Shown in pieces: positions 1-64,000 of a stretch of 64,000 nt of DNA. The notes under the pieces are model-generated. The model did not search any database, was not told the origin of the DNA, and saw only the letters and a program-made list of their open reading frames with translations. The translations under genes were made by a program, and so were the position numbers. This DNA comes from Corallochytrium limacisporum Hawaii. Taxonomy: Eukaryota; Protista; Pluriformea. Every line of letters starts with the position of its first letter. The stretch's first letter is position 1. Location: NCBI GenBank assembly GCA_002811645.1, contig PDIP01000004.1, positions 1 through 64,000 of the forward strand, in the 5' to 3' direction.

Positions 1-241
1 GATTTATTTGATTCAAAGAAGGTTGCGACCCTATAAACCTAAATTCCTCCTTAACTTATGGGGCAGAGGTTGGTAATATATTGGCAATTTTTTTACCTCC
101 TTTTTTTTTCTTTTGGCCCGAGGCAGATAAGGGGCCAGGCCGGCAATTTTTTTTTCTTTAAACCTTTTCGCTGGACGGTCTCCGCGGAGATGGGAAAAAG
201 GCGAATGAGGGACGGAAACTGGGGACGACTTTTGGTCCACG

Positions 242-269
242 ACACACACACACACGCAGACACACACAC
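242..269. repeat. imperfect (CA)n microsatellite
   Basis: acacacacacacacgcagacacacacac read directly. Confidence 0.85.
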
Positions 270-306
270 GCCGGAGAGTTTTATCAAAACGCTCTTTGGG
301 TCGTTC

Positions 307-309
<3 letters not shown>

Positions 310-362
<53 letters not shown>
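310..362. repeat. (TG)26 microsatellite
   Basis: perfect TG dinucleotide run. Confidence 0.97.
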
Positions 363-364
<2 letters not shown>

Positions 365-544
365 CTGTTGGGAAGGAGGGAGGGAGGGGGAGGTACTGTG
401 TGCCCAGTGACGCCGGGAGTGTGAGGGTGCACAGTGGGGAAGGGGGGGAGGGGGGAGGGGGGGAGTAAAGGGAGAGAAAAGTGGAAATTCAAACACTCCC
501 AGATTTCGAACTCTCTTGACAACTTGGGCACCGTTGAACCTTGG

Positions 545-573
545 CACACACACATATATATATATATATACAC
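545..573. repeat. compound (CA)n(TA)n microsatellite
   Basis: cacacacacatatatatatatatatacac. Confidence 0.9.
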
Positions 574-746
574 CGAAGAACTTACGCATTTAGGGACAGC
601 CAGAGCTTTGAACTGACCGGTCCTGTGTTTACAAAGGACTACATCCATCTGCATGGCGCCCAAATAAAGGAGCAGAAACCCTTTCGGAAGATAGAGTGGC
701 TTTTGGTCCTGAGAGGAATCAAATAAAGTTACGAAGTGCCGGCTTC

Positions 747-765
747 GTGTGTGTGTGTGTGTGTG
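747..765. repeat. (GT)n microsatellite
   Basis: gtgtgtgtgtgtgtgtgtg. Confidence 0.9.
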
Positions 766-1120
766 CATCGAATACGTTGTCCAAGTTACGCGGCGCTGAA
801 TCGATTGGATTTGGCCGCTGAGCGAGGCTTACTCTTCGTCTGTTCTCGCTTTGTCGTTTCGTGCTCTGCAAGATTGTTTGAGAGGATCGGATTGGGTAGG
901 GATCCCAGTTGAACTCTGGTATATCAGGTCGGTATCCTATTGTACTTGTTGATACGCACACCAACAGTATGAGTTCATAGTTCGAATAAACACATCTGTA
1001 CGCAAAAAGCGAGCGCAAGCACTCGCCTCCTTTGTTACCAAGTAACGCACCATGTAGACAGGGGCAAACAAAGGAGAAGCCAATCTGCAAGATCGGCTTG
1101 GTCACAGTGCAGACTTAAAC

Positions 1121-3400
1121 ATGATAGAGTCACGGTATGCTAATGGCGACTTTGTTTCGCCGTACGGATCTGCTTTGCGGCTCTGGGGAGGTCCATATGA
1201 TGATGGAGGGTTACCTCCCGTTCACCAGAGACAGCAGCAGCACGTTCGGCCATCTTATGACATCTATCGCCAGCAACAGACTTATGAATATCAGGAGCCC
1301 ATAGACAATAGCGAATTATACGTAGACCAAACTCACCGGTCATGGTACGGTGGTACCTACAGCCGTAACTACAAGCAGACAGAACGCCGTCGAATGGAAC
1401 GGTTAGCCCAGGAGTCCATACTAAGGAAACATGAGAAGGAGGCTCGACAGCGGCAGCTTCGGGAGGACAGCATCCAGAGACAGAAATGTTTTGAGCAGCG
1501 GCAGCAGGAACTTGAGCGGAGCGAGGAAGAGCGCCTTAAGAAGGCACTGGAGCACCGGAAGACCCAGATCCATGCATATCGGCCGCCGAGAATTGTGAGT
1601 GCTCCTCCGAATGTTCGTCATGCAGAGCACTTACGCAAACAAAGTGCTACAACCAAGCCAGTCGCTTGGCCAAAACAATTGCCTCCCTTGGAAGGAGAGA
1701 CTAAGACTTCTGTAAATGATCAGAGCTCCTCATACAGCAGTAAGCTCAAGAGTACTTCTGTAATTCAACTCGAACCGTCACGACCGGAAGCATGGGGACT
1801 CCGGAAGTCTGCTAAGGCAACAAAGGACAAACACGCAAAGTCTGAGGACGCTTCTGCAACCCCTGGCAGCGCAACGAATGTGATGTACTCCACAGCTTCA
1901 GAGCGAACAAAACCCGTGAAGGCAGTCCACGATTCAAAGGTCTCTCAGCGGTCTGCGCGGATGCGCGTTCACAGTCAGCCGCAACCCCCGAAGGAGCCCC
2001 CGAAGCCTGGCCATCGGCGAAGGTCCTCCGCTGAGCTCTACGGAGTGGCGAAGCAGCCCAACATCGAGACCACAACCAAGACGTCCAAGGGACAAAGTCG
2101 CTCACAGTGTGGATGCACCCCGTTCGCCGGCGACGGTGCCATGGAGAAAGACCAGGTCTATATTCACAATGATGACCTACTCTCAAGTCTTTCCGCCCCT
2201 GTGCTGGACAAGGTTATGGAGACCAAGAGCAATATCAAGAAACCGGATTTTGAACTGGACAAGTTGAACGGCGACCTGTACACTGAGAATGAGATTTTCA
2301 GTGACAACGACATGGACTCTCTGGATGACGAGGACCACCAAAGATTCCGAGCTCTCGTCGCTCAGGGACTGTCCACTGTTGACTCATTGGATCTAGAACT
2401 ATCCAACGATAGCAATACCCTGAGCACGGCCAGGCTCCGTGCCCGTCGCGAGGGTGTCAGTGCTCTGCGGAAGAGGGTCAGTTTCAGCAAGCAGGATATC
2501 AGCATGGACGATGATGCTCTTCCGCATTCGGCATCAGTCAGTTTGATTGTCCACAAGCCAATTCTTAAACCGTCGCAGGCAGATTGTGACAACAACAACA
2601 AGCAGCAGACACCTGTGTTTGACGCAAGGAAAACCAGGCCGCAACCGCAGGACCACTCTCAGCAGCGATCGATCATCAGCACCCCTCCACTGCACCCTGC
2701 ACAACAGGTGCCCTTCCACTACCCCTCCGAACTCGAACTTGACACTCCGGACACGTCGATGGATCGCCCCAATACCAATGAGGTGATCAAGATGGCCAAG
2801 AGTTTCCGTGGACCAGACACCTACGCACCAACGCGCCTGGTCGATGGTCCGCCGTCAGGCGACATCAATGTCACAGAGAGTGGTCTATGGCGGCGCATGA
2901 ACGGTGTGGAAGACATGAAACCAAACAAATCACGCGTGAAGAAGCTGACGGAGGAGGAAATGCGCGTGGAGGCGTCTTTGGACCGCCTCAACGAACGTAT
3001 GATGCAGCTGAGTAGAGCCACGAGCGAAATCGATATCGCGCCAACAACAGCTCTCAAGCAGCAAAAGGTTGTTCCAAAGCAGCCACTAGCTGGAGAGACA
3101 ATGTCTCTTGCCCAGCTACGCAAGCATCACTCTGATGGCGACCTCCAGCAGCAGCACCCAAAACCTGATGCTCAAGCACCTGTTGCTGTACCGGAGGCGC
3201 GAAGGCGTCGCCTTCCGCAACGGGGTGCGTCCACTTTCCACGTTACTCCGAGGCAGAAAGCCATGAGTATGAGCGCCCTGTCGGGCTGTGCGGTAATGAG
3301 TCGCGGAGGCATGTCACCGTACCAACAGATGCATAGTTACAACTACAACGCAGGGCTTGCTCCCGGAGTGCGCCTGCAGCCACCGCCCGGAAGGCGATAG
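1121..3400 (+). CDS. hypothetical protein, coiled-coil and largely disordered
   Basis: 759-aa ATG-initiated ORF with an E/R/Q-rich coiled coil (about aa 85-150) and low-complexity remainder; no recognised domain. Confidence 0.75.
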   Translation: MIESRYANGDFVSPYGSALRLWGGPYDDGGLPPVHQRQQQHVRPSYDIYRQQQTYEYQEPIDNSELYVDQTHRSWYGGTYSRNYKQTERRRMERLAQESILRKHEKEARQRQLREDSIQRQKCFEQRQQELERSEEERLKKALEHRKTQIHAYRPPRIVSAPPNVRHAEHLRKQSATTKPVAWPKQLPPLEGETKTSVNDQSSSYSSKLKSTSVIQLEPSRPEAWGLRKSAKATKDKHAKSEDASATPGSATNVMYSTASERTKPVKAVHDSKVSQRSARMRVHSQPQPPKEPPKPGHRRRSSAELYGVAKQPNIETTTKTSKGQSRSQCGCTPFAGDGAMEKDQVYIHNDDLLSSLSAPVLDKVMETKSNIKKPDFELDKLNGDLYTENEIFSDNDMDSLDDEDHQRFRALVAQGLSTVDSLDLELSNDSNTLSTARLRARREGVSALRKRVSFSKQDISMDDDALPHSASVSLIVHKPILKPSQADCDNNNKQQTPVFDARKTRPQPQDHSQQRSIISTPPLHPAQQVPFHYPSELELDTPDTSMDRPNTNEVIKMAKSFRGPDTYAPTRLVDGPPSGDINVTESGLWRRMNGVEDMKPNKSRVKKLTEEEMRVEASLDRLNERMMQLSRATSEIDIAPTTALKQQKVVPKQPLAGETMSLAQLRKHHSDGDLQQQHPKPDAQAPVAVPEARRRRLPQRGASTFHVTPRQKAMSMSALSGCAVMSRGGMSPYQQMHSYNYNAGLAPGVRLQPPPGRR

Positions 3401-3572
3401 ATAAGGAGAGAGCGATTGGAAGTCATTAAATTAGCCAAATTAAAGAAATCTATCCTTCACGTACAAACCCGTATCGTAGAACAGAACGGCCCGGTATTGT
3501 GTTACGCTATTGTGTCATATTCTTGTCGTTAAATTTTTTGTTTATATGATCCTCGTAGAGGAAACTCTAGAT

Positions 3573-3878
3573 CTACTCCCGAGCAGCAAGCTCACGACGA
3601 CGGTCCAGAACGTCAACATTTACATTGGAAGCCTCACGCTGGTTAATACGGCTTGTGGGCATACGGTTGGTGTAGACAATGCTTCGCTCAGCCAAGCGTT
3701 CCTCCTTTTGTTTCTGAATCATCGCAAGGTGCTCCCGCCGTTTACGGTATATTTCTTCGGGATCCTCAATCTGAGAGGCGAAGAAACGGGTGAGAACATT
3801 GTCAGGGTCCTGGTTAAGCTTGACCAAACCCGCGACAGCCACAAAGGGCACGCCGAACCATAGCAGCGCTCTCGACAT
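3573..3878 (-). CDS. small single-TM protein, possibly a mitochondrial complex I accessory subunit (NDUFB5/17.8 kDa-like)
   Basis: 101 aa with N-terminal hydrophobic helix (LLWFGVPFVAVAGLV), then 'NVLTRFF' and a charged helix. Candidate intron immediately upstream (GTATGT..TACAG, about 3880-3955), so the N-terminus may be incomplete. Confidence 0.5.
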   Translation of the reverse strand: MSRALLWFGVPFVAVAGLVKLNQDPDNVLTRFFASQIEDPEEIYRKRREHLAMIQKQKEERLAERSIVYTNRMPTSRINQREASNVNVDVLDRRRELAARE

Positions 3879-4632
3879 TCTGTACTTAAACGATCCCGGC
3901 TCGAGTTAACTTGTCAGAATATTTATGCATGTCAATGTGTGTGTTGGGCACATACTTGAAGTAACTTATAGCTCTTTGACTTGAATCGTCCTGTAATTTG
4001 ATGCTGACCTACAATTATTAACTTCTACTGCGTTCGGATGAGTGCATAGTACAAATCATTGTTGCACATCAACACATCACGAACGCGCAGGGAAACATGG
4101 GCCACGAAGGCCCCCTCCCCAACACACCAGATCTAGCCAGTTCATTCTCTCAGTGAACCGACCTAGGCCCAAACAAACTAGGACGACACCGGTCCGGGTA
4201 TACTGAAAGTACCAGGCTCCGTGGCCCTTAGGCCACCCTCAGTTCACACGCAGCCCCCAACTAAAACAGGCAGGAAAAAGAAACAGGGAGCAATTTCAAA
4301 TATTGCATTGATAGGTATATTAAATACATGGGACAAGAGAACTGGACTCCCGGGTTTTGGGCGCGAAAAGAAAGAAAAAGAGTAGCAAAGAGGTCCCTGG
4401 TTGGTCTGTGGGCAGGGAACACAAAGACATGGTGGTCGGTGACATATGAAATCTACTACAGAATGGTCCAGCCGGTGCTCTATCAAACAGCAATTTTGTG
4501 TATAAAATGGAACCTCGACCAAATTCGTACAGCTATACTATTTGCAAAACCTAGAAGAAAGTACATAGGCTCGTGATCGTGTGTGAGAAGGACACTTGCA
4601 AGAAAGTACAAGTCAGCTTGCTGCAAACAAAG

Positions 4633-6129
4633 ATGCCGGCGGTAGACACGCAAATTGACCAGGATCCTCCTGTGCAGGAGGAGCCGCAGCGATCCCGACG
4701 CAAAACAGCCAAAAAGCAGCAGAGGTCTGCAGCTGGTAAGAAGCCTAGTGCTGCGTACTATGTCGGATATGTCGACGATATGGAAAGTGTGGAGAGCATC
4801 ATGAAGAAGTTTGCTGCCCTGGAGGAAGTGCAAAAGAAGACAGACGAAGGCTCTTCCGCAGGTGACAAGAGTAAGAGTGGCATGGACGACAAGGCATTAG
4901 AAGAAGTCTTCAAGCAGACCTCCCACTACAGTGTGAACCAGCTTACTAAAGACCCTGAAGCTGCGTATCTGGATGAGTTCGATCACTTGGATAACAATGA
5001 TCTACGTGATCTTTTGCATGGAGAGGACGTGGTCAATGCTGATGACTTCTTTGAGGAAGAAGATGACATGGATAATGAAAAACTCGACTGGGAGTGGGGT
5101 TCAAAACGGAAAGATGGCAAAACTGGTGTTCGTGGAAAAGGGTTCGACCGCGAGGCACTGCTGCGTCGCTACCGTATTATGCAGATGCAGCTCCAGGATC
5201 ACAACGGGCATGCCTACACCATTACCAAACAGATTCGCATCGTCGACCCTTCTCTACCGATCTTTGTGCGCATTCCACCACAGCCGCTGCCCCTACCTTG
5301 GGGCAAGACGCTCAGCTGGGATTTAATGCCGTCCTCATTGCCGCTTAGCACCGGAGCAGACGATCTGCCAGAACGATGCCATGTGTACGAGGCTGACATT
5401 GTGGAGGACAACATTGGTCAGACACTAAAGGGATATGCCTTTGAAGGTATTTACATTGACGCCCCTTGGTTACGCAAGGGCCAGGACCCAGAGGCTCCTG
5501 AGAGCAAAAATCACATCGCCATCACAGAGCTGGCCAACTGGAAATGGATCCAGCAGCTGGTGCCCTTCGGCTTCGTCTTCATCTGGATAGAAAAAGAACA
5601 CATCCCACTGGTCTTTAAAACCCTCGAAAACTGGGGCTTTGTGTATGTAGAGAATCTCTGCTGGGTCCGCCGTGAGCCAAACGGAAAGTTCACCACGGAC
5701 GACTACGAAATGCTTCGAGAGGCCAAGAGCACACTGTTCATATTCCGTCGACCGCGCAAGGACCGCTCTGCCACTACGCCCGATGTCGATCTTCGCCATC
5801 AGCGCAACTCTGACGTTCTCTTTGACTTCGTACCCTCCAAATTTGGTGATTCTGACCGTCATCCGTGCTGCCGCAAGCCCGATAAGATCTTCGACACAAT
5901 CGAAACCTTGCTGCCGAACGGTCTGGCCAAGGAAGACAAGATCGAGTCCTACAAACTACTCGATCTCTTCACTCACGACAATGCAAAGCGTGAAGGATGG
6001 GTCCATGTGTACCACACTGGGTTTGAAGATATTGAAATGGATTCTAAGCGCATCTCAGATGGTTGGAATGCTGAAGATGCTCTGTGCGATGCGGTCCGGC
6101 TAGTAACTGTCGAGGATGACACAGAGTGA
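4633..6129 (+). CDS. MT-A70 family protein, AMT6/7 (MTA9)-like subunit of a DNA N6-adenine methyltransferase complex
   Basis: MT-A70 signatures IYIDAPW (degenerate DPPW), GFVFIWIEKE, WGFVYVENLCW, LRHQRNSDVLFDF, RKPDKIFDTIETLLP, LLDLF..REGW; first ATG at 4633. Confidence 0.8.
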   Translation: MPAVDTQIDQDPPVQEEPQRSRRKTAKKQQRSAAGKKPSAAYYVGYVDDMESVESIMKKFAALEEVQKKTDEGSSAGDKSKSGMDDKALEEVFKQTSHYSVNQLTKDPEAAYLDEFDHLDNNDLRDLLHGEDVVNADDFFEEEDDMDNEKLDWEWGSKRKDGKTGVRGKGFDREALLRRYRIMQMQLQDHNGHAYTITKQIRIVDPSLPIFVRIPPQPLPLPWGKTLSWDLMPSSLPLSTGADDLPERCHVYEADIVEDNIGQTLKGYAFEGIYIDAPWLRKGQDPEAPESKNHIAITELANWKWIQQLVPFGFVFIWIEKEHIPLVFKTLENWGFVYVENLCWVRREPNGKFTTDDYEMLREAKSTLFIFRRPRKDRSATTPDVDLRHQRNSDVLFDFVPSKFGDSDRHPCCRKPDKIFDTIETLLPNGLAKEDKIESYKLLDLFTHDNAKREGWVHVYHTGFEDIEMDSKRISDGWNAEDALCDAVRLVTVEDDTE

Positions 6130-6138
6130 AAGAAATCA

Positions 6139-6453
6139 TCAGAAATGAGAACTTACCTCTGTGTCCTGGGTAATGCCATGGTAGTAGTACATGAGAATGG
6201 CACCCGTGAAGAAGAAGACGTTACCAAGGACTGCGAATACGTTAACCACTTCCGAAAACATGGAGTAAGCCGCAAGCTGCTTTAACACAATACAAGCAAA
6301 CGAGTATAGCAGAGCAGCACGGTGACCGGTGTCAATGTACTTGTGGCTAGCCTTGCCAGTTCGCATAGTTCGGTACTTCATGACACCGCCGAATAGTGCA
6401 AGGAGCATGCAACTTGCAGAGCCCGCGAGTGCGTAGACTTCTGCCGGTTCCAT
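6139..6453 (-). CDS. small multi-TM membrane protein resembling a bacterial hypothetical family, possibly 3'-truncated or spliced
   Basis: three hydrophobic segments; motif KY..M...G.A.H.YID..HRAALLYSFA; GTAAGT donor at 6156 just before the stop. Confidence 0.55.
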   Translation of the reverse strand: MEPAEVYALAGSASCMLLALFGGVMKYRTMRTGKASHKYIDTGHRAALLYSFACIVLKQLAAYSMFSEVVNVFAVLGNVFFFTGAILMYYYHGITQDTEVSSHF

Positions 6454-7115
6454 TGCTTGGAATGCTGCGGTTTGTTTGTCAACAAATTTAAGAGAAGAAA
6501 GGGGTGGGTTAGTACGTGCCCGTAAGCGACACCTTGCGGGTGGAAAGAAAACTTACCTTGGAGTCGAGCCTTGAAGATCCAGTGAAGATGTTCATGATTG
6601 CAAGGATTAAGCTTCGGTACAGGTCTGTCTTTCGGCACAGAGTGTATCTGCTGTCTTTCAGATCCCAATCATTAAATGCATGGACCTGCTGTCCTAAACA
6701 CCAGCATAGCGTTCCACTGCGCACATACGTGACCCGCCATCCCGTCCCAACGTTCTTTACGGCCCCTGCTGATCTGCGAAACCCCCGCCATCGATATTTC
6801 AGATTTTTGGTTGTTTCAAAATAGATCAATACATCGGGGTTCGGGGTATGGTCGTATTTTAGCCGGAATGCGGGATATATTGATATATTTGGTTACACAG
6901 GGCGGGGGCGGGATCTTTAACCCGCCCTGCCTCCCAAATCAGAGGAAAGTGCTTTGAATATATTGATTAGATCCAAGCGGGAAAGAGAAACCCCCCGGGG
7001 GGGGGACACCCCGTGGGGTACGGTACTAGTGGGTTCGCATTGGCTCGTTCTCAGGTACCTCATCCCCCATGGATATATAAGGTATACCAACAACAAAAAG
7101 AAGTGAACCGTGGCC

Positions 7116-7970
7116 ATGAGCATAGGAGAATATTCCGTCTCAAGTGCAGAGCCTGAAATGAAGAAAAACTACGGCGGATATGACATCTGCATTCCTGTGG
7201 ATCCCTCGATCGGAGCTACCCCGCCAGAGGTGTCCTGCTTTGGATTGGGTACCTCCAGACGAGACACAGTATGTAGTGTCAAGAATGGTGCAAGCGTTAA
7301 CGTAAGCAAGATTATGTATTGCCCCCATGCCAATGGAACACACACGGAAACAATCGCGCACGCCGTAAAGGACTTTGGAGAGAATTTTACCGCATACAGC
7401 CTTATTGATCAGCAAGAGACGTTGTTCATGAAGGGTGCCCTGATCTCGGTACAACTCGAGACGTTTGGTGAGTCGGGAGATACATACAATGGTAGAGCAT
7501 GTGACCCCAATGACACCGTCATCAGCGTCCGTCAGTTGATGAAAGCGATTGAAAAGTGCTCTATCCTCGACGACACTACAGCTCTAGTGGTTCGGACTTT
7601 ACCAAACCCGGAGGACAAGCTGCACAGGAATTACACAGACACAAATCCTGCATACTTCACAAAGGAGGCCATCAGTTACATCACACACACGTTGAAAATC
7701 CGGCATCTGCTAGTGGATCTGCCTAGCATGGACAAGGAAAATGACGGCGGCTTGTTGATGGCACATCGGATATTTTGGAAGATCTGGCCAGCCCAGCAGG
7801 ACGAAACAGGCCCGTACGAACGCCAGGACTGCTCCATTACCGAGCTATGCTATGTCAAACCAGAGATCCCGGACGGTCCGTACAAGGTTAGTTTACTCAT
7901 GAGTCCCATCAAGGATGATGCCGTGCCCAGCCGGCCGATCCTCTTCCCCATAGAATCCATCCTCAGTTGA
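7116..7970 (+). CDS. metal-dependent cyclase / kynurenine formamidase (KynB-like) family
   Basis: PHANGTHTE metal motif, HLLVDLPSMDKENDGGLLMAH, ITEL, DAVPSRP. Confidence 0.85.
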   Translation: MSIGEYSVSSAEPEMKKNYGGYDICIPVDPSIGATPPEVSCFGLGTSRRDTVCSVKNGASVNVSKIMYCPHANGTHTETIAHAVKDFGENFTAYSLIDQQETLFMKGALISVQLETFGESGDTYNGRACDPNDTVISVRQLMKAIEKCSILDDTTALVVRTLPNPEDKLHRNYTDTNPAYFTKEAISYITHTLKIRHLLVDLPSMDKENDGGLLMAHRIFWKIWPAQQDETGPYERQDCSITELCYVKPEIPDGPYKVSLLMSPIKDDAVPSRPILFPIESILS

Positions 7971-8556
7971 ATTGATCAGTTGGTTGACGAAATAGAATTG
8001 GGTCGACATCTTTGTGCATCCCAACGGAGCCATAGGTCCTATACAGTACTGTAGTTTGCATCAAAGCTTTCATGAGTCAGCGAGCGACGTGCATCGAGTA
8101 TCAGTGGAGAGCGTCCTCCCTCACTGGCCAAGGAAAATGAATTGCGCAAAAAATCGCCGTTCTATTTTTGGGCGGCTCTGGGTGTTTGGGTACCGCTTTT
8201 GACCGAGATGGCAGAAAATTGACCAGAGAAGGATTCGGCGTGAGATGAGGCGATCGTGCTCGTGTGCAATAGTGAATACACTGCGCAGGGCAGGGGCACC
8301 CCCCGTTGGATGACTCTCATGAGACACCGGTTCCTCCTCCGTACGGGTTCGAGTTTGGGGATGATACGCGCAGTGAGGAAGGGTGGCATTGGCTTGGTGG
8401 GATGGCGTCGCCTCTGTGACCGTGCGCAGATTGTGTCGGAAACCGGCGGGCGTGCTGTGGAGCAAATCAGGTACTTAAGGCATTGAACCTGTTAAAGTAA
8501 TAGTCACTGCATCGAAAGCTTTAACACGTACTGAGAATTTTTCTTGTATACAAATC

Positions 8557-9588
8557 ATGCCGCAACAAGTTCGCAAATGGCAGGTCCAGCGCCTGGACAC
8601 TGATTTCCGCACGGCATGCCAGCTAATCCAGGACACTTGCCCCTCACCTCAGGCAAACCAGGTCACTGTTGCGCCGATCTGGGCTGGAATTAACGCTTCC
8701 GACGTAAATTTTGTGGCTGGTCGCTACAATCCTGGCCTGAAGCCACCCTTTGATGCTGGCATGGAGTGTATCGGCAAGGTCACTGATGTGGGTAAAGACG
8801 TACGCAATGTTCGGAAAGGCGACATTGTCAATGTGGGATTGCCCGGCTGCTTCTCTGATGCCTATAATGTCAATGCCAAGGGCTGCCTTAAGGTCCCCAT
8901 GGCTGACCCTCGGCTGCTAACCATCTCCGTGAGTGGGCTCACCGCCGCTCTGGCCCTGGATATTACCGGTGAAATGAAGGCCGGAGAGACCGTGTTGGTC
9001 ACTGCTGCTGCCGGTGGAACTGGTGTCTGGGCTTGCCAGCTGGCCAAACTTGCCGGATGTCATGTTATTGGCACCTGCTCCACTCCTGAGAAAGTTGAGT
9101 TCTTGAAATCCATTGGAGTAGATCGCCCCATCAACTACAAGAAGGAGCGCCTGGGTGATGTTCTGAAGCGGGAGTACCCCAAGGGCGTCGATATTGTATA
9201 TGAGAGCGTTGGTGGACAGATGTTCGAGGACTCTGTGGATAACCTCGCCGTGAAGGGTCGATGCATCATCATCGGTTTCATCGAATCTTACAAGGGCAAG
9301 AGCTTTACGAAGGGTCAGCAAACCATCGGACTTACCCCGCGACTGCTCATGAAGTCTTCTAGTGTCCGTGGATTCTTCCTTCCCCAGTTCCAGGAACACT
9401 TTGGCGAGTACTCTAGGAAGTTGGCCAACCTGATCATGGCGGGAAAGATTAAAGGTGTTGTGGACCCGGATTGCGAGAACGGTAAGTTCACCGGTGTGGC
9501 GTCTGTTCCCGATGCAATCGACTACATGTACCGCGGCGGCAACGTTGGCAAAGTGGTCGTGAAGATCCAGAACGAATCTCGCTTGTAA
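8557..9588 (+). CDS. PTGR3: prostaglandin reductase 3 / ZADH2-like MDR oxidoreductase with PTS1
   Basis: GINASDVNF..GRY, PPFDAGME, VLVTAAAGGTG, YPKGVDIVYESVGG, GKVVV; ends in -SRL. Confidence 0.88.
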   Translation: MPQQVRKWQVQRLDTDFRTACQLIQDTCPSPQANQVTVAPIWAGINASDVNFVAGRYNPGLKPPFDAGMECIGKVTDVGKDVRNVRKGDIVNVGLPGCFSDAYNVNAKGCLKVPMADPRLLTISVSGLTAALALDITGEMKAGETVLVTAAAGGTGVWACQLAKLAGCHVIGTCSTPEKVEFLKSIGVDRPINYKKERLGDVLKREYPKGVDIVYESVGGQMFEDSVDNLAVKGRCIIIGFIESYKGKSFTKGQQTIGLTPRLLMKSSSVRGFFLPQFQEHFGEYSRKLANLIMAGKIKGVVDPDCENGKFTGVASVPDAIDYMYRGGNVGKVVVKIQNESRL

Positions 9589-10067
9589 AGCATGCCTGAC
9601 ATTACATCCACTACTCTCTTTGAGAATACAAAGTTCTATCCAATGCTCCATCATCGTAGCCCGGCGTGCTCGGGAAAGTCATACTATACATCCCTTTAGA
9701 CTACCGTCCCTGCCTCCCCACTCATTCTCTTTCACATCCCTACGTTGTGTACCAGAGGTGGGGAACCCACACTGCTGAATGGGAAAGCGGAGGGAAACAA
9801 AAGGTGGCTAAAAATACATACATAGGGCGAGTAAGGTAGCGGGGCTGGCGAAAACAAACGGTGGCTGTGCAGCAGCCGTACCCTTGTGAGGCCGAAGTTG
9901 CGCCAAGGTACTCAAGACTTCGAGTATAGATGTTTGGGTCCAAGAAATTTTTTTCATTGTGGTTATTTGACTCGATCTTCTGTGCTATCTGGGTGTTAGA
10001 ACGTTAATCGCGTATCGCAATGTAAACTTGGCTGTCAAAGTTTCTTTCCTCTCAAACGGCTTACGCA

Positions 10068-11144
10068 ATGTCCAATGTTCTGAGGTACTTTTATGCTCGC
10101 TACGTTGAGCTTGTCACAAGGGCACCGGATGCTGTGACACAAATTGAAGACACTGCACGGTATGCGACATATATGCTTCCCGGTCGCTTCGGGGACTCTG
10201 AAGAATTTTCGGAACTCATCTATGCAGGAGTGGGACTTCTCTCACAAGTGAATGACAATATTCTCATCAGCGAAGCGAAACACACAGACAAGGGGAAAAA
10301 AATCATCAATCTTTTCAAGCATCTCGATGAGGTCGAACTACGGGTCAAGCGGTTGTTGGCCTTGATTTCGACTGTGGAGAACTTTGTAGAATTGGCTGCA
10401 AAGAAGTCACCAAACCGAAGAGTACATCTTCGCACTGTGCTGGTCATTGAGGTGGTCAAGGCATTCTTCCGTCTCCTGCTCCTGGCACGCCGAAACGGCG
10501 GCCTGAGCACTTCGCCCGCTTTGCCTTCCGTCGATCGCACCCTTTTGATCGATGCCGTCAAGGAAGCACATGCCGCCGATGCGCAGGAAGAAGAGGAGAG
10601 AAAGGCATCTCCGGACAGTGTTCTGAGTCACCATCCAGACTTTGAGCTTTACCGCCGCCAACTGCAAGAAATGAATGACGGAGAGGTCCGTGGAACATCT
10701 GCGCATCGTCTCCACAACTTCCACTCTACACTGAACGGAGGAAATATCACCCTTCCGCCCACGGAACTGTCAAAGCTTCAGATGCTGGGAGAAGTTCTGT
10801 GGATCCTTCGTCCCCTCGTTATCCTCTACTCGGTTTCAAGGAACGGACGCAAGAGCTGGAAGCCTTGGTTGCTGTCTGCGGGTATCGAGGTTGTGTCTTT
10901 CTGGGCGTTGCACAAGGGTAACAGACTGAATGAAGGCGAGCGGCACGAACTGCACCGGCGCTTGATGCTGTGGTGGTTCTGGCTATTCCGCTCTCCCGTC
11001 TATGACAACTGGACTGACGAAAAGATCCGTGGTGTGCTCGGATTCTTTGGCCGTTGGATCCCTCTGGCCTCTTGGGTCACCGAGCCTGCCCTGGAGACCC
11101 TGCCAATCTGGCAGTCCCTGTACACTTTCACATGGAGCGCATAG
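10068..11144 (+). CDS. PEX16: peroxisomal membrane biogenesis protein PEX16
   Basis: IE..R...Y.LPGRF.DSE..SEL.Y, IEVVKA..RL, GEVLWILRPL, SWKPWLLS, EL.RR...W...RSP.YD, ends Y.FTWS. Confidence 0.9.
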   Translation: MSNVLRYFYARYVELVTRAPDAVTQIEDTARYATYMLPGRFGDSEEFSELIYAGVGLLSQVNDNILISEAKHTDKGKKIINLFKHLDEVELRVKRLLALISTVENFVELAAKKSPNRRVHLRTVLVIEVVKAFFRLLLLARRNGGLSTSPALPSVDRTLLIDAVKEAHAADAQEEEERKASPDSVLSHHPDFELYRRQLQEMNDGEVRGTSAHRLHNFHSTLNGGNITLPPTELSKLQMLGEVLWILRPLVILYSVSRNGRKSWKPWLLSAGIEVVSFWALHKGNRLNEGERHELHRRLMLWWFWLFRSPVYDNWTDEKIRGVLGFFGRWIPLASWVTEPALETLPIWQSLYTFTWSA

Positions 11145-11626
11145 GGCTCTGGTGACCATGTCATCTTCATTACCACAATACACTTCATATCCATACCATC
11201 CCCCACCCACACCCCCCCCACTTTTTCGATTTTCTCAAGGTAGCATACCAATGCCTCGACCTCAACCGTCCTCAGGTGGTGTCTGTTGATAATGACCCGC
11301 CCATTCCGTTACCTGCGCAACTGGGTGGGCGGAGCCGGGGGTGGGTCGCCCGAATGCGCTGGGGAAGTAGAACGACTGAACGCTACTTAAAGCATAACCT
11401 CCGTGTGTGGTGTATAAATCGAGTTATCAGAAGTAATGAGCACCGTTGAAACGCCATACCCATACACACACGCACGCTAGCATGACGCATGATGGGGATC
11501 TATTGGAGTGGCTGAACGAACACGAATGAGATGAGGAAGGCTGATGAGCACGAGAACAAATACGACCCGGCAGTCATGAACGAGCCAGTTGCAACAACAA
11601 AGCAACTCAGTCAACGGTGAAGTTAA

Positions 11627-12145
11627 TCATCTCCTGAATACTTTAAAGAGTTTTGTGTAGAGCTGATTTCGAGACTCCCACGGAGCATGGTCAGGCCGGA
11701 AGCCGTACAGCACCTCGGCAATCTGCAATGACGCTTTGATCATGATCAGCTGAGGATCCTCTGAGGAATCATTAGTGGATAGCATAGCTGCCACAGCATC
11801 GGCAAGCCAAACATTGACGTTGACGAAATCTGTGAAGCTTGGGCGACAGTACAGTGTGTAGGATTGAGATATCAGAGAAGGGACCCGCACATGAATGAAA
11901 TCCGCCTCATCAAAGTCTACGTGCGCTTCGTATCCCCAGAAATGGAGACGATCTCGGATCGTGTGCCTTTGTATCAACAGCTGATTCAATGGAACACGAT
12001 TATAGTGACCACATAACTTGAGATAACCGATGTCGCCTTCGAGAAACACTATAGACACTGTACACGCAGCATCTATGTCCTCTCGTACCCGATAGACCAG
12101 ACCTGACTTGCAAACGGTGGCATCCTCCGGCACAATGATTGTCAT
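11627..12145 (-). CDS. hypothetical protein
   Basis: 172-aa ATG ORF with globular-looking composition, divergent from BRI3; no family recognised. Confidence 0.45.
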   Translation of the reverse strand: MTIIVPEDATVCKSGLVYRVREDIDAACTVSIVFLEGDIGYLKLCGHYNRVPLNQLLIQRHTIRDRLHFWGYEAHVDFDEADFIHVRVPSLISQSYTLYCRPSFTDFVNVNVWLADAVAAMLSTNDSSEDPQLIMIKASLQIAEVLYGFRPDHAPWESRNQLYTKLFKVFRR

Positions 12146-12817
12146 CGTCGAACCACACTAAATAATGCACCATCTTTCTTCCCATGAGCCTTTCCTTCTA
12201 ATGAGATTTGCAAATAGCCTTCTCACAAAGTCCTGTTGTTCGTTCCCAAGTAGCTGAGACTGCAACTCACCGCATCTCATCATCTGCTGCGATGAGACCC
12301 AACTCCACTCTTCACCCCTCTCCCCCATTCAAACTTTCCGCGCAATCGCGATGGCCCGCTGGGACTTCGGGCCCTAGGACGACACTAGACCCCCCACTCT
12401 CCAGCCGACCCTGGCGGCAGAGAGAATTTGAAACGCCCGGGGAAGAAAAAAAAGCCAGCGCCGACCGAAATCAGTTGTGTAAGACGGGGGGGTTAATTCA
12501 ATGTCCCCGATTTGGAAGGGTCCGACACCTGCCCCTGCTCTGAACAGCTGCATGCAGGGCCATGGGCCTCGGACAGTGGTTACGTGAGACGGCTCGCGAT
12601 GCAAAAGCTAAGGGGGGCGCACCCCCAAGTCCCTGGCAATACTTTGCAGACCTACTTGAACATTGGCCCAAGCACCATAGGTCCTGTAGAATGAAACTGC
12701 CCACGGAACCGTGCGTGGCATTGCTTTCGTTTGTATATTGTACCCCTTCGTGCTTACTACACAATGAAAGTAGCCGCGTCTCACAGTTGATCCAGAACAT
12801 TACTGTGAACTGTCCCT

Positions 12818-13144
12818 ATGGATGAGCACGAGTCAACAAGTGCTGCTCCTCTTTTAGGACGAATTAAAGAAGCGCAAGGGTATGGGAGCGCACAGCATGC
12901 AGCAGACATCCTCGGGTCGACTCCGCGCGGTACTGACGATACAGTAGTAGCAGTACCATACAGTGCCAACGACACAATAACAAACGGAGATCGGTGTCCG
13001 GCTTGCAGAGGTGGACATCTTATGGATGATTACTCTTTTTTTGGTATAGTTCTTGCTATTCTTTGTTTCCCTATTGGACTTCTTGTTTGTTTGCTTTTTA
13101 AGATCAAGCGGTGCTCCAACTGTGGGGCAACATTCTCCAAGTAA
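12818..13144 (+). CDS. BRI3: Brain protein I3 (BRI3)/LITAF-like Cys-rich membrane-associated protein
   Basis: CPACRGG.L.DDYS..GI.LAILCFPIGLL.C......RCSNCGATF. Confidence 0.85.
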   Translation: MDEHESTSAAPLLGRIKEAQGYGSAQHAADILGSTPRGTDDTVVAVPYSANDTITNGDRCPACRGGHLMDDYSFFGIVLAILCFPIGLLVCLLFKIKRCSNCGATFSK

Positions 13145-13150
13145 CGTACA

Positions 13151-16100
13151 ATGGAGGAATCAGGGAGACTGGCTCCCTTGGAGCTAGAAAGAAGCCTGGA
13201 GAAGGATCAGGTCTCTTGGAATCGGTGCTCTGGGTTTGCACAAGGAGAATTTGCTTCCAAGAAATTTGCAAAGGATGCAGCAACTGGTGAATTTTCAGTG
13301 TACTGCCTGGTGGGTAAGGTGCAGTTGCCGGTTGCGTACAGTCGCGTGGAAAAGGGAAGGGACAGTGGTCGGACTAGATCAAAGAAACGGAAGCTGAATA
13401 ATGGAACCGTTTCGATGTACCAGGACTGCGGGACAGACATCAATAAGGGTAAGACTTGCGACCACCCTGTACACCTTGTGACTCACACACATATTTTTGA
13501 AATGGGAAATTTGCTATGTCACGACAGATTGCTTTATCTGGCAGAGCAACAGAATGCAAAGCACTCGTCCAAAGTTTTGGAAGCTATCATGTCCTTGGAG
13601 AAGCCTTCAGTAGACCCTTGGGGACATGGGCTCTTGGCTGCGTTCAGTGTGGAAGGCGGTGAAGGTGGACACGTACACACGTACATTTACTTTTCGCGGT
13701 TGATCTTTGAATTGATTTCTGACCCTGCGGTGCACATAGTCATGGGTGCAATCGAACCTATCACCACATGGACTGGACCTCTGGTCAGGTCAGTAATGGG
13801 TGAGGCTTTTCACAATCCCGTCAAGTCCGACGAGTCACCTTTTGCGATGCGGAGTATTCTTAGGGCTGCGGAGAGCACTGGTCACCGTAGTATCGACGAG
13901 AATGAACGGATACCCGGATTTCGTTGCCATGCATGTGAAGAAAAATGCAATACGACTGAAGGGTGCAAGTCCACTGTCTTGCGGGACTATCAACGGCAAA
14001 GCATTCGATGGATGATTGACCATGAGAACGGGCCAGGTCTGAATGAATACTATTGGAAGAAATGCTCCTTGGCAAATGGTATCCCATTCTGGTACTTTGA
14101 CCTTGGTGGTGAGATGCGTCTTCATGCACCGCCGCATGCACAGGGTGGGATCCTTGCAGAGGAGATGGGAATGGGCAAGACTGTGGAGGTCATCGTCTTG
14201 ACTTTGAAACGAATCACTCAACAGACCAAGTATGCAAGGTTGAAGAACAATGGAGGGACTCTGATCGTAGTACCGACGGTCTTAATTCACCAATGGGTAA
14301 TGGAAGTTGAAAAGTGGGCCCCTCAGCTTACTGTGTTTGTTGCGACCATCAAAGACATGGATGCACTCAAGCCATCCGATGTAACGAAACGTCTGGATGA
14401 GGCCGATATCGTCCTCACCGACTACACAACTATGAGTCGGCCATCGAAAATGGGTAAACCAGAGGGAAGAATCCGGAGCAGACATTGGTTCCGACTGGTC
14501 TTAGATGAGTGTCAAGCTGTCCGTCGCCACGTGTCTCAAGTTAGCGCCCGCTGTGCGAAGCTGAAAGCAAAGTATCGATGGCTTGTCTCTGGCACGCCCA
14601 TCATGACCAGCGTCAACGACATCTTTGGCCATCTGCAGTTTTTGAAGGTATGGCCGTACTCTCTGCAGAATGACGGATTCTGGGACAGCAGAATTGCCAA
14701 ACCAATTGCAAAGAAAAACTTCGAGGGGTTACATCTCCTGCAGTCGCTATTGAGAACGATTATGATGCGTCATAGCAAAGAGCAGGTGCACGTAGGATCA
14801 GACGAGTCTATCCTAACCCTTCCTTCTTATCGCATTGAGGTTAAAGCGGTTCCATTTAGGGGCCAGATGTCGACAATCTACACATACTACTTCTTGGAGT
14901 GTTGGATGCAGAAGAATGCCTTGCGACTGCTGGAACGTGAATACGAGGGTGAGCAGCTCTGGATGCGTGCTGCTGTCAGTACCATGCGCACTCTGGCAAA
15001 TCATTGTTCATACACGACTCTGGCTGCTATTGATCGGCTACTAAGAAAGGTCATGTCAGACATTGCGATGCTCGGAATCAATACCCGCGATGAGTTTGAT
15101 CCAGTCAATTCACAGATTCCAAAACTCAACGCCAGTGACATCTTGAAGCGCCTGGTGGCACCCAACCTCAGCCGCAGCGGTGGATCCAATTGGCAAGCCA
15201 CGCGTGTGTTCGCCCTGCAGACGGAGGCAGAGCTGAAGAACATTGACAAATATCATCAGATGACGGTGCAGCAGTTGCGGGAACTGTGTGCCCAAAGAGA
15301 ATTGCCATCTCTGGACAAGAAAACTAAGCAGCCTTTTATCGATCTCCTTCTTGAGGCAGACCGGACAGCCAAAGGCTTTGAAGGGGCGGGAAGTACGGAT
15401 ATCCACGAAAGTGGATTCCAGGCTCTCATGTCCCTCATGAAAGGCGTGGCACTCACTTGTCCAATCTGCATGAACGAGGTCCAGCGGCCAACGATCACAC
15501 TCTGTGTGCACGTCTTTTGCCTGGACTGCATTCGATCCCTCATTCTCCGTTCCGATTCAGATCGGCCGAAGTGTCCCCTGTGCCGCCAAGGTGTGAAGGC
15601 ATCCCAGTTGATGGAGATCGACGCCAGAGATCTTGGCGACGAGGACGAAAAAGTGGATGATGTCTCTGCAGGAGCCAGCGTCATGTCGGAAAGTATCTAC
15701 CGATCTATACCGCTGCCTCCAGGCCAGTCCGCAGAAATGGATTCAGCGTATCCTTCCCTTCCGGGACCCTTTGTGGCGCACTACAAGCATGCGAGTGCGT
15801 CGGAGGTGGGACCCAAGATCCAATGGCTGCTCCACGATATGGAACGATACATGGGAATCAACAACGGTGACGGAAGCAGTGGTCACAAGTGCGTGATCTT
15901 TACGAATTATGATGCGACTCTGGCCCATGTGTCTAAAGCTTTCTCAGATCGATACCACTGGGAACTCAATAGGGACTTCACAATGTGGAGTCCAAGCACC
16001 AAGCAGCATAAACTGCCTGTCGGAAAGGTGATCGAAATCTTCAAGCGTTCACCGATGTGCAGGGCACTCCTGCTGAGTGTAAGTGCATCTTACTCGGGCC

Positions 16101-16423
16101 TCACACTAACAGATGCTCAGACCCTCTACGTGCTGGAGCCCTGTAGCAACAAGGCTATTGAGTCGCAGATTTTTACCCGATTGCATCGCATTGGCCAGCG
16201 CAAGGTGGTCCGCTGTGTCGTTCTTTACAGCCAGCGGACAGTTGAAGAACGCCACATCACTTTGCGCAATGACCTTCGCCCCGAAGAACAGCAAGTTGTA
16301 CAACAGGTCGATTTCACACGCGGGCCTCCAACCCACTGGCCCGGGATGAGCAGCGGTGCCGACTTCCAAGGCACCAACTCGTCCAACACGAACATGATGC
16401 GCCTACTTGGTATCATATCTTAG
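13151..16423 (+). CDS. SNF2 helicase / RING E3 ligase, SHPRH/IRC20/Rad5-like, with SAP domain
   Basis: LRDYQ, GGILAEEMGMGKT, LVLDECQ, RWLVSGTPI, SAP-like MTVQQLRELCAQRELP, C3HC4 RING CPIC..CVHVFCLDC..CPLCR, RLHRIGQ. Confidence 0.88.
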   Translation: MEESGRLAPLELERSLEKDQVSWNRCSGFAQGEFASKKFAKDAATGEFSVYCLVGKVQLPVAYSRVEKGRDSGRTRSKKRKLNNGTVSMYQDCGTDINKGKTCDHPVHLVTHTHIFEMGNLLCHDRLLYLAEQQNAKHSSKVLEAIMSLEKPSVDPWGHGLLAAFSVEGGEGGHVHTYIYFSRLIFELISDPAVHIVMGAIEPITTWTGPLVRSVMGEAFHNPVKSDESPFAMRSILRAAESTGHRSIDENERIPGFRCHACEEKCNTTEGCKSTVLRDYQRQSIRWMIDHENGPGLNEYYWKKCSLANGIPFWYFDLGGEMRLHAPPHAQGGILAEEMGMGKTVEVIVLTLKRITQQTKYARLKNNGGTLIVVPTVLIHQWVMEVEKWAPQLTVFVATIKDMDALKPSDVTKRLDEADIVLTDYTTMSRPSKMGKPEGRIRSRHWFRLVLDECQAVRRHVSQVSARCAKLKAKYRWLVSGTPIMTSVNDIFGHLQFLKVWPYSLQNDGFWDSRIAKPIAKKNFEGLHLLQSLLRTIMMRHSKEQVHVGSDESILTLPSYRIEVKAVPFRGQMSTIYTYYFLECWMQKNALRLLEREYEGEQLWMRAAVSTMRTLANHCSYTTLAAIDRLLRKVMSDIAMLGINTRDEFDPVNSQIPKLNASDILKRLVAPNLSRSGGSNWQATRVFALQTEAELKNIDKYHQMTVQQLRELCAQRELPSLDKKTKQPFIDLLLEADRTAKGFEGAGSTDIHESGFQALMSLMKGVALTCPICMNEVQRPTITLCVHVFCLDCIRSLILRSDSDRPKCPLCRQGVKASQLMEIDARDLGDEDEKVDDVSAGASVMSESIYRSIPLPPGQSAEMDSAYPSLPGPFVAHYKHASASEVGPKIQWLLHDMERYMGINNGDGSSGHKCVIFTNYDATLAHVSKAFSDRYHWELNRDFTMWSPSTKQHKLPVGKVIEIFKRSPMCRALLLSVSASYSGLTLTDAQTLYVLEPCSNKAIESQIFTRLHRIGQRKVVRCVVLYSQRTVEERHITLRNDLRPEEQQVVQQVDFTRGPPTHWPGMSSGADFQGTNSSNTNMMRLLGIIS

Positions 16424-17216
16424 GCTGTGTCCATATCAACACATTGGCACCCTGAATTGGCCACCATACTTAGCACGAAGCAATAGATTTTGTCTCCCAT
16501 GTAATGAAGAGCCATTCGAACCCATGAAATACTGTGCACTAATGGCTGTGTACGCCCATTCTATCGACCAGTTCATCTCTCCATCGCTGTAGCAGGAACT
16601 TGTCCCCGTGCCCGAGGTGCCTCTGCAGTGCGGTGTCCCGGGAGCTGTCCCCTCGGTCTGTAACAATCTCCCCCCTCCCCTCTGGCGCGCAGCAATGAAG
16701 TTTTTTTTTTCACGCAATCGTCTCCCGCTCTCCCGAGTTTTTCCCATAGTTTCAGCCCCTCACCGGCGGACTCCGGTTCCCCCTCCCCTCTCCCAACCTT
16801 GCCCAGGGTTTTTTTTTGGGTCTTATCTCGCGGTCCACACTCTTCCCCCGGGGCCCCGGTATCGATGGGCCGCCTCCCAAGGCAAAGGCAAAAGGGGGGG
16901 GGTGGAGGAGGGGGTTTGGTTGGGGTTTATTGAGTTTTTATCAACAGGAAAAGGAAGGTATTATGTGGCAACGGCGCGTAGGAGAGAAAAAGGTTGGAAA
17001 ATTTGGAGATAACGGGAAAAGAAAAAATACAAAAGTCATCGCGCCATCGACGTGGTACGTAAAACGCAGCGGGCGAAAGTGTACCGGGGCACCTACTACG
17101 GTAACACAGAGAGGTATGTAAGAAGAACCGGACGGGCCGGCCCCTTTTCTTCGCGAACCAATTAGGCAGTAGTTGGTGGGCAGCGCTGGAATGATTTGAG
17201 CACAAGAAGGACACAC

Positions 17217-17316
17217 AGAGAGAGAGAGAGAGGGAGAGAGAGAGGGAGAGGGAGAGAGAGGGAGAGAGACAGACACAGAGAGAAAGAGGGAGAGAGGGAG
17301 GCAGGGAGAGAGAGAG
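17217..17316. repeat. (GA)n / purine-rich microsatellite tract
   Basis: about 100 bp of AG/GGAG repeats upstream of the Pil1-like gene. Confidence 0.9.
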
Positions 17317-17792
17317 CGCAATCATCACAAAAGAGCCAGCCATGGACGATCTTTCTCTCTTTTTTTTTTTTTTTTTCTTCGTCGTAGACGAAAAACGCAC
17401 TTCTGGTGCTGGGGGGGGGGGCACAAGCACCGGTTCGGAGGTGGCGGGTCTCTCCAGAGCCGAGCGTATACTAAGAGCGGTCAGGACGCAAAAACACAGA
17501 CACGGGGCCCAAGAGTCAAGAGAGAGAGAGATAGGAGCGATTGGGGAGGGGGACCAAACCATAGTTTCCCTTTTTGATGACGCGAATCTTGTGGGAGATA
17601 GATGGGATGAGCGGAGCCGTTTGCAGAGAATGTATTTGATTGAGACCTTTCTGAACGTATTTCACTGTGCAATTGGTCGCTGTCGACGATATCCTAGCCG
17701 AATAACGAATCTAAAAGACGGACAGATATCTCCATCATCGACTTGTGAAACGACCGTAACTAGCGCAATACGCATAGAATAACTTCGCCGAG

Positions 17793-19025
17793 ATGATGCA
17801 GCAGATCCGCCGCGGTGTTCAGGACGTGTTATCGCACGGCCAGCTCACAAAGGCCATCAGTGAGGAGAAAGGTGTTGTATCCTCCTATAATTCTGCAGCA
17901 AAGGAAAAGGAGGAGGCTTTCAAGTATGTGCAGGCATGGGGAGCCGAAGAAGAGATCGACCTCCGTGATTTCCTCGCCCAGATGGCCAAGCTCAACGCCG
18001 AAGCCGTTGCGGCCCATAGATCCTATGCAGAAAAGTACAATGAGTACCGACAGGGTTGGAAGCGTCTGAAGGAAGAGCAAGATCGGATCGATCAACTACG
18101 TAAGAAGATTCGCGATATGGAGAACCAGTCGCAGAAGAACCGCAAGAAGGGCAAGGGCAACAACCAGCTGGACAATGAGATCATGAAGGCTCAGAACTCT
18201 CTCCGGGAAATGACACAGGGGTTTGAACTGATCAAGCGCAGAACTCTGAAGTCGCACTTCAAGGCTGTCATGGCCGCACAGCAAGAATTTGGTCAGAAGA
18301 TGGCCACCCTTGGTCAATTCGGTGGCTATCTGGCTGATCAAATTCCGGAGAACTTTGATCCCAATAACTATCAAGGCGCTCCAACCACTGCACGTATTGT
18401 TATGGACTGCACGAATGCCATGGCCGACCCGAGCGTCAACGGCGTCGCACCGCCGCCGCCGCCCAATGCGCCCCCTACCCAAGTACCCAACGGTGCTCAC
18501 GGTGCTCCTCCGACTCCCGCAGTGAATGGCCAGGGACCTGTCCATGATATGCCTCCGCCGGCCTACTCAGACTCGCCACCAGGACCAGTCCCCAGCAAGC
18601 CCATGCCACCAAGTGCCTCTCCTCCGCTAGACACCCCTCCAACATCGGCACCTCCCGCTGAACCCTCTGGACCTCCCGCTCAACCATCTGGACATTCGGC
18701 ACCGGGACTGGACACCATGTCCGGTATTCAGATGAAGAACATGTGGTCCAAGGCCGATGAGACGGGCGAGTGGAAAAAGGAAACACGGAGCATGGTCATC
18801 GAATACTGCTCGAGTTTTGCACCAGTGGTCCACTGCGTTGTTGCCGATGAAGACCCGGAAAGGTCGGTGTTTGTGAAGTTCGCGACATATGAGGCTGCCG
18901 GAGTGGCCGCACAAGCTCTACAAGGAAAGAAGTTTAGTGGTAATCAGATCACGGTCATTCCAATGGGAGGAGCCGATTATGACCGCTGGTACCCTGACGC
19001 GGTCGGCAAGACGACGGCATTGTAG
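17793..19025 (+). CDS. eisosome Pil1/Lsp1-like BAR domain + Pro-rich linker + C-terminal UHM (RBM39/MAN1-type RRM)
   Basis: Pil1 pattern EK.V..S...A.E...A.K...WG.EE..D..D, Y..YR...K, E...K.A.....G..L, Y.G.....I..D; C-terminal NMW...E..W..E...VIE.C....V.H..V...VFVKF...A..AL.GKKFSG..IT. Confidence 0.75.
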   Translation: MMQQIRRGVQDVLSHGQLTKAISEEKGVVSSYNSAAKEKEEAFKYVQAWGAEEEIDLRDFLAQMAKLNAEAVAAHRSYAEKYNEYRQGWKRLKEEQDRIDQLRKKIRDMENQSQKNRKKGKGNNQLDNEIMKAQNSLREMTQGFELIKRRTLKSHFKAVMAAQQEFGQKMATLGQFGGYLADQIPENFDPNNYQGAPTTARIVMDCTNAMADPSVNGVAPPPPPNAPPTQVPNGAHGAPPTPAVNGQGPVHDMPPPAYSDSPPGPVPSKPMPPSASPPLDTPPTSAPPAEPSGPPAQPSGHSAPGLDTMSGIQMKNMWSKADETGEWKKETRSMVIEYCSSFAPVVHCVVADEDPERSVFVKFATYEAAGVAAQALQGKKFSGNQITVIPMGGADYDRWYPDAVGKTTAL

Positions 19026-19098
19026 AAAAGCCAACATGATATGCACAGGGAAATATATGTGTCACATGCATGGTAATATATATTCTCTTAAAATACGC

Positions 19099-20106
19099 TC
19101 ACTTCCTTACAATCACACACCATTGGCCCGCCAATGTGCTGCTGAGATCTGTTGTCTGATATGTTTCGGGATCATCGTCTGGATTTGGCTGCCAGGTGCA
19201 CGATGTCAACTGTCTTGAGCTCGCAACAAGGCTCTCTACCGACCATGCACTGGGATGTCGGGACTTGCCTTGCAAACAAATGTACCGGCACAGGCACGAA
19301 CGAGCCTCGTCGTTGCCTGCTTCCTGAGCAAACCTGGCATGGTTCACATGTTCCTTCAAGATCCCGTCCCTAACTTTAGCACACGTCAAGTCATCATTGA
19401 CATCGGCTAGATTAAGCACATGCTGATCAGCATCACCCACAACTTCTTCCGACAGAGGTAGCGCAGCGGCAAACCCCGTAATCACTGCCCAGTGGGCACG
19501 CTTGCCTCCGTGTTGGCACGGCTCCCCGTTGGCATCTGCATCATAAGGCACTAGCACAACACCACCGACCTGCAGTGTGTCCAACACGAGCGCGATAGAT
19601 TGCTCTCCATCCGACACGTCCACAACCCCAACTTGGACGCCGGAGACGCCCTCGGACTCCTGGACTATCTGTTGGAGCACCTTACACAGATTTTCGGCAT
19701 TGAAGAACTCTCCGCGCACAGAAACCTTAGCGGATTTCGCGACTCTAAGTAATCTCTCTGATAATGCCACCAAATCTCTGGGTTGTACCTGGTCTGGAAC
19801 TGCCGAAGAGAGGCCCATAACCGCGGCCACGGGGCCACATGTGGCACCAGCCTGTCGCACGGTGTGCGAGGGATTGATGTAGTACGCACCAGTGACCTTT
19901 TCGATCTCTTCCGTCTCTGGCCAATTGTCCCGACAGTTGCGTGCCAGATTGCGAGCTGCCTCACGCTGGTGTTCCATACAGTGACAGGGCTGGTCACAGC
20001 CTTTGAACTCCGTTGCGTACTGGCCACCAAGCCGCGGTGCCTGCGCGTGCGATTTGGGCACAGGCGGTGGTGGTGCTGGTGGAGGAGGCGGTGGTGGTAC
20101 CATCAT
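19099..20106 (-). CDS. ACTMAP: actin maturation protease (C19orf54/UPF0692)
   Basis: N-terminal polyproline, Q.G..CG.VA catalytic Cys, GE.F, VPYDAD.N.EP....G.RAHWA, QGKSRH. Confidence 0.82.
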   Translation of the reverse strand: MMVPPPPPPPAPPPPVPKSHAQAPRLGGQYATEFKGCDQPCHCMEHQREAARNLARNCRDNWPETEEIEKVTGAYYINPSHTVRQAGATCGPVAAVMGLSSAVPDQVQPRDLVALSERLLRVAKSAKVSVRGEFFNAENLCKVLQQIVQESEGVSGVQVGVVDVSDGEQSIALVLDTLQVGGVVLVPYDADANGEPCQHGGKRAHWAVITGFAAALPLSEEVVGDADQHVLNLADVNDDLTCAKVRDGILKEHVNHARFAQEAGNDEARSCLCRYICLQGKSRHPSAWSVESLVASSRQLTSCTWQPNPDDDPETYQTTDLSSTLAGQWCVIVRK

Positions 20107-22669
20107 TCACCCTGCGTATTCATCGGCACCAAAAGTTCCGGACGATCCCACACACAATGCGCGACTGCACGATTATGTTCTGCGCATACCAACACCCCTT
20201 AATACCCTCGGAACTTCCCTCTAAAGCGTACAAGCCAATCAGATTGACCCCCTTACATGGAAACATAATTATATACGGAGCATTTTATTATTTTAGATAC
20301 TCACCTCCTCGACTGTGCTTGAGAAAGTGAAATATAAATTTTCCGGATGAATATATTGAGTCAATTCATTTCACAACTGTGTCCGGAACCGGTTGGCAAA
20401 AAACCCCTTGCTTGTCGCTACGTGCTCGCCTCCCTCGCGGCCCTACAGTTTTCCACCAGTTTCCCTGCAATTTCCCGGCCCACAACCTCCCCACCCCCGC
20501 ACGCGGACGACAAGCGTTGCCGAGTATTCTGCGGGCGTTGCTGCGACCGTCTTTGACACGAGGAACATACCCTGTCGTTGCTGTCTTCGGTTTTAGAGCA
20601 AATTTTTGACGGAACAAGAGTGTGTGCCAATGCGATGGAAAACATGTGCGACAGGGGGGGCGAGCTAGACGAGAATGTGTGCGAGGAGATTTTCGTTCGA
20701 CGAAGTTTTGGCTTTATTCATAAGTTTTGCACATCGCCATCTGTGATTGGGGATGGTACTGTAAGTCTGAGGATAGACGAGCAGGGGTACACACGTCTCC
20801 TTGCTTTCTATAACACCGTCTGTGTGAGTACACAATGAACTCGTACCGCTCATTTCCCTTAGTGTTGACCTCTGGTTCATTTTAAGGGATTCTCTGATCT
20901 CTTACTGCTCTGACTATGTGCATACATTTCTGGCTGCAGTCTTACAGTACCTGATCTTATTGTCTCACACTAAGCGATGTGACAAAGTTTGGAACTCTAC
21001 GTGCTCACTATTGACGCAATATTACGTCTTTTAGATCCACGCTCCGACTACAACGATATGTTCATACCACAGCGCATCGTGTACAGCACATAGCCGATCC
21101 CTCAGAGTCATGGACTGTGGGCTGTCGGCAACCACCAGAGGTATGGCCGATTGGGGCCACCGAATGCTAAAGGAATGAATTTGTTTGATAACAGTGTGAT
21201 GATGTAACCGCCTTCACCAACCTCCCCCTTTCGATTATCGACGTCTCCATCGACAACCCGTAAGGAGCCATCGAACGCAGAAAAGGGGCGGTGTACGTTG
21301 CCCGACTGTAGTGAACTTTCCGTCGATGATTACATGGAGAAAATATCTTTATGTGGCGACATAGCCACCCCAATGACAGACTGGTTGCTTGTTTGGTAAA
21401 GGCGGAAAGAATACGATGTCTTGGATTCACATCTGTTTAGCTAATGAATTATGAGCGACCACGCGACGACCTTCAAGGATGACCGGTCTGCTGAGGCTTT
21501 GGAGGGCGACTTGGGGCCTGAATAGGCACTTCTATAGTTTGCCTACTCTTCAGGTGTGTCTCCTCTCTCGACGCAGGTGGCGGTTGGTAAAACCCCCCTC
21601 CTTCACCACTGACTCCGGCTCTCGCTTGCAAAATCGCACAGGGCCAGTTGTCAAAGGCATTTCGGTATCTCTAGTAAGTCCTTCAGGGCGCTAGTTTCGT
21701 CCTGTCAAGAATTACAGAAAGGTCTATAGGTACGCAACGTGGACAGTCTGCACATCTGATTAGTAAGTGTACTAGCGGCAACAAGAATTGTCCTGGTTTC
21801 ACCATACAGCGGTCGGTACCTAGTTCATGATAAAAGCATTCATACCGAAAATGGGCCACCGCAATACCTCCCGTGAAAATTTTGCGGGGGTGTGAGCACA
21901 GAACATGTGGGGTGCCGAAACACACTTCATTGTGGTATAATACATGTATATTATTGTCCCGGAAGTGAAATATATCATTTTCATCGCCGTTTATATATGT
22001 CTGTTCTGCCGTATACTAATTGATCCCCCGCAAGAGGCTTCCCAAATAAAGATAAGTGATGCTACTGAAAGAACTTGAAACATTAAACGTGGAATAGTGA
22101 AACCAAAGGTACATCGGCGCGTAGGAAATGTACTGTTGTACCGTAGACGATTGGAGGTGCAAAACGGGTAAACTGATCTGAAAAGCAATGCTGAGTTCAT
22201 GGCGGAGACATGACCTACGCGACCGAGGCGTTCACAAAGACTCAAGAAGGTTCGCAATTTTTTTTACCTTCATTCAGTATGTGCCACACTTCTGCAAAGT
22301 GTGCAAGGGTGGACACCAGCACATCAGACCATACAGCTCCCCAGACGAGTCCGAGTATCCCGTAAGAGAGACAAGGAGGACATTTTGGGCTATGCTGCCA
22401 CACACGCATAAACAAGATATCCAAAACCGGAGTTCTTTACCGGGTGCTGTATAAAGTATTCAGTTCTGGAAAACACATCCTCACGGAAACCCCTCGGGCG
22501 GAGCAAATCTCCGGCGGTGTTTATTGATAGGAGGTCAAGGTCACTGTTGGCCGTTCTGTCTTGGTTTCAATGCTCTACTAATATGCCTGCTTATGCGTGC
22601 TGTGTGCATGCAGCATCCACTGCGCACTGTAGTATCTGTACGACAAGAAGAGCACGGCAACAAGCAGGT

Positions 22670-22920
22670 NNNNNNNNNNNNNNNNNNNNNNNNNNNNNNN
22701 NNNNNNNNNNNNNNNNNNNNNNNNNNNNNNNNNNNNNNNNNNNNNNNNNNNNNNNNNNNNNNNNNNNNNNNNNNNNNNNNNNNNNNNNNNNNNNNNNNNN
22801 NNNNNNNNNNNNNNNNNNNNNNNNNNNNNNNNNNNNNNNNNNNNNNNNNNNNNNNNNNNNNNNNNNNNNNNNNNNNNNNNNNNNNNNNNNNNNNNNNNNN
22901 NNNNNNNNNNNNNNNNNNNN
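22670..22920. other. assembly gap (251 N)
   Basis: run of n. Confidence 0.99.
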
Positions 22921-24767
22921 ACGGCGATCAAGTGATGTTTCACCGGAAACTAAGGACAAGGTCATTGGCCTGCTGAAACAAGGCATATCCGCTGCACGCG
23001 ACGTGGAAAAGACCCCTGATATGTTTGCAAAGAAACTTCCAAACGGGTTGACCGACAAAGTTTGTAAGTTATCCGGCACCGAGCCTAGGACTGTGCGAAA
23101 GCTTTGGAATCAGTACGTGAAGGCGAAGAGTAAGGCACAAGCAAAGGGAGACGATGTGACGACACCAGATGTTTTCCAGCCCAAAAAGCGCACTGGCCGT
23201 CCGAGGAAACAACTGTCCTTGAGTCCGCTCCAAAATGGTGGTGTCAGATACCGGTCATACAGAGAATTGGCGGCTATCATGAGCGAGCAAAGCGGGGTAA
23301 AGGTAAGTGAATCTCTGATCAGGAGAAGGAAACAGTCAGGAGATTTGCAGGTTTGCAAAGTAAGACGCAAAATATATTTGGACAGTGATGCAATGCAGAG
23401 CAGAGTAAAATTCATTCTCGAATTGATCGCCGACGAAGGAAGGTTTCCTCCTTTCGACGACGTCATCTTCATCGACGAGAAGTGGTTCTATCCACACGTT
23501 AAGAACCTGAACATAGCATATGCAGGAAATGAAGAGAATGTGCGAAGAGTCCAACATGTCAATAGGGGCCACAGCGAGAGCATAAAGTCTATGTTTATTG
23601 CTGCTGTTGCAAAACCTAGGACATGGGTCTCGAGCTTCGGTCTTCAGGAGAACGAATTCGATGGAAAGTTGGTTTGTCATCCTTGTGTAGAAGAGACTGT
23701 AGCGAAACGAAAGAGCAAGAACCGTGATCGAGGAGACAAAGTCGTGAAACCTGTGAGTGTGACTGGCAGAACACTACTCGCTTTCTTTGATCAAGTGCTG
23801 TTCCCTTCGGTGGTGCAGAAGTGGCCGACAACGTGGCCTAAGTCGCGCCCGATTTACATCTGGCTTGATAATGCACGACCCCATTGTGCCTTGGAGAAAA
23901 GCTTGAAGACAGAATGGGAACAGGTTCATGGTCGCTGGCTTGAGAATACCTCCTATGACTTTCGGCTGCGCTTCCAGCCGAAACTGAGCCCTGACCTAAA
24001 CATTCTTGATTTGTCTTTGTTCCGCTCTCTGGACAGGGCGCGGCCAAGTCCGAGTCTAGTGAAGATGAACACTATAGAGGAAGTTATGGAGACTGTCTTA
24101 ACTGCATGGAAAGATTGGGATCCTGATTGCCTTGCCAGAGCTTTTAGAACCTTACAAGATGTCATGGTAAAGATCTTGGAGCACAAGGGTGGGAATACGT
24201 TCAAACTACCGCACTCGAGAAAGACACCGTCTGGACACTTGAACTACGGTGAGGCAATTATAGACGACGCACTCATACGTGAGGCTCTGGCATATATGAA
24301 CGGGTTTAATTGTGTGTCAAGAGCGGATCAAGATGACCGACAAGATTCTGACACTGATGAAGATGAGAACGATGACGAATCCACATCGCTTGGATGTATT
24401 CTGGGAGTCCAAGATACGTGTCTCAACTACAACTGTCGGCAAGATCCCCCGGTCTCATACCAAACAACACCAATGAGAGGGTTGCAATGGTTAAACAGAC
24501 TGCTTTAATGATATTGGCAACGTATTTGATCCCTTGGAGAGTTGTTATGACCGTGGTCAAGCACAGGTCTGACAACATCACCCCGCAAACAAGCGGAACA
24601 TCCAGAAACACAGAAACGAAGTGCTCAGTGATTCGAATATTTTAGTTGCCTCATTGATTTCATTATATAGTTAACATTTACATTTGTCTGTTGAATCGAA
24701 TAAATAATCATATAAATCACGATCCGGTATATATTTTCGAACGAAAATTTTGGTTGGATACGGAGTA
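22921..24767 (+). mobile_element. Tc1/mariner (plant/oomycete-type DD39D-related) DNA transposon; left end probably lies in the gap
   Basis: transposase ORF plus candidate right terminus ...GGATACGGAG|TA at 24756-24767 (reverse complement TA|CTCCGT..., resembling Stowaway/mariner ends with a TA target site). Confidence 0.75.
22922..24508 (+). CDS. mariner-like transposase, 5' end in gap
   Basis: AT-hook KRTGRPRK, FIDEKWFY, K.MFIAAVAKPR, A.R.SKNR..G, DNARPH, QP..SPDLNILDL..F.SL, GGN.FKLPH; open from the gap to the stop. Confidence 0.9.
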   Translation, partial: RRSSDVSPETKDKVIGLLKQGISAARDVEKTPDMFAKKLPNGLTDKVCKLSGTEPRTVRKLWNQYVKAKSKAQAKGDDVTTPDVFQPKKRTGRPRKQLSLSPLQNGGVRYRSYRELAAIMSEQSGVKVSESLIRRRKQSGDLQVCKVRRKIYLDSDAMQSRVKFILELIADEGRFPPFDDVIFIDEKWFYPHVKNLNIAYAGNEENVRRVQHVNRGHSESIKSMFIAAVAKPRTWVSSFGLQENEFDGKLVCHPCVEETVAKRKSKNRDRGDKVVKPVSVTGRTLLAFFDQVLFPSVVQKWPTTWPKSRPIYIWLDNARPHCALEKSLKTEWEQVHGRWLENTSYDFRLRFQPKLSPDLNILDLSLFRSLDRARPSPSLVKMNTIEEVMETVLTAWKDWDPDCLARAFRTLQDVMVKILEHKGGNTFKLPHSRKTPSGHLNYGEAIIDDALIREALAYMNGFNCVSRADQDDRQDSDTDEDENDDESTSLGCILGVQDTCLNYNCRQDPPVSYQTTPMRGLQWLNRLL

Positions 24768-25402
24768 TACATTCAACTCAGAGGATAGTATTTTTTCTTT
24801 TTTTTTTGCGCACTTCATTTGAGAGAGAAAATACTAATATAGGAATAAATTGAACTTCATTATGGTACAGGAAACTTGATATACTAAATTGGTACGCCTA
24901 CGGGCAAAGCTGGTCCTGTAGGAGTACTGTTCGCAAAGTATTAACTAGTTCACAAAAGCTCCCAGCTGATGCTCGAGGGCCGAAGGCATTGATAGTTCCC
25001 TGTCGCCTGCACCAAACTTGTGAGAGTAGAAACATGGCCCACTGTGATCAAGTGGATATAGTGATGCCCCTAAGAGTGGGTCTGTAACATGTCCCGTTTC
25101 ATTCCGCTCGTTCGATGGTGCACTATTGGAGCCCCTTGTATCCAACCCTCCCCATCGGTCCGTTACCTGGCCGGGGTGGGTCTGGACGCGGCCGGCGAAA
25201 AAGCCAGTGGCTGGGACGGGGGAAAGCCAACATACGAGAGCTGTCATCACATCAGCCAACAACCTCACAGGCGCCGATTGGGGTATTAAAGGACAGTGCT
25301 AAGGGATCACAAACGAAGGGGAGCTGCCTGCCTAACGCTTCTTTCAGTGAGTGGAATTTGAACTAGCAGAATCTAGTGTAGAGCCACAGAAATTGCGACA
25401 CA

Positions 25403-27055
25403 ATGGTTGCGAGCATGAAGGTCGCCATGGCCGTTTTGATGTCGGCAACGGTCTGCATGGGCCAATTTCCTTTCGACGAGTCCACTGGTGGATTCCAGCC
25501 CGCAGACGGAGATAATCCTGATGATACTCCTGTGTACAAAATGGATAACCGCGTTCTGATCATCAAAGGGTCAAACGCCAGCGCATCAAGGTACCTTCAT
25601 GACCCTACCAGCGAGTCGTACATGTTCCAGTTTCAGTGGTATGGTATTCCATTTGAGTCATATACAGTACCAGGATCTGGGCAAGATTATTTGCAGAATC
25701 CTGAGCCTACTAGATTCCATCATTTGACGTTTGGCAATGATGATGGAGCGGAGAACCCGATTGAAACTTGGTATAAAACCTTTGACTACAAGATTGCAAA
25801 CGGCCTTGAGAACGGAGAGAATTATGGTCGTTACAGCGGTATCTTCATCCTGCCTAATGCAGCCATTAGCCAGGATGACTTGCGTGACATCTTCGCGTAC
25901 GCCGAAAAGTATGGTGCCCGTGTCGCCGGCTGGAGCGGTCAGTTCCCGGGGTCAATCAAGGGCATAACCTCAGTGCCGCCATTGACAGCTGACGAAGCAC
26001 GAAACATGCAGTTCACCCAGAAAGGCAGAGAATTTACGGACACGATCATAGATCCAAACTACAAATTCAATCTCGCTGAGATTGAAGTCGTGTATAACGA
26101 AGTTGTTACCCTTGACGAAGACCCTGGTAAGACCGAGGCCCTTGTACAGGATCCTGAGTCTGGCAAGACCATCCTCAGCTACCATCAAGTGCGTCCCGGT
26201 GTCGAACTGATGGCAGTCTGGTACACTCTAACCTATTATCAGCAGGACGCGTGGCCCCTGTTCTTGCCTATTATTGAGTTTCTTTCTCGTCGCCATTGGA
26301 CTGGCGCCCGCCGCATTCACCTGAACAACGTCATGACCAACTGGTACATGTTCCCCGAGGTGCGCAGCCCTCTTTGTGTGAAACTAGCGAGTTTCTGCTC
26401 TAACGGGAGTGGTCGATTCGAGACTGATGTTGCAAGATTCGAAAAACTTTGGGCCTTCCCAGTCCCGAACTATGACTGTTCGCGCCCGCAGAGCTTCTGT
26501 GATTCCAGCCAAGTAGACATCACGTACGACGATACGAATGCGATGTTCGCGTGCGAGCCCGTGACCACTTACGAGTTCAACGGTTCATACGATTTGATCG
26601 GCATGCAGCTTTCTTCTACGGAGGGCTGCGAGAACTTCTTATTCACCACTACGTCCAAGGCAAACGATCTTAAGCTGACATTCGACGATGGAACGGAAGT
26701 AAGCAAATTCGCGGAGTACGGCCCGGACATCAACTACATGATCCCGATGACCGCTGGCGAGAATCACATTTCGTTTGACCAAACGCGGTACAACTACAAA
26801 CTTGACAAGGTCGTAAATGTGACAAGCCCGCCTCCAGACGGCGGAGACGACGGTGACGGAGGAGACGACGGTGACGGAGGAGATGAAGACAATGGAGGGA
26901 GCGATGGAGACAACGGCAATGAAAACGACAATGGAGGCAGTTCGAGGGACAATGGTGACTCGGGACAACTTGATGGAACATCTTCGGGCGGCGATGCTCT
27001 CAGTGTTGGTGCAATCGTAGGTATTGTTATTGCTGGCGTGGCTGTGGTTGCATAA
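25403..27055 (+). CDS. Agd3-derived (CBM87-like) surface protein, paralog 1; stop within the TM, in-frame tail continues to 27184
   Basis: signal peptide, RVLII, WYGIPF, G.YSGI, IFAY..KYGARV, G.ELM, FLSR..W.G.RRI.LN; C-terminal C.P...Y...C..EYG.D; G/D-rich stalk; TAA at 27053-27055 where the paralog has Leu. Confidence 0.75.
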   Translation: MVASMKVAMAVLMSATVCMGQFPFDESTGGFQPADGDNPDDTPVYKMDNRVLIIKGSNASASRYLHDPTSESYMFQFQWYGIPFESYTVPGSGQDYLQNPEPTRFHHLTFGNDDGAENPIETWYKTFDYKIANGLENGENYGRYSGIFILPNAAISQDDLRDIFAYAEKYGARVAGWSGQFPGSIKGITSVPPLTADEARNMQFTQKGREFTDTIIDPNYKFNLAEIEVVYNEVVTLDEDPGKTEALVQDPESGKTILSYHQVRPGVELMAVWYTLTYYQQDAWPLFLPIIEFLSRRHWTGARRIHLNNVMTNWYMFPEVRSPLCVKLASFCSNGSGRFETDVARFEKLWAFPVPNYDCSRPQSFCDSSQVDITYDDTNAMFACEPVTTYEFNGSYDLIGMQLSSTEGCENFLFTTTSKANDLKLTFDDGTEVSKFAEYGPDINYMIPMTAGENHISFDQTRYNYKLDKVVNVTSPPPDGGDDGDGGDDGDGGDEDNGGSDGDNGNENDNGGSSRDNGDSGQLDGTSSGGDALSVGAIVGIVIAGVAVVA

Positions 27056-28335
27056 GTCGTGACACTCTGCCTGTGCTGGCGCAGGCGAGGTGGCAGCGAC
27101 AAGGTCGCCAGCAACAACCGCCGCTCCAACAGTGGTGGCGCTACACCAGATGGTGACTCCTTCGGCCGCGAAAGCGCGGTGTGAGTGCCACTCGAATTAT
27201 AGCCATATGTTTGTAATAGATATGACTGCTCCAGATTTGCGTACCCTGCAGCAACATCACCAGCCATTTCGGTATCCGTTGCCCCCCCCCCGCGCGGGGC
27301 CCAGCTCCCCGCCGCCCGGGCCCAGTGGTTTTTATTGCTCCGCCGATTCGCTCTCACTATCCGTATGTGTATAATGTGCTATTGTGAAATCAGCGGCCCG
27401 AATCTTTCGGTCTACACGACTCGTCCGGCGTAGGTAACCTGTCGCGATGATTTGTTCCCGCTCTCCAAGGGATAATAAGGCCCTCTGTCGTTGCGCAAAT
27501 CACCCATTGTCGGGGGATATACCATACAGTCCACTAGTGTATTGTAATCTTTAAATTGGTATACTGTGTCGCAAAGAGTCTCGCCTGCTGTACGCAACTG
27601 TTTGCTATTTTTAATCGAGTTGTGGCGGCAAGGTCCGAGAGTTTCAAGCCCTGCCACTCTATCCGGATTTGGGTAAGCGGTCGGAGTACATGGACACGGT
27701 TGGGTCTCGAATTTTGCCAGCCCCTTCACACCCTCCCCCCCCTCTTCCCCTTTTTTGCCCTTCGGTGTCTCCCCGTGTGACGGTCAAACCCCCCCCCCCC
27801 CCTCCGGCGGTTCTCCCCAGAGTGGGGGTGGGCGGTGGAACGTGGTAAATCTGGCCGAGCCGCCGGCCCGATGAAACGGGAGAAGGAGACTGGTGGGGGA
27901 AAACCTATGAGGCCTCCTCCCCACTCTTATCGGCTTTTTCTGCGAGCGCACGACTTATGGTAATGAATTAGGAATACACCCACCATACACCCAAGTATCA
28001 CAAGTAGTTTGCTGGCCTATACGAATGCGCGGGAAGGGGCCAGAGGTGTGTTCCAACCCGATGGGAAAGCCAGATTCTCTGAGAAAGGGGGGAAAGCCTA
28101 TGGATCATCACGAACACATCTGTTTGTTGTGATCCTGTGGTCCAAACCAGAGATGACGAATAGAATCCTAATGCGTTCCTCAACCAGCACGTTGCAAACT
28201 GGTGTGGATGCGAGGTACAAAAGGGACATTGCTCCGTAACACGATAGAGCAGGCGTCGTTTTCAACTAAGACTGCACACAGGAGTGGAATTCGAGCTAGC
28301 AGGATCTAGCGTAGAACCACTTAAATATTGACATA

Positions 28336-30069
28336 ATGGTTGCGTGCATGAAGATCGCTCTGGCTGTGGTGATGTCGGCAACATTCACCATGGGCCAATT
28401 TCCTTTCGATGAATCCACCGGTGGGTTCGACGGTGACTTCAAGATGGACAATCGCGTTCTTATCATCAAGGGTTCGAACATCGGCGGAGAAAGGTACCTC
28501 CACGATCCTACCAGCGAGTCGTATATCTTCCAATTGCAATGGTACGGCATTCCTTTTGAGTCGTACACGAAAGGAGACGGGTACAATTATTTGCAGAAGC
28601 CCGAACCCACTGAAACTCACCATATAACCTTCGGCAATGATGACGGTGATGAGAACCCGATCAGAACTTGGTACAAGGACACGAGTTTCACCCTTGACAC
28701 AGGTCTGGAAAACGAAGAAGGGCATGGTCGGTACAGTGGCATTATTATCCTGCTTGATGCTGAGCTCAGCAACGAAGACTTCAGCACCATCTTCGCTTAC
28801 TGCGAAAAGTATTCTGCTCGCATTGTCGCTTGGAACTATGGACTACCAAACCTTTTGGAGGGCATCACTCGCGCAGATGAGACTACTGATCCCTTAACTG
28901 ATGCCGAGGCAGGAAATATGCAGTTCACCGACAAGGGCAAACTATTCACTGACTCTTTCGATCATGAGTACACATTCAATCTCGCTGAGATTGAGGTCGT
29001 ATATAACGAAGTGGTCTACATTGAAGAGAATCCTGGAAAGACCGAAGCCCTTGTACAGGATCCTGAGTCTGGCAAGACCATTCTCAGCTACCACCTTGTA
29101 CGACCCGGTGTCGAATTAATGGGCGTCTGGTATACTCTAAACTACTTCCAGCAGGACTCCTGGCCCTTGTTCTTCCCCATCATTGAGTTTATTTCTCGTC
29201 GCCATTGGACTGGCGCCCGCCGTATTCACCTGAACAACGTCATGACCAACTGGTACATGTTCCCGGAGGTGCGCAGCCCACTGTGTGAGAAACTATCATC
29301 ATTCTGCAACGATGAGGGTGATGGTCGGTTTGAATTGGCAGTCTGGGAATATCCCGACCACTGGAACTTCCCAGCACCGAACTATGACTGTTCGCGCCCC
29401 CAGGCGTTCTGTGACTCGAGCGCAGAGGGCGTGGATATCACGTTCAATGACACTGTGGCGATGTTCGCATGCGAGCCTCTGACCACATACGAGTTCAACG
29501 GTTCATACGATTTGATTGGCATGGAGTTTACATCTACTCAGGGCTGTGAAAACTTCCTGTACACCACGACCGCTCTGGCCAACAATCTTAAGCTGAAATT
29601 CGACGACGGAACGGAAGTAAGCAAGTGGACAGAATACGGTGTGGACAACAACTACGTGATTCCCATGACCACTGGCCAGAACCATATTAACTTTGATGAT
29701 ACGCTATACAACTACCGCACCGACAGCATCACCGTCGAAGGCGAGGACCCAGAGAACGGAGGTGGTGGTGATGGATCTGACGATGGTGGATCTGGAGATG
29801 ATGGATCTGGCGGCAATGGAGGAGACAGTGGTGGAAGTGAAGGAGACGATGGCACATCCTCTAGCAGCAGCGGTGGCCTCAGCATCGGCGCGATTGTTGG
29901 TATTGCCGTCGCTGGTGTTGTCGTAGTTGCTCTTGTCGTCGCATGCTTCCTGTGCAGGCGCAGGCGTAGCAATGGCAAAGACGCTCGTAACACTCGCCGA
30001 CACAGCGGCAAACGGAACAGCAACAGTAGAAGCGGCAGTGACTACTTCTGCCGCGAGGTTGATGTGTAG
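28336..30069 (+). CDS. Agd3-derived (CBM87-like) type I membrane protein, paralog 2 (intact)
   Basis: same domains as paralog 1, then a Ser-Gly/Asp stalk, TM GAIVGIAVAGVVVVALVVACFLC, RRRR, and a tail ending -EVDV. Confidence 0.8.
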   Translation: MVACMKIALAVVMSATFTMGQFPFDESTGGFDGDFKMDNRVLIIKGSNIGGERYLHDPTSESYIFQLQWYGIPFESYTKGDGYNYLQKPEPTETHHITFGNDDGDENPIRTWYKDTSFTLDTGLENEEGHGRYSGIIILLDAELSNEDFSTIFAYCEKYSARIVAWNYGLPNLLEGITRADETTDPLTDAEAGNMQFTDKGKLFTDSFDHEYTFNLAEIEVVYNEVVYIEENPGKTEALVQDPESGKTILSYHLVRPGVELMGVWYTLNYFQQDSWPLFFPIIEFISRRHWTGARRIHLNNVMTNWYMFPEVRSPLCEKLSSFCNDEGDGRFELAVWEYPDHWNFPAPNYDCSRPQAFCDSSAEGVDITFNDTVAMFACEPLTTYEFNGSYDLIGMEFTSTQGCENFLYTTTALANNLKLKFDDGTEVSKWTEYGVDNNYVIPMTTGQNHINFDDTLYNYRTDSITVEGEDPENGGGGDGSDDGGSGDDGSGGNGGDSGGSEGDDGTSSSSSGGLSIGAIVGIAVAGVVVVALVVACFLCRRRRSNGKDARNTRRHSGKRNSNSRSGSDYFCREVDV

Positions 30070-30969
30070 AGAATTCTCGGCATATTATCACAATTCTGTT
30101 AGAGTACATAAAATATATTTCTTTTGCATAGTCTTATCCTTAGTATAACAGACTTATGAGTGTTCAAAGCAGACATATGCCCCAGTCCCCATCACACGCT
30201 AACCACTCCGGGCAATAGGAATCTGAGATCCTTCCGCAACCTAAGAAACACTATGAAATGACAGTGATTCTCAAACTTTCTAACCGTATATTTAATTTGA
30301 GATTATATAAAATATACCGACGTGTTTGAAATATACGGCACCGGCCCCAATGGCTTTAACGTCCGACCGGTACTAAATGTATTATAAGGAAACCCAGGAG
30401 ACTCCCCCTCTTCCCCAGAAGGAAAAAGGAGGGGGGGGGGCCAATAAGGGGCAGGAAGAAAAAGGGAGGGGGGGGGGAGGGGACGTTTTCCTCTGCCCCA
30501 CTTCTTCTCCTGTAGACCTGACTTTTTTCGCGCCAAATTTTCAATTTGCCCAACTTTGTGCCCCTGCTCCGTTCGTCTCCCTCCCACTCACCCCCTCCGG
30601 CCTTGAGTCACTCGGACTTGCCAGTGACCAACCAAGGGTGCGCAAAGAAACAGGGAGGCGTGTAAGTCCCACCTGATCGTCCAGCAAAACATTGGAGGAG
30701 AGATAGATCAGTGGGATACACGATATGCTGTTGGTTCTCATATGTGACTGTTTCCAACTTGGATGAGAAAAGATCGGAATGATGTGCTCTGGGAGGTTTA
30801 CGAAGCCGTTGTTCCAAACAAGACGCCATTGGCGTGCACAATGTGAACGTAGGTAGTGCGAAGGTATGAAAATGCACAAGAACGATTTGCATACCACTCT
30901 ATCAAGGCATCCCTTGCCAGCCCGGGCACTTCATGTTCAGACGGTCGACAGCAAACAATCTTGCCAGTC

Positions 30970-32733
30970 ATGCCGTCCCTTACGTCCGACGAGCAGCTTG
31001 CTCGCATGTTGCAAATGGAAGAGGAAGGAGGAGGAGATTACTATGGAGGCTGGGTGGACCAGGAGGAGTCCGACGGTTCAGACGGGGAATGGGGCCGTCC
31101 GAAGAAGAAGGCTAAATCAGTGTCTCGTAAACGGGCACCGAAACCCCCTCCTTCCCCACGCGAAATCTCCGACAAGGGACGCAGGATCCGCAGGGATCAG
31201 GGAAAGGCCACAGCAAGGTCTGTTCAACACTGGAACTCTGAAGAAACCGACAAATTCTACAAGGGAATGATGGTATGGGGACGCAACTGGCAGGCAATCA
31301 GTGAATACTTGGGTACATGCCGCGATCCTCGCAACATTGCCTCCAAGGCTCAGAAATGGTTCGTAAAGCAATATGTCGAGCGTAAGCCACTGCCTGAGGT
31401 AATGGGCAAGACTACCGGTTTCGGATACACACTCAGCGGTAAGCCGTTGGACCCGCAGTCGACGGCCTTGAGCAAGTTCGGCGGCTCGAAGTACCTGAAA
31501 GAGAAGGACAAATTCTCACCGCCACCGCAAGATGGCACCAAGCTCCCGGAGTGGGAGAGCATTACAACTGTGCTGCCCGCTGAGGAAGTTGAGGAAATGA
31601 AGCGCCAGCGTACTGCGAATTGTGAGGCTGGAAAGGTCTTTGACAAGGAGGCTAGTGAAAAAGCCAAGGCTGCCGAGGCCGCGGCTCGAGAGAACCAGGA
31701 CCCGAACGGTCAGCCTGGCCCGGTGAAGACTGTCAAGGCTATCCCAACGAAGTCGCGCCGGCAGCGGTGGGAGGAGCACCAAAAGATTGTGGGCCGTTTC
31801 GTCACAAAGAATGAAGAGAAGCCGCCGACCCGCGAGAAGAAGGAGCGTAGGGCTAAGACACAGGCCACCGGCTTTATGAACCTCGACTCACAGGGTCATT
31901 CACACAATGCATTGATGATGGTCCAGTGCACACAATACGCTGAGGACACTCAGCCCTTCGCCGTCACCGTGGCGCCCTGGGTCGACTTTGTCATGGATTG
32001 CCATGCCCACTTGGCCATGTCAGAGATTATTGGCTTCTTGGCAGGGACATGGGATGCCGAGACCGCCACACTTACCGTCCAAGAAGCCTTGCCATGTCGC
32101 TCACTGGCACTCGGTACCACGGAGACGTCGGTTGAAGTCGACCCCGCAGATGAAGTACGGGTCCGCGACCTGATTGCGGAGAAGGGCTATCGCTGTGTCG
32201 GCTGGTATCACAGCCATCCCACCTTTAAGCCCATTCCCTCGCTACGTGACGTCGAGAATCAGCATAACTACCAAATGCTGTTTAATCGCGACAACACTTT
32301 TGACAGTCCTTTCGTGGGCGCAATTGTCTCCCCTTACGATCGCGATCTCCCAACTATGCACTCTAAAACTTCATGGTTTTACGTCGCCCCTGGACAACGG
32401 GACAGTGCTATGGTGTTGAACATGAAGAACAGTCTTGACGCGACCATTGATCCCGATGAAGTCTACGACAAGATCAATTCTCTCTGCGATATTTGCGTTG
32501 GCGCTCTGGAGCGCATCCATTCACTAGCAGAGGTTTGGCGGATGGAGGGTCCAAATATGGACCTCGACGGACGAGAAGATGGAGACCAAGTGCCACGTAC
32601 TATTTCTGAGAAGATGAACTTCTCACTTCGGCTGGCACTCACGCGCCACGGTGTCAAGATTGACGATGCGGAGCAGGCCGTGACCATGGCTCTCGAGATC
32701 ATTGCTGGCAACTGGGAACTGGACATGGAATGA
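30970..32733 (+). CDS. Myb/SANT + MPN/JAMM deubiquitinase (MYSM1/MPND-like)
   Basis: ubiquitin-binding-like SDEQLARMLQMEE, Myb WNSEE..KF..G...WGRNW..ISEYLGT, MDCHAHL..SEIIGFLAG.W, JAMM GWYHSHP.F.P.PS.RD; first ATG 30970. Confidence 0.85.
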   Translation: MPSLTSDEQLARMLQMEEEGGGDYYGGWVDQEESDGSDGEWGRPKKKAKSVSRKRAPKPPPSPREISDKGRRIRRDQGKATARSVQHWNSEETDKFYKGMMVWGRNWQAISEYLGTCRDPRNIASKAQKWFVKQYVERKPLPEVMGKTTGFGYTLSGKPLDPQSTALSKFGGSKYLKEKDKFSPPPQDGTKLPEWESITTVLPAEEVEEMKRQRTANCEAGKVFDKEASEKAKAAEAAARENQDPNGQPGPVKTVKAIPTKSRRQRWEEHQKIVGRFVTKNEEKPPTREKKERRAKTQATGFMNLDSQGHSHNALMMVQCTQYAEDTQPFAVTVAPWVDFVMDCHAHLAMSEIIGFLAGTWDAETATLTVQEALPCRSLALGTTETSVEVDPADEVRVRDLIAEKGYRCVGWYHSHPTFKPIPSLRDVENQHNYQMLFNRDNTFDSPFVGAIVSPYDRDLPTMHSKTSWFYVAPGQRDSAMVLNMKNSLDATIDPDEVYDKINSLCDICVGALERIHSLAEVWRMEGPNMDLDGREDGDQVPRTISEKMNFSLRLALTRHGVKIDDAEQAVTMALEIIAGNWELDME

Positions 32734-32881
32734 GTGCCTCACAGATGACATAGCGTCCTGTTACCCACAGACATCCACACATTTGCTTTTTGGATCACTT
32801 TTTTAGAATCACTTTATAAAGACAGTTCTCTTTTAGTAGTACAGACAAAGGACCAGTCCTAAGCTTCACTAGTAGTGTGGT

Positions 32882-35800
32882 CTAAGCGTAATAAGACGGT
32901 GAAATGAGAAGGTCCGTGAGCATGGTGATCTCGTCTTCGGAGAACACCTTCTTGTGGCTCTGCCAGTTGTCGCGATGGGTGCGCCAGAAGTCACTCAAGG
33001 TCTCGTTCACAGTGCCCTTCATGGGCATGGGGTCGTTACTGTGGTTGCCCAATTCAACAATCAGCGGAGCAACAAACTCCGGGACGTCGTATGGGTACGC
33101 GGATATGAACGCTGAGAGACCAAGTACACCCGCATGCCGGCGGATGACATCTTTGTTGCTGTTCTGTTCCTCCATACTGGACTTAATGGCAGAGGCCATG
33201 CTTGCAGCGCCGCCCCCGGTGGCAACAACCTTACGCCTGGCCAGAGGCGTACGGGCCATGGTGAAGTATTCTTCGTAAAGGTTAAACTCGGCACAGCGGG
33301 CATCACAACGCACAATTCCTGCCAGAGTCTTGCTGGCATGTTTACGCACTTCGACTTGTTCATCCAGCAGGCTCTCATTCAGAATGTGCAAGATGGTCTT
33401 CAGGTCAGCCATGTTGAGATGGAACAGGTTGCGGAAAATAAAACTCTGCAAGAACTTCAGACCGCTCACTCTGACGTGCCAATTCCCGTTTTGGAGAACC
33501 TCCCACACCGAGCTCAACAGTCCGGACAGGTACTTATTGGGCATGGTGCTCTGGCTGATCAGAATGATGGTTCCACGAGCCATCTTTTGCAATTCTTCAT
33601 CACTCTGTTCAATCATGCGGAAAATGTAGGGCACTAGCTGCACGATCGATTTGTACGCGCAATTAGAGACACCGGTGCTCAGGGTCATATTGAGCCAGTG
33701 TAGGATAGTCTTGCAAGTCTTCGTCAGCGTCTCGTCTTCGCTCAGAGGAGCCAGCTTGTCCAATTCACTGGTGGTCAATTCAAGCAGCTCTTTCGCAGCC
33801 TCCCGGGCAACCTCAACCTGCTGCACTTCCTTCATGGAATCCGGCACCCAGAAGACACGCATGGCGACATAGATGGCGCGACCAATCTTGGTGCGCACTT
33901 GCTGGTACGGGTGTGCGAGGTGTGGAGTAATGTAACGCAGCAGGTCGGCAGCAAAGATTGCGCCACGCCAGCTTAACTCGTCCAACATGAAGAGAATGAT
34001 CTGCAGGCGGCGGCTTTCTTCAAAACTCGAACTCCCGGCATTCGCAAACGGTAGCGGGTCAACCAGCAAGCGACTCAGCCAGAACAAGCGCCGGGGATCA
34101 CGGTCGTAGACCATGAAGCGGATGGCACTGGCCCAATCGCCCAAAGTGTCCTGGGTGATGGCATTTAGAGCGGCTTGCAGATCCGGAGAAAGGTCCATCC
34201 AGAAAGCCTCCACGTCTTCGTAGGCCCAGTGCTTTGTACCGCGCACAATGCCGGCAACAATCTCCGCAGCGACACGTTGGGAATGCTCTTCTGTTGCTGT
34301 ACTAAGACGTTGGAAGTGGGGCTTAAAAATCTGCCAGATCTGTGGGCCGTAGTTGCGTGCCAATCCCTTGAAGACCTGCGCCTGTATGTCTTCAAAACGG
34401 GCCTTTTCCTTTCCTTGGTCCACATCCAGATACGCAATGACTGCATCTGTAAAGTTAGAGTTGTTGAAGGTGTCGATGATGATCTTGCGGGGAGGAGTAA
34501 GTTCCTCCTCTTTGAACGCTGCGATGTCTGTAGTCTTGCGGGAAGCCACCGGCTCGTAGCGTCCCAGCCTACGAGGGTATATGTTCCAACCGATGGAGTT
34601 CTTGTCATAGAACTGGGCACTATTGTACTCGCTCTCTGTCAATGGCGCAATGTTGTTCATGCCCTTATGCATGATTGTCGAGCCATGAGGTCCGAAATGC
34701 TTACTTGCTTCAGATACGTCCTTGATCACAATCTCTTCCATGGCGGGTTTCTTCTTGTCATCAGCGATAATGCTGTTTAGTGCCTTGAAAGCAATGACAC
34801 GCAATGGAGCAGACTCATTGCGCAGGCAGCGCATGATCCATGCAACCACAGGCTCTGGCACATATACTTCTGGTTGAATCTGGTAAAAGATGAAACTGGT
34901 CACAATTACCTGATAGCGCCAGTGCATGTTGTCGTCACCCAGAGCTTCCATTGCCGCCTCGAAGAACTTTGCGGCGTTTGCATGGGTAGTCTCAGCCGCC
35001 AATAAAGTAATGCCGGTCTTGCCGACCTCGCTGTCAGCAGGCTTTGTGTCAAGAACCCCAGCAAGCGCGTCGACCTGCTCGGGCTCCAGCCTCAGGCTCA
35101 CAGGCAGAGCAGAGCGCTCGTAGCTGTAGGTCCAGAAGGTTGTGGATGCCACCTTCTGCACGCCGGCTTCATGGATACTATGCAGTTTGCTCAAAGCCTG
35201 CACAAAGTCGGTGAGGTAGCCCCATTCATGGCAGATGAGGCGCATGATGGGTCCAGACTGCACCGTCCAGAGAGCCCCTTTGATTTCATGCTCCTCAGCC
35301 TTGTCTGCCTTGTTGATTACAGGCATGAGCTTCTCAATGATGTCGTACTTCGCAGGCTTGTAGCTGCCGAAAGCGTTCTGAATCAACGCCTGTGCTTTCT
35401 TCCGGACTCCAGAGTACCGATTGAAGCAAAGGTCGTACACGTCCAATAGCAACTGCTGTGCCAAGGCTGTGTAGGGCAGAGAGAGGCGCCGGCGACTAAC
35501 CCGTAATCGCTGGAGCATCATAACCCGGCGGAACCAAATGTTTCGTGTGTGCATGCGCTTACGATCGGTCACATTCGCCAGCATGTAGGCAAGTGAATTA
35601 AAGAAGCCACTGTTCATGTGGTAAAAGCTGCCGCTGGATGCCCGCCGGGTCAGGAAGGGGTCGAGGGCCTTGAGCGCTCTCTTGGCAACTTTTGCATCGT
35701 CTTCGAAGTTGGCTTGGATGTCCAGAACCACGTCATGAAGAATCTTTCCGATGCGCTCCCTGTATTTTCCACCGTCACGTTCCACAGCCAGACTTTTAGC

Positions 35801-38356
35801 CTTTGGCTTCGACGTCAGTAGATCAACCACCCGAGACGGGAGCTCCATAATATTCCATTCAACTTCCTGCCCGCCATTTTCAGTTTCCAGCAGTTCCAGA
35901 CTTCCGCGGGCCGCATTGAAAATGAGGAGCAAAGAGCGTTGAATACTCGAGTTGCTCACTGTGGCCTCTCCTGTACAATGTCGCGCCAACTTCACCAGCT
36001 CTGGCTCCAAAAGTTTGTCCAGCAGTTCGTAGGCAAACTCCTGCTCTTCATCTGAGGGAACATGCCATTCAATTGAAATGTCCTCGAGGGTGGACGGCTG
36101 TCCCCACTTGCTCAGGAAGTGTGCAGGATCTTTCCATTCGTCCGCATTCACACAACGAAGATCGCTGCTGTATACTTCGGTGAGTGACTTCAGACAGTTG
36201 CGGAGCAATTTCATGGCGCTCTTGGCAGGCTTGGCTGGACCATGCAAAATCTGTGGCACAAGAATGGAAAGCAGCTCCTTCTTGTAGGAAAGCAGACGTG
36301 GGCCAGCGTGGCGCACAATCTGACTGACGATGCGGAGACTCCATAAGAGGTCTGCATCAGCGTGACTAGTACCTGTACCAACCGTTTCACCATCTTCCAC
36401 ATTGACTTCAATCTGAGCAATGAGCGAAGTCAGCTTTTCAGAGAAGTAAGGTATGAAGATCTTCAAAGTCAGCTCAGGATTCATTCGTGCAGCTGATCCA
36501 CACAGTTGTCCGACCAACTTCAAAGCAGGCATGTGAAGATTGCTCACCATGAAGCGGAACAGCCGCTCCACAGCAAGTTTGAATAGCTCAGGACTCAATT
36601 GAGCAAAAAACAGTTCTGCGGTGGTTACGACCGTGCGGATTTGATTTGCTTCGATGCTGCGATTACCGCTGTTCTCAGAGTCCAGTTGGTTCTCGCAGAG
36701 TAAGCAAATGCGGTCAATGAATGCGACCACCCAGTCCTCGAAGAATGCTGTCGAGTACATGATCTCCCTGTCCTGTTCCGTAGCCCCCGGGACCTGGCTG
36801 GCATAAGAGCTAAGATCACAGATGGGCACACATGTCAAGACAGCAGAGTAGAACCTCAGTGTGGCGTCGGTCTTGATGTAGTCATTGGGGTCAATACCAT
36901 GGAGAGCACTCTGCATCAAAGGAGCAAGGTGCAAACATCCCTCAGGGTAGTGCGAGTGTGTAACAAGAGGCTTCGCAATCAGGCTCAATATGCTGAGAAC
37001 ACTCACCGTCTGATGTACTTCGGTAACAGTCTCAAGAGCCGGATAAATAACCTCCATTAGCTGAGGAATGATCTCTTCCGGTGCAATAAACGCCAGGTGC
37101 TTCAAGCCTTCGCCGGCAGCCATAACCATGGTGGGACTCTTTGCGAACATAGCATGCATAATGACCAATCGCATACTCTTCACGAACTCCACGCATTCAT
37201 TTTTACCCAGTCTCGCGGATTCCGGAATCGGGCAGTTGCCCTTTTTCTCCTTCATCAGACGACGAGCAAATGATCCGGTGAGATTCATGAGCAAATGACT
37301 CAGGCTTCTTGTCCAACTACCTGAGTTACTGGGGTGGAAAAATGACTCAACGGAACGAAGTAGCTCATTCAAATGTTTCTGAACAACGCCATCTGGAGTC
37401 ATCATGTTGACAATGAGATCCCCGATGGAGCTAATCTTCAAGTAAGTTCGATCACTTCCAGGCAACAGGGGTGTACAGCTCGGAGGCAGCGACATTCGCG
37501 ATGGCGCTGGAACATTGGTGCCTACCGGTACGTTCAGAGTGCGCAGAATCCGCATGAACAGTGTGCTCAAGAATGGACTCCAATCAACTTGGCCTACATT
37601 GTCCTCCGCCAATCGGGCATACAGATGGAACCACTGCAGATCCCAGTCTGGACACTGCTCGATCCAATCCCAGGACTGATACAAATCCAGGTACCACAAG
37701 TGCCATGGCACGGACTTTTTCTCGCTATGGTTTGTGGGTAAGAACAAACAAAGCAGACCTTGAGCCCTGAACATGCTTTCGTCAAATGGACACATCAGAC
37801 ACTTGAACTCGTCCAGAATCTCCTGCGTCGCTTCCGTGGCAAAATACCTCCGAGCCCGCCCAATCAGCCGTGTCAGAGTGTTGCTATGATTTGATCGACT
37901 GGGATTTGCAGCTCGGAGACGTGGGAAATAGTTCTGTGCAATGATCTCGTACAGAGGGCGCCATGGTAAAACCAGGTCCTCAACGCTGACTAGGTGCTTC
38001 TTTCGCAACAACTTATGCAGAATTCGTGCCCAAGATGTCTGCAAATGATGTGGCAGGTCCTTGATGGTGACCAAGGCATACACTGCCTTAATCAAACGCA
38101 AATGGACATCTAAGTCGAATTGCTCTTCGTACAACTCAAGGTATAGCCCTAAACTCCTTGTCCAGTGCAGAGTATGTGTGTTCAACTTCCCCGAAATGCT
38201 GGACGTGTAAAGACCCTCCTTGATTTGCGCTAGCATGTGGTCTGCCTCTGCAGGCAAGTCCTCTGCATATGGAAGCAGATTCCATTCGCGAACGCGACGT
38301 CCCAGGTCATCCTCCTCCTCGAACCTTGCGGCATCTCCAAACAGGAAGTCTTCCAT
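32882..38356 (-). CDS. PSME4: proteasome activator PA200/Blm10
   Basis: 1824-aa HEAT protein with LLPYA, LPWRPLY, FFHPSNSG.W, GIDPND..KT, RHAGVLGL.A...AYPY, F.RTH.DNW and a C-terminal HbYX motif -SPSYYA. Confidence 0.95.
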   Translation of the reverse strand: MEDFLFGDAARFEEEDDLGRRVREWNLLPYAEDLPAEADHMLAQIKEGLYTSSISGKLNTHTLHWTRSLGLYLELYEEQFDLDVHLRLIKAVYALVTIKDLPHHLQTSWARILHKLLRKKHLVSVEDLVLPWRPLYEIIAQNYFPRLRAANPSRSNHSNTLTRLIGRARRYFATEATQEILDEFKCLMCPFDESMFRAQGLLCLFLPTNHSEKKSVPWHLWYLDLYQSWDWIEQCPDWDLQWFHLYARLAEDNVGQVDWSPFLSTLFMRILRTLNVPVGTNVPAPSRMSLPPSCTPLLPGSDRTYLKISSIGDLIVNMMTPDGVVQKHLNELLRSVESFFHPSNSGSWTRSLSHLLMNLTGSFARRLMKEKKGNCPIPESARLGKNECVEFVKSMRLVIMHAMFAKSPTMVMAAGEGLKHLAFIAPEEIIPQLMEVIYPALETVTEVHQTVSVLSILSLIAKPLVTHSHYPEGCLHLAPLMQSALHGIDPNDYIKTDATLRFYSAVLTCVPICDLSSYASQVPGATEQDREIMYSTAFFEDWVVAFIDRICLLCENQLDSENSGNRSIEANQIRTVVTTAELFFAQLSPELFKLAVERLFRFMVSNLHMPALKLVGQLCGSAARMNPELTLKIFIPYFSEKLTSLIAQIEVNVEDGETVGTGTSHADADLLWSLRIVSQIVRHAGPRLLSYKKELLSILVPQILHGPAKPAKSAMKLLRNCLKSLTEVYSSDLRCVNADEWKDPAHFLSKWGQPSTLEDISIEWHVPSDEEQEFAYELLDKLLEPELVKLARHCTGEATVSNSSIQRSLLLIFNAARGSLELLETENGGQEVEWNIMELPSRVVDLLTSKPKAKSLAVERDGGKYRERIGKILHDVVLDIQANFEDDAKVAKRALKALDPFLTRRASSGSFYHMNSGFFNSLAYMLANVTDRKRMHTRNIWFRRVMMLQRLRVSRRRLSLPYTALAQQLLLDVYDLCFNRYSGVRKKAQALIQNAFGSYKPAKYDIIEKLMPVINKADKAEEHEIKGALWTVQSGPIMRLICHEWGYLTDFVQALSKLHSIHEAGVQKVASTTFWTYSYERSALPVSLRLEPEQVDALAGVLDTKPADSEVGKTGITLLAAETTHANAAKFFEAAMEALGDDNMHWRYQVIVTSFIFYQIQPEVYVPEPVVAWIMRCLRNESAPLRVIAFKALNSIIADDKKKPAMEEIVIKDVSEASKHFGPHGSTIMHKGMNNIAPLTESEYNSAQFYDKNSIGWNIYPRRLGRYEPVASRKTTDIAAFKEEELTPPRKIIIDTFNNSNFTDAVIAYLDVDQGKEKARFEDIQAQVFKGLARNYGPQIWQIFKPHFQRLSTATEEHSQRVAAEIVAGIVRGTKHWAYEDVEAFWMDLSPDLQAALNAITQDTLGDWASAIRFMVYDRDPRRLFWLSRLLVDPLPFANAGSSSFEESRRLQIILFMLDELSWRGAIFAADLLRYITPHLAHPYQQVRTKIGRAIYVAMRVFWVPDSMKEVQQVEVAREAAKELLELTTSELDKLAPLSEDETLTKTCKTILHWLNMTLSTGVSNCAYKSIVQLVPYIFRMIEQSDEELQKMARGTIILISQSTMPNKYLSGLLSSVWEVLQNGNWHVRVSGLKFLQSFIFRNLFHLNMADLKTILHILNESLLDEQVEVRKHASKTLAGIVRCDARCAEFNLYEEYFTMARTPLARRKVVATGGGAASMASAIKSSMEEQNSNKDVIRRHAGVLGLSAFISAYPYDVPEFVAPLIVELGNHSNDPMPMKGTVNETLSDFWRTHRDNWQSHKKVFSEDEITMLTDLLISPSYYA

Positions 38357-40683
38357 TGTGCTTGTCCGACACCTAGGTCAGTGAAAAGGATGTACGCTAT
38401 GTGCTATGTGAAACAACTATGTCTTCAACCAATGCTCTGCATGGTTCAATGCCTACTATATGTGTGTACTTGTATCTCAGCTTGATCGCCATTGGCTCAA
38501 ATGTGTAGGCCTAACCGGTCAAATTGTCCCAGTTGGACCTACAATGAATACCTTCAAGTGTCCTATTGCCAGCACTCCACATCATCCGAATTTTCCTGGC
38601 GAAAACAATGTGTCACTGACATATGCATTCGTCGATGTCTACACCAGGCATGTTTACGTCTTGAATCCCTTTTGCCTCGACTTGATCCTCGTTTCCTAAA
38701 CTGGTCCTTTGTTGCTTTCGCTGCCCCCCGCAACCGTACTCTTTCCTCGGAGGTCCCTCTTTCCTGCGCCTCCCCTCTTTCACCGAGGGGATGGGCCCTT
38801 CTATCACTCAGCCAGTCGGCCTCGCGTTGTTCTTGGCCTCTGGTATGTGTCTCCTTGTGTATATTTCTGTGTGTTGCTGTCCATCTTGGATCTGTCATTG
38901 AAGCATCCTCTTTGTTGTGCGCACTGTGACCTCGACTGCTGTTGGCTTTTACAATTGGCCTCGACTGGTCGCCCCGCGAAAGGACTGGGCATGATCTCCG
39001 TTATCGTTCGCCATGCTGACACTTGATGACTTCTCTTTGAAACCGTTATATGACATCGTGCTCTACAAGTATTGGGTATGATGGAGTGCAAACAGACTGT
39101 CACCATCAAATGAACAATCTAGAACCGTCGTTCGAACGGAGCTGAACAGTTCATCAAAGGGACACCACATGTCCCTCATTAGTTTCTGAGACCGTCCGGC
39201 TAGTCCTCTGGTCTCGACCACCCCAGTATTGAGGAAAGGGGACCGAAGCAGTTGCAGAGAAATGCCACAACAATTGCACCGGGGAGAGTGGGGGCCACAA
39301 GGGGTCACCCCTTCGCTACTGCAATCATCAACCCAGGACCAAAACGAAGCCCACGGCGCTAACAGATGAATATGTACAGGCAGCGGTACATCAATTAGGA
39401 ATTGAAACGTCAGATAGCAGTGAGAGTTTGAAACCGAAGATACATATACACCAACGAAAGAATCGCCTGCGTCGACTCTTGCGTACTCCGGCAACACCCC
39501 CCCCCCCGCGGGGCCTCTCGGTCCCTTTCTTCCCTTCCCTTCCTTCCTCAATACTAGAAGACCAAGTGGTCACATGACCGCTGCCTTTGTGTCAATACCA
39601 ATCCGTTTCACACAAGTCTGTGACATATTTCGTCTCGGTCCAATCGCGTCGAAGGGGTAACTCAGAACATTCAGTACCTGACTGGCCAAAACAGAACTGA
39701 GTTGGTGAGGTGGCAGGCAAGTCTCTACGGGCGGCAGAGTTAGTCTCAACGTTTCCACACACAGACACTAGCGCGGACAGGGTGGAGGATGGTAATTCGT
39801 AAAATGATAACTACTTAGGTGTCCATCTATATTTCCTGCTGCGAAATAAATCGGTGGGTCCGGTCGACGAAAGTTGAAACTTTTTGCCCCAAACTCGAAG
39901 GAATTTCATTGGGAATGTTAAGTGCGGAAGGACTTGGAAACCCATAGTGAATCAATTGTATTCACGGATGGGAAATCTCTGGCGAGGCACACGATATCCG
40001 TACTGAATGCCAATCCTTGTGCTTAGCGTGTACTGCTTGGTTGTCACGTCAATCTATTGCTGCGAGACAGATTCCCTGCATCGCAATTGCACATCACTGT
40101 TTACGTCTTGCAGTCATGGGCATATATACCTGACATCCGTGCTACTACTATTCCAACATCTTGCAAATGCTCGCCATTCTCCAACCCGCGGAGATCAATC
40201 ATTGGATCAATGCGATGCCTGTCGAAAGTGATCGTTCCGGAGAAAACCAGGACGGCAATCATTCAGCTCCCCATCATCCAAATCTTTTTCGTATCTTTTT
40301 GCAAGCAGTTAATTTTCAAGGGTTAAAAAACACTGGAACAGAATACATAGAAGTTCCGGGGTCGGGGATTCCAGGTTGGCCGGCACACATTTGCAGAAAC
40401 GCATACAGAATGAGTGGGGGGATTTGTGGTGGGTTAGCTGCAGGAGCCCCATTCGACACGGGGATGATCGGTTTCATCAGAGTAGTCGAGGGCACGGTGA
40501 TCATCACTGCGTACGGACCGGGGATGACACGCTGTCAATTCTGTGTCGTCGCAAAGGTATTGCAATTGGTTTTCGCAAGTCTACAACGATAGTGAGGGTG
40601 AGATTCATAACAAATCCACAGCCATGTGAAAAGGAACCGTTTCCCATCCATCGCACCACTGGGTGTCCTGGGTCAGAGACACG

Positions 40684-43600
40684 ATGTCTTGCCAAGGAAA
40701 TACCAGCGATGTCGATGCTGTCCCGTGTACCATTGATACGGGAAGTGATTCAGCCAGGTCTAGTATTGGTTCAATGGAAAAGACTTGCCAATTCAACCAC
40801 AAAACAGGATCTGGATCTCATGCCGCGTGCAATTCACCCCCACGCACTGTCCCTCGAGACACCTTCAACCAGCGGAAGAGGCATGCAGGGGATCCACCAT
40901 CCGATGAACGGCAAAAGAAACCTTGCCCACACTCGGAAAGCGCCGGACCTCCGATTGGAAGACAGTCAGGTTCCCTGCATTCAGTTTGGACCCTCCGCAG
41001 GGGGGCGCGCCGGATGAGTGTTGGCCAGCGTCGCAGTGTATCAGAAAGTGCCAAGCCACAGGTGAGTCCCAAGGCAGCAGCAAGAATGCATGGCAAGAGT
41101 ACTCTGAGAATAAGGACTGAGGCCAGTCAAGATACGCTATCACATATCCAGGCAAGCCCGCCACCAGCATCCAGGCCCACTACACCTCCAAAATTGCAGC
41201 TAAGATTACCGGCCCGACCCAGAATACGTGCAGATCCCTCGCTACGAAAGCCCTTAAAGCAGCAGGTTCTAGAACAGGACCCGGAAGCAGCAGCAACGCC
41301 GAGACAGTCAACGGCATTGACTGAGATTGTCAATCAAGAAGAGCCTAACCACGAGTCAGACACCGATGCGGCTTTTGAGCAACGCTTCGCGACTGATGTG
41401 GTTGATCAAGACGTGCTGGATCATTTCACACAAAGTAAGGCGAAGAAAGAACAAAACTCTGTCCAAAGTCAGGAACAGGCGAAAGAATTGCTAACTGAAG
41501 AATCTGCTATCTATCTCGGACGCACCCGCAGGGCTGCAGCAGCACTCAACTCCATTGAAAGGGAAGCTGTCGAACCCAAAGGAACAGATAAGCAGCCCAA
41601 TCTGAGCACGCGAACGACTCTGTACGTTCCTCGCGATCTCGGCTGGGAATCAGCTGTACAGGCACTTGGAAAAGAGTTTGCAGCAACGTTAATGGGTCGA
41701 CGGAAGGGTTGGATTGATAGGTATGATGCCATACACAAGAATGAAAATGGGAAATACAGAGTGGACAAGACCATGAAACAATGGATCAAGGACAAGGAGG
41801 AGCGCGAAATCAAAGCCAAGGAAAAGCAATTGGAAAAGATGATTGATCATGTGGACGACGGAAAGGAAAGTGTTACGATAGAGGATTCAGGACATGAAAA
41901 CGATGAACTTTCCCATGAACAATTGGAGACTGTGTTTGATATCGTAAAACCTTTGTTGGAGCCCGAAGGATTTAACGGAGACGTGGTGCTCATGGTGTCT
42001 GAGGAAGATTACTCAATGCATCTCGCAACCGGCGAAGACCTGGAACCTGTGCTCGTAACGGAGACTCTGGTGGTCCTGGCGTGTGTGGCATGGCGAGACC
42101 TCGACTCATACACAAGATGTATGAACCCGTATTGCGCTGTTCCCCTGACCATTGAGGAATACTTCTGCGGAGATTGCAATGACAGAGACCAGATTGGAGT
42201 ACATTTATGTCTCAAGTGCTTCCAGCATCTGCTCACTGGTATTAATGAAACCCTCAATCATCGACACCCCCGCGAGCACTTCCGAAGACGAAGGATTCCA
42301 CCAACTTGGCTGGAGTTCACAGGCTCGCTCTTCAAGGAGCGATCTCTGCTTTTTGCATGGGATCGAAAAAGTGGTAAAAGGTGTCTGAGACGCTTGGGAT
42401 ACCTTAACCCAGGCCATCTTAGCTCCAATCGCATCGGTGGGGTACTTGTTCGGGACAAGTTCATGCTACAGAATCACCGTGACACTTCCATGACCCTCAG
42501 CAGTGCTCCTCAATGTGTATTCTGCGGTCGAGATGACTTCGATGAGGCTGTCCTTGGGGAGATTGGAAAGCTATCGAAAGAACTTGTTTATATTAGTGAT
42601 TGCGAGGGCAGTCGTCATGCTCCCAAGAGGGGATCAGGCTACTACCCATGCCATCTCACTTGTGTAAAGTTCGCGGATCTAGTCCACTACAATCCCCAAA
42701 GCAACACATGGTACAACATTGATACGCTCTACCACCTGAGCAAACAAAACAAGTGTTCAGTATGCCAGCACCCAGGTGCAACATTAGGCTGCATGACTTC
42801 CAGATGCCGTGATGTTGTTCATGTACCGTGTGCCGACATCAACGTTAAACTTCTGGAAGAAGGAATCTTGTATTGGTGCAAGAGATGTCGTCGGGAATCC
42901 TACAATCAGCAGACCGAGACTTTCAAGTGTGATGGATGTTCTGTGCCCATCAAACTAGCCCGATGGACCTGCAAACAATGTGAAACGAAGTCCTATCCGT
43001 GGAAGTCATTCGATCTATGCCGTGCTTGTTTCTGGGGCAATCGAGGGTCACACCATCACGACCGTTGCGAATTCAAATCTGTCCGCGTTTACAGCGAGGG
43101 ATATCAAAGGAAACTTGCAGCACCGAGGCCCCGGTTTGGGACCAACAGTACACCAAAGTGCATCTACTGCCTGGCTGAGATCAGTGATGGTGTGAGATGC
43201 GGCAGGACGGGCGTTGGGGGTGGCCCAATCTGCATTTCATGTGCCCTCGTATGCTTTGAGCATAGTGAGCTCGGCTGTCCTAACGGCGCAAAGATTAGCG
43301 CCGAAGAGTATGACTACAATTCATACCTTACCCGGTATAGCCTTTCCACAATGACGAACAACGATACACGGCGAAATCACTTGCCCAAGGTGTTACCGTC
43401 ATACGGTCCACACCCCAAGGACTACTACAGTATTCATCTCCAGCATTCCTATATGGATATCCCCGGGAGGATTCGTCGGTGGGCAACACATGATTACGGG
43501 GATTATCTGGGAACTTGGATTCCCCAGATCCCTCGCTGGGCGATCCTGCGATACACGGCAGAAGGGGATCGGGTCTTGAGCAATTTTGCTGGCCGGGGGA

Positions 43601-45111
43601 CTGATTTGATTGAGTGTTTCCTACTGTCGCGCAAGTCCGTCGGTGTCGACATCAATCCTTTGGCTGTCGGTCTGAGCCATAGAAATTTGGCCTTTGCCGT
43701 CCCGGTGAAGCTGCAAAGACATGTCAGTAGTCGATATAGGCCTTTGGTTATTCAAGACGATGCTGCAGCCCTCAGGGCATCAATCTTCAAGCCCGACATG
43801 TTTGATCTCGTTCTGAGCCACCCACCTTACTCTAACTGCATTGTGTACTCGACACAAATTGCTGAGGATCTCAGTAATCAGGGTGACCACGAGAGCTTCT
43901 TCGAGGCTTATCTTCAGGTGGCAAGAAGCACTCACCGCGTCGTCAAACCAGACGGTCATGTTTTGCTTGGGATTGGAGACAATAGGATGGTCACGAGGAT
44001 CGTACCTGTTGGATTCAAAACCATAATGTGCTATCTCCGAGAAGGCTTTGTGATCGAAGAACTTATCGTGAAGCGCCAAAAGTATTGCTCGGGGACAATG
44101 GATATCGGCGCACTTCTCGCAGCTATGCATGGCTTCTTGATCCTAACGCATGAATATCTTGCGGTTTTCCGTAGGCGCAAAAGCACAGATGTCATGATAC
44201 CCTCTTTGCCACTGTGGACGGAAGTGGACGCAGGGCGAAAGCAGAATATTTCATGTTTTCGCATCCCACGCCTGTACGGTCCATCAAATACCGCGGTAAT
44301 GGGAACTACGTGGTTACTTTGCAGCTGCCGGGACATGGAGCTTCAGGCCGTTACAAAGCTCGTGCTGCGTTACGCTTTTGAAGGAGATATTTGCGGGATC
44401 CTTGGGAGCGCTGGCCGGCCAGATTGGGTTGAAACAACAAAGAAACGGTCAAAGAAGTGTTTCTGTGAGCTCGAATCGCGCAAACAAAGAAAGGACTTGC
44501 AAGAATTGCAGCATGCTGAGGAGAGTGAATATGAACGTCAACGTTTGGAGAACATAAAGAGTAATGAAGAAGCCCTGGCTAGGATGGGATTGAAGCAACC
44601 CTCTACAGATGTATTGCAGGCATCAGTGGATCGCGTTGTTTCGGCACGGTTGAAAACCAGGTTTACCGTCTGCTCGGAAGCTGTGATCGATATTATGATC
44701 ATCTTCTCCACATTGGCACAGAGCAAAACGAACGAAGGGCTCAGTTGGCATGACTGCCATATGATAACTGCGGACACAGTAGCACGGACAAAGAGTGCTC
44801 TGCACAGTCTCAGACCTGGTTGCAGTCGACTGGCTGTTGCATGTTCAGACTTTCGAACCAGTCAAGGAATCGTCTACCCTGGCGCAATGTATCTGGAAAA
44901 ACACTTGCATGAGCCAGTAAGGAACGCACAGCTCGGTCTCAAGGAGATCATCATCATGACTCGTCATGATGCAGCCTGCAATGGCTGGTCAAAGAAACGA
45001 CATCCATTCAAGAGGAGTCGACCATTTCGCTGGACCATGGAACCACAGATGTCCAACGCGGAACATCTCCCGATCGTTCACTGGTACTTTCTTCTCTATG
45101 AACCCTTGTAA
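40684..45111 (+). CDS. multidomain amino-DNA methyltransferase (N6A/N4C): ZZ, extended PHD, ZZ, GATA-like Zn finger, MTase (HPPY), KRI-like helix, degenerate second MTase
   Basis: Cys/His fingers (FCGDC..CLKCF..H.H; C..C..H..C..CSVC...GATLGC....C....H.PC..WC..C; FKCDGC..WTC..C..FDLC..CF); RWATH..GDY.G.W.PQIPR..ILRY...GD.VL.NFAGRGT, GVDINP, DL.LSHPPY, RV.KP.G....IGD.R. Confidence 0.85.
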   Translation: MSCQGNTSDVDAVPCTIDTGSDSARSSIGSMEKTCQFNHKTGSGSHAACNSPPRTVPRDTFNQRKRHAGDPPSDERQKKPCPHSESAGPPIGRQSGSLHSVWTLRRGARRMSVGQRRSVSESAKPQVSPKAAARMHGKSTLRIRTEASQDTLSHIQASPPPASRPTTPPKLQLRLPARPRIRADPSLRKPLKQQVLEQDPEAAATPRQSTALTEIVNQEEPNHESDTDAAFEQRFATDVVDQDVLDHFTQSKAKKEQNSVQSQEQAKELLTEESAIYLGRTRRAAAALNSIEREAVEPKGTDKQPNLSTRTTLYVPRDLGWESAVQALGKEFAATLMGRRKGWIDRYDAIHKNENGKYRVDKTMKQWIKDKEEREIKAKEKQLEKMIDHVDDGKESVTIEDSGHENDELSHEQLETVFDIVKPLLEPEGFNGDVVLMVSEEDYSMHLATGEDLEPVLVTETLVVLACVAWRDLDSYTRCMNPYCAVPLTIEEYFCGDCNDRDQIGVHLCLKCFQHLLTGINETLNHRHPREHFRRRRIPPTWLEFTGSLFKERSLLFAWDRKSGKRCLRRLGYLNPGHLSSNRIGGVLVRDKFMLQNHRDTSMTLSSAPQCVFCGRDDFDEAVLGEIGKLSKELVYISDCEGSRHAPKRGSGYYPCHLTCVKFADLVHYNPQSNTWYNIDTLYHLSKQNKCSVCQHPGATLGCMTSRCRDVVHVPCADINVKLLEEGILYWCKRCRRESYNQQTETFKCDGCSVPIKLARWTCKQCETKSYPWKSFDLCRACFWGNRGSHHHDRCEFKSVRVYSEGYQRKLAAPRPRFGTNSTPKCIYCLAEISDGVRCGRTGVGGGPICISCALVCFEHSELGCPNGAKISAEEYDYNSYLTRYSLSTMTNNDTRRNHLPKVLPSYGPHPKDYYSIHLQHSYMDIPGRIRRWATHDYGDYLGTWIPQIPRWAILRYTAEGDRVLSNFAGRGTDLIECFLLSRKSVGVDINPLAVGLSHRNLAFAVPVKLQRHVSSRYRPLVIQDDAAALRASIFKPDMFDLVLSHPPYSNCIVYSTQIAEDLSNQGDHESFFEAYLQVARSTHRVVKPDGHVLLGIGDNRMVTRIVPVGFKTIMCYLREGFVIEELIVKRQKYCSGTMDIGALLAAMHGFLILTHEYLAVFRRRKSTDVMIPSLPLWTEVDAGRKQNISCFRIPRLYGPSNTAVMGTTWLLCSCRDMELQAVTKLVLRYAFEGDICGILGSAGRPDWVETTKKRSKKCFCELESRKQRKDLQELQHAEESEYERQRLENIKSNEEALARMGLKQPSTDVLQASVDRVVSARLKTRFTVCSEAVIDIMIIFSTLAQSKTNEGLSWHDCHMITADTVARTKSALHSLRPGCSRLAVACSDFRTSQGIVYPGAMYLEKHLHEPVRNAQLGLKEIIIMTRHDAACNGWSKKRHPFKRSRPFRWTMEPQMSNAEHLPIVHWYFLLYEPL

Positions 45112-45122
45112 GAGAACCATTC

Positions 45123-46085
45123 TCATTGTAATGAAGCTGCAGTATGCTGCACCGCAAGCCTGGCAATTATCTCCGCCTGTGGCTTGTCCAGGATTCTTTC
45201 TATGATCAGATCCCAGGGCAGGTTTACGTATACTAGAAAAGCGTTCAATTCCACGACCTCCTTCTTAATACTAGATGTTACTGTGAGTAATGAGCCCAGC
45301 CAACTGGTGCTGGACTTGGCCTTGGGGTCCGTCGCGGTATCACCCGCGGCTACACAGGCACTTCCACGGCCATGGGGCCCATTTAAACGGAGGAAGCAGA
45401 GATCATCAGCAGAGTACAGAGACAGTGTAGGCAGAAATCCCGCTCCTCCCGTTTTCCGAGCAAAGGCTTCTCGTAATTGCAAGAACGTCAACGAGCCATT
45501 GAAGATGCTCACTTTACGCTGGTGCAATGCGTCGTGCGCAACCAATTCAATGGCCAAGTGCTCTTCGCCACGGACCGATACGGATTCGAAGGCTTCATCA
45601 AAGTTATCAACTCGGAAGTAAATGTCAGGATAAGCCATAACATTATGCGTCCCCTTCTTGTCCATCCGCGTGTATGTATGGTGCGGATGAGTCTCTACTC
45701 GCTTGATTTGCAGAGGATCCAACTTACCTTTCCGTTTTCCGCAGACTGCGACCACCAATTCAAATTCGTAGCAGTGCATTAACAGGTTCAAGTAGAATGA
45801 CTTTCTCCATTCTAGTCTACCGTCATCCTTCTGTGGTAAGTTCTGAGCTGTGATACGTCGAACGTGCACAGCTGGTCTATTCGTTTCCGGGTTCACTTCA
45901 TGCACCGCATCGACAAAGAAAAGCATGTCGTCCTCATTCTTCTTTGCCTCTTCACTGTCGACGAATTGATCGAACACAATATTGGCATAGTCTATCGGTT
46001 CCAATTTCAACCCCGCTATTTCCTGGCTCTCTCTCCTTCGTTCTTCGTGAATCTTGTCCAGAATATCTTCTCTCAAAGGCAACAT
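45123..46085 (-). CDS. KIAA0930: KIAA0930 (C22orf9/DUF2045)-like protein
   Basis: ML.....I.EER, DDMLFFV, W..SFYLNL, RMD.KG....YP.I.F.VDNF.E.F, FL...GP.G.G.A..A, YV.LPW..I; ATG at 46085. Confidence 0.8.
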   Translation of the reverse strand: MLPLREDILDKIHEERRRESQEIAGLKLEPIDYANIVFDQFVDSEEAKKNEDDMLFFVDAVHEVNPETNRPAVHVRRITAQNLPQKDDGRLEWRKSFYLNLLMHCYEFELVVAVCGKRKGKLDPLQIKRVETHPHHTYTRMDKKGTHNVMAYPDIYFRVDNFDEAFESVSVRGEEHLAIELVAHDALHQRKVSIFNGSLTFLQLREAFARKTGGAGFLPTLSLYSADDLCFLRLNGPHGRGSACVAAGDTATDPKAKSSTSWLGSLLTVTSSIKKEVVELNAFLVYVNLPWDLIIERILDKPQAEIIARLAVQHTAASLQ

Positions 46086-46758
46086 GATTAGTTGTGTTTC
46101 TATCGTCTTCAGGAGGAGCCAGTTCGTGTAGTCTCCCACCGATCTTTCTTACATGGTGGCGATTTGTGTCTCCGTCGGCTCTGGCTGTTTCTATCTCCAG
46201 ACTCATTCGTTTCTTGCTTCCTTCATTGTCACCATGGCTCTAGACTTAGGCGATAGCGAACAATTTAGGTAGCTTACTCTGCTATTTAAGGCTGTAAGCC
46301 CTTTGCGCTCGTACCCGAAACCCGACCCTTCGGCCTTGTCTAAGAGCAACTCCGGGGCAACGGCGCTATAAAACACCGATTGGTTTCCCTCTGATTCCTC
46401 CGTACTCCGCTCAAAGCTCATCCGGTTAACCTCGCCATATAATCGCCCGCCCCGCCCCCCAGGAGAAGGGGGCCGTTCTCCGTGCTTTGACTTTTGGCTT
46501 TTGGCTTTGGGCTTTTGGCTCACACCGTCACTGAGAGCGTGCATAGAAGGGGAAAGTACTGGACACGGTCGACCAATCATTTACGTATGCGTACATTCTG
46601 CTACGTGTCACACCACCTCTGAAAAGACTTCTAAATTCTGCATTACGGACTTTGATGAACAGGGATGGTACTTCAAATTCAGAAAATGGCAAGCAAAGCC
46701 GTAAGTTAATTGGATGGTATAGCTAAATCGATGTGCGGATGGTAGAATATTGGCCACC

Positions 46759-47376
46759 ATGCAGGACGACCAATTTTATCAGCTGCTGGAGCGCTTCCGG
46801 AAGGTCAGAGACAAAGATTGGCAAGATCTTTCACACATTAGAGCAAAGGCTCCAGTTCAAGAGGCACCGCCTGCACTAACAGAACCAAAGGCTCGCAGTA
46901 CAACGAAGCCAGCCTCGTCACGGCGTCGTGGGGATCCACTGAACTTGATAGTAAAGCAAATTGGAGGAAAGAAAGCGGAAATTCACACACTCTCGAATGT
47001 GCCTGTCAGTGAACTCATGGAATTAATTGAACAGAATCTGAACGTTCCTGTGGCATATCAGAGGGTCTTGCACAAGGGCAAGGTTCTCAAAACTGATGGC
47101 TCCTTGGAAGAGTACGGTATCCAAGAAGGTGCAACGTTGATGGTGCAAGTTAGAAAGGATGCTGAACAGGTATCAGCTGGGGCGAGTGCGTCAGCAGAAA
47201 GGAAAGATGTGTTCTGGGATCACCTTAGGGATTCAAGCGCTATCGATGGTGCAAAGTTTAATGAACAGCAGATCAAGACTCTTCGGGAGACACTGCAGAG
47301 ACGCATTGCACAGATGAGCCTCGAAGAATTGAATCAGTTGTGCGAATATCTCAACATGCAAGGAGCTTCATCATGA
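46759..47376 (+). CDS. UBL4A: ubiquitin-like domain protein, UBL4A/Get5-like
   Basis: UBL (LIVKQIGG..VSEL..I...NVP..YQR...KGK.L....L..YGI) plus C-terminal TUGS-like helix FW..L...LQRRIAQMSLEELNQL. Confidence 0.65.
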   Translation: MQDDQFYQLLERFRKVRDKDWQDLSHIRAKAPVQEAPPALTEPKARSTTKPASSRRRGDPLNLIVKQIGGKKAEIHTLSNVPVSELMELIEQNLNVPVAYQRVLHKGKVLKTDGSLEEYGIQEGATLMVQVRKDAEQVSAGASASAERKDVFWDHLRDSSAIDGAKFNEQQIKTLRETLQRRIAQMSLEELNQLCEYLNMQGASS

Positions 47377-47449
47377 TGTACACGCTATTACATGTGACTA
47401 GACCCATAGTGACTTTCGTTCACTTATATAGGGGTGTTTATATATAGTC

Positions 47450-48538
47450 TCACCGCCTCAGCGACTTTTGCAAAAGAACCACAGCGAATGCTGCAGCAAT
47501 AGGCGCTACGAAAACTGCAATCATGAATCGGTGATTTTGTTGCTCGAGCTCGCTTACCTTCTTCTCAAGACTCCCGATGCGAGCTTCCATTGCTTTCACG
47601 CTCTGATCATGTTTTGTCAGAGCCTTGGTGACCTCATAAGCCACAACATCTTCTACATCATCCTCAGCGTACTCAGGTGCTTCCTCAAACTCTGCTGCGT
47701 TGACTGGCGATTGTGCACGGCCAAGTTCAGACGCCGTTGTTAAGTGGGACTTCCCAATCCTTTCTAGCGCTGGCAGAAGATCAGCCTTGTTCTTTTCTGG
47801 GACCTTCTCCATCATTTGAAGGAAACCCTCAACATAGCGCAGCTTGGCCTCCTCTGCAGGAATGTCGCCCAAAGCGTTCCACGCCTCCCATTTCGCCCGA
47901 GCAATCACATTGAAGATACCGGGCTGAGGAACGTTACAGGGGCCATTGGTAGCCTGCTTGTACAGTGAGTAGAAGTTGAGCTTGTCAGTATTCGACGGTT
48001 GGACAGGTCCATTGGATGGCAAGCCTTGAACAGTTTCCACAGCGAGTGTGAACCGCTCTTCCAAGGTAATGGTTACCATTGTAGTGGTCGCAGAGGTTTG
48101 TTTCTTCCCCTGCGACGGTGCCTTCTTTTGAGCAGCTTCCTTTTGCAAATGGTAAGGTGCCTTAGGGGGATCAACTTTGGCCATGACCTTATCCAATCTT
48201 TCGCGGTGCTCTTGGGGGACCAGGCGTGACATTGCAATGAACGTCTCGATATATTGTTGCATGGCCTCTACCTTGGACATATCACCTAGTCCGTTCCATG
48301 CCTCCCACTTGGCCTTGGCAATCACGTCCCAGAAGTTTGGCTTCGGTGCGTTACAGGGACCGACGGTGGCTTGCTTGTAAAGTGAATAAAAATTCAATTT
48401 ATCTGCATTAGTCGGCTGGATAGGACCGTCTTGTGGCAGGTCCTGAATGGCCTGCACAGCAGCATAAAACCGATCACTGAGTGTATCAGACATGCCCTTA
48501 GACTCCGCCAGAATGTAGGATTCGTTTACATCCGCCAT
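47450..48538 (-). CDS. tail-anchored protein with two acyl-CoA-binding domains (ACBD4/5-like)
   Basis: two repeats of RF..AV...Q.LP..GP.QP.N.DKL.FYSLYKQAT.GPCN...P......AKWEAW; FFAT-like EFEEAPE; coiled coil; C-terminal TM followed by KSLRR. Confidence 0.85.
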   Translation of the reverse strand: MADVNESYILAESKGMSDTLSDRFYAAVQAIQDLPQDGPIQPTNADKLNFYSLYKQATVGPCNAPKPNFWDVIAKAKWEAWNGLGDMSKVEAMQQYIETFIAMSRLVPQEHRERLDKVMAKVDPPKAPYHLQKEAAQKKAPSQGKKQTSATTTMVTITLEERFTLAVETVQGLPSNGPVQPSNTDKLNFYSLYKQATNGPCNVPQPGIFNVIARAKWEAWNALGDIPAEEAKLRYVEGFLQMMEKVPEKNKADLLPALERIGKSHLTTASELGRAQSPVNAAEFEEAPEYAEDDVEDVVAYEVTKALTKHDQSVKAMEARIGSLEKKVSELEQQNHRFMIAVFVAPIAAAFAVVLLQKSLRR

Positions 48539-49439
48539 ACGCGCTTTTGGTTGGTACCCTAAATTTCCTGGTGCACTGGATAGTTGAATTTATTTTATAA
48601 TGCTTCTGTATCCTGCAATACTATAGACCATCTTATACCAAGATTTCGTTTCATGAGCTTCCAACAATACCCAAGTATACATATGTGGGGGTGCCAATGC
48701 GGCATGCACGCACATTCCCAAAAGGGCCTCATCCGCCCCATCAGTTCAGCGGGGAGTTGCAAGTTTTATTTTTAGAACACGATATTTACTATGACAAAAG
48801 CACGAGTTCCGGCGGAGCAAGGAAGAAAACTGTGGAACTCACAGATCAGGAAGATCTCTGGGAGGGGGGACCCCACTTTTATTTTCCCATCTCTCAGGAG
48901 GCATAGTTGGTATCGATGGTTCCTTGCTACCCGTCGGGCTGCTGTAGTGAATGAACCGAAATGTGAAACTGGTTCCCTCGCTGCTTGTTTGTGGGTGGAG
49001 CGGGTCTCGGCAATGCCCTCCTCTCGGCTTCCCCTCGAATGCCAGTGACTCTTATGTTCAGTATATTCACTATGGGTTGCTGCGGAGGCAACGTACATTG
49101 GGTACTGAGAGAGCTTGTCACCAGCCCTCCAGAAATCAATATTTTACGGGGGAGACGGACTCTTGCGCGGGGTACACAGTTGTAACGATGGGACTCTTGG
49201 CTGTTGGGACGGCCCGCCTTCCGTGACATCAGCCCATCGCCATTGGCCTCAACAGGCTAAGGGATCATGGGTATGGGAGGGTCTGCGGCTCTGAACTTCA
49301 ACCACGTTGTGGTTAACGATTCGGACTTACAAATTCCGCGTTGTCAATAAGAATACGTGGGTATTTCAATGGACATTGCGGTGCTGATCTTAAATAGATT
49401 ACACTTGGCTACAGGCCAGCATCTGTGCTTGTTAAGATC

Positions 49440-51377
49440 ATGCGGAAATTGACAGGGTGGCCGGTGGCAGCAAAATCGTGGAGGCGGAGCCTCAGGTCGT
49501 GGTTGGTTGGGCGAGGATGGGTGAAGAAGAAGGTGGTGACACTCAACATCACTGGTCAAGTCCCTGACCGTGGCCCGCAAGGGCTGTCCGCTTACATTAT
49601 GGCCCGACAAGGACCGGTTCCCATTGACTTTGGAACCATCACCAGCGTGCTTCGTAAAGCTGCGGTCGACCCTGCCGTGGCTGGTGTGCTCATCCGAGTC
49701 AAGAACCTTCAGTGCGGCTTTGGTAAGCTTGATGAGCTTCACAAACTATTCGAGGAATTCAAGAAGCCTGAGAACCACCCTCAGTACAGTGTCCGCAAAC
49801 CTGTTATTGCCCACCTGGATGACTTTGCCTGCGACAAGGACATTGCTCTGGCCTCGGTCGCAGATCGTGTTTACATGGGACCTGCTACTTTTAGTTTGCT
49901 GACAGGACCCGGAGGATCACATCACTACCTCAAGGATTTGTTTGCAAGTATTGGACTGTCTTTCCAAGTCATTCGCCGTCGGGAGCACAAGAATGCTTTC
50001 GAATTTCTTGACCATTCTGAGCCATCAGAGGGGCAGAGGAAGGTTATCAATACTGTTCTGAACCGATTTCTGACAAGTACGGCTACCAAGGTACGAAATC
50101 GAAAGATCAGCGACAGCAAAGATGGCTTAGCACTTTTGGAGAGCTCGAAGATTGGTCCTCAGGCTCTCCTTGATGCTGGGATCATTGATGGAATCTGTGC
50201 CTACAGTGATTTGCTGCGGGAAATTGATGCGTTGAACAAGCAGTCGATTGCGGATCCTAACTGGGAAGAGAAGTTGGGGGAAAAGGCACTGGAGACCCAC
50301 AAGAAGGTGCACGAAACTGAACTCAAAGTGAAAGTGGATGAGCCCGAAGACCCCGGGTTCTTCGGCCGCCTATTCGGACGGGATGGCAAAAGTAGAAAGC
50401 AGAAACGTCCCAAGCCTCAAATAGAGATTGCGACTGCACAGTCCTACAACTATTGGGCAACTCCTCGCGGTCTGGGGATGATTGGCCATCCAAGGAAGGT
50501 GCCGAAAATTGCGATCGTAAACATTGAGGGCGCCATTACTAGCGGAACCAGTCAGCGGGGGGCTACAAAGTCTACCGGGGGCGAAACCGTTATTCCCTTC
50601 TTGCGGTCCCTGGCTATGGGTAGGGTACCTTGCGATGGCTTGCTGTTGCGTGTAAATAGCCCTGGTGGTCAACCAGGACCGTCAGACTCCATCTGGATAG
50701 AATGCAGAAACCTTCAGGCTCGTGGCATCCCAGTCGTCGCCAGCATGGGAGATGTTGCAGCATCAGGGGGATACTATGTGTCCATGGGTGCCCAGGAGAT
50801 TTTTGCTCAAGAATCCACAGTAACCGGTAGTATTGGCGTCATCATGGTGCAGGCGAATGCGAAGGAATTGGCTGTCCGTTCCGGTATCAAGTATTACCCG
50901 TTCACAACTACACCTGGTTCAGCACTATGGGCCCGGAGTGCCTTTAGCGGCCCCGACCCCAAGTCCGACGACCTCCTAAACCTCCTTGCTGATGACTCTT
51001 ATGATCGGTTCAAGACGCTGGTGTCCATTTCGCGAGGTTTGGACATGGACCGCGTCGAGGAATTAGCACAGGGTAAGTTGTACTCTGGCCAGCAAGCCAT
51101 TGAGTTAGGACTAGTGGACCGCATTGGAGGTCAGATGGAAGCGCTCACTCGCCTCCGTGAACTCATTGTCGATAGAGACAATAGATTTGCGAAGGCCGTG
51201 GAGGCTGGTGACCAGTCTTTCCTCGCCGTTCTGCCTCCTCGACGGGGGCCCTTTAATCTTGCAACGGAGGTCTGGGGTGATGTAAACATATTCTCCCCGA
51301 ACCACTTAGCCTGGCAACTGACCAACCAACCTCTAGTTCTGTGTCCAGAGAACATGGAAAGCGTGTTGAACGTGTAA
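49440..51377 (+). CDS. sppA: signal peptide peptidase A (protease IV, S49, 67K type)
   Basis: L.KAA.DP.V.G, F...KPVIA, catalytic Lys in EHKNAFE, IA.V.IEG.I, LRVNSPGG, PVVASMGDVAASGGYY, TGSIGV, AQG..YSG..A..LGLVD; start uncertain. Confidence 0.85.
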   Translation: MRKLTGWPVAAKSWRRSLRSWLVGRGWVKKKVVTLNITGQVPDRGPQGLSAYIMARQGPVPIDFGTITSVLRKAAVDPAVAGVLIRVKNLQCGFGKLDELHKLFEEFKKPENHPQYSVRKPVIAHLDDFACDKDIALASVADRVYMGPATFSLLTGPGGSHHYLKDLFASIGLSFQVIRRREHKNAFEFLDHSEPSEGQRKVINTVLNRFLTSTATKVRNRKISDSKDGLALLESSKIGPQALLDAGIIDGICAYSDLLREIDALNKQSIADPNWEEKLGEKALETHKKVHETELKVKVDEPEDPGFFGRLFGRDGKSRKQKRPKPQIEIATAQSYNYWATPRGLGMIGHPRKVPKIAIVNIEGAITSGTSQRGATKSTGGETVIPFLRSLAMGRVPCDGLLLRVNSPGGQPGPSDSIWIECRNLQARGIPVVASMGDVAASGGYYVSMGAQEIFAQESTVTGSIGVIMVQANAKELAVRSGIKYYPFTTTPGSALWARSAFSGPDPKSDDLLNLLADDSYDRFKTLVSISRGLDMDRVEELAQGKLYSGQQAIELGLVDRIGGQMEALTRLRELIVDRDNRFAKAVEAGDQSFLAVLPPRRGPFNLATEVWGDVNIFSPNHLAWQLTNQPLVLCPENMESVLNV

Positions 51378-52419
51378 CAACAGTCAGCTTCCACTGCACG
51401 GTTAACCCCCAGTAAAATAGACTCCCGTATCAAAGATAGGATGATCCTCGTACTCCAAATCAATCCCCCCTGGTCTCCCCCACCCTTCCCTCCGTGGCTT
51501 TGTGGCCAACCAAGAAAACTTGTGAGCATAAATACTTCCTCCCATCACCAGCACGGTCTGTGGGCCCGTCGACTGACCGAGCTTTTGGCGCGCGCCCCGC
51601 CTTCGGTCCCTACATCGAGTACTAAGCACCGAACTGTTTTGGCTATTTGGCGCACTTAGCAATTCTGCGAGAGCACAAGGTGAGAGATATCCTTCAGAAA
51701 GGCTAGAATTTTCTCCCCACCCCACCCGGCTCAGGTGCCGTCGTCCGTCTTTGACATCCCATAGCCAGTGGCTGATTTGCCGTTCAACCGGCCCACGAGC
51801 ACACTTGGAGGGAAACCGGGAACTCGAAACTCCTTTGCCTTCTGCGGCTGTTGGCCCGAGACGGCCCCGCTGTGCCTCGCTTTGTTGTGTTCCCCTACGG
51901 GAAGGTGCGGGGAGGGGCAAACACACTGCCGCAGAGTCATCAGGACCTGGGCAGGTGCGGAGGGCACTGCGTTGCAAAAAGCCCTTCTGATCGCCCCCGG
52001 CAGTGTGGCCCTCTCGATTGCTCGAGTGGTGGGGGGTGGGGTTATGGGTGAGCAAGCACACTGTTGCGCTCTGTTTTTGGGTGCGTGGGCTGTTTGGTCG
52101 GTAAGGACTTGCAATGGTCGTCGGAGGAAGCAGAGGAGCGCACTCTATCCTACGGACACAGCAAATTGACACACCTTGGCTTCTGAACATTTGACGTTGT
52201 CTAAAGCATAGACAATTTCGCTACACAATTCAGGATTCAAGCGTCGTGGCCTGGGTATTTGAAATCAAGCACCTTGAATACATAATAGAGCCAATAATCC
52301 AGTCACTTTGACGTTCAGCCCCTTATGCAGATTTGTTCGGGACAGATAAAGATAAATTTATTTGATGGCAATGGACAGAAATCGAAAGCTACATTTCAAC
52401 AAGAGCTTAAAGCCATGAA

Positions 52420-53196
52420 ATGACAGAACGGGAAGAAGAGAAACGCAATCCATCTAGTCCGTCCAGTAGCTCAAGCTTTGGAGAAGTCATGTCTTCAGAA
52501 GAGGAAGTCACTTGGATTTCCTGGTACTGTAGCCTTCGGGGCAATGAATTTTTTTGTGAAGTCGATGAGGATTACATTCGTGATAAATTCAATCTCACTG
52601 GGCTACACGAACTGGTACCATGGTATCGTCAGGCTCTGGACATGATTCTCGACCTCGAACCCGATGAGGATCTGACAGCAGACCAATTAGAGCTCATCCA
52701 ACAGTCTTCAGAAATGCTTTACGGTCTTATCCATGCACGTTATATTCTTACAAATCGTGGAATTATGCAAATGATAGAAAAATATCAGCACGGATTATTT
52801 GGCTACTGTGCACGGGTTCTTTGTGAGGAACAGCCAGCTCTGCCCGTTGGCCTGTCAGACATTCCTGGGCAGTCTACGGTAAAATTGTTCTGCCCGAAAT
52901 GTGAGGAGGTGTACCACCCAAAGTACTCTCGACATGCACGTATTGACGGTGCATTTTTTGGAACCACGTTCCCGCACATGTTGTTCGCAGTCACCCCAGA
53001 ATTGCGTCCGACCCGCAGCCAGGAGAAATATGTACCACGTATCTATGGATTCAAGGTCCACGAAAGCGCGTACAGATTGATGAGCAACCAGGTGGTTGCG
53101 GCATCAAATGCAGCTCGAGCATCGGGGTCACAGACCAGGATACAGGGACCGAACGGCAATGAGCAAGACAAAGACAAGGGGCCAAGCAAGACCTAA
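52420..53196 (+). CDS. CSNK2B: casein kinase II regulatory subunit beta
   Basis: [65 protein letters not shown]; the start could be the second Met. Confidence 0.97.
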
Positions 53197-53277
53197 GTGT
53201 ATTGTCTACAGGTATCACAACATATCTTGAACTAGTGACAAATGTCTTCTTTAAATCAGTGTACAGCAATGAGACTG

Positions 53278-54198
53278 TCATGATTGGGTTGCAGTCTTGC
53301 GAAACACTCCTTGGGCAAACGTTCGTTCCATGGACTTTTCCTCCTTGCGATTCTCTACCAAGCGCTCCACCATCTGTGGTGGTTCAACAGGTACCAAACC
53401 AGCTTCGGCCATGAGATCTGCTAGGCGTTCCAAGGTAAAGAAATAAGAAAATGTGCCATCAGAACGAACATAGTAGTTTTGGTCAATCATTTGTCCGGGC
53501 TTGAAGCGAAGCATGGCCATATCCATGTCTCCGTAGTCACGGAAGATCACTACACCACCGACCTTCATACAGGCTGCAACATTCTTCAGAGCCTGTGCCA
53601 TACACTCTGGTGGGACGGCTGAAAGGGTAAAGATCAAAGTCGCCAAATCTACTGTCTGCGGTGGAATGATCTTGTCCTCCACCGGGGAGGACTCGGCAAT
53701 ATTACCCACAAAAGCAGTGATTTTGCCCGACATATACAGCCGATGGCTGTGTACAATCTCAATGGCAGAACTTGCAATGTCTGAGGCGTATGCCTCATAT
53801 TTTTCGATGCCATGATCTTCCAGAAATGGGAAGATGGTGTTGCCCACTCCACAGCCTACTTCATACCAAACACCACCCTCATCCTGTAAATTGATCAAAA
53901 TAAATAGGGAACTCTCATATGTAATATCACTTGTTAGTACTCTGATTAGATTCTGTCGTGTAGAAATGTACGCTGAACGCCACAACACACTTACCCTAAA
54001 TGTAGCAAGGACCGGAAACTCACGCTCTAACCAATGGCGATCCTTGAAAAAGTTGTCTTCGTTGCGCTTGTAAAACTTTGTCCAGCTGCCCTGGTAGTCC
54101 TTCAAGAGTTTCTTATACAATGGCGCGGGCACCTTTTTCCGGGCCTGACGCTTAAGGATGTCTTCAGCAGACCTTTCGCCATCCTCTTGACCACTCAT
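53278..54198 (-). CDS. METTL6: tRNA m3C methyltransferase METTL6/METTL2 (Trm140)-like; join(54198..53995,53883..53278)
   Basis: W..FYKRN...FFKDRHW..REF, EVGCGVGN, IF.LSA, FRDYG..DMA.LRF, YVR.DGT..YFF; one 111-nt GTAAGT..TACTAAC..TTTACAG intron. Confidence 0.85.
   Translation of the reverse strand: MSGQEDGERSAEDILKRQARKKVPAPLYKKLLKDYQGSWTKFYKRNEDNFFKDRHWLEREFPVLATFRVSVLWRSAYISTRQNLIRVLTSDITYESSLFILINLQDEGGVWYEVGCGVGNTIFPFLEDHGIEKYEAYASDIASSAIEIVHSHRLYMSGKITAFVGNIAESSPVEDKIIPPQTVDLATLIFTLSAVPPECMAQALKNVAACMKVGGVVIFRDYGDMDMAMLRFKPGQMIDQNYYVRSDGTFSYFFTLERLADLMAEAGLVPVEPPQMVERLVENRKEEKSMERTFAQGVFRKTATQS
53884..53994 (-). other. spliceosomal intron in METTL6 (in frame, stop-free)
   Basis: AGG|GTAAGT donor, TACTAAC branch site, TTTACAG|G acceptor; removal restores family spacing between REF and EVGCG. 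Confidence 0.85.
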
Positions 54199-54519
54199 GG
54201 CGATCCCGTGTTTGCACCAAAGATGAGCCGATGGGAGTGGTTTTTAAAGATATTTGAGCGCAATTATACCGCTGCCTGATTTTTCTAGGTGGAACGTCAG
54301 CCAGGCTAGAGATACCAACTGACTGGGCCTCAGAGCCAAAGTTTGCAGCTGCAAATCCGGCTTCCGACAGCGGACCTCGTGAAAGGGTTGAAAGCCCCAC
54401 TCAGGTGGCTGTGGGCAAAGAGATGTGGCCTAAACTTGGGTGGGGGGGAGACCATTGAACGGGACCCCAATCTAAAGCTGTCTATTCGCATTTATTGCGC
54501 TTGATCAAAAGCTAGGTTC

Positions 54520-56055
54520 TCAATTCGTGGGCATATCGGAGCTGACTTTGTACTCACGAATAACGACAGGTGCAGACGAACAAGGAATCTGTCCTACTTC
54601 AGTCACGATTGCATCAATGAAATTTGGAGGAGTGACCTCAAACACAAAGTTCAGAACGACTAGGTGCTCGCTGTCTCTCCATCCAGAGAGGAACTTCTGA
54701 GGTGCAGTGTCTACAAGCTCAGCAGGATTGCCCAATTCGTTGTTCACGAAGGAATCAGCCTGAGTCCGCTCGCTAAATTTGTACGTCTCGCATGCCACAA
54801 GGACAGGAATGCAACTGTCTTTCGCCATCATACAGATTAACGAGGTACCAACATTGGACACAACATATCCATTGGCGAGCAGAGCATGAGCATGGACAAT
54901 CACTTTGGTCACCTCCCGCAGTACATACGAAATAGATGTGATCAAGACATAAGAGCAATCCAATCCTACGGCACGCAAACTGGCCAGTACCTGACGTCCC
55001 TTCAGAAGAGGCCGTGAATCCACCACCACAACCCGGAAGTTCTTTTCAGGATTGCTCTGCTTGGCCTTGACAAGCGCGTCAATGACAACCTCGCTATAGC
55101 CATATACAAGAATTACATCACCATTGTGAATGATCCCAGCTGTAGTATCGATGACAGCCTCACGAGCCATAACGATGCGCTCTTTGATAAAAATATCGAT
55201 GTCATCAATCAGGTCCTGGAGCACCTGCTCGTCATCCTTCGCGTCTGGGGAGATGGCTTGAATCAATCCCTTAACAAAATTAATGGAGTTTCCCATGCTC
55301 ACGCTTAAGCGTCGACACTTAGTCAGGAAGTTGACATGGACCTTGACGAGCTCACCCAGATATCGACGAACCTCTTTTCCGGGTGGGATGCGGTGTTTAT
55401 GCAGTAGTTCTTTGAACGCCTGAAGGAATGCAACGGCTCTAGCATTACTGCCATATAGTACACCGCGAGCCATCTTCAGGCCGATGTCGATGAAAGCAGG
55501 ATGAATGTTTGTGTTTCCCAGATGGATGTTTGTAGTCGGACTCAGATCCCAATCCCGCTGGGGAATGTGACTGAAAAGCTCAATGTGCTTATTAACGCCG
55601 GCAAACTTGACTTCCTTCTTCTCCCTCCGATTACTCTTCACTGCTGTAGATGATACCGTAGCAACCACTCCATCGATAGACAGCTGCGAGTTACGCTTCT
55701 TGTCACCTTGGTTCTGCTGCTTCTGCTGCTTCTGCTGTTTCTGCTGGCTACCACCAGTCTGCCGCGCAGCCTTTTCAGCCTTTTGCTTCTCTTGCAGCGC
55801 TCTACGTTCTGCCTTTGTCAGTTTTGGCTTCGGCTCAATTCCCGGTGGTCTTTCTCCGCGAGGTTCCTTTTTCTTCTTTTGCTTCTTCTGTGTCTTGCTG
55901 CTATCCTCAGTTCGTCCAGGACTGTCCTGGGTTCCCTTGTCCTCGGAATTCTCACTCTGTCTGCGTATCCGATTCTTGCGCTCCTCTTCACGATCAAGCT
56001 TCTCTGCAATAGAGTCCAACTCCGCCTCGGCGGCAAACGAAGGTGTATCCGCCAT
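54520..56055 (-). CDS. EIF2B4: translation initiation factor eIF2B delta subunit
   Basis: LTKAERRALQE.Q, LFSH, IHPA...G, GSNAR, CR.LSVSMGN, FRVVVVDSRP..G, AHALLANG, CETYKF.ER.Q.DSFV.NELG, TE.G.IP.SS.PV. Confidence 0.95.
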   Translation of the reverse strand: MADTPSFAAEAELDSIAEKLDREEERKNRIRRQSENSEDKGTQDSPGRTEDSSKTQKKQKKKKEPRGERPPGIEPKPKLTKAERRALQEKQKAEKAARQTGGSQQKQQKQQKQQNQGDKKRNSQLSIDGVVATVSSTAVKSNRREKKEVKFAGVNKHIELFSHIPQRDWDLSPTTNIHLGNTNIHPAFIDIGLKMARGVLYGSNARAVAFLQAFKELLHKHRIPPGKEVRRYLGELVKVHVNFLTKCRRLSVSMGNSINFVKGLIQAISPDAKDDEQVLQDLIDDIDIFIKERIVMAREAVIDTTAGIIHNGDVILVYGYSEVVIDALVKAKQSNPEKNFRVVVVDSRPLLKGRQVLASLRAVGLDCSYVLITSISYVLREVTKVIVHAHALLANGYVVSNVGTSLICMMAKDSCIPVLVACETYKFSERTQADSFVNNELGNPAELVDTAPQKFLSGWRDSEHLVVLNFVFEVTPPNFIDAIVTEVGQIPCSSAPVVIREYKVSSDMPTN

Positions 56056-56563
56056 AATTACAACGTGTACGATCTACAACTTTTCTCCACAAGCAAACAT
56101 TAAGGCGTCACACCATCCTCGTCGTGTAGTATCCCTGCTATCGCTTTAGGTATCTGGTGGGCTAGTGTAAGTTGTGTTCAGCACAATCATCCCATAGTAC
56201 TCTCTGTACGACAGATTGCGCAAATGCAAATTGAATACCTTCGAAATCAGTGGTCAGCAAATTAAAATACCAATATCACCATATATGCTACCCGCCTGCC
56301 CTCCTTCGGAGACAGCGCAATGCCCAACGGGAACATAAGCGCTAGGCCACGCGTGGGGAGTTGGGGGGCGGAGGGCGACGGGAGACAAGGGCAGCCAGGG
56401 GCGTACCTCGTCGTATGTTTCTCCCCTTCCCTGCTTTGACTTTTTCGCAGAGCTGGGCAGGATTTCGTACTGAATGTATGGTAAGCGATTCCGTACAAAT
56501 GCAATTGCACTGCAACACATACCCAATTGATTTCTAAATACTGTGTATTGATCGGAGATTGAG

Positions 56564-58288
56564 CTAGTAGTAGTCGAAGACGAGGTCCTCCTTACGGGAG
56601 CGGATCAAGTTGGTGACCGACCGGCTGGACATCATAACACTACCGTCGATTGTCAGGTGACGGAGCCCGAGATCTTCGGTCTCCGTGACGTAATGAAGGA
56701 ATTCATCATCGACGTTCATTAGGAAAGACATTGACAGATATTGCAATCCAGGCATTTGGACGACGGCGATCATACCATCACTGGTAATAACATTGTTGGA
56801 GGCGACCCGCAGTGCCAACAGCTGGCTTCGCAGATGACTCTGGGCAATGGTGTACATGGCGTTGTTCGACAATTTGGACACACCATTGAGATGGAGGATC
56901 TTCAATTTAGGGCACCCACTATCATCACACAGATATTCAATGCCACGGTCCGTCAGATTCTTCATGCTAAGATAGAGAGACGTCAAATTCTTGAATATAG
57001 GTCCCCTTGCGAGGCCATGCATGCTGCGATCGCTGATACCGCCGCAGTGTTCTATACACAGAACACGAATTCTTGAAGAGATCGGCTCCGGTAGGTGAAC
57101 TTCGCCGTCGTCTGCGCCCTGGTTCCCCGGAAACTTCATGCTTTCGCATGCACAAGCGCGTACAGTTGGGGAACATTCGTCTGCTGCTGACAGTTCATCC
57201 TCATCCACGTCATGTGCATCAAACGGTGATGTCTTACTACTGACACGCTGAACAGGTTTATGAAGTGCTGCATGTATTGTGCGACACTTCGTTGTCAGGC
57301 CACGCTGTCGTTGAACACTTTGGTCGTCTTCCAGACCAGCCATGTACAACAGGCCCGCGTCTGTAAACGCTGAGCAAAATCCAAGTTCCAGACGGTCAAG
57401 GCAGGTGCTTGCTGCCCGTAAGCAACACATGGTGCAGTCACTGAGCCCGCTTATGTTTGACAACGTGACCGTTTTCAAATGGTGACTCTTCATCATAGCT
57501 TGCCCCAAAATAGGTTCCTTGATCTCCTTCACGTGGCGAAGGCTCAGTTCTTCAATGGAGGCTTTCTCGCCCAATGTCTCTATAGCATCCGCACCAATGA
57601 CACAGTGAGAATTAATTGTGAGGCTAGTAGGCCTTTCTAACTCAGACAATGCCTTTACTGCATTGCCTGATGACTTTTGACAGTTGATCATACTCAGTTT
57701 CGTCAGTCCTGGTGTTGCAACGGAGAACAAGCCCGCAAAGTCCTTGTACGAAAACCCCCGACACCGCAGGAACCATATATGCTGTAACGACTTAGCTTTC
57801 TCGATTAATGCTTTGATGTGGCGAAAGGCCACCACCAGGACGGCAGGGTAAGTGCCATCTGGATCGGCAAAGCTCCCAATCACTCCCAGGGAGTGAATAT
57901 TGTGACACTTGCCAGCAAGGTGCATGATAATTGTTCCCGTGCCATTCTTATGAAACCAACCCGACTCTGATCTCAGCTCGATCACAACACTGCCGATGGA
58001 AGCGAATGCTGCGGTGCGGAATTTGCGACTGATGCATGCGAATTCCATCAATACTTTGTACGAGTCGACATTCAATGCTAATTCCTTCTGCTGGGATGAG
58101 AACTTCAGCTGCACGTCCTCGCTGTCCCTGCCATCTCGACGGTAAACTAATTCGGGAACAACCCGTTTCTGCTGCTTCACATGACTGCCAAATCCTATCT
58201 GTCTAGCGGCTACGGTGTCGGACATCGACATCGCGACGATTCTGGACAGAAGCTCCAGTGGAAGATCTTGAACGGTGGTTGTTCCCAT
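56564..58288 (-). CDS. F-box/LRR-repeat protein
   Basis: N-terminal DLPLELL.RI, later FACIS..FR, and cysteine-containing LRRs (L.L..C...TD.GL, ISD.S, LTD.GI). Confidence 0.8.
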   Translation of the reverse strand: MGTTTVQDLPLELLSRIVAMSMSDTVAARQIGFGSHVKQQKRVVPELVYRRDGRDSEDVQLKFSSQQKELALNVDSYKVLMEFACISRKFRTAAFASIGSVVIELRSESGWFHKNGTGTIIMHLAGKCHNIHSLGVIGSFADPDGTYPAVLVVAFRHIKALIEKAKSLQHIWFLRCRGFSYKDFAGLFSVATPGLTKLSMINCQKSSGNAVKALSELERPTSLTINSHCVIGADAIETLGEKASIEELSLRHVKEIKEPILGQAMMKSHHLKTVTLSNISGLSDCTMCCLRAASTCLDRLELGFCSAFTDAGLLYMAGLEDDQSVQRQRGLTTKCRTIHAALHKPVQRVSSKTSPFDAHDVDEDELSAADECSPTVRACACESMKFPGNQGADDGEVHLPEPISSRIRVLCIEHCGGISDRSMHGLARGPIFKNLTSLYLSMKNLTDRGIEYLCDDSGCPKLKILHLNGVSKLSNNAMYTIAQSHLRSQLLALRVASNNVITSDGMIAVVQMPGLQYLSMSFLMNVDDEFLHYVTETEDLGLRHLTIDGSVMMSSRSVTNLIRSRKEDLVFDYY

Positions 58289-58707
58289 GGTTTCAAGCTC
58301 GACATAGACAAAAAGGAACTAAGCGACGAACGATTCGCGCTTTCTGTGCCAAAGCACCTAAGGACCTCCAGTCTGGGAGTGCGAAACAGTGCTTCGAAAG
58401 GTCTTGAAGTACCATGAACTCCTTGTTTCTAACCGGTGGAGAGTCCCAACGGTTTGTCCTCTTTCTCGACCTCGTACTCCCGCTCCTCGGCCGGTACGAT
58501 CAGCGGCCCTTTGTGGTGGGGGGGGCCCGGGAGGGGGGGAGGCAGGGAAAACGGATTGGGCGGGAGTGAATTACTATTGGATCCAATGACCCACCTGGCT
58601 CCCCACTGGTAGGGGTATTTGCGGAAGTTTGCACCTGTGATAACGCGTGGGTTTCGTATACCGGTAATCTCCTGGTGGCGTGCCCCGGTTCGCAGGCTCG
58701 CAAGATT

Positions 58708-59385
58708 ATGAAGTGCAATGAAAACTTGTGCCTCATAGCCGATCCACTACGGCTGGTGCCGTATGAGAGCAGGCATGTCCCACTGTATCATGAGTGGATG
58801 AAGAGTGAAGAGTTGCAGGAACTGACAGGATCGGAACCTCTTTCACTACAAGAAGAATATGACATGCAGCGCAAGTGGCGAGACGACGAGGACAAGTTAA
58901 CATTTATTATTCTCGACACAAGTCGTGATGCAAAGGAGGAGTCGTGTTTCATGATAGGCGACATTAATCTCTTCGTATCCGATGAGCGCGTGGGTGAGGT
59001 GGAACTCATGGTCGCAGAGCCCTCAGCAAGGGGCAAGGGCTACGGCATCAAGTCTGTTAATGTATTCCTAAGCTATGGTAAGTAGAGATGTTCATCGACA
59101 GTATTAGATTTACAAACTGACAAGATGCTAACAGATCTTCCGCTCCGTCAGGTAAAAGTTTTTAGTGCTAAAGTTGCAACTCTCAACATTGTAGACCGCA
59201 TTGAGGCCAAGATCAAGGCCGGAAATACACCAAGCATGCGTCTGTTCGAGAAGGCCGGATTTGTGTTTGTAAAGGAGAATCCTGTGTTTCAAGAAGTCAT
59301 CTACGAAGCACCCGTCTCCCATTGGAAAGGAAAAGAATTCACCACTCGAGACTATGTTCCCATCGGAGAAGAATTAAAGAAGTAG
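58708..59385 (+). CDS. NAT9: GNAT N-acetyltransferase NAT9-like, one intron (donor 59078; acceptor probably 59173, alternatively 59134)
   Basis: MK.NEN, LVPY...HV..YHEWM, LT.SEPLSL.EEY.MQ..W..D.DK.TFII, MIGDINLF, GE.E.M.AE...RGKG.G, EAKI...N..S..LF.K.GF, VF.E; G|GTAAGT at 59077/8. Confidence 0.9.
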
Positions 59386-59653
59386 TCCTGCTATCCTAGT
59401 GTGTGAACGTATTGCTTTTCGGTTTTGCCTTGAGATCCTCAAGACCACAGGTTTTGATCAGTTAGGCTTCCGAGGCGCGAGACTTAATTGGACCGATGCA
59501 CTGTCGTCTCTACGGCCCGATGGCTCCAGGGATCCATTTGTCCACGCGAACGCCTGCTAATTTCCTGGTCCCCTCAAAAGGGCCACTTTGCTCAGGAGTA
59601 CATATATCAATTTTTCGCGAAGCCCATCAGCAAGTGATCATCCAAGCACAGCT

Positions 59654-59726
59654 GCCTCCGTAGCTCAGTCGGTAGAGCATGGGACTCTTAATCCCAGGGT
59701 CGCGGGTTCGAGCCCCGCCGGTGGCT
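59654..59726 (+). tRNA. tRNA-Lys(CTT)
   Basis: cloverleaf GCCTCCG TA GCTC..GAGC A TGGGA CTCTTAA TCCCA .. GCGGG TTCGAGC CCCGC CGGTGGC T; downstream T-run. Confidence 0.95.
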
Positions 59727-59834
59727 GTTTGGCACATTTGCCTTCTTTTTTTTCCTCTCTTTATATTGTATTAAGGAGTAGGATAAAAAGGAAACAGTCT
59801 GCCTTTTTCCTCTTTGACACATCCAATTTCAGCT

Positions 59835-59907
59835 GCCTCCGTAGCTCAGTCGGTAGAGCATGGGACTCTTAATCCCAGGGTCGCGGGTTCGAGCCCCGCC
59901 GGTGGCT
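59835..59907 (+). tRNA. tRNA-Lys(CTT), identical second copy
   Basis: identical 73-nt sequence, same 5' flank cagct, downstream poly-T. Confidence 0.95.
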
Positions 59908-59943
59908 AAACTGGATGCTTGGAAAACAGCTGTGCTTGGCTCC

Positions 59944-59959
59944 TTTTTTTTTTTTTTTT
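59944..59959 (+). terminator. Pol III terminator (oligo-dT) after the second tRNA
   Basis: long T-run about 35 nt after the tRNA 3' end; a similar run at about 59746-59753 follows copy 1. Confidence 0.6.
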
Positions 59960-60928
59960 ATGGCGCTTCTACAACCCTTTGGTTTTGTCAGCGCAGGTCT
60001 GATGTTGTCACCCTCGAGCAGAGCGGATTGTTAGGTGTCGGGCTCACGCAGAATTTCCCCTCCCTCCTGTATTCTTCCCCGGCTCGAGTAAGCCCCCAGC
60101 CTCGCGGGGAGTTTGGGTGTAATTCGGTTTCGGCCTGTCAATACTTGTCCGCCGATGGGCTCTCACACCCCCAACCCCCTCTCGGCCCGTGCACAATCAC
60201 ACCACCCCGGCCCGGCACACCGCGGCAACGGTCGTGGTAGTGTGCCTAGAGTGGGGAACCATTGGCTCCACCATTTCCTTTGTCACCCATTTTCGCCAGC
60301 TTCTTGTCTTCGGGCTTCTCGCTTTTGTTCTCCTGACTGCGGGGCCGGCGAAGGATTTGTGAAAATTTTCACCAAAGGAAGATTCAAGAAATGGATTTGG
60401 AGGCGGAGGAGGAGAAGAATTTGACTTGCTGGGAATGAATGAATGGCTTTTTTGCCGTAGAGGCCTCCCAGGCCGGCCGCCCTGCGGGGGATTTTCCCCT
60501 GTTAGCGCTCAGGTGGTTGCTGTCCCACTCCGCTGCGGCAGTCGACGATGATGATGTGAGGGCCGTGCGTATGCGGACCGTTTGCTTCGAATGGAGGTGA
60601 GTTGAGCTCAATCGTTGACCACGGTGGAATAGAATCACCCGTGGGTCGCTATAAGGTGAAACAAGAGGTGATGGTTCCCGTCCTCTAACCAGTCACAGGA
60701 TGGCGTATTAAAGGATTGACATGGCTGCAATCAGACCCATGTGTTTGCTGGAATGACTAGAAACACAACTGAATTCGCACAGTTGTACATTTCAAGCTAA
60801 GGTTTTTATATTTGTCTAGGTGTCAGTTTGCTTCTTAGCGAAACAAACACCTGCAAATTGTCTGTCGAGCAACCATTGAACCCCAACCAAAGAGACCGTG
60901 CACAGAAACCCACGAACGGGACGTAGCC

Positions 60929-61624
60929 ATGTCGGGAAATCCGGAAGTATCTGAGCCTGGGACAGATCTGACTGTCGCTCAGATAAGGCAGTATACCAAA
61001 AAGGCTCCTCCTCCTCTCGAGGACCCTTACAACCTGTCCAAGATTGCAGATAAAATTCAGACCACCAACCCTGCACCTCGGGATACTCTCATAGATTTGG
61101 CAAGGAGCATTCAGCATGCCGATTCAGTTCTGAAGGCTGCTACCGGAAACAAACTGGCCACTATTGCGGAACAAATCAAACGCCTACAGGATGAGGCCCG
61201 TCAGGTCATGGAGGATGCTGTCGTGGATTCCCAGCTCCACCGTGCTGCCTGCAATTTCCAAAAGCGCCCTGGTCAACTCTATCATCTCTATGAGAAGTCT
61301 GACGGAACACCGTACCTTAGTATGCTGTCCCCGGCCGAGTGGGGCAAGAATCACAAGCATAAGTATCTGGGTAGCTACCGCTTGGAGCTTGACCAGAGCT
61401 GGACTCCGGTTGAGAAAATCGCTGAGCGTGATCGCCGCTACGATTTCATTGAGCACATGATGGGTGACAACATGATCATGAAGGGCAGCTTGTTCGAACG
61501 GAATGGCGCTATCGCTGCTGGTGATGACGAAAAGACATATATGCTTACAGGACACCACATCAAGAACAGCGATGGTAAAGCTGAGCAGCGAGAAAGTCCC
61601 GTTGTGGAACACATGGACGAGTAA
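60929..61624 (+). CDS. C1orf50 / DUF2452 family protein
   Basis: DLA..IQ.AD, KL..IAEQI..LQ..A, LH.AACNF.K.PG..YHLY, Y.SMLSP.EW, G.Y.L..D.SWTP. Confidence 0.85.
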   Translation: MSGNPEVSEPGTDLTVAQIRQYTKKAPPPLEDPYNLSKIADKIQTTNPAPRDTLIDLARSIQHADSVLKAATGNKLATIAEQIKRLQDEARQVMEDAVVDSQLHRAACNFQKRPGQLYHLYEKSDGTPYLSMLSPAEWGKNHKHKYLGSYRLELDQSWTPVEKIAERDRRYDFIEHMMGDNMIMKGSLFERNGAIAAGDDEKTYMLTGHHIKNSDGKAEQRESPVVEHMDE

Positions 61625-62253
61625 GCGAGGCAAGACTGGACCATCGTCCTCAGCTGCTGTATGTTGCGGAGGCATGATACCTATCACGGATACTGCATAA
61701 TACACTTGCCCTGAATCACCAGACTATAGGTCGCTCTCCGTTAAGTTCAGAATTGATTACCATACCAATTGATGCCATTGCCACCCCAATTGACGCGTTG
61801 TCAACATACCGTCAGCAACACCCAAGAGCCAAGCGACGGAACAGCTCCTTCCCTGCGCCCGGTATTGACTGTATAGGGCCAACCCCTACCCTACTCGGTA
61901 ATAAAACATGCAAATCAATAGTGCCCGCTGTGACTGACAGATTGCAATGAGCTGCTACGGAACAGTGTCGGGAGCTAGGAGTATGGGATCCGGAGTGGTG
62001 TCTGCTGGTGGCCATGTGAGAGAGGGGGGGATGCAGTGGTGAAAGGAGAAAAAAAAGGCCAATCTTTGGAGTGCGGCGGTCTCTCCTCCACAGGGTCAGC
62101 GACAGTGGCCTCTACTGGCGCACGGACCTGCAAAGTTTGCTTGTTTAGATGGTTTTTGAGAGTGTCTATTCGTTCACAAACAGATAGATCGTGATTACAG
62201 AGAACAAGGACTATTTTGCTGTCTTCCATATATACACACTTTGAATCATCAAT

Positions 62254-63867
62254 ATGTCGGACGGGTTCAGCAGTGCCTTTGGCCAGCTTTCGATTGCGGA
62301 AACAGCTGAGGAGAAGCTCGAGCTCATAAACCGCAATCTGGATGAGGTGCTCGGTAGCAAGAAGCTGGAAGAAATCGTGAAAGAGAGGCCCCTCAAGATT
62401 TACTGGGGTACTGCTACCACGGGAAAGCCTCATATCGCCTACTTTGTTCCCATCTCAAAGATTGCCGACTTCTTGCGGGCAGGATGTGAGATTACAATTT
62501 TGTTCGCCGACTTGCATGCTTACTTGGATAACATGAAGGCACCTTGGGACCTCCTGCAACTGCGTGTCAAGTACTACGAGGCTGTTATCAAGTCCATGTT
62601 GGAGTCTATTGGTGTGCCCCTTGATAAACTAAAGTTTGTGCAGGGTACCAGCTTTCAGCTGTCTCGGGAATACACTCTTGATGTATACAAGATGAGCAGT
62701 TTGGTAACGGAGCATGATGCCAAGAAGGCTGGTGCCGAGGTGGTCAAGCAAGTTGAGAGCGCTTTGCTCTCCGGTCTTCTGTACCCTGGTCTGCAGGCTC
62801 TTGACGAGCACTACCTCGGTGTAGATGCCCAATTTGGCGGTGTTGACCAGCGCAAGATTTTCGTATACGCTGAAAAGTACCTTCCCATCCTCGGCTATGA
62901 GAAGCGTATCCATCTCATGAACCCCATGGTCCCAGGCCTAACTGGCGCCAAGATGAGCTCTTCCGAAGTCGATTCAAAGATTGACCTGCTCGACAGTGCC
63001 AAGGATGTCGCAAAGAAAGTCAAGAAGGCCTTCTGTGAGGAGGGTGTCATTGAGGGCAACGGTGTGCTGGCCTTCTGCCGAACGGTAATCTTCCCTCTGC
63101 TTAAGGGCGCTGGTAAGGTCTTTGATATCAAACGCAAGGAGGAATACGGTGGCAACGTCTCATTCGACACGTACGAACACCTCGAAGCCGCCTTCATTGA
63201 CAAGAAAATTTTCCCATTGGATCTGAAGCAGGCAGTTATTGATTACCTGAACGGACTCCTGGAGCCCATCCGTCGCAAGTTTGCAGAGTCCAAGGAGTTG
63301 CAGGAGATCACTGCCAAGGCCTATCCCAAGGAGGCCAAGAAAGCCGCAGTGAAAGTTGTGGAGAATCGGGAGGCGGACATCAGCCGGTGTGACATCCGAA
63401 TCGGACAAATCAAGAGCATCGAGCCGGTTGAGAACGCGGACTCGCTGTTTAAGGAGATGATTGATGTGGGTACTGGATCCGATGTCCAGGTTGTGAGTGG
63501 ATTACGGAAGTTCTACAAAGAAGAGGACCTGCTTGGCAAAAAAGTTGCTGTGCTTTGCAATATGAAGCCTTCTCGTATGAAAGGAGTTGAGTCCAAGGCC
63601 ATGGTCTTGGCAACTGCAAGTGAAGACGGGAGCATCGTCGAAGTGCTCGAAGTTCCTGAGGGGGCTACCATTGGCGAGCGCGTGATTTGTGATGGTTATG
63701 ATGCCGAGCCCGACGAGCAGTTGAACCCACGGAGAAAGGTTTGGGAGAAGTGCGCTGTTGACCTCAAGGTCAACGGCAAGGGCGTGGCTACCTACCGCGA
63801 TGTCGAACTTAACACTTCCGGCGGCCCACTGTCCTCGAAGACACTCAAGGATGCTTTCATCCGCTAA
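62254..63867 (+). CDS. YARS1: cytoplasmic tyrosyl-tRNA synthetase with C-terminal EMAP II-like domain
   Basis: [47 protein letters not shown], then DIRIG.I...ADSL..E.IDVG..VVSGL..CNMKP..M.GV.S.AMVL. Confidence 0.97.
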
Positions 63868-64000
63868 AGAACTCACACCAGTTTCTCGTCTCTGTCACTG
63901 AGTAAAGCAAGTAGCAAGTCAAGTTTTCATTGATCGAAATACATGACGTTATGAGTTTATGATACAAGTATGTAAAAGATGTGTTCAGAGACAAGATTTA

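What the first reader, a model, noticed from the sequence alone, without database searches (positions are those of the whole stretch)
17793..19025. Eisosome Pil1-type BAR domain fused to a splicing-factor-type UHM domain
The first roughly 210 aa match Pil1/Lsp1, an eisosome scaffold best known in fungi. After a Pro-rich linker (PPxY-like PPPAY, PxxP) there is an RRM closely resembling the RBM39/MAN1 UHM, with the RxF loop as KKF. It is one uninterrupted ORF, so this is not a gene-model artefact. A membrane-furrow scaffold with a ULM- or RNA-binding module could tether splicing factors or RNPs at the plasma membrane. I know of no description of this fusion.
Basis: partly seen in the sequence, partly recalled or inferred. 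Interest (0 to 1): 0.72.

Follow-up and report, generated by a model that had tools for sequence, protein, structure and literature searches.

The report
Eisosome scaffold with borrowed splicing domain
In what is likely a single-celled relative of animals, one unbroken gene joins a relative of the yeast membrane-furrow protein Pil1 to a domain from the splicing-factor RBM39 family whose usual peptide-gripping residues have changed, so it is likely a membrane scaffold with a repurposed docking site rather than a tether for splicing factors.

Summary
The fusion is real. ORF 17793-19025 (410 aa) has a Pil1/Lsp1 BAR domain (Pfam 2e-14), a proline-rich linker and an RBM39/MAN1-type UHM fold. Contigs of two probable RNA runs span it without a joint. 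The host is likely an intron-poor unicellular holozoan. The BAR groups, with moderate support, with a Capsaspora Pil1-like protein. It keeps the PI(4,5)P2-binding residues and is predicted to dimerise. None of the other 149 listed homologues has this architecture. The UHM keeps its fold but has lost the Glu-Arg bridge, the aromatic X and the acidic helix: 1 of 5 pocket residues against 4-5 in all 46 RBM39-type rows. It also lacks the RNA-binding aromatics. Best reading: a membrane scaffold with a UHM co-opted for another protein partner, as in MAN1. The scan had already noted holozoan Pil1-like genes on other DNA, but not this fusion. New variant, one lineage only; interest 0.5.

The parts
17793..19025 (+). 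Single-exon gene for the 410-aa Pil1-BAR / Pro-rich linker / UHM protein (P0001)
   Evidence: spanned without a joint by contigs of X1 and X2
17793..17834 (+). Predicted N-terminal amphipathic helix (aa 1-14) with Arg6-Arg7, matching the FRR helix of a canonical Pil1. Yeast Pil1 residues about 1-37 have no counterpart.
   Evidence: hydrophobic moment 0.70-0.79 against a 95th percentile of 0.64 over the BAR windows; Arg at position 6 in 70 of 96 homologues; helix 2-14 in the model at low confidence
17841..18428 (+). Pil1/Lsp1-family BAR domain (aa 17-212). Lipid-pocket equivalents K26 (K66), R86 (R126), K90 (K130) and K93 (R133) are kept; R70 is Ser30.
   Evidence: homodimer predicted
18429..18710 (+). 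Disordered Pro-rich linker (aa 213-306, 36% Pro, no Trp, so no MAN1-like internal ULM); length varies by 3 aa in run X2
18555..18566 (+). PPAY (PPxY, candidate WW-domain ligand), aa 255-258
   Evidence: PPxY in 24 of 80 homologue tails against 13.2 expected, 12% chance in this linker
18711..19022 (+). RBM39/MAN1-type UHM fold (aa 307-410) with C-terminal helix
   Evidence: pLDDT 88.5; RBM39 TM 0.89-0.90, E 1.5e-9
18771..18812 (+). UHM helix A (aa 327-340), no longer acidic; Met334 and Tyr338 stand at the family's Asp and Glu
18927..18935 (+). KKF in place of the RXF motif (aa 379-381); only the Phe is kept
17766..19245 (+). Extent of the X1 contig (probable transcript); its 3' end overlaps the convergent ACTMAP-like gene

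Best explanation
The gene encodes a Pil1-family BAR protein that is predicted to dimerise and likely coats PI(4,5)P2-rich plasma membrane as yeast Pil1 does, carrying on a flexible proline-rich arm an RBM39-family UHM that likely no longer binds splicing-factor ULM peptides or RNA and instead likely docks some other protein. Shown: the architecture, its continuity in two runs, the kept lipid-pocket residues, the kept UHM fold and the changed pocket residues. Predicted: the BAR homodimer. Inferred: (1) the BAR was inherited vertically from an opisthokont ancestor; (2) the last domain of RBM39, or of MAN1, was shuffled onto its tail in this lineage only; (3) dimers bind PI(4,5)P2 through R86/K90/K93 and insert the N-terminal helix, bending the membrane into furrows or patches; (4) each dimer displays two UHMs and two PPxY/PxxP arms to the cytosol, so a lattice would be a multivalent docking surface; (5) the UHM keeps the hydrophobic walls of the Trp pocket (M314, M317, V335, L376, F381, I386) and E323, so it would bind a non-canonical hydrophobic peptide, as MAN1's UHM does without the Glu-Arg bridge. 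The partner is not identified.
For: Domains. Continuity. Lipid residues: PMC11324527 passages name R126/K130/R133 for PI(4,5)P2 and R43/K66/R70 for PS; all but R70 have basic equivalents here. Dimer: score 0.86, best of 3 controls 0.01, runs agree in at least 98% of contacts, pLDDT 88. The mark was reached by 21 of 30 solved homodimers and 0 of 23 single chains (eukaryotes 17 of 29 and 0 of 30); Lsp1/Pil1 dimers are solved, so the pass may be from memory. Vertical descent: groups with Capsaspora CAOG_01508 and two unnamed JGI proteins at 94/85, outside the starred chytrid clade (97/96); a window+Capsaspora clade is not rejected, p-AU 0.197. UHM source: 43 of 50 UHM-side hits carry the RBM39linker family and 3 carry MAN1's MSC; 19 of 20 four-sequence RBM39 profiles score the query 63.8-73.8 bits (lowest 63.3) against 60.7 for the four-sequence MAN1 profile. 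Pocket loss. MAN1 precedent and pocket residues: PMC6294489 passages.
Against: No localisation or binding data exist. The yeast lattice contacts (N-terminal residues 1-8, Y155/Y158 at the tips) and sterol-binding residues such as F33 have no clear counterpart, so furrow lattices are not assured. Pil1-family members such as Ssp1/Meu14 act on other membranes (PMC12470953 passages). The fusion is known from one species only, so no conservation shows that the UHM is under selection: 0 of X2's 6 substitutions fall in it, about 1.5 expected by length, which is not significant. The UHM is a long branch (1.61 against a median of 0.45). The tree node with Capsaspora is not starred and involves long branches; the best pairwise identities are to chytrids (33-34% against 26% for Capsaspora). 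The UHM model was folded with an RBM39-family alignment, so its likeness to RBM39 is partly built in.
Confidence: 0.55

Rival explanations
1. One reading: the UHM still binds canonical ULM peptides, so the BAR scaffold parks splicing factors (SF1, SF3B1, U2AF2) at the plasma membrane.
For: F381 and the hydrophobic pocket walls are kept. Lys occurs at the X position in U2AF65 (PMC5113200 passages). MAN1 binds a Trp peptide without the Glu-Arg bridge. Yeast eisosomes do sequester the RNA-decay enzyme Xrn1 (PMC4374687 abstract).
Against: Two of the four consensus UHM features (RXF motif, acidic helix with its Glu) are not met. It keeps 1 of 5 pocket residues against 4 or 5 in all 46 RBM39-type rows; helix A has net charge 0. 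MAN1's ULM binds in cis, and this linker has no Trp. From general knowledge, canonical ULM partners are nuclear.
Confidence: 0.12
2. The UHM is a passenger: a piece of RBM39 captured by a Pil1-like gene, tolerated on a floppy tail and decaying, while the BAR does the work.
For: Single-lineage occurrence. Long branch and loss of residues that are invariant in the family, including RNP1 Gly to Arg357 (Gly in 46 of 46). Pil1 tails are highly variable and carry assorted add-ons: SH3 in 5 of 97 scanned, plus single bromodomain and chitin-synthase-like cases.
Against: At about 30-36% identity to its relatives the frame is still open, and core and pocket-wall residues are conserved while the surface ULM residues changed. 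That pattern fits altered rather than lost constraint. The UHM is identical in X1, X2 and the window.
Confidence: 0.17
3. The C-terminal domain has reverted to RNA binding and anchors mRNPs at the cortex.
For: RRM fold and Pfam RRM_1 above cut-off; Phe360 at RNP1 position 5; a new Arg357 in RNP1.
Against: RNP2 position 2 is Gln and RNP1 position 3 is Ser, both non-aromatic. pI 5.0. The C-terminal helix typical of UHMs is present; in U2AF65 it masks RNP1.
Confidence: 0.06
4. The BAR works on a membrane other than plasma-membrane furrows (vesicles, cleavage or spore-forming membranes), like Ssp1/Meu14; the UHM is still an adaptor. This is compatible with the best explanation's reading of the UHM.
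For: It lacks the yeast N-terminal lattice segment; Ssp1 precedent; no eisosome partner (Sur7, Nce102, Seg1) could be looked for because no genome is held.
Against: The PI(4,5)P2 triad and the amphipathic helix are intact.
Confidence: 0.2
5. Assembly or gene-model artefact joining two genes.
For: One probable merge of this kind may exist elsewhere: P0136, with RRMs N-terminal to a Pil1 domain.
Against: A single ORF with no intron needed; identical in X1 and in frame in X2 across the junction, from two samples and two studies. GC3 is the same in both domains, 0.62.
Confidence: 0.02

Closest known systems
Pil1/Lsp1 of Saccharomyces cerevisiae (Pfam PF13805; PDB 3PLT, 8QB7, 8QB8)
   Same: Three-helix BAR of the same family, predicted homodimer, basic residues at R43/R44, K66, R126, K130, R133, amphipathic N-terminal helix, disordered tail.
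   Different: About 20-23% identity; no counterpart of residues about 1-37 (lattice contact 1); R70 is Ser; the tail is Pro-rich and ends in a folded UHM; host is likely a holozoan.
Chytrid Pil1-domain proteins and Capsaspora owczarzaki CAOG_01508 (P0128)
   Same: Short N-terminus that starts at the RR helix; closest relatives by score (chytrids, up to 34%) and by tree (Capsaspora).
   Different: None of 96 tested carries a C-terminal UHM; Capsaspora's protein is 260 aa with almost no tail.
RBM39/CAPER-alpha UHM (PDB 4OZ1, 4RU2)
   Same: Closest sequence and fold (TM 0.89-0.90), NM-W..W..C pattern, C-terminal helix, C-terminal position in the protein.
   Different: No RS domain, RRM1/2 or RBM39 linker; E453 is Tyr, R494 is Lys, W495 is Lys; helix A neutral.
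MAN1/LEMD3 UHM (PDB 5ZOJ, 5ZOK)
   Same: An RBM39-like UHM attached to a membrane-associated protein, lacking the Glu-Arg bridge and used for non-spliceosomal partners (SMADs).
   Different: MAN1 is an integral inner-nuclear-membrane protein with an internal ULM (W765) and keeps W855, the SMAD contact. Here there is no transmembrane or MSC domain, no Trp in the linker, and Lys at the W855 position.

Membership tests
Pil1/Lsp1 BAR family (PF13805) | Pfam Pil1 match above the curated cut-off, better than any other BAR or coiled-coil family | tested here: met
   54.2 bits against cut-off 27; other families below cut-off; a profile of homologues hits only Pil1/Lsp1 in the PDB, E about 1e-43
Pil1/Lsp1 BAR family (PF13805) | BAR homodimer | tested here: met
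   Predicted only: 0.86 against best control 0.01; may be from memory of solved Lsp1/Pil1
Pil1/Lsp1 BAR family (PF13805) | PI(4,5)P2/PS pocket R126, K130, R133, R43, K66, R70 | tested here: met
   R86, K90, K93, R6/R7, K26 are basic; R70 is Ser30, a variable position in homologues
Eisosome (yeast-type furrow lattice) | Lattice contacts: N-terminal residues 1-8, helix-3 residues 171-186, Y155/Y158 | tested here: inconclusive
   N-terminal contact absent; tips are basic with no clear Tyr pair; chytrid homologues share the short N-terminus
Eisosome (yeast-type furrow lattice) | Stable plasma-membrane furrows and partner proteins (Sur7, Nce102, Seg1) | not testable with these tools
   No genome held; needs microscopy
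UHM (canonical, ULM-binding) | RRM-like fold with degenerate RNP motifs and C-terminal helix | tested here: met
UHM (canonical, ULM-binding) | Low isoelectric point | tested here: met
   pI 5.0
UHM (canonical, ULM-binding) | RXF motif | tested here: not met
   KKF; Arg in 46 of 46 RBM39-type rows
UHM (canonical, ULM-binding) | Acidic helix A with the Glu that bridges to the RXF Arg | tested here: not met
   Tyr338 (Glu in 45 of 46), Met334 (Asp/Glu in 43 of 46), net charge 0
UHM (canonical, ULM-binding) | Binds a ULM peptide | not tested
   No host ULM protein was available; needs ITC or pull-down
MAN1/LEMD3 | LEM, transmembrane and MSC domains, internal ULM before the UHM | tested here: not met
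   No such Pfam match; no Trp in the linker
Canonical RNA-binding RRM | Aromatic residues at RNP2-2, RNP1-3 and RNP1-5 | tested here: not met
   Gln313, Ser358, Phe360: 1 of 3

The most novel reading that the evidence does not exclude
A unicellular relative of animals builds eisosome-type membrane furrows whose core BAR protein carries its own UHM. The lattice captures a Trp-peptide-bearing nuclear or RNA-processing factor and releases it when membrane tension flattens the furrow. That would be a hard-wired link from plasma-membrane mechanics to gene expression, and a second recruitment of an RBM39-type UHM to a membrane protein besides MAN1.
Probability: 0.15. Interest if true: 0.8.

Novelty: new variant of a known kind. 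Interest (0 to 1): 0.5.

Why it matters
Papers I read treat Pil1/Lsp1 as fungal (PMC3128537). A holozoan member with an intact lipid pocket, grouping with Capsaspora's, suggests the eisosome scaffold predates the animal-fungal split and makes that testable in a unicellular relative of animals. The appended UHM is a natural experiment in how a spliceosomal protein-binding domain is rewired for a membrane job, parallel to MAN1. The limits: it is seen in one lineage, the partner is unknown, and the splicing link is probably lost.

Tried and rejected
No genome is held for the window, so the host's own RBM39, MAN1, Pil1 paralogues and eisosome partners could not be checked. Word-index homologue searches were nearly blind: 2 proteins with the single query and 2 with the 27-row alignment; the unindexed search carried the work. 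It listed 150 of 267 hits, so 117 weaker ones were not seen. A scan of JGI metagenome contigs found no relative (139 pattern matches, none confirmed). ESM Atlas gave leads only: 0.75 for the whole protein, 0.88 for the UHM. The single-sequence fold was poor (pLDDT 52.8); Foldseek still ranked Lsp1/Pil1 first to sixth, at E 2e-3 to 8e-3, above the 0.001 line. The 102-row BAR tree finished only as a quick tree and left the protein unresolved; the 30-row careful tree used 30 of those 102 rows: all 18 with a named source other than near-duplicates, the window protein, and 11 unnamed. The UHM tree (quick) puts the domain in a 13-row group with the 4 MAN1-type and 8 RBM39-type rows and cannot choose between them. 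Run X3 (marine metatranscriptome, 0.05 of words) covers only 175 bases of the linker and is not used as evidence. Intron-lessness of the wider window rests on ORF lengths and Pfam coverage, not on laid reads. Gene transfer from chytrids was considered because they are the top hits; the tree does not nest the protein among them, but long branches keep it open. P0136 (RRMs then Pil1, 1293 aa) was judged a different, possibly merged, model: opposite order, and its N-terminal part looks SART3/Prp24-like by my recall. Lee et al. 2015 (PMC4588622) was not held. The bioRxiv atonosome preprint mentions ichthyosporeans but not their Pil1 (passages). No supplements were read; supplementary domain tables of holozoan genome papers could list this architecture.

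Full report
Observation. The window has one ORF at 17793-19025 (+) for 410 aa. Pfam gives Pil1 at aa 17-212 (E 2e-14) and RRM_1 at aa 334-386 (E 8.3e-6), both above cut-off. The best PDB sequence hits are Lsp1 and Pil1 for the first half and the UHMs of RBM39 and MAN1 for the last 100 aa. A profile of 27 BAR relatives hits only Pil1/Lsp1 in the PDB (4 of 4 matches, E about 1e-43). The linker is 36% Pro. The same protein is a EukProt gene model.

Continuity. Two runs of one organism (two samples, two studies; RNA by the tool's guess) hold the stretch. X1 has one 1480-base contig over 17766-19245 with no difference. X2 has one contig over 17719-20108 with six substitutions and a 9-base insertion. 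No joints were seen, and neither run covers the intergenic stretches 16616-17693 or 20158-20600, as RNA would behave. The X2 contig also runs into the convergent neighbour, so it alone shows no single transcript; the X1 contig is nearly confined to this gene. The differences are K81T, M204T, T207M, Q297E, two silent changes and three extra linker residues; none falls in the UHM.

Host. Genes in the window appear as long single ORFs, up to about 1,820 aa. The tyrosyl-tRNA synthetase has a C-terminal tRNA_bind domain, and the named animal proteins dominate its 120 listed hits at about 55-66% identity; no fungal name is among them. This points to a unicellular holozoan with few or no introns. PMC5560861 (passages) gives 0.0 introns per CDS kbp for Corallochytrium and 0.7 for Chromosphaera, so a Corallochytrium-like host is my inference, not a tool result.

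Relatives. An unindexed search of 1.84 billion representatives gave 267 hits at E up to 0.001 and listed 150. All 149 others were scanned with Pfam (97, 52): 99 match through the BAR and 50 through the UHM. None has a Pil1 domain followed by a UHM. An RBM39-UHM profile run over 96 full-length BAR homologues found only P0136, whose RRMs lie before its Pil1 domain. Nine of the ten top BAR hits looked up are named, all chytrid-type fungi. A second look-up of ten found Capsaspora CAOG_01508 among them, with Pfam Pil1 at 8.7e-24. In a careful 30-row tree the protein joins Capsaspora and two unnamed JGI proteins (94/85, not starred), outside a starred chytrid clade (97/96); a window+Capsaspora clade is not rejected (p-AU 0.197). 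Vertical descent is thus favoured over transfer from chytrids but not proven. Earlier notes of this scan report Pil1-like genes in choanoflagellates and invertebrates; I verified only the Capsaspora member.

The BAR looks functional. PMC11324527 (passages) assigns PI(4,5)P2 to R126/K130/R133 and PS to R43/K66/R70. The equivalents are R86, K90, K93, R6/R7, K26 and S30. In 96 homologues R86 is Arg in 89, K90 is Lys in 87 and K93 is Arg/Lys in 82. The first 14 residues are strongly amphipathic. Two copies of aa 1-215 fold as a dimer with score 0.86 against a best control of 0.01, at least 98% agreement of contacts and pLDDT 88. The mark was reached by 21 of 30 solved homodimers and 0 of 23 single chains (eukaryotes 17 of 29 and 0 of 30), and the pass may reflect memory of the solved Lsp1/Pil1 dimers. 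Against a yeast-type lattice: the N-terminal contact (residues 1-8) is absent and no Tyr pair is evident at the tips.

The UHM is folded but rewired. A model from a 22-row alignment has pLDDT 88.5, the RRM topology and a C-terminal helix. It matches RBM39 (TM 0.89-0.90, E 1.5e-9) and then MAN1 (TM 0.83), partly by construction. PMC5113200 (passages) defines UHMs by degenerate RNPs, RXF, an acidic helix with a bridging Glu, and low pI. PMC6294489 (passages) names RBM39 E453, R494, W495 and F496. Here these are Y338, K379, K380 and F381, with M334 at the helix-A Asp. Among 46 RBM39-type rows the positions are Glu 45, Arg 46, aromatic 45, Phe 43 and Asp/Glu 43; 38 keep all five and 8 keep four, while the window keeps one. 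Helix A is neutral against -1 to -7. The four MAN1-type rows also lack the bridge, yet human MAN1 holds its own W765 in a pocket of I788, M791, A809, I810, K813, L851, S854, F856 and V861. The window has M314, M317, M334, V335, Y338, L376, K379, F381 and I386 there, and keeps E323 (MAN1 E797). So a hydrophobic pocket persists while the electrostatic code for spliceosomal ULMs and the second stacking site are gone. RNA binding is unlikely (Gln313, Ser358, pI 5.0). RBM39 is the likelier donor by profile score, but the tree cannot separate it from MAN1.

Linker. PPAY at 255-258 fits a WW-ligand motif (motif meaning from general knowledge). PPxY occurs in 24 of 80 homologue tails against 13.2 expected from shuffles, the rows are not independent, and the chance in this linker is 0.12. 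It is a weak lead.

Mechanism. Most likely a PI(4,5)P2-binding BAR scaffold that displays proline-rich arms and a repurposed UHM to the cytosol as a multivalent docking surface (0.55). Rivals: a different membrane (0.2, overlapping), a passenger domain (0.17), canonical ULM tethering (0.12), RNA binding (0.06), artefact (0.02). Yeast eisosomes sequester Xrn1 (PMC4374687, abstract only), which keeps an RNA-regulation link plausible but is no evidence here.

Novelty. Full-text searches found no paper with Capsaspora and Pil1 (0 papers). One paper held eisosome and ichthyosporea, and was unrelated in the passages read. Three held three of Pil1, eisosome, RRM, UHM, choanoflagellate and Corallochytrium, none with UHM or a holozoan name (listing). 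Searches listed none that names both a holozoan and Pil1 or eisosomes (25 of 280, 30 of 551, 4 of 4 and 40 of 60 listed). PMC3128537 (passages) describes Pil1/Lsp1 as restricted to Dikarya. Subscription papers and supplements were not seen. Verdict: a new variant of a known kind, a Pil1-family member with a UHM-derived domain that fails two canonical UHM tests; interest 0.5.

Noticed in passing
window 19099-20106 (-): ACTMAP-like actin maturation protease (PF21646, E 1.7e-24) with an N-terminal polyproline run, convergent with the Pil1-UHM gene; transcript contigs overlap at the 3' ends.
   Followed up: partly
window 40684-45111 (+): 1475-aa protein joining PHD-like zinc fingers to an N6/N4 DNA methyltransferase domain (PF01555, E 6.7e-11), unusual for a eukaryote.
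   Followed up: no
window 25403-27055 and 28336-30069 (+): Tandem paralogues of about 550-580 aa with a hydrophobic N-terminus resembling a signal peptide and no Pfam match at 1e-4.
   Followed up: no
window 22583-24508 (+): Tc1/mariner-like transposase (PF01498, below cut-off) next to a 251-base N gap at 22670-22920.
   Followed up: no
window 62254-63867 (+): Tyrosyl-tRNA synthetase with the animal-type C-terminal tRNA_bind (EMAP-II-like) domain in a likely unicellular host.
   Followed up: partly
window 47450-48538 (-) and 49440-51377 (+): A protein with two ACBP domains, and a peptidase S49 (SppA-like) protein.
   Followed up: no
P0128 (Capsaspora CAOG_01508): Unannotated Pil1-domain protein that keeps basic residues at all of R6, R7, K26, R86, K90 and K93.
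   Followed up: partly
P0066, P0076 (unnamed JGI proteins): Divergent Pil1-like BARs that fall below the Pfam Pil1 threshold and group with Capsaspora and the window protein.
   Followed up: no
P0022, P0037, P0048, P0092, P0134; P0136; P0015: Other Pil1 architectures: Pil1+SH3 in five proteins, RRMs+Pil1 in one (possible merged model), and a tandem Pil1-Pil1 in Gonapodya.
   Followed up: no

Follow-up and report, generated by a model that had tools for sequence, protein, structure and literature searches.

Tandem Agd3-derived genes without the CE18 deacetylase barrel in the unicellular holozoan Corallochytrium limacisporum

Introduction

What is left of a polysaccharide deacetylase when its catalytic barrel is gone, and what might the remainder do? 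The question is raised by two neighboring genes of Corallochytrium limacisporum Hawaii, located in the first 64,000 nucleotides of contig PDIP01000004.1 (the whole stretch of DNA analyzed here, henceforth the window). Agd3 of Aspergillus fumigatus (6NWZ; PMC7229062) consists of a CBM87, a CE18 and a C-terminal beta domain, and the homologues described so far, from fungi and bacteria, are enzymes with three domains (PMC7229062, PMC4817252). In the literature, we found no paper reporting Agd3 homologues or a GAG pathway from any holozoan, and nothing relevant on Corallochytrium in connection with Agd3, galactosamine or GAG.

Gene models and the gene 1 stop allele

Both genes are intronless ORFs on the + strand, arranged in tandem and 69% identical over the 478 aa compared:

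25403..27055, + strand: gene 1, reference-strain allele, 550 aa; RNA-type contigs at ~25350-27480, no joints
27053..27055, + strand: TAA of gene 1, within the TM helix; seen in X1/X2 (DNA runs) and X3 (RNA-type run)
27056..27184, + strand: gene 1, remaining TM helix plus cytoplasmic tail, part of the coding sequence in the allele of the second isolate
28336..30069, + strand: gene 2, complete type I membrane protein, 577 aa; covered by RNA-type contigs between 28277 and 30021 or beyond

Gene 1 encodes, in order, a signal peptide, a CBM87-like domain, the site of the CE18 deletion, an Agd3 C-terminal-like domain, a stalk and a C-terminal hydrophobic stretch. As its TAA lies inside the TM helix, the product lacks a cytoplasmic tail in the reference strain. 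In run X4, derived from a different sample (a second isolate), the site reads TTA (Leu) and the frame stays open up to a TGA at 27182-27184, yielding an allele of 593 aa in total. A sequencing error or alternative code was rejected, as two DNA runs and also an RNA-type run carry the TAA; other genes also end in TAA, which likewise speaks against an alternative code. The stop allele would probably give a GPI-anchored or shed form of the same ectodomain.

DNA contigs agree with the assembly, and hidden exons or an assembly gap were rejected as the source of the missing domain because the contigs have no joints. RNA-type contigs from two samples are confined to the genes. Between gene 1 and gene 2, dN/dS is 0.19 for the ectodomain and 0.21 for the TM and tail region. 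Both genes are thus transcribed and under purifying selection. The pair is flanked by a transposase and a MYSM1-like gene.

Descent from Agd3

Both genes are descendants of Agd3/CE18 from which the catalytic barrel has been cut out internally. A profile of eight paralogues lacking the CE18 domain (CE-less, see below) retrieved Agd3 6NWZ from the PDB with E 9e-7, and a profile of 11 with E 2e-11; no other PDB entry matched the CE-less profile below E 0.1, and profile comparison gave an HH probability of 98.7 for Agd3 homology. The best Foldseek match of the gene 2 ectodomain model was again 6NWZ (E 1.9e-9). As the first-pass annotation had proposed, the CBM87 and C-terminal beta domains are both retained: the whole model aligns to 6NWZ residues 143-805 with Z 27.0 and rmsd 3.4 over 318 residues, the two domains following and packing on each other as in 6NWZ, and the second-best match reaches only Z 13.9. 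Sequence identity to Agd3 is only 14%. In a structure atlas, the best matches were proteins of 565-753 aa with TM 0.56-0.68, those carrying names being Agd3-like.

Single-sequence searches reached less far. Phmmer against 1.84 billion representatives returned four Corallochytrium proteins and none outside this genome, and word-seeded searches (targets 0.55-1.75x query length) returned the queries themselves, Corallochytrium proteins and one bacterial full-length homologue. A metagenome contig scan for kin was blank, and an ESM feature search gave scores below 0.9 throughout.

The first-pass annotation had read the pair as tandem Agd3-derived paralogs on the strength of short motifs, which are indeed in the translations, and had named comparison with Agd3 as the check and an intact deacetylase fold as what would speak against it. 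Profile and structure both match significantly, the gene 2 model contains no barrel, and neither gene matches PF25115, the model of the CE18 domain (a distorted (beta/alpha)7 barrel of ~370 aa).

An internal deletion of the CE18 barrel

The remaining parts of the deacetylase and its replacement are located as follows:

26336..26341, + strand: gene 1 T312/N313 at the CM1 site, equivalent to Agd3 catalytic D377/D378 (gapless profile alignment, 6NWZ)
26525..26791, + strand: gene 1 last barrel helix and Agd3 C-terminal-like beta-sandwich, 74% identical to the modelled gene 2 part
29212..29250, + strand: gene 2 retained first CE18 barrel strand, with T304/N305 at its end where Agd3 has D377/D378
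29251..29442, + strand: gene 2 four-Cys loop of ~65 aa (aa 306-369, low model confidence), replacing Agd3 ~379-717
29443..29709, + strand: gene 2 last barrel helix and Agd3 C-terminal-like beta-sandwich, aa 370-458

Agd3 numbering was applied with an offset of +122, checked on D377/D378, W292, W344 and D242. No gap interrupts the alignment along the GxRR...CM1 strand, so that D377/D378 correspond to T304/N305 in gene 2 and T312/N313 in gene 1, in agreement with the earlier claim that the metal-binding DD had become TN. Some 340 residues of the barrel are gone, including CM2 (HxxxH), CM3 (Arg) and CM4 (MxH), and the anchor-to-anchor distance is 138-141 aa, versus 394-459 in catalytic paralogues. 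These two genes cannot be CE18 deacetylases. The proposed loss of CE18 holds for the barrel and all its catalytic motifs, but the deletion is internal, the first barrel strand and last barrel helix having stayed in place. Likewise, a four-Cys loop (cysteines 317, 324, 352 and 359 in gene 2) does replace the barrel in both window genes, whereas only 5 of the 11 CE-less members have this loop type. That it is a barrel remnant was rejected, as profile comparison in 60-residue windows along the CE domain, covering the 390 residues that follow CM1 in full-length homologues, gave no match.

Position and the whole-model match favor homology of the predicted C-terminal domain with that of Agd3. Compared in isolation with 6NWZ 718-806, it gave Z 5.0 over 85/96 residues but ranked 14 among similar sandwiches; against full-length paralogues, HH probability was 80% (E 1e-5). 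PF25117, the Agd3 C-terminal domain model, matched neither the window genes nor the full-length paralogues.

The CBM87-like domain and its putative cleft

25535..26296, + strand: gene 1 N-terminal strand and CBM87-like domain, aa 45-298
28438..29205, + strand: gene 2 N-terminal strand and CBM87-like alpha/beta/alpha domain, aa 35-290
28492..28518, + strand: gene 2 RxxHxPxxE motif, aa 53-61

This fold is homologous to Agd3 141-364, with an HH probability of 98.3 to bacterial homologues. Gene 1 scores 16.1 bits (E 0.0097) against PF25116 (CBM87), short of the gathering cut-off of 27.6 bits, and gene 2 alone gives no match; a further CE-less clade member, C249, lies above the cut-off with 30.4 bits.

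The isolated CBM87 of Agd3 folds and binds GAG, (GalNAc)6 and (GalN)6, W344 being most important, and directs where deacetylation falls (PMC7229062); its hexamer binding is weak (Ka ~180-400 per M). Both cleft tryptophans are replaced by smaller aromatics in the window genes: W292 corresponds to Y231 in gene 1 and Y223 in gene 2, and W344 to Y279 and F271, respectively. The W344 column is aromatic in 9/11 CE-less members; at the W292 position, the family shows no conservation. D242 is not kept (S178 in gene 1, N167 in gene 2). The most conserved residues of the family, H56 and E61 of the RxxHxPxxE motif, are invariant in 11/11 CE-less members but are not a conserved feature of the catalytic paralogues; they are new rather than inherited binding residues.

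Secretion signal, stalk and anchor

26828..26995, + strand: gene 1 acidic Gly/Asp/Ser-rich stalk
28336..28395, + strand: gene 2 signal-peptide-like N-terminus, judged by eye
29737..29874, + strand: gene 2 acidic Gly/Asp/Ser stalk with 4 Ser-Gly pairs
29875..30066, + strand: gene 2 TM helix with a mean hydropathy of 3.06 at its peak (aa 520-538), followed by a basic stop-transfer and a 37-aa tail

The gene 2 ectodomain is acidic, with 75 D/E versus 29 K/R. The cytoplasmic tails are 37-39 aa long and contain no domain, their PDZ-like ends being a pattern only. A type I membrane layout is found in gene 2 and in the other isolate's gene 1 allele; the appended stalk, TM helix and tail described earlier thus apply to gene 2, but gene 1 ends inside the TM helix in this strain. 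The suggestion that the anchor was added upon enzyme loss did not hold up: four catalytic paralogues (C88, C264, C283, C46) carry a TM helix, and some CE-less members have no anchor (C275a-c) or a GPI-signal-like end (C250a), so anchoring is not a consequence of enzyme loss.

Family and phylogeny

The genome-wide count that had been called for gave at least 11 CE-less genes and 18 PF25115 (Agd3_CE) loci. The CE-less members share the same deletion, lie on five or more contigs and, the tandem pair excepted, are 18-43% identical among themselves; in four, TSP1/TSP3 repeats are fused to the module. They form a clade nested among the ~18 CE18-bearing loci (support 98/99) in a tree with seven bacterial outgroups, without C174 and fungal Agd3, in which the mis-cut row L066 is to be ignored. 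Earlier trees with one outgroup, mis-cut in the first of the two, and with the long C174 row gave 93/93 and 75/42. Nearest in the tree are full-length paralogues (C178, C277, C88, C264, C283, C46), several of which share the stalk-TM-tail ending but keep CE18; DD, HxxxH, Arg and MxH are retained in 10/10 of those aligned.

Comparison with known systems

Window genes and Agd3 have in common the CBM87 fold, N-terminal strand, first barrel strand, last barrel helix and beta-sandwich in like order and packing, the secreted topology, and aromatics at W292 and W344. Unlike Agd3, the window genes lack the CE18 barrel with CM1-CM4 as well as D242, possess the His/Glu motif, Cys loop, stalk, TM helix and tail, and lie outside any GAG cluster in a unicellular holozoan.

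CE18 is also missing from stand-alone CBM87 frames, namely Corallochytrium C174 (404 aa, with a TM helix) and frames of 313-314 aa in four bacteria (G007, G042, G061, G076), all ending before CM1. C174 is without the C-terminal beta domain, for which there is scant space in the bacterial frames as well, whereas the window genes keep it. The literature yielded no paper on CBM87-only frames or on internal deletions of the CBM87+C-domain type, and our searches found the latter nowhere besides this Corallochytrium genome.

The NDST1 N-terminal domain (9F6Z; PMC10864358) is a homologous non-catalytic domain preceding an Agd3-like deacetylase (Z 13.9). It differs in belonging to a Golgi type II enzyme with a sulfotransferase where the window genes have the beta-sandwich, and its cleft is occluded and may serve dimerization (PMC10864358); a CBM87-type fold is therefore no guarantee of binding.

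The GH18 chitinase-like proteins are enzyme-derived lectins that kept the catalytic barrel and lost residues. Both cases have in common that an enzyme acting on carbohydrates became a binder (putative here) without catalysis, but in the window genes the barrel was excised and the accessory domains kept.

A candidate ligand pathway

A 3125-aa ORF (C181) carries DUF3492 followed by Glycos_transf_1, a PelF/Gtb3-type core and synthase candidate; the same pair occurs beside a bacterial Agd3 homologue. As the genome also has six GH114 genes over the cut-off, a self-made GAG/Pel-like ligand is plausible. A search for Sph3/GH135 gave no match, its control being equally silent, and no chemical evidence for GAG made by Corallochytrium was found.

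Possible functions

With little more than even confidence, we lean towards CE-less proteins binding the organism's own GAG/Pel-like polymer through the CBM87 cleft and tethering it to the cell surface. The exposed cleft would bind an alpha-1,4-GalNAc/GalN polymer, made by the PelF/Gtb3-type synthase and trimmed by the Agd3-like deacetylases and GH114 hydrolases, and the proteins would hold it at the surface or bridge cells or surfaces through it. Many membrane copies would offset the low affinity per domain, and the acidic ectodomain would prefer a cationic, deacetylated polymer. We infer a lectin or receptor function for proteins that have lost D242 and contain no signaling domain.

Loss of D242 and a His/Glu pair invariant across 11 divergent members and not conserved in the enzymes would suit a neofunctionalized surface protein whose new site engages a metal or another glycan, or supports a novel activity other than that of CE18, the more so as the domain has a class I glutamine amidotransferase-like fold, on which other families carry out catalysis. 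We consider this unlikely: the domain has no conserved nucleophilic Cys, and the motif may just pack on the new loop, covering surface bared by barrel loss. More doubtful is a non-catalytic partner that holds or passes nascent polymer, or pairs with catalytic paralogues to set the deacetylation pattern. The clade did arise within an ~18-enzyme family with some membrane-bound members, the CBM of Agd3 guides where deacetylation takes place (PMC7229062) and a supporting role in oligomerization has been proposed for the N-terminal domain of NDST1 (PMC10864358), but the gene pair is unlinked to synthase or deacetylase genes, and the thrombospondin repeats of four members point to adhesion.

Those repeats, the long stalks, the TM or GPI-like ends and the erosion of the tested Agd3 binding residues are also compatible with protein-protein adhesion or a structural wall role without glycan binding, which is less probable again given the aromatic W344 position and the likely ligand pathway in the same genome. 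Decaying duplicates or a gene-model artefact are highly improbable and already largely refuted. The gene 1 stop, together with seven coding-site differences between samples (four of them protein-changing, stop included; none listed for gene 2 where it is covered), would fit decay, but the agreement of DNA contigs, the dN/dS values, the RNA-type contigs on both genes and the recurrence of the deletion in the other members argue against it.

Implications

The natural stop/Leu polymorphism of gene 1 is a built-in test of anchor type. A natural, stable CBM87+C-domain protein without a barrel means that the scaffold is modular, and would lend itself to use as a probe for the biofilm polymers GAG and Pel. 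Corallochytrium is a close relative of animals and is transfectable, transfection being cited in PMC8061703. It is possible, though we would not call it probable, that this animal relative combines a complete GAG/Pel-like matrix (synthase, ~18 deacetylases, GH114) with deacetylase-derived matrix-binding receptors, some with thrombospondin repeats, as an independent adhesion system of glycan matrix and receptors derived from a homologue of animal NDST. The family provides a testable idea of what the Corallochytrium wall is made of and how it is held on the cell.

Genes and surroundings

Corallochytrium limacisporum is a free-living osmotroph related to animals (PMC8061703). In its 24.1-Mb assembly (286 contigs), two homologues of the fungal galactosaminogalactan (GAG) deacetylase Agd3 lie in tandem, in window DNA that is eukaryotic and intron-poor:

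22517-24508, +, Tc1/mariner-type transposase ORF (HTH_Tnp_Tc3_2, DDE_3) immediately 5' of gene 1; the assembly has a gap at 22670-22920
25403-27055, +, gene 1, single exon, first of the pair
28336-30069, +, gene 2, single exon, second of the pair
30970-32733, +, MYSM1-like Myb+JAB protein 3' of the pair (Pfam, SWIRM domain not reported)

No polysaccharide cluster is found among the genes flanking the pair. Farther along (40684-45111, +), a 1475-aa protein carries an N6/N4 DNA methyltransferase domain fused to zinc fingers of the PHD-like and ZZ types.

The ectodomains of genes 1 and 2 are 69% identical, with a dN/dS of 0.19 at a dS of ~1. Similarity peaks between 26051-26350 and 28960-29259 (86% across 300 nt), where dS is ~0.5 vs 1.6 upstream, and gene conversion may be the origin of this tract. 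The 5' leaders are also alike (25349-25495 vs 28282-28428, 82%). In two sequencing runs, RNA by their guessed type, contigs cover each gene and leave the spacer uncovered, as expected for separate transcripts. In the reference strain, gene 1 carries a TAA inside its transmembrane (TM) helix (two DNA runs, one RNA-type run); another sample has TTA there, and its 593-aa product includes a conserved tail. The shortened end, consisting of small residues, a spacer and 19 hydrophobic residues without a tail, resembles a GPI signal in its pattern. As patterns only, we record PDZ-ligand-like tail ends (S-A-V, 27173-27181; V-D-V, 30058-30066) and Ser-Gly pairs in the stalks (2 and 4).

Homology to Agd3

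Single proteins fall under the detection level (gene 1 alone against the CBM87 model PF25116, E 0.0097). More copies of this type occur elsewhere in the genome, and a profile of 11 members without the CE18 barrel (CE-less) had Agd3 (6NWZ) as its sole match in the PDB (E 2e-11), spanning the CBM87 core up to the strand bearing catalytic motif CM1. Profile-profile probabilities were 98.7 against full-length paralogues and 98.3 against bacterial homologues. The ectodomain of gene 2 was modelled in AlphaFold with only CE-less rows as input (pTM 0.80). The model's top hit was 6NWZ both in Foldseek (E 1.9e-9) and in VIA-align (318 residues aligned at Z 27.0 and rmsd 3.4, chain 143-805), the VIA-align runner-up being NDST1 (Z 13.9). 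Since CBM87 comprises 224 residues vs 318 aligned, the match must extend to the C-terminal domain, placed as in Agd3. Modelled separately, this domain folds as a helix with a beta-sandwich and matches Agd3 718-806 at a modest Z of 5.0, a score like that of many glycosidase sandwiches; its HH probability against the paralogues' C-domain is 80%. The Agd3 ancestry proposed by the first-pass annotation is thus borne out for both genes.

Loss of the CE18 domain

From the GxRR strand to the YG strand of the C-domain, the distance is 138-141 residues vs 394-459 in catalytic paralogues, and the window genes lack HxxxH, the CM3 Arg and MxH alike. Only the first strand and last helix of the barrel remain. 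As annotated, ~65 residues with four Cys replace Agd3 ~379-717; the model is poor there, and no similarity of the loop to the CE-domain windows used in the comparison could be detected. The claimed exchange of the metal-binding DD for TN also holds, Agd3 D377/D378 corresponding to T304/N305 of gene 2 in a gapless alignment. Gene-model error is ruled out, because contigs from four sequencing runs over the gene region show neither joints nor missing pieces. The structural reading is right: these are Agd3 proteins with the barrel excised, displayed at the cell surface.

A CE-less family

The suggested genome-wide count gave at least 11 Corallochytrium genes sharing the deletion, window pair included, and 18 other loci matching the CE18 model; catalytic motifs are all retained in 10 of 10 aligned full-length paralogues.

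C-terminal ends of proteins encoded outside the window
C250a: CE-less, GPI-signal-like end
C64, C250b, C227, C241: CE-less, TSP1 repeats (C227 chiefly TSP3) followed by a TM helix (truncated at the locus end in C241)
C249: CE-less, weak hydrophobic stretch at the C-terminus
C275, three tandem genes: CE-less, anchorless
C174 (L019:4953-6164, -): CBM87 alone (404 aa, E 2e-16), stalk and TM helix, neither CE18 nor C-terminal beta domain

The annotation had a membrane anchor added on conversion. Its coupling to loss of catalysis does not hold, as the enzyme-type paralogues C88, C264, C283 and C46 also have a TM helix, and anchor and catalysis loss are therefore separate events. In a tree with bacterial outgroups the 11 CE-less proteins form one clade (98/99) among Corallochytrium enzymes, a pattern consistent with a single deletion and later expansion; the clade is less well supported in two other trees, branches are long and fungal sequences are absent. 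A Cys-rich repeat module, with no Pfam match in C275c, is common to the C-termini of CE-less C275b and C275c and full-length C31, C50 and C240 (L034, L018, L051, L052, L053).

Searches returned no CE-less protein combining CBM87 and C-domain beyond the Corallochytrium genome, and the literature consulted, mostly open-access, describes neither this form nor a Corallochytrium Agd3. Across 242 bacterial genomes, CBM87 matches lie nearly all within frames of at least 640 aa. Four genomes hold CBM87-only frames of 313-314 aa (G007:C354, G042:C291, G061:C324, G076:C66) and lack any CE18 (Agd3_CE) match; CBM87 has therefore been freed from the enzyme elsewhere too, in a different form. Three other bacteria (G003, G006, G036) carry 8-11 CBM87 genes each, many >1000 aa, a parallel Agd3-like expansion.

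Candidate ligand and proposed function

Bamford et al. (PMC7229062) tested W344, W292 and D242 of Agd3 CBM87 (6NWZ chain numbering +122). W344 corresponds to F271 in gene 2 and Y279 in gene 1, in a column aromatic in 9 of the 11 CE-less members; W292 is Tyr in both window genes and is not kept family-wide, and the D242 column has changed to Asn or Ser. Judged from these residues, the cleft appears retained in part. H56 and E61 are invariant in the CE-less family and not conserved among the enzymes, and a new function built on this His/Glu pair is possible. So are a partner role alongside the deacetylase enzymes and adhesion that involves no glycan.

Within a 3125-aa ORF on C181, DUF3492 is followed directly by Glycos_transf_1 (both at G000:C181:141083-142546, -), which we take to be a PelF/Gtb3-type exopolysaccharide synthase core, here in a holozoan; the same pair adjoins one bacterial Agd3 homologue. 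Six GH114 (Ega3 family) genes exceed the Pfam cut-off (on C22, C207, C234, C176, C29), half of them at E < 1e-65. Genome searches for Spherulin4 and HSNSD-CE gave no match, and their controls were silent too. Together, synthase core and GH114 genes make a self-made GAG/Pel-like polymer plausible at the sequence level.

The products of genes 1 and 2 are not CE18 members; they are Agd3 descendants with a CBM87-like domain, a putative binder. We give roughly an even chance to their tethering a polymer rich in galactosamine that their own cell produces.

What the first reader, a model, noticed from the sequence alone, without database searches (positions are those of the whole stretch)
40684..45111. 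Chromatin-reader-fused DNA amino-methyltransferase (ZZ-ePHD-ZZ-GATA-like-MTase)
The core matches a prokaryote-type N6A/N4C MTase family (WATH..GDY.G.W..PR..ILRY, FAGRGT at about 43585, HPPY at 43819-43830) with intact SAM-binding and catalytic motifs. It is fused to histone and DNA reader fingers (about 42115-43255). Similar architectures are known from early-diverging fungi (Mucorales MetB-type) and green algae but, to my knowledge, not from animals. A copy in a probable holozoan implies a second, histone-guided DNA modification pathway (6mA or possibly 4mC) near the root of animals.
Basis: partly seen in the sequence, partly recalled or inferred. Interest (0 to 1): 0.78.

Follow-up and report, generated by a model that had tools for sequence, protein, structure and literature searches.

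The report
Fungal-type DNA methyltransferase in animal relative
An intact gene in what is likely a single-celled relative of animals encodes a zinc-finger-fused enzyme predicted to methylate DNA bases, from a family described only in early fungi, which would move the origin of this untested enzyme back to the common ancestor of fungi and animals.

Summary
The protein belongs to Iyer et al. 2016 'Group-1 clade 4' fungal N6-MTases (ZZ-ePHD-ZZ-GATA-like-MTase-inactive MTase with KRI insert). It is not MetB (a different Pfam family, PF02384) and not the green-algal clade. [quoted passage not shown] Here the host looks like an intron-poor non-animal holozoan, and a second holozoan copy turned up in Chromosphaera perkinsii. 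The two are sisters in the MTase tree (96/92), outside chytrid and zygomycete copies. Origin in the fungal-animal ancestor is therefore likely but not proven, as AU tests do not exclude other placements. The active-plus-dead MTase tandem already exists in prokaryotic relatives, which sit beside DpnII-family and other nucleases. That supports a DNA substrate. Against: the closest solved folds are tRNA m2G enzymes, and known 6mA in species carrying the gene is mostly assigned to AMT1 or MetB. 'Histone-guided' is weak: this copy lacks the chromo repeats of most fungal orthologs. Verdict: new member of a known, biochemically untested family, with a real range extension.

The parts
40684..45111 (+). 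Single-exon gene, 1475 aa, clade-4 (fungal-type) N6/N4 amino-methyltransferase
   Evidence: contigs without joints
40684..42093 (+). N-terminal region (aa 1-470); aa 1-300 polar and low in hydrophobic residues; no chromo/Tudor repeat, unlike most fungal orthologs
   Evidence: family chromo-like HMM: no hit; no usable Atlas hit for aa 290-480
42115..42282 (+). ZZ finger 1 (aa 478-533), divergent; the acidic residue before its Leu-Cys is replaced by His
   Evidence: alignment; column tally
42514..42891 (+). Extended PHD (zinc knuckle plus atypical PHD, aa 611-736), PHF6-ePHD2-like
   Evidence: Pfam PF13771/PF13832; PDB 4nn2 E 2.6e-4
42916..43074 (+). ZZ finger 2 (aa 745-797) with conserved D750 and D777
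   Evidence: Pfam PF00569; D in 26 and 25 of 28 orthologs
43159..43242 (+). GATA-like C4 finger (aa 826-853); lacks the Trp present in 23 of 28 orthologs
   Evidence: labelled GATA in the Iyer supplement
43474..44178 (+). Active, unpermuted amino-MTase domain (aa 931-1165): motif I 43585-43602, HPPY 43819-43830
   Evidence: PADLOC MTase_II PDLC03376 E 2.1e-36 over profile positions 28-248 of 249; HPPY in 124 of 125 long homologs; model
44278..45108 (+). Second, inactive MTase-derived domain (aa 1199-1475) with KRI-type helical insert (core 44527-44577)
   Evidence: HHalign to the active domain probability 94.6%; eukaryote-only profile to the prokaryotic C-terminal domain 99.6%

Best explanation
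This intact gene encodes a member of the fungal-type clade-4 amino-methyltransferases in a likely holozoan host, probably inherited from the fungal-animal ancestor, and is predicted to methylate an exocyclic amine (N6-adenine or N4-cytosine) of nuclear DNA. Shown: domain order, intact motifs, family membership, a second holozoan copy, and prokaryotic relatives with the same two-domain core next to nucleases. Inferred from established amino-MTase chemistry (Iyer 2016): SAM binds at motif I; the flipped base stacks on the Tyr of HPPY while the His and the Pro-Pro backbone orient its amine. Inferred by analogy with METTL3/14 and AMT1/AMT6-7: the dead domain packs against the active one as a built-in scaffold that helps hold the DNA. 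Inferred targeting: the ePHD and GATA-like fingers bind DNA, and ZZ2 may grip a free protein N-terminus such as histone H3 (ZZ acidic pocket recalled, untested). The likely product is a sparse or stage-specific mark apart from AMT1's ApT 6mA, possibly at a GATC-like site. I put 6mA and 4mC at roughly 60:40.
For: Membership: MVEG_09762, found as P0044, is listed in Iyer's clade-4 table with the same domain string. All 105 hits with an organism name, of 116 hits, are early-diverging fungi. Cluster look-ups of 30 further proteins gave 13 organism names: 12 fungi, including Paramicrosporidium, and Chromosphaera perkinsii. Tree of 73 MTase domains (LG+C20): eukaryotes one clade 100/99; query plus Chromosphaera 96/92; the 32-row clade holding the chytrid and zygomycete copies (94/89) excludes both. 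A longer-region quick tree agrees. Host: every organism-named row among the best 120 TyrRS hits is an animal. Three neighbours score higher against animal than yeast structures (species read from recalled PDB ids). DNA substrate: best profile match is a Type II R-M MTase model. Of 80 prokaryotic loci, 17 carry a DpnII-family nuclease and 8 a PD-(D/E)XK_11 nuclease. GATC is depleted in the DpnII-type loci (O/E 0.48). Functional constraint (weak): 9 synonymous and 7 non-synonymous differences in a second strain, none non-synonymous in the active domain. Two-domain model pLDDT 79, pTM 0.85.
Against: No activity has been shown for any member in the papers I could search. The top structural matches are tRNA m2G enzymes Trm11/TrmN/Trm14 (Z 16.7-18.0, rmsd 2.2-3.0, 175-179 aligned), tied with a generic SAM MTase (Z 17.5). 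Mucor lusitanicus carries an ortholog (P0003), yet metB loss removes 70-75% of its 6mA and mta1 loss all symmetric sites. In AMT1-encoding species, a sample that included Chromosphaera and Spizellomyces, ApT is the main 6mA context. Origin is not settled: on the quick tree a placement of the query sister to core fungi and apart from Chromosphaera fits equally well (p-AU 0.54), nesting with chytrids is not rejected (p 0.10), nesting with zygomycetes only marginally (p 0.043). The tool flags query plus Chromosphaera as a long-branch join. GATC is also depleted in the 43 other loci (0.59) and is not depleted in the window (1.04). The host placement rests on similarity scores, not a species tree.
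Confidence: 0.6

Rival explanations
1. The enzyme was repurposed as an RNA amino-methyltransferase (nascent RNA, snRNA, rRNA or tRNA; m6A, m4C or m2G), and the fingers recruit it to chromatin or ribonucleoprotein.
For: Closest folds are Trm11/TrmN/Trm14. Iyer notes repeated DNA-to-RNA shifts among such enzymes. Known fungal 6mA is largely assigned to other writers.
Against: No THUMP or other RNA-binding family at Pfam E up to 1. No NCBIfam hit for the query at E 0.01. Prokaryotic relatives score 34-50 bits on the TIGR01177 model against a cut-off of 316 (its Trm11 identity is recalled). Nearest relatives sit in R-M loci. Permuted DNA MTases probably cannot be aligned end to end, which would bias the fold search (inference).
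Confidence: 0.22
2. It is a single-strand-specific DNA MTase of the DpnA kind, acting on replication, repair or transcription bubbles rather than writing a stable mark (Iyer's proposal).
For: A single-domain relative sits as second MTase in a Dam-DpnII locus of Fusobacterium, as in Iyer's neighbourhoods. This would explain the lack of an obvious motif in methylomes.
Against: The two-domain relatives are often the only MTase beside the nuclease. A Dam-type gene was found in 2 of 17 DpnII-type loci. In 5 of 9 such loci longer than 11 kb HPPY is the only amino-MTase motif; two of the five are near-duplicates. A sole protective enzyme must work on dsDNA.
Confidence: 0.15
3. Same enzyme, different history: teretosporeans got the gene by an old horizontal transfer from or to early fungi, so it says nothing about the opisthokont ancestor.
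For: Patchy holozoan presence: two species found. Iyer's survey, whose species list includes Capsaspora, Monosiga and Salpingoeca, reports none. AU tests do not reject nesting with chytrids.
Against: Free trees put both holozoan copies outside the chytrid and zygomycete clade. The query shares more private residues with Chromosphaera (18 of 878 columns) than with any other row, although Paramicrosporidium is close (12 of 649). Rozellomycota also carry it. No close viral copy was found: one weak locus, 24% identity.
Confidence: 0.2

Closest known systems
Group-1 clade 4 'fungal N6-DNA MTases' (Iyer, Zhang, Aravind 2016, PMC4738411)
   Same: ZZ-PHD-PHD-ZZ-GATA-MTase-inactive MTase(KRI) order; unpermuted domain; about 31-45% identity to members; prokaryotic relatives in DpnII-type loci.
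   Different: Host is likely holozoan, not fungal. No chromo, DNMT3-like or AT-hook modules. ZZ1 and the GATA-like finger are more degenerate.
Prokaryotic HPPY-type R-M methyltransferases (PADLOC PDLC03376; e.g. P0261, P0264)
   Same: WATH...W.P.IPR, HPPY and GD.R motifs, about 40% identity; same active plus dead tandem.
   Different: They have a short N-terminal part instead of the ZZ/ePHD/GATA fingers, lack the KRI insert, and sit next to nucleases.
Mucor MetB (Lax 2024, PMC11258239)
   Same: Bacteria-derived DNA amino-MTase of early fungi.
   Different: Different family (PF02384, MmeI-like with a target-recognition domain). Mucor has both genes.
Bdelloid N4CMT (PMC8885841)
   Same: N6_N4_Mtase fused to a chromatin module in an opisthokont.
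   Different: Permuted beta-type domain, SPPY, C-terminal chromodomain, independent transfer, shown to make 4mC.
Archaeal Trm11/Trm14 tRNA m2G MTases
   Same: Closest solved fold (Z about 17-18), unpermuted Rossmann core.
   Different: About 20% identity, no THUMP domain detected, and relatives lie in R-M loci.

Membership tests
Iyer Group-1 clade 4 | Unpermuted amino-MTase (motif I before the strand-4 [DNSH]PP[YFW] motif) | tested here: met
   FAGRGT aa 968, HPPY aa 1046; model
Iyer Group-1 clade 4 | Fusion to ZZ, PHD, ZZ, GATA fingers in that order | tested here: met
   architecture table
Iyer Group-1 clade 4 | Second inactive C-terminal MTase with KRI insert | tested here: met
   the KRI label is taken from the paper, no KRI profile was run
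Iyer Group-1 clade 4 | Clusters with listed members; prokaryotic relatives in DpnII-type loci | tested here: met
   P0044 = MVEG_09762; eukaryote clade 100/99; 17 of 80 loci
Iyer Group-1 clade 4 | N-terminal chromo repeats (common accessory; some entries of the paper's table lack them) | tested here: not met
   no hit in P0001; present in 112 of 125 family proteins
Iyer Group-1 clade 4 | DNA N6-adenine methylation activity (predicted in the paper, not shown) | not testable with these tools
   needs an assay or knockout
MetB | PF02384 N6_Mtase domain | tested here: not met
   no PF02384 hit at E up to 1; definition
Trm11/Trm14 tRNA m2G MTases | Family profile score and THUMP domain | tested here: not met
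   no NCBIfam hit for P0001 at E 0.01; no THUMP in Pfam
Trm11/Trm14 tRNA m2G MTases | Catalytic-domain fold | tested here: inconclusive
   top Z 16.7-18.0, tied with a generic SAM MTase at 17.5
Chlorophyte-type Dam (Iyer Group 2) | BMB/PWWP plus ZfCW fusion, Group-2 domain | tested here: not met
   neither domain in Pfam; definition; no direct sequence comparison was run
Holozoa (host) | Placement in a multi-gene species tree | tested here: inconclusive
   similarity only; no genome held

The most novel reading that the evidence does not exclude
The last common ancestor of fungi and animals captured a ready-made active/dead methyltransferase pair from a GATC-type restriction system and wired it to chromatin fingers. 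Early fungi and teretosporeans still use it to write a third DNA mark (4mC or non-ApT 6mA) that current 5mC/6mA surveys overlooked, and Dikarya and animals lost it.
Probability: 0.22. Interest if true: 0.82.

Novelty: new member of a known kind. Interest (0 to 1): 0.5.

Why it matters
The family is conserved across early fungi but has no reported activity in the papers I could search; it did not come up in the passages I saw of a 2026 review of fungal DNA methylation. Copies in two holozoan lineages would make it part of the ancestral opisthokont chromatin toolkit, lost in Dikarya and animals, and not a fungal invention. It is testable now: Mucor has knockouts, and Nanopore data exist for Chromosphaera and Spizellomyces, which carry the gene.

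Tried and rejected
MetB, chlorophyte-Dam and Trm11 membership were rejected (see the membership test). No own genome is held, so copy number, AMT1 presence and paralogs in the host were not checked. No listed run is on record as RNA. Two runs guessed to be RNA cover the gene and stop at 40621/40633 while the DNA run continues; this is a weak hint of transcription only. Single-sequence fold of the dead domain failed (pLDDT 40). The eukaryote-only dead-versus-active profile match was weak (probability 19%, E 0.0012). The 100% match between the dead domain and the prokaryotic C-terminal domain was circular, and is replaced. ESM Atlas gave only prokaryotic or phage N6_N4 clusters below 0.9 and nothing for aa 290-480. 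Viral contigs: one weak locus. Metagenome scan: 60 loci; I read one (L084, intron-rich eukaryote, lineage undetermined). Plasmid and phage searches gave no characterised close enzyme, so 6mA versus 4mC stays open. A literature search for HPPY returned 12 listed papers whose titles are unrelated. Earlier scan findings: none. The careful tree of the long region did not finish; and the AU tests use the quick LG+G4 tree, without long-branch P0298. No complex prediction was run.
Full report
Observation. The window holds a stop-free frame from 40630 to 45111 on the + strand; the first ATG at 40684 gives 1475 aa. Pfam gives N6_N4_Mtase PF01555 above its cut-off, and zf-HC5HC2H and ZZ just under theirs. 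Contigs of 3 of 3 runs laid show no joint. One DNA contig spans 39550-47839 and links the gene to its neighbours, but that run may be the window's source. Two runs guessed to be RNA begin at 40621 and 40633 and leave the upstream spacer uncovered, a weak hint of transcription. One of them differs at 16 places in the ORF: 9 synonymous, 7 not, none of the 7 in the active domain. GC and GC3 match the neighbours.

Host. Neighbours are uninterrupted eukaryotic genes (PSME4 1824 aa, SNF2-RING 1090 aa, TyrRS, eIF2B-delta, CK2-beta). Every organism-named row among the best 120 TyrRS hits is an animal, though the C-terminal tRNA-binding domain favours animals in that test. Against solved structures, the TyrRS catalytic part scores 519 versus 416 bits, eIF2B-delta 320 versus 270 and 206, and PSME4 854 versus Blm10 52 (human versus yeast assignment recalled from PDB ids). 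Among teretosporeans, Corallochytrium (0.0 introns per kb) and Chromosphaera (0.7) are intron-poor (PMC5560861, passages). An intron-poor non-animal holozoan is thus the likely host. This is similarity evidence, not a species tree, and a Pil1-domain gene in the window is a fungus-like trait (fungal link recalled). No genome was held.

Family. Searching with aa 860-1475 gave 116 proteins. All 105 with an organism name are Mucoromycota, Zoopagomycota or chytrids; none is Dikarya, animal or alga. One of them, MVEG_09762, stands in the clade-4 table of Iyer et al. 2016, whose domain string is chromo repeats-ZZ-PHD-PHD-ZZ-GATA-MTase-MTase(KRI) (PMC4738411; part 2 of 8 of the text, passages and supplement passages). 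HPPY is present in 124 of 125 long homologs. MetB is another family, PF02384 (PMC11258239, passages and section 12), and the chlorophyte enzymes belong to Iyer's Group 2.

Range. The exhaustive search found 92 proteins at E up to 1e-30 and listed the best 150. I looked up 30 proteins from these searches; 13 had organism names: 12 fungi, including the rozellid Paramicrosporidium, and P0239 from Chromosphaera perkinsii, an ichthyosporean. I built a careful tree of 73 MTase domains (42 eukaryote-type and 31 prokaryote-type rows, hand-picked; the prokaryote label is mine, from architecture). Eukaryotes form one clade (100/99), the query and Chromosphaera are sisters (96/92), and the 32-row clade with the chytrid and zygomycete copies (94/89) excludes them. 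A quick tree of 934 columns agrees (94; core fungi 99) but flags the pair as long branches. AU tests on it do not reject the query beside core fungi without Chromosphaera (p 0.54) or among chytrids (p 0.10), and only marginally reject it among zygomycetes (p 0.043). Inheritance from the opisthokont ancestor is the simplest reading; old transfer remains possible. Six searches showed no listing that reports holozoan members or an activity. The library is open-access only, and bioRxiv supplements are closed.

Prokaryotic source. The nearest prokaryote-type proteins (about 40% identity) carry the same degenerate second domain: the eukaryote-only dead-domain profile matches theirs at 99.6%, E 8e-24. 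The tandem therefore predates the transfer. I did not see this stated in the parts of Iyer 2016 that I read. Of the best 80 genome loci (of 594 confirmed in a truncated scan), 17 have a DpnII-family gene, 8 a PD-(D/E)XK_11 gene and 14 an unnamed 400-450 aa gene; an unnamed family of about 185 aa clusters in 30. Pfam confirmed 6 of 6 DpnII-type and 3 of 3 PD-(D/E)XK proteins scanned. A Dam-type partner was found in only 2 of the 17 DpnII loci, and in 5 of 9 such loci over 11 kb HPPY is the only amino-MTase motif. These relatives are therefore probably ordinary dsDNA-protecting enzymes. A single-domain relative in Fusobacterium does sit as second MTase in a Dam-DpnII locus, as Iyer described. 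GATC O/E is 0.48 in the DpnII loci, 0.39 in the 12 loci grouped by the unnamed 400-450 aa gene, 0.80 in the PD-(D/E)XK loci, 0.59 in the other 43, and 1.04 in the window. The query's best defence-library match is a Type II MTase model over nearly its whole length, E 2e-36.

Structure. The model of aa 860-1475 has pLDDT 79 and pTM 0.85. Foldseek and VIA-align rank Trm11, TrmN and Trm14 first (Z 16.7-18.0, about 20% identity), tied with a generic SAM MTase. A sequence profile of the prokaryotic relatives ranks 2zie (putative modification methylase), MboIIA, a DNA N4C MTase, CcrM and DpnA entries (E 1e-19 to 3e-8) above aTrm11 (3e-7). The fold result keeps the RNA rival alive but does not favour it.

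Targeting. A chromo-like HMM built from the family hits 112 of 125 proteins tested but not ours; Chromosphaera has only a marginal hit, E 0.05. The best solved match of the ePHD is PHF6 ePHD2, which binds dsDNA and not histones (PMC6222470, passages). ZZ2 keeps two family-conserved aspartates and weakly matches the p62 ZZ (E 0.17); a role in binding a free N-terminus such as H3 is recalled, not tested. 'Histone-guided' is possible but not supported beyond that.

What it does. Most likely it is a SAM-dependent DNA amino-MTase with the dead domain as scaffold (0.6). Its mark must be minor, stage-limited or of a kind not looked for. In Mucor, which has an ortholog, MetB and Mta1 account for most mapped 6mA. 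In AMT1-encoding species, ApT dominates, with appreciable AA signal (PMC12695648, section 7 and passages; preprint passages). The 2026 fungal review has no occurrence of '4mC' or 'DpnA' (PMC13297926, passages). Bdelloid N4CMT shows that such fusions can write 4mC, and that this Pfam domain switches base specificity often (PMC8885841, passages). Rivals: RNA substrate 0.22; ssDNA-only action 0.15; and, as a separate question of origin, horizontal transfer 0.2.

Verdict. Real, intact, and a member of a described but untested family. What is new is the range extension to two likely holozoan lineages and the prokaryotic origin of the active/dead pair. Interest 0.5.

Noticed in passing
window 4633-6129 (+): MT-A70 family gene (Pfam E 2e-7) whose catalytic motif looks degenerate (DAPW); possibly the inactive AMT6/7-type partner of the ApT 6mA writer. 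Subfamily not tested.
   Followed up: no
window 17793-19025 (+): Pil1 (eisosome) domain, E 2e-14, fused to a C-terminal RRM-like domain; a fungus-associated module (recalled) in a genome that otherwise looks holozoan.
   Followed up: no
L002, L005, L022, L024, L030, L034, L042, L045, L061, L064, L077, L078, L080, next to the MTase gene: Unnamed 400-450 aa family beside the prokaryotic MTase in 13-14 of 80 loci; only weak DUF2400 hits, no PADLOC hit; these loci show the strongest GATC depletion (0.39). Candidate undescribed restriction enzyme.
   Followed up: partly
L001:2022-2561, L006:6536-7105 and relatives: Unnamed family of about 185 aa, mostly directly downstream of the MTase, clustering in 30 of 80 loci by single linkage; weak NucS N-terminal hits in 2 of 5 scanned.
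   Followed up: partly
protein P0298 (unnamed metagenome protein): Compact 683 aa version with ePHD, MTase and dead domain but no ZZ2/GATA; long branch at the base of the eukaryote clade. Lineage unknown.
   Followed up: partly
proteins P0019, P0244, P0255, P0256; locus L084: Unnamed eukaryotic members; the four proteins branch outside the chytrid/zygomycete clade and could be nucleariids or further holozoans. L084 was not placed in a tree.
   Followed up: partly
window 45111-45123: The gene's stop lies 11 bases from the stop of a convergent DUF2045 gene; contigs of both RNA-guessed runs span the junction, consistent with overlapping 3' ends.
   Followed up: no
window 22583-24508 (+): Tc1/mariner-like transposase ORF next to an N gap.
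   Followed up: no
window 25403-27055 and 28336-30069 (+): Two tandem paralogues with signal-peptide-like starts, Gly/Asp-rich linkers and C-terminal hydrophobic segments; no Pfam hit.
   Followed up: no
window 13151-16423, 30970-32733, 49440-51377 (+): SNF2-RING helicase, Myb plus JAB protein (MYSM1-like, name recalled) and a two-domain S49 peptidase.
   Followed up: no
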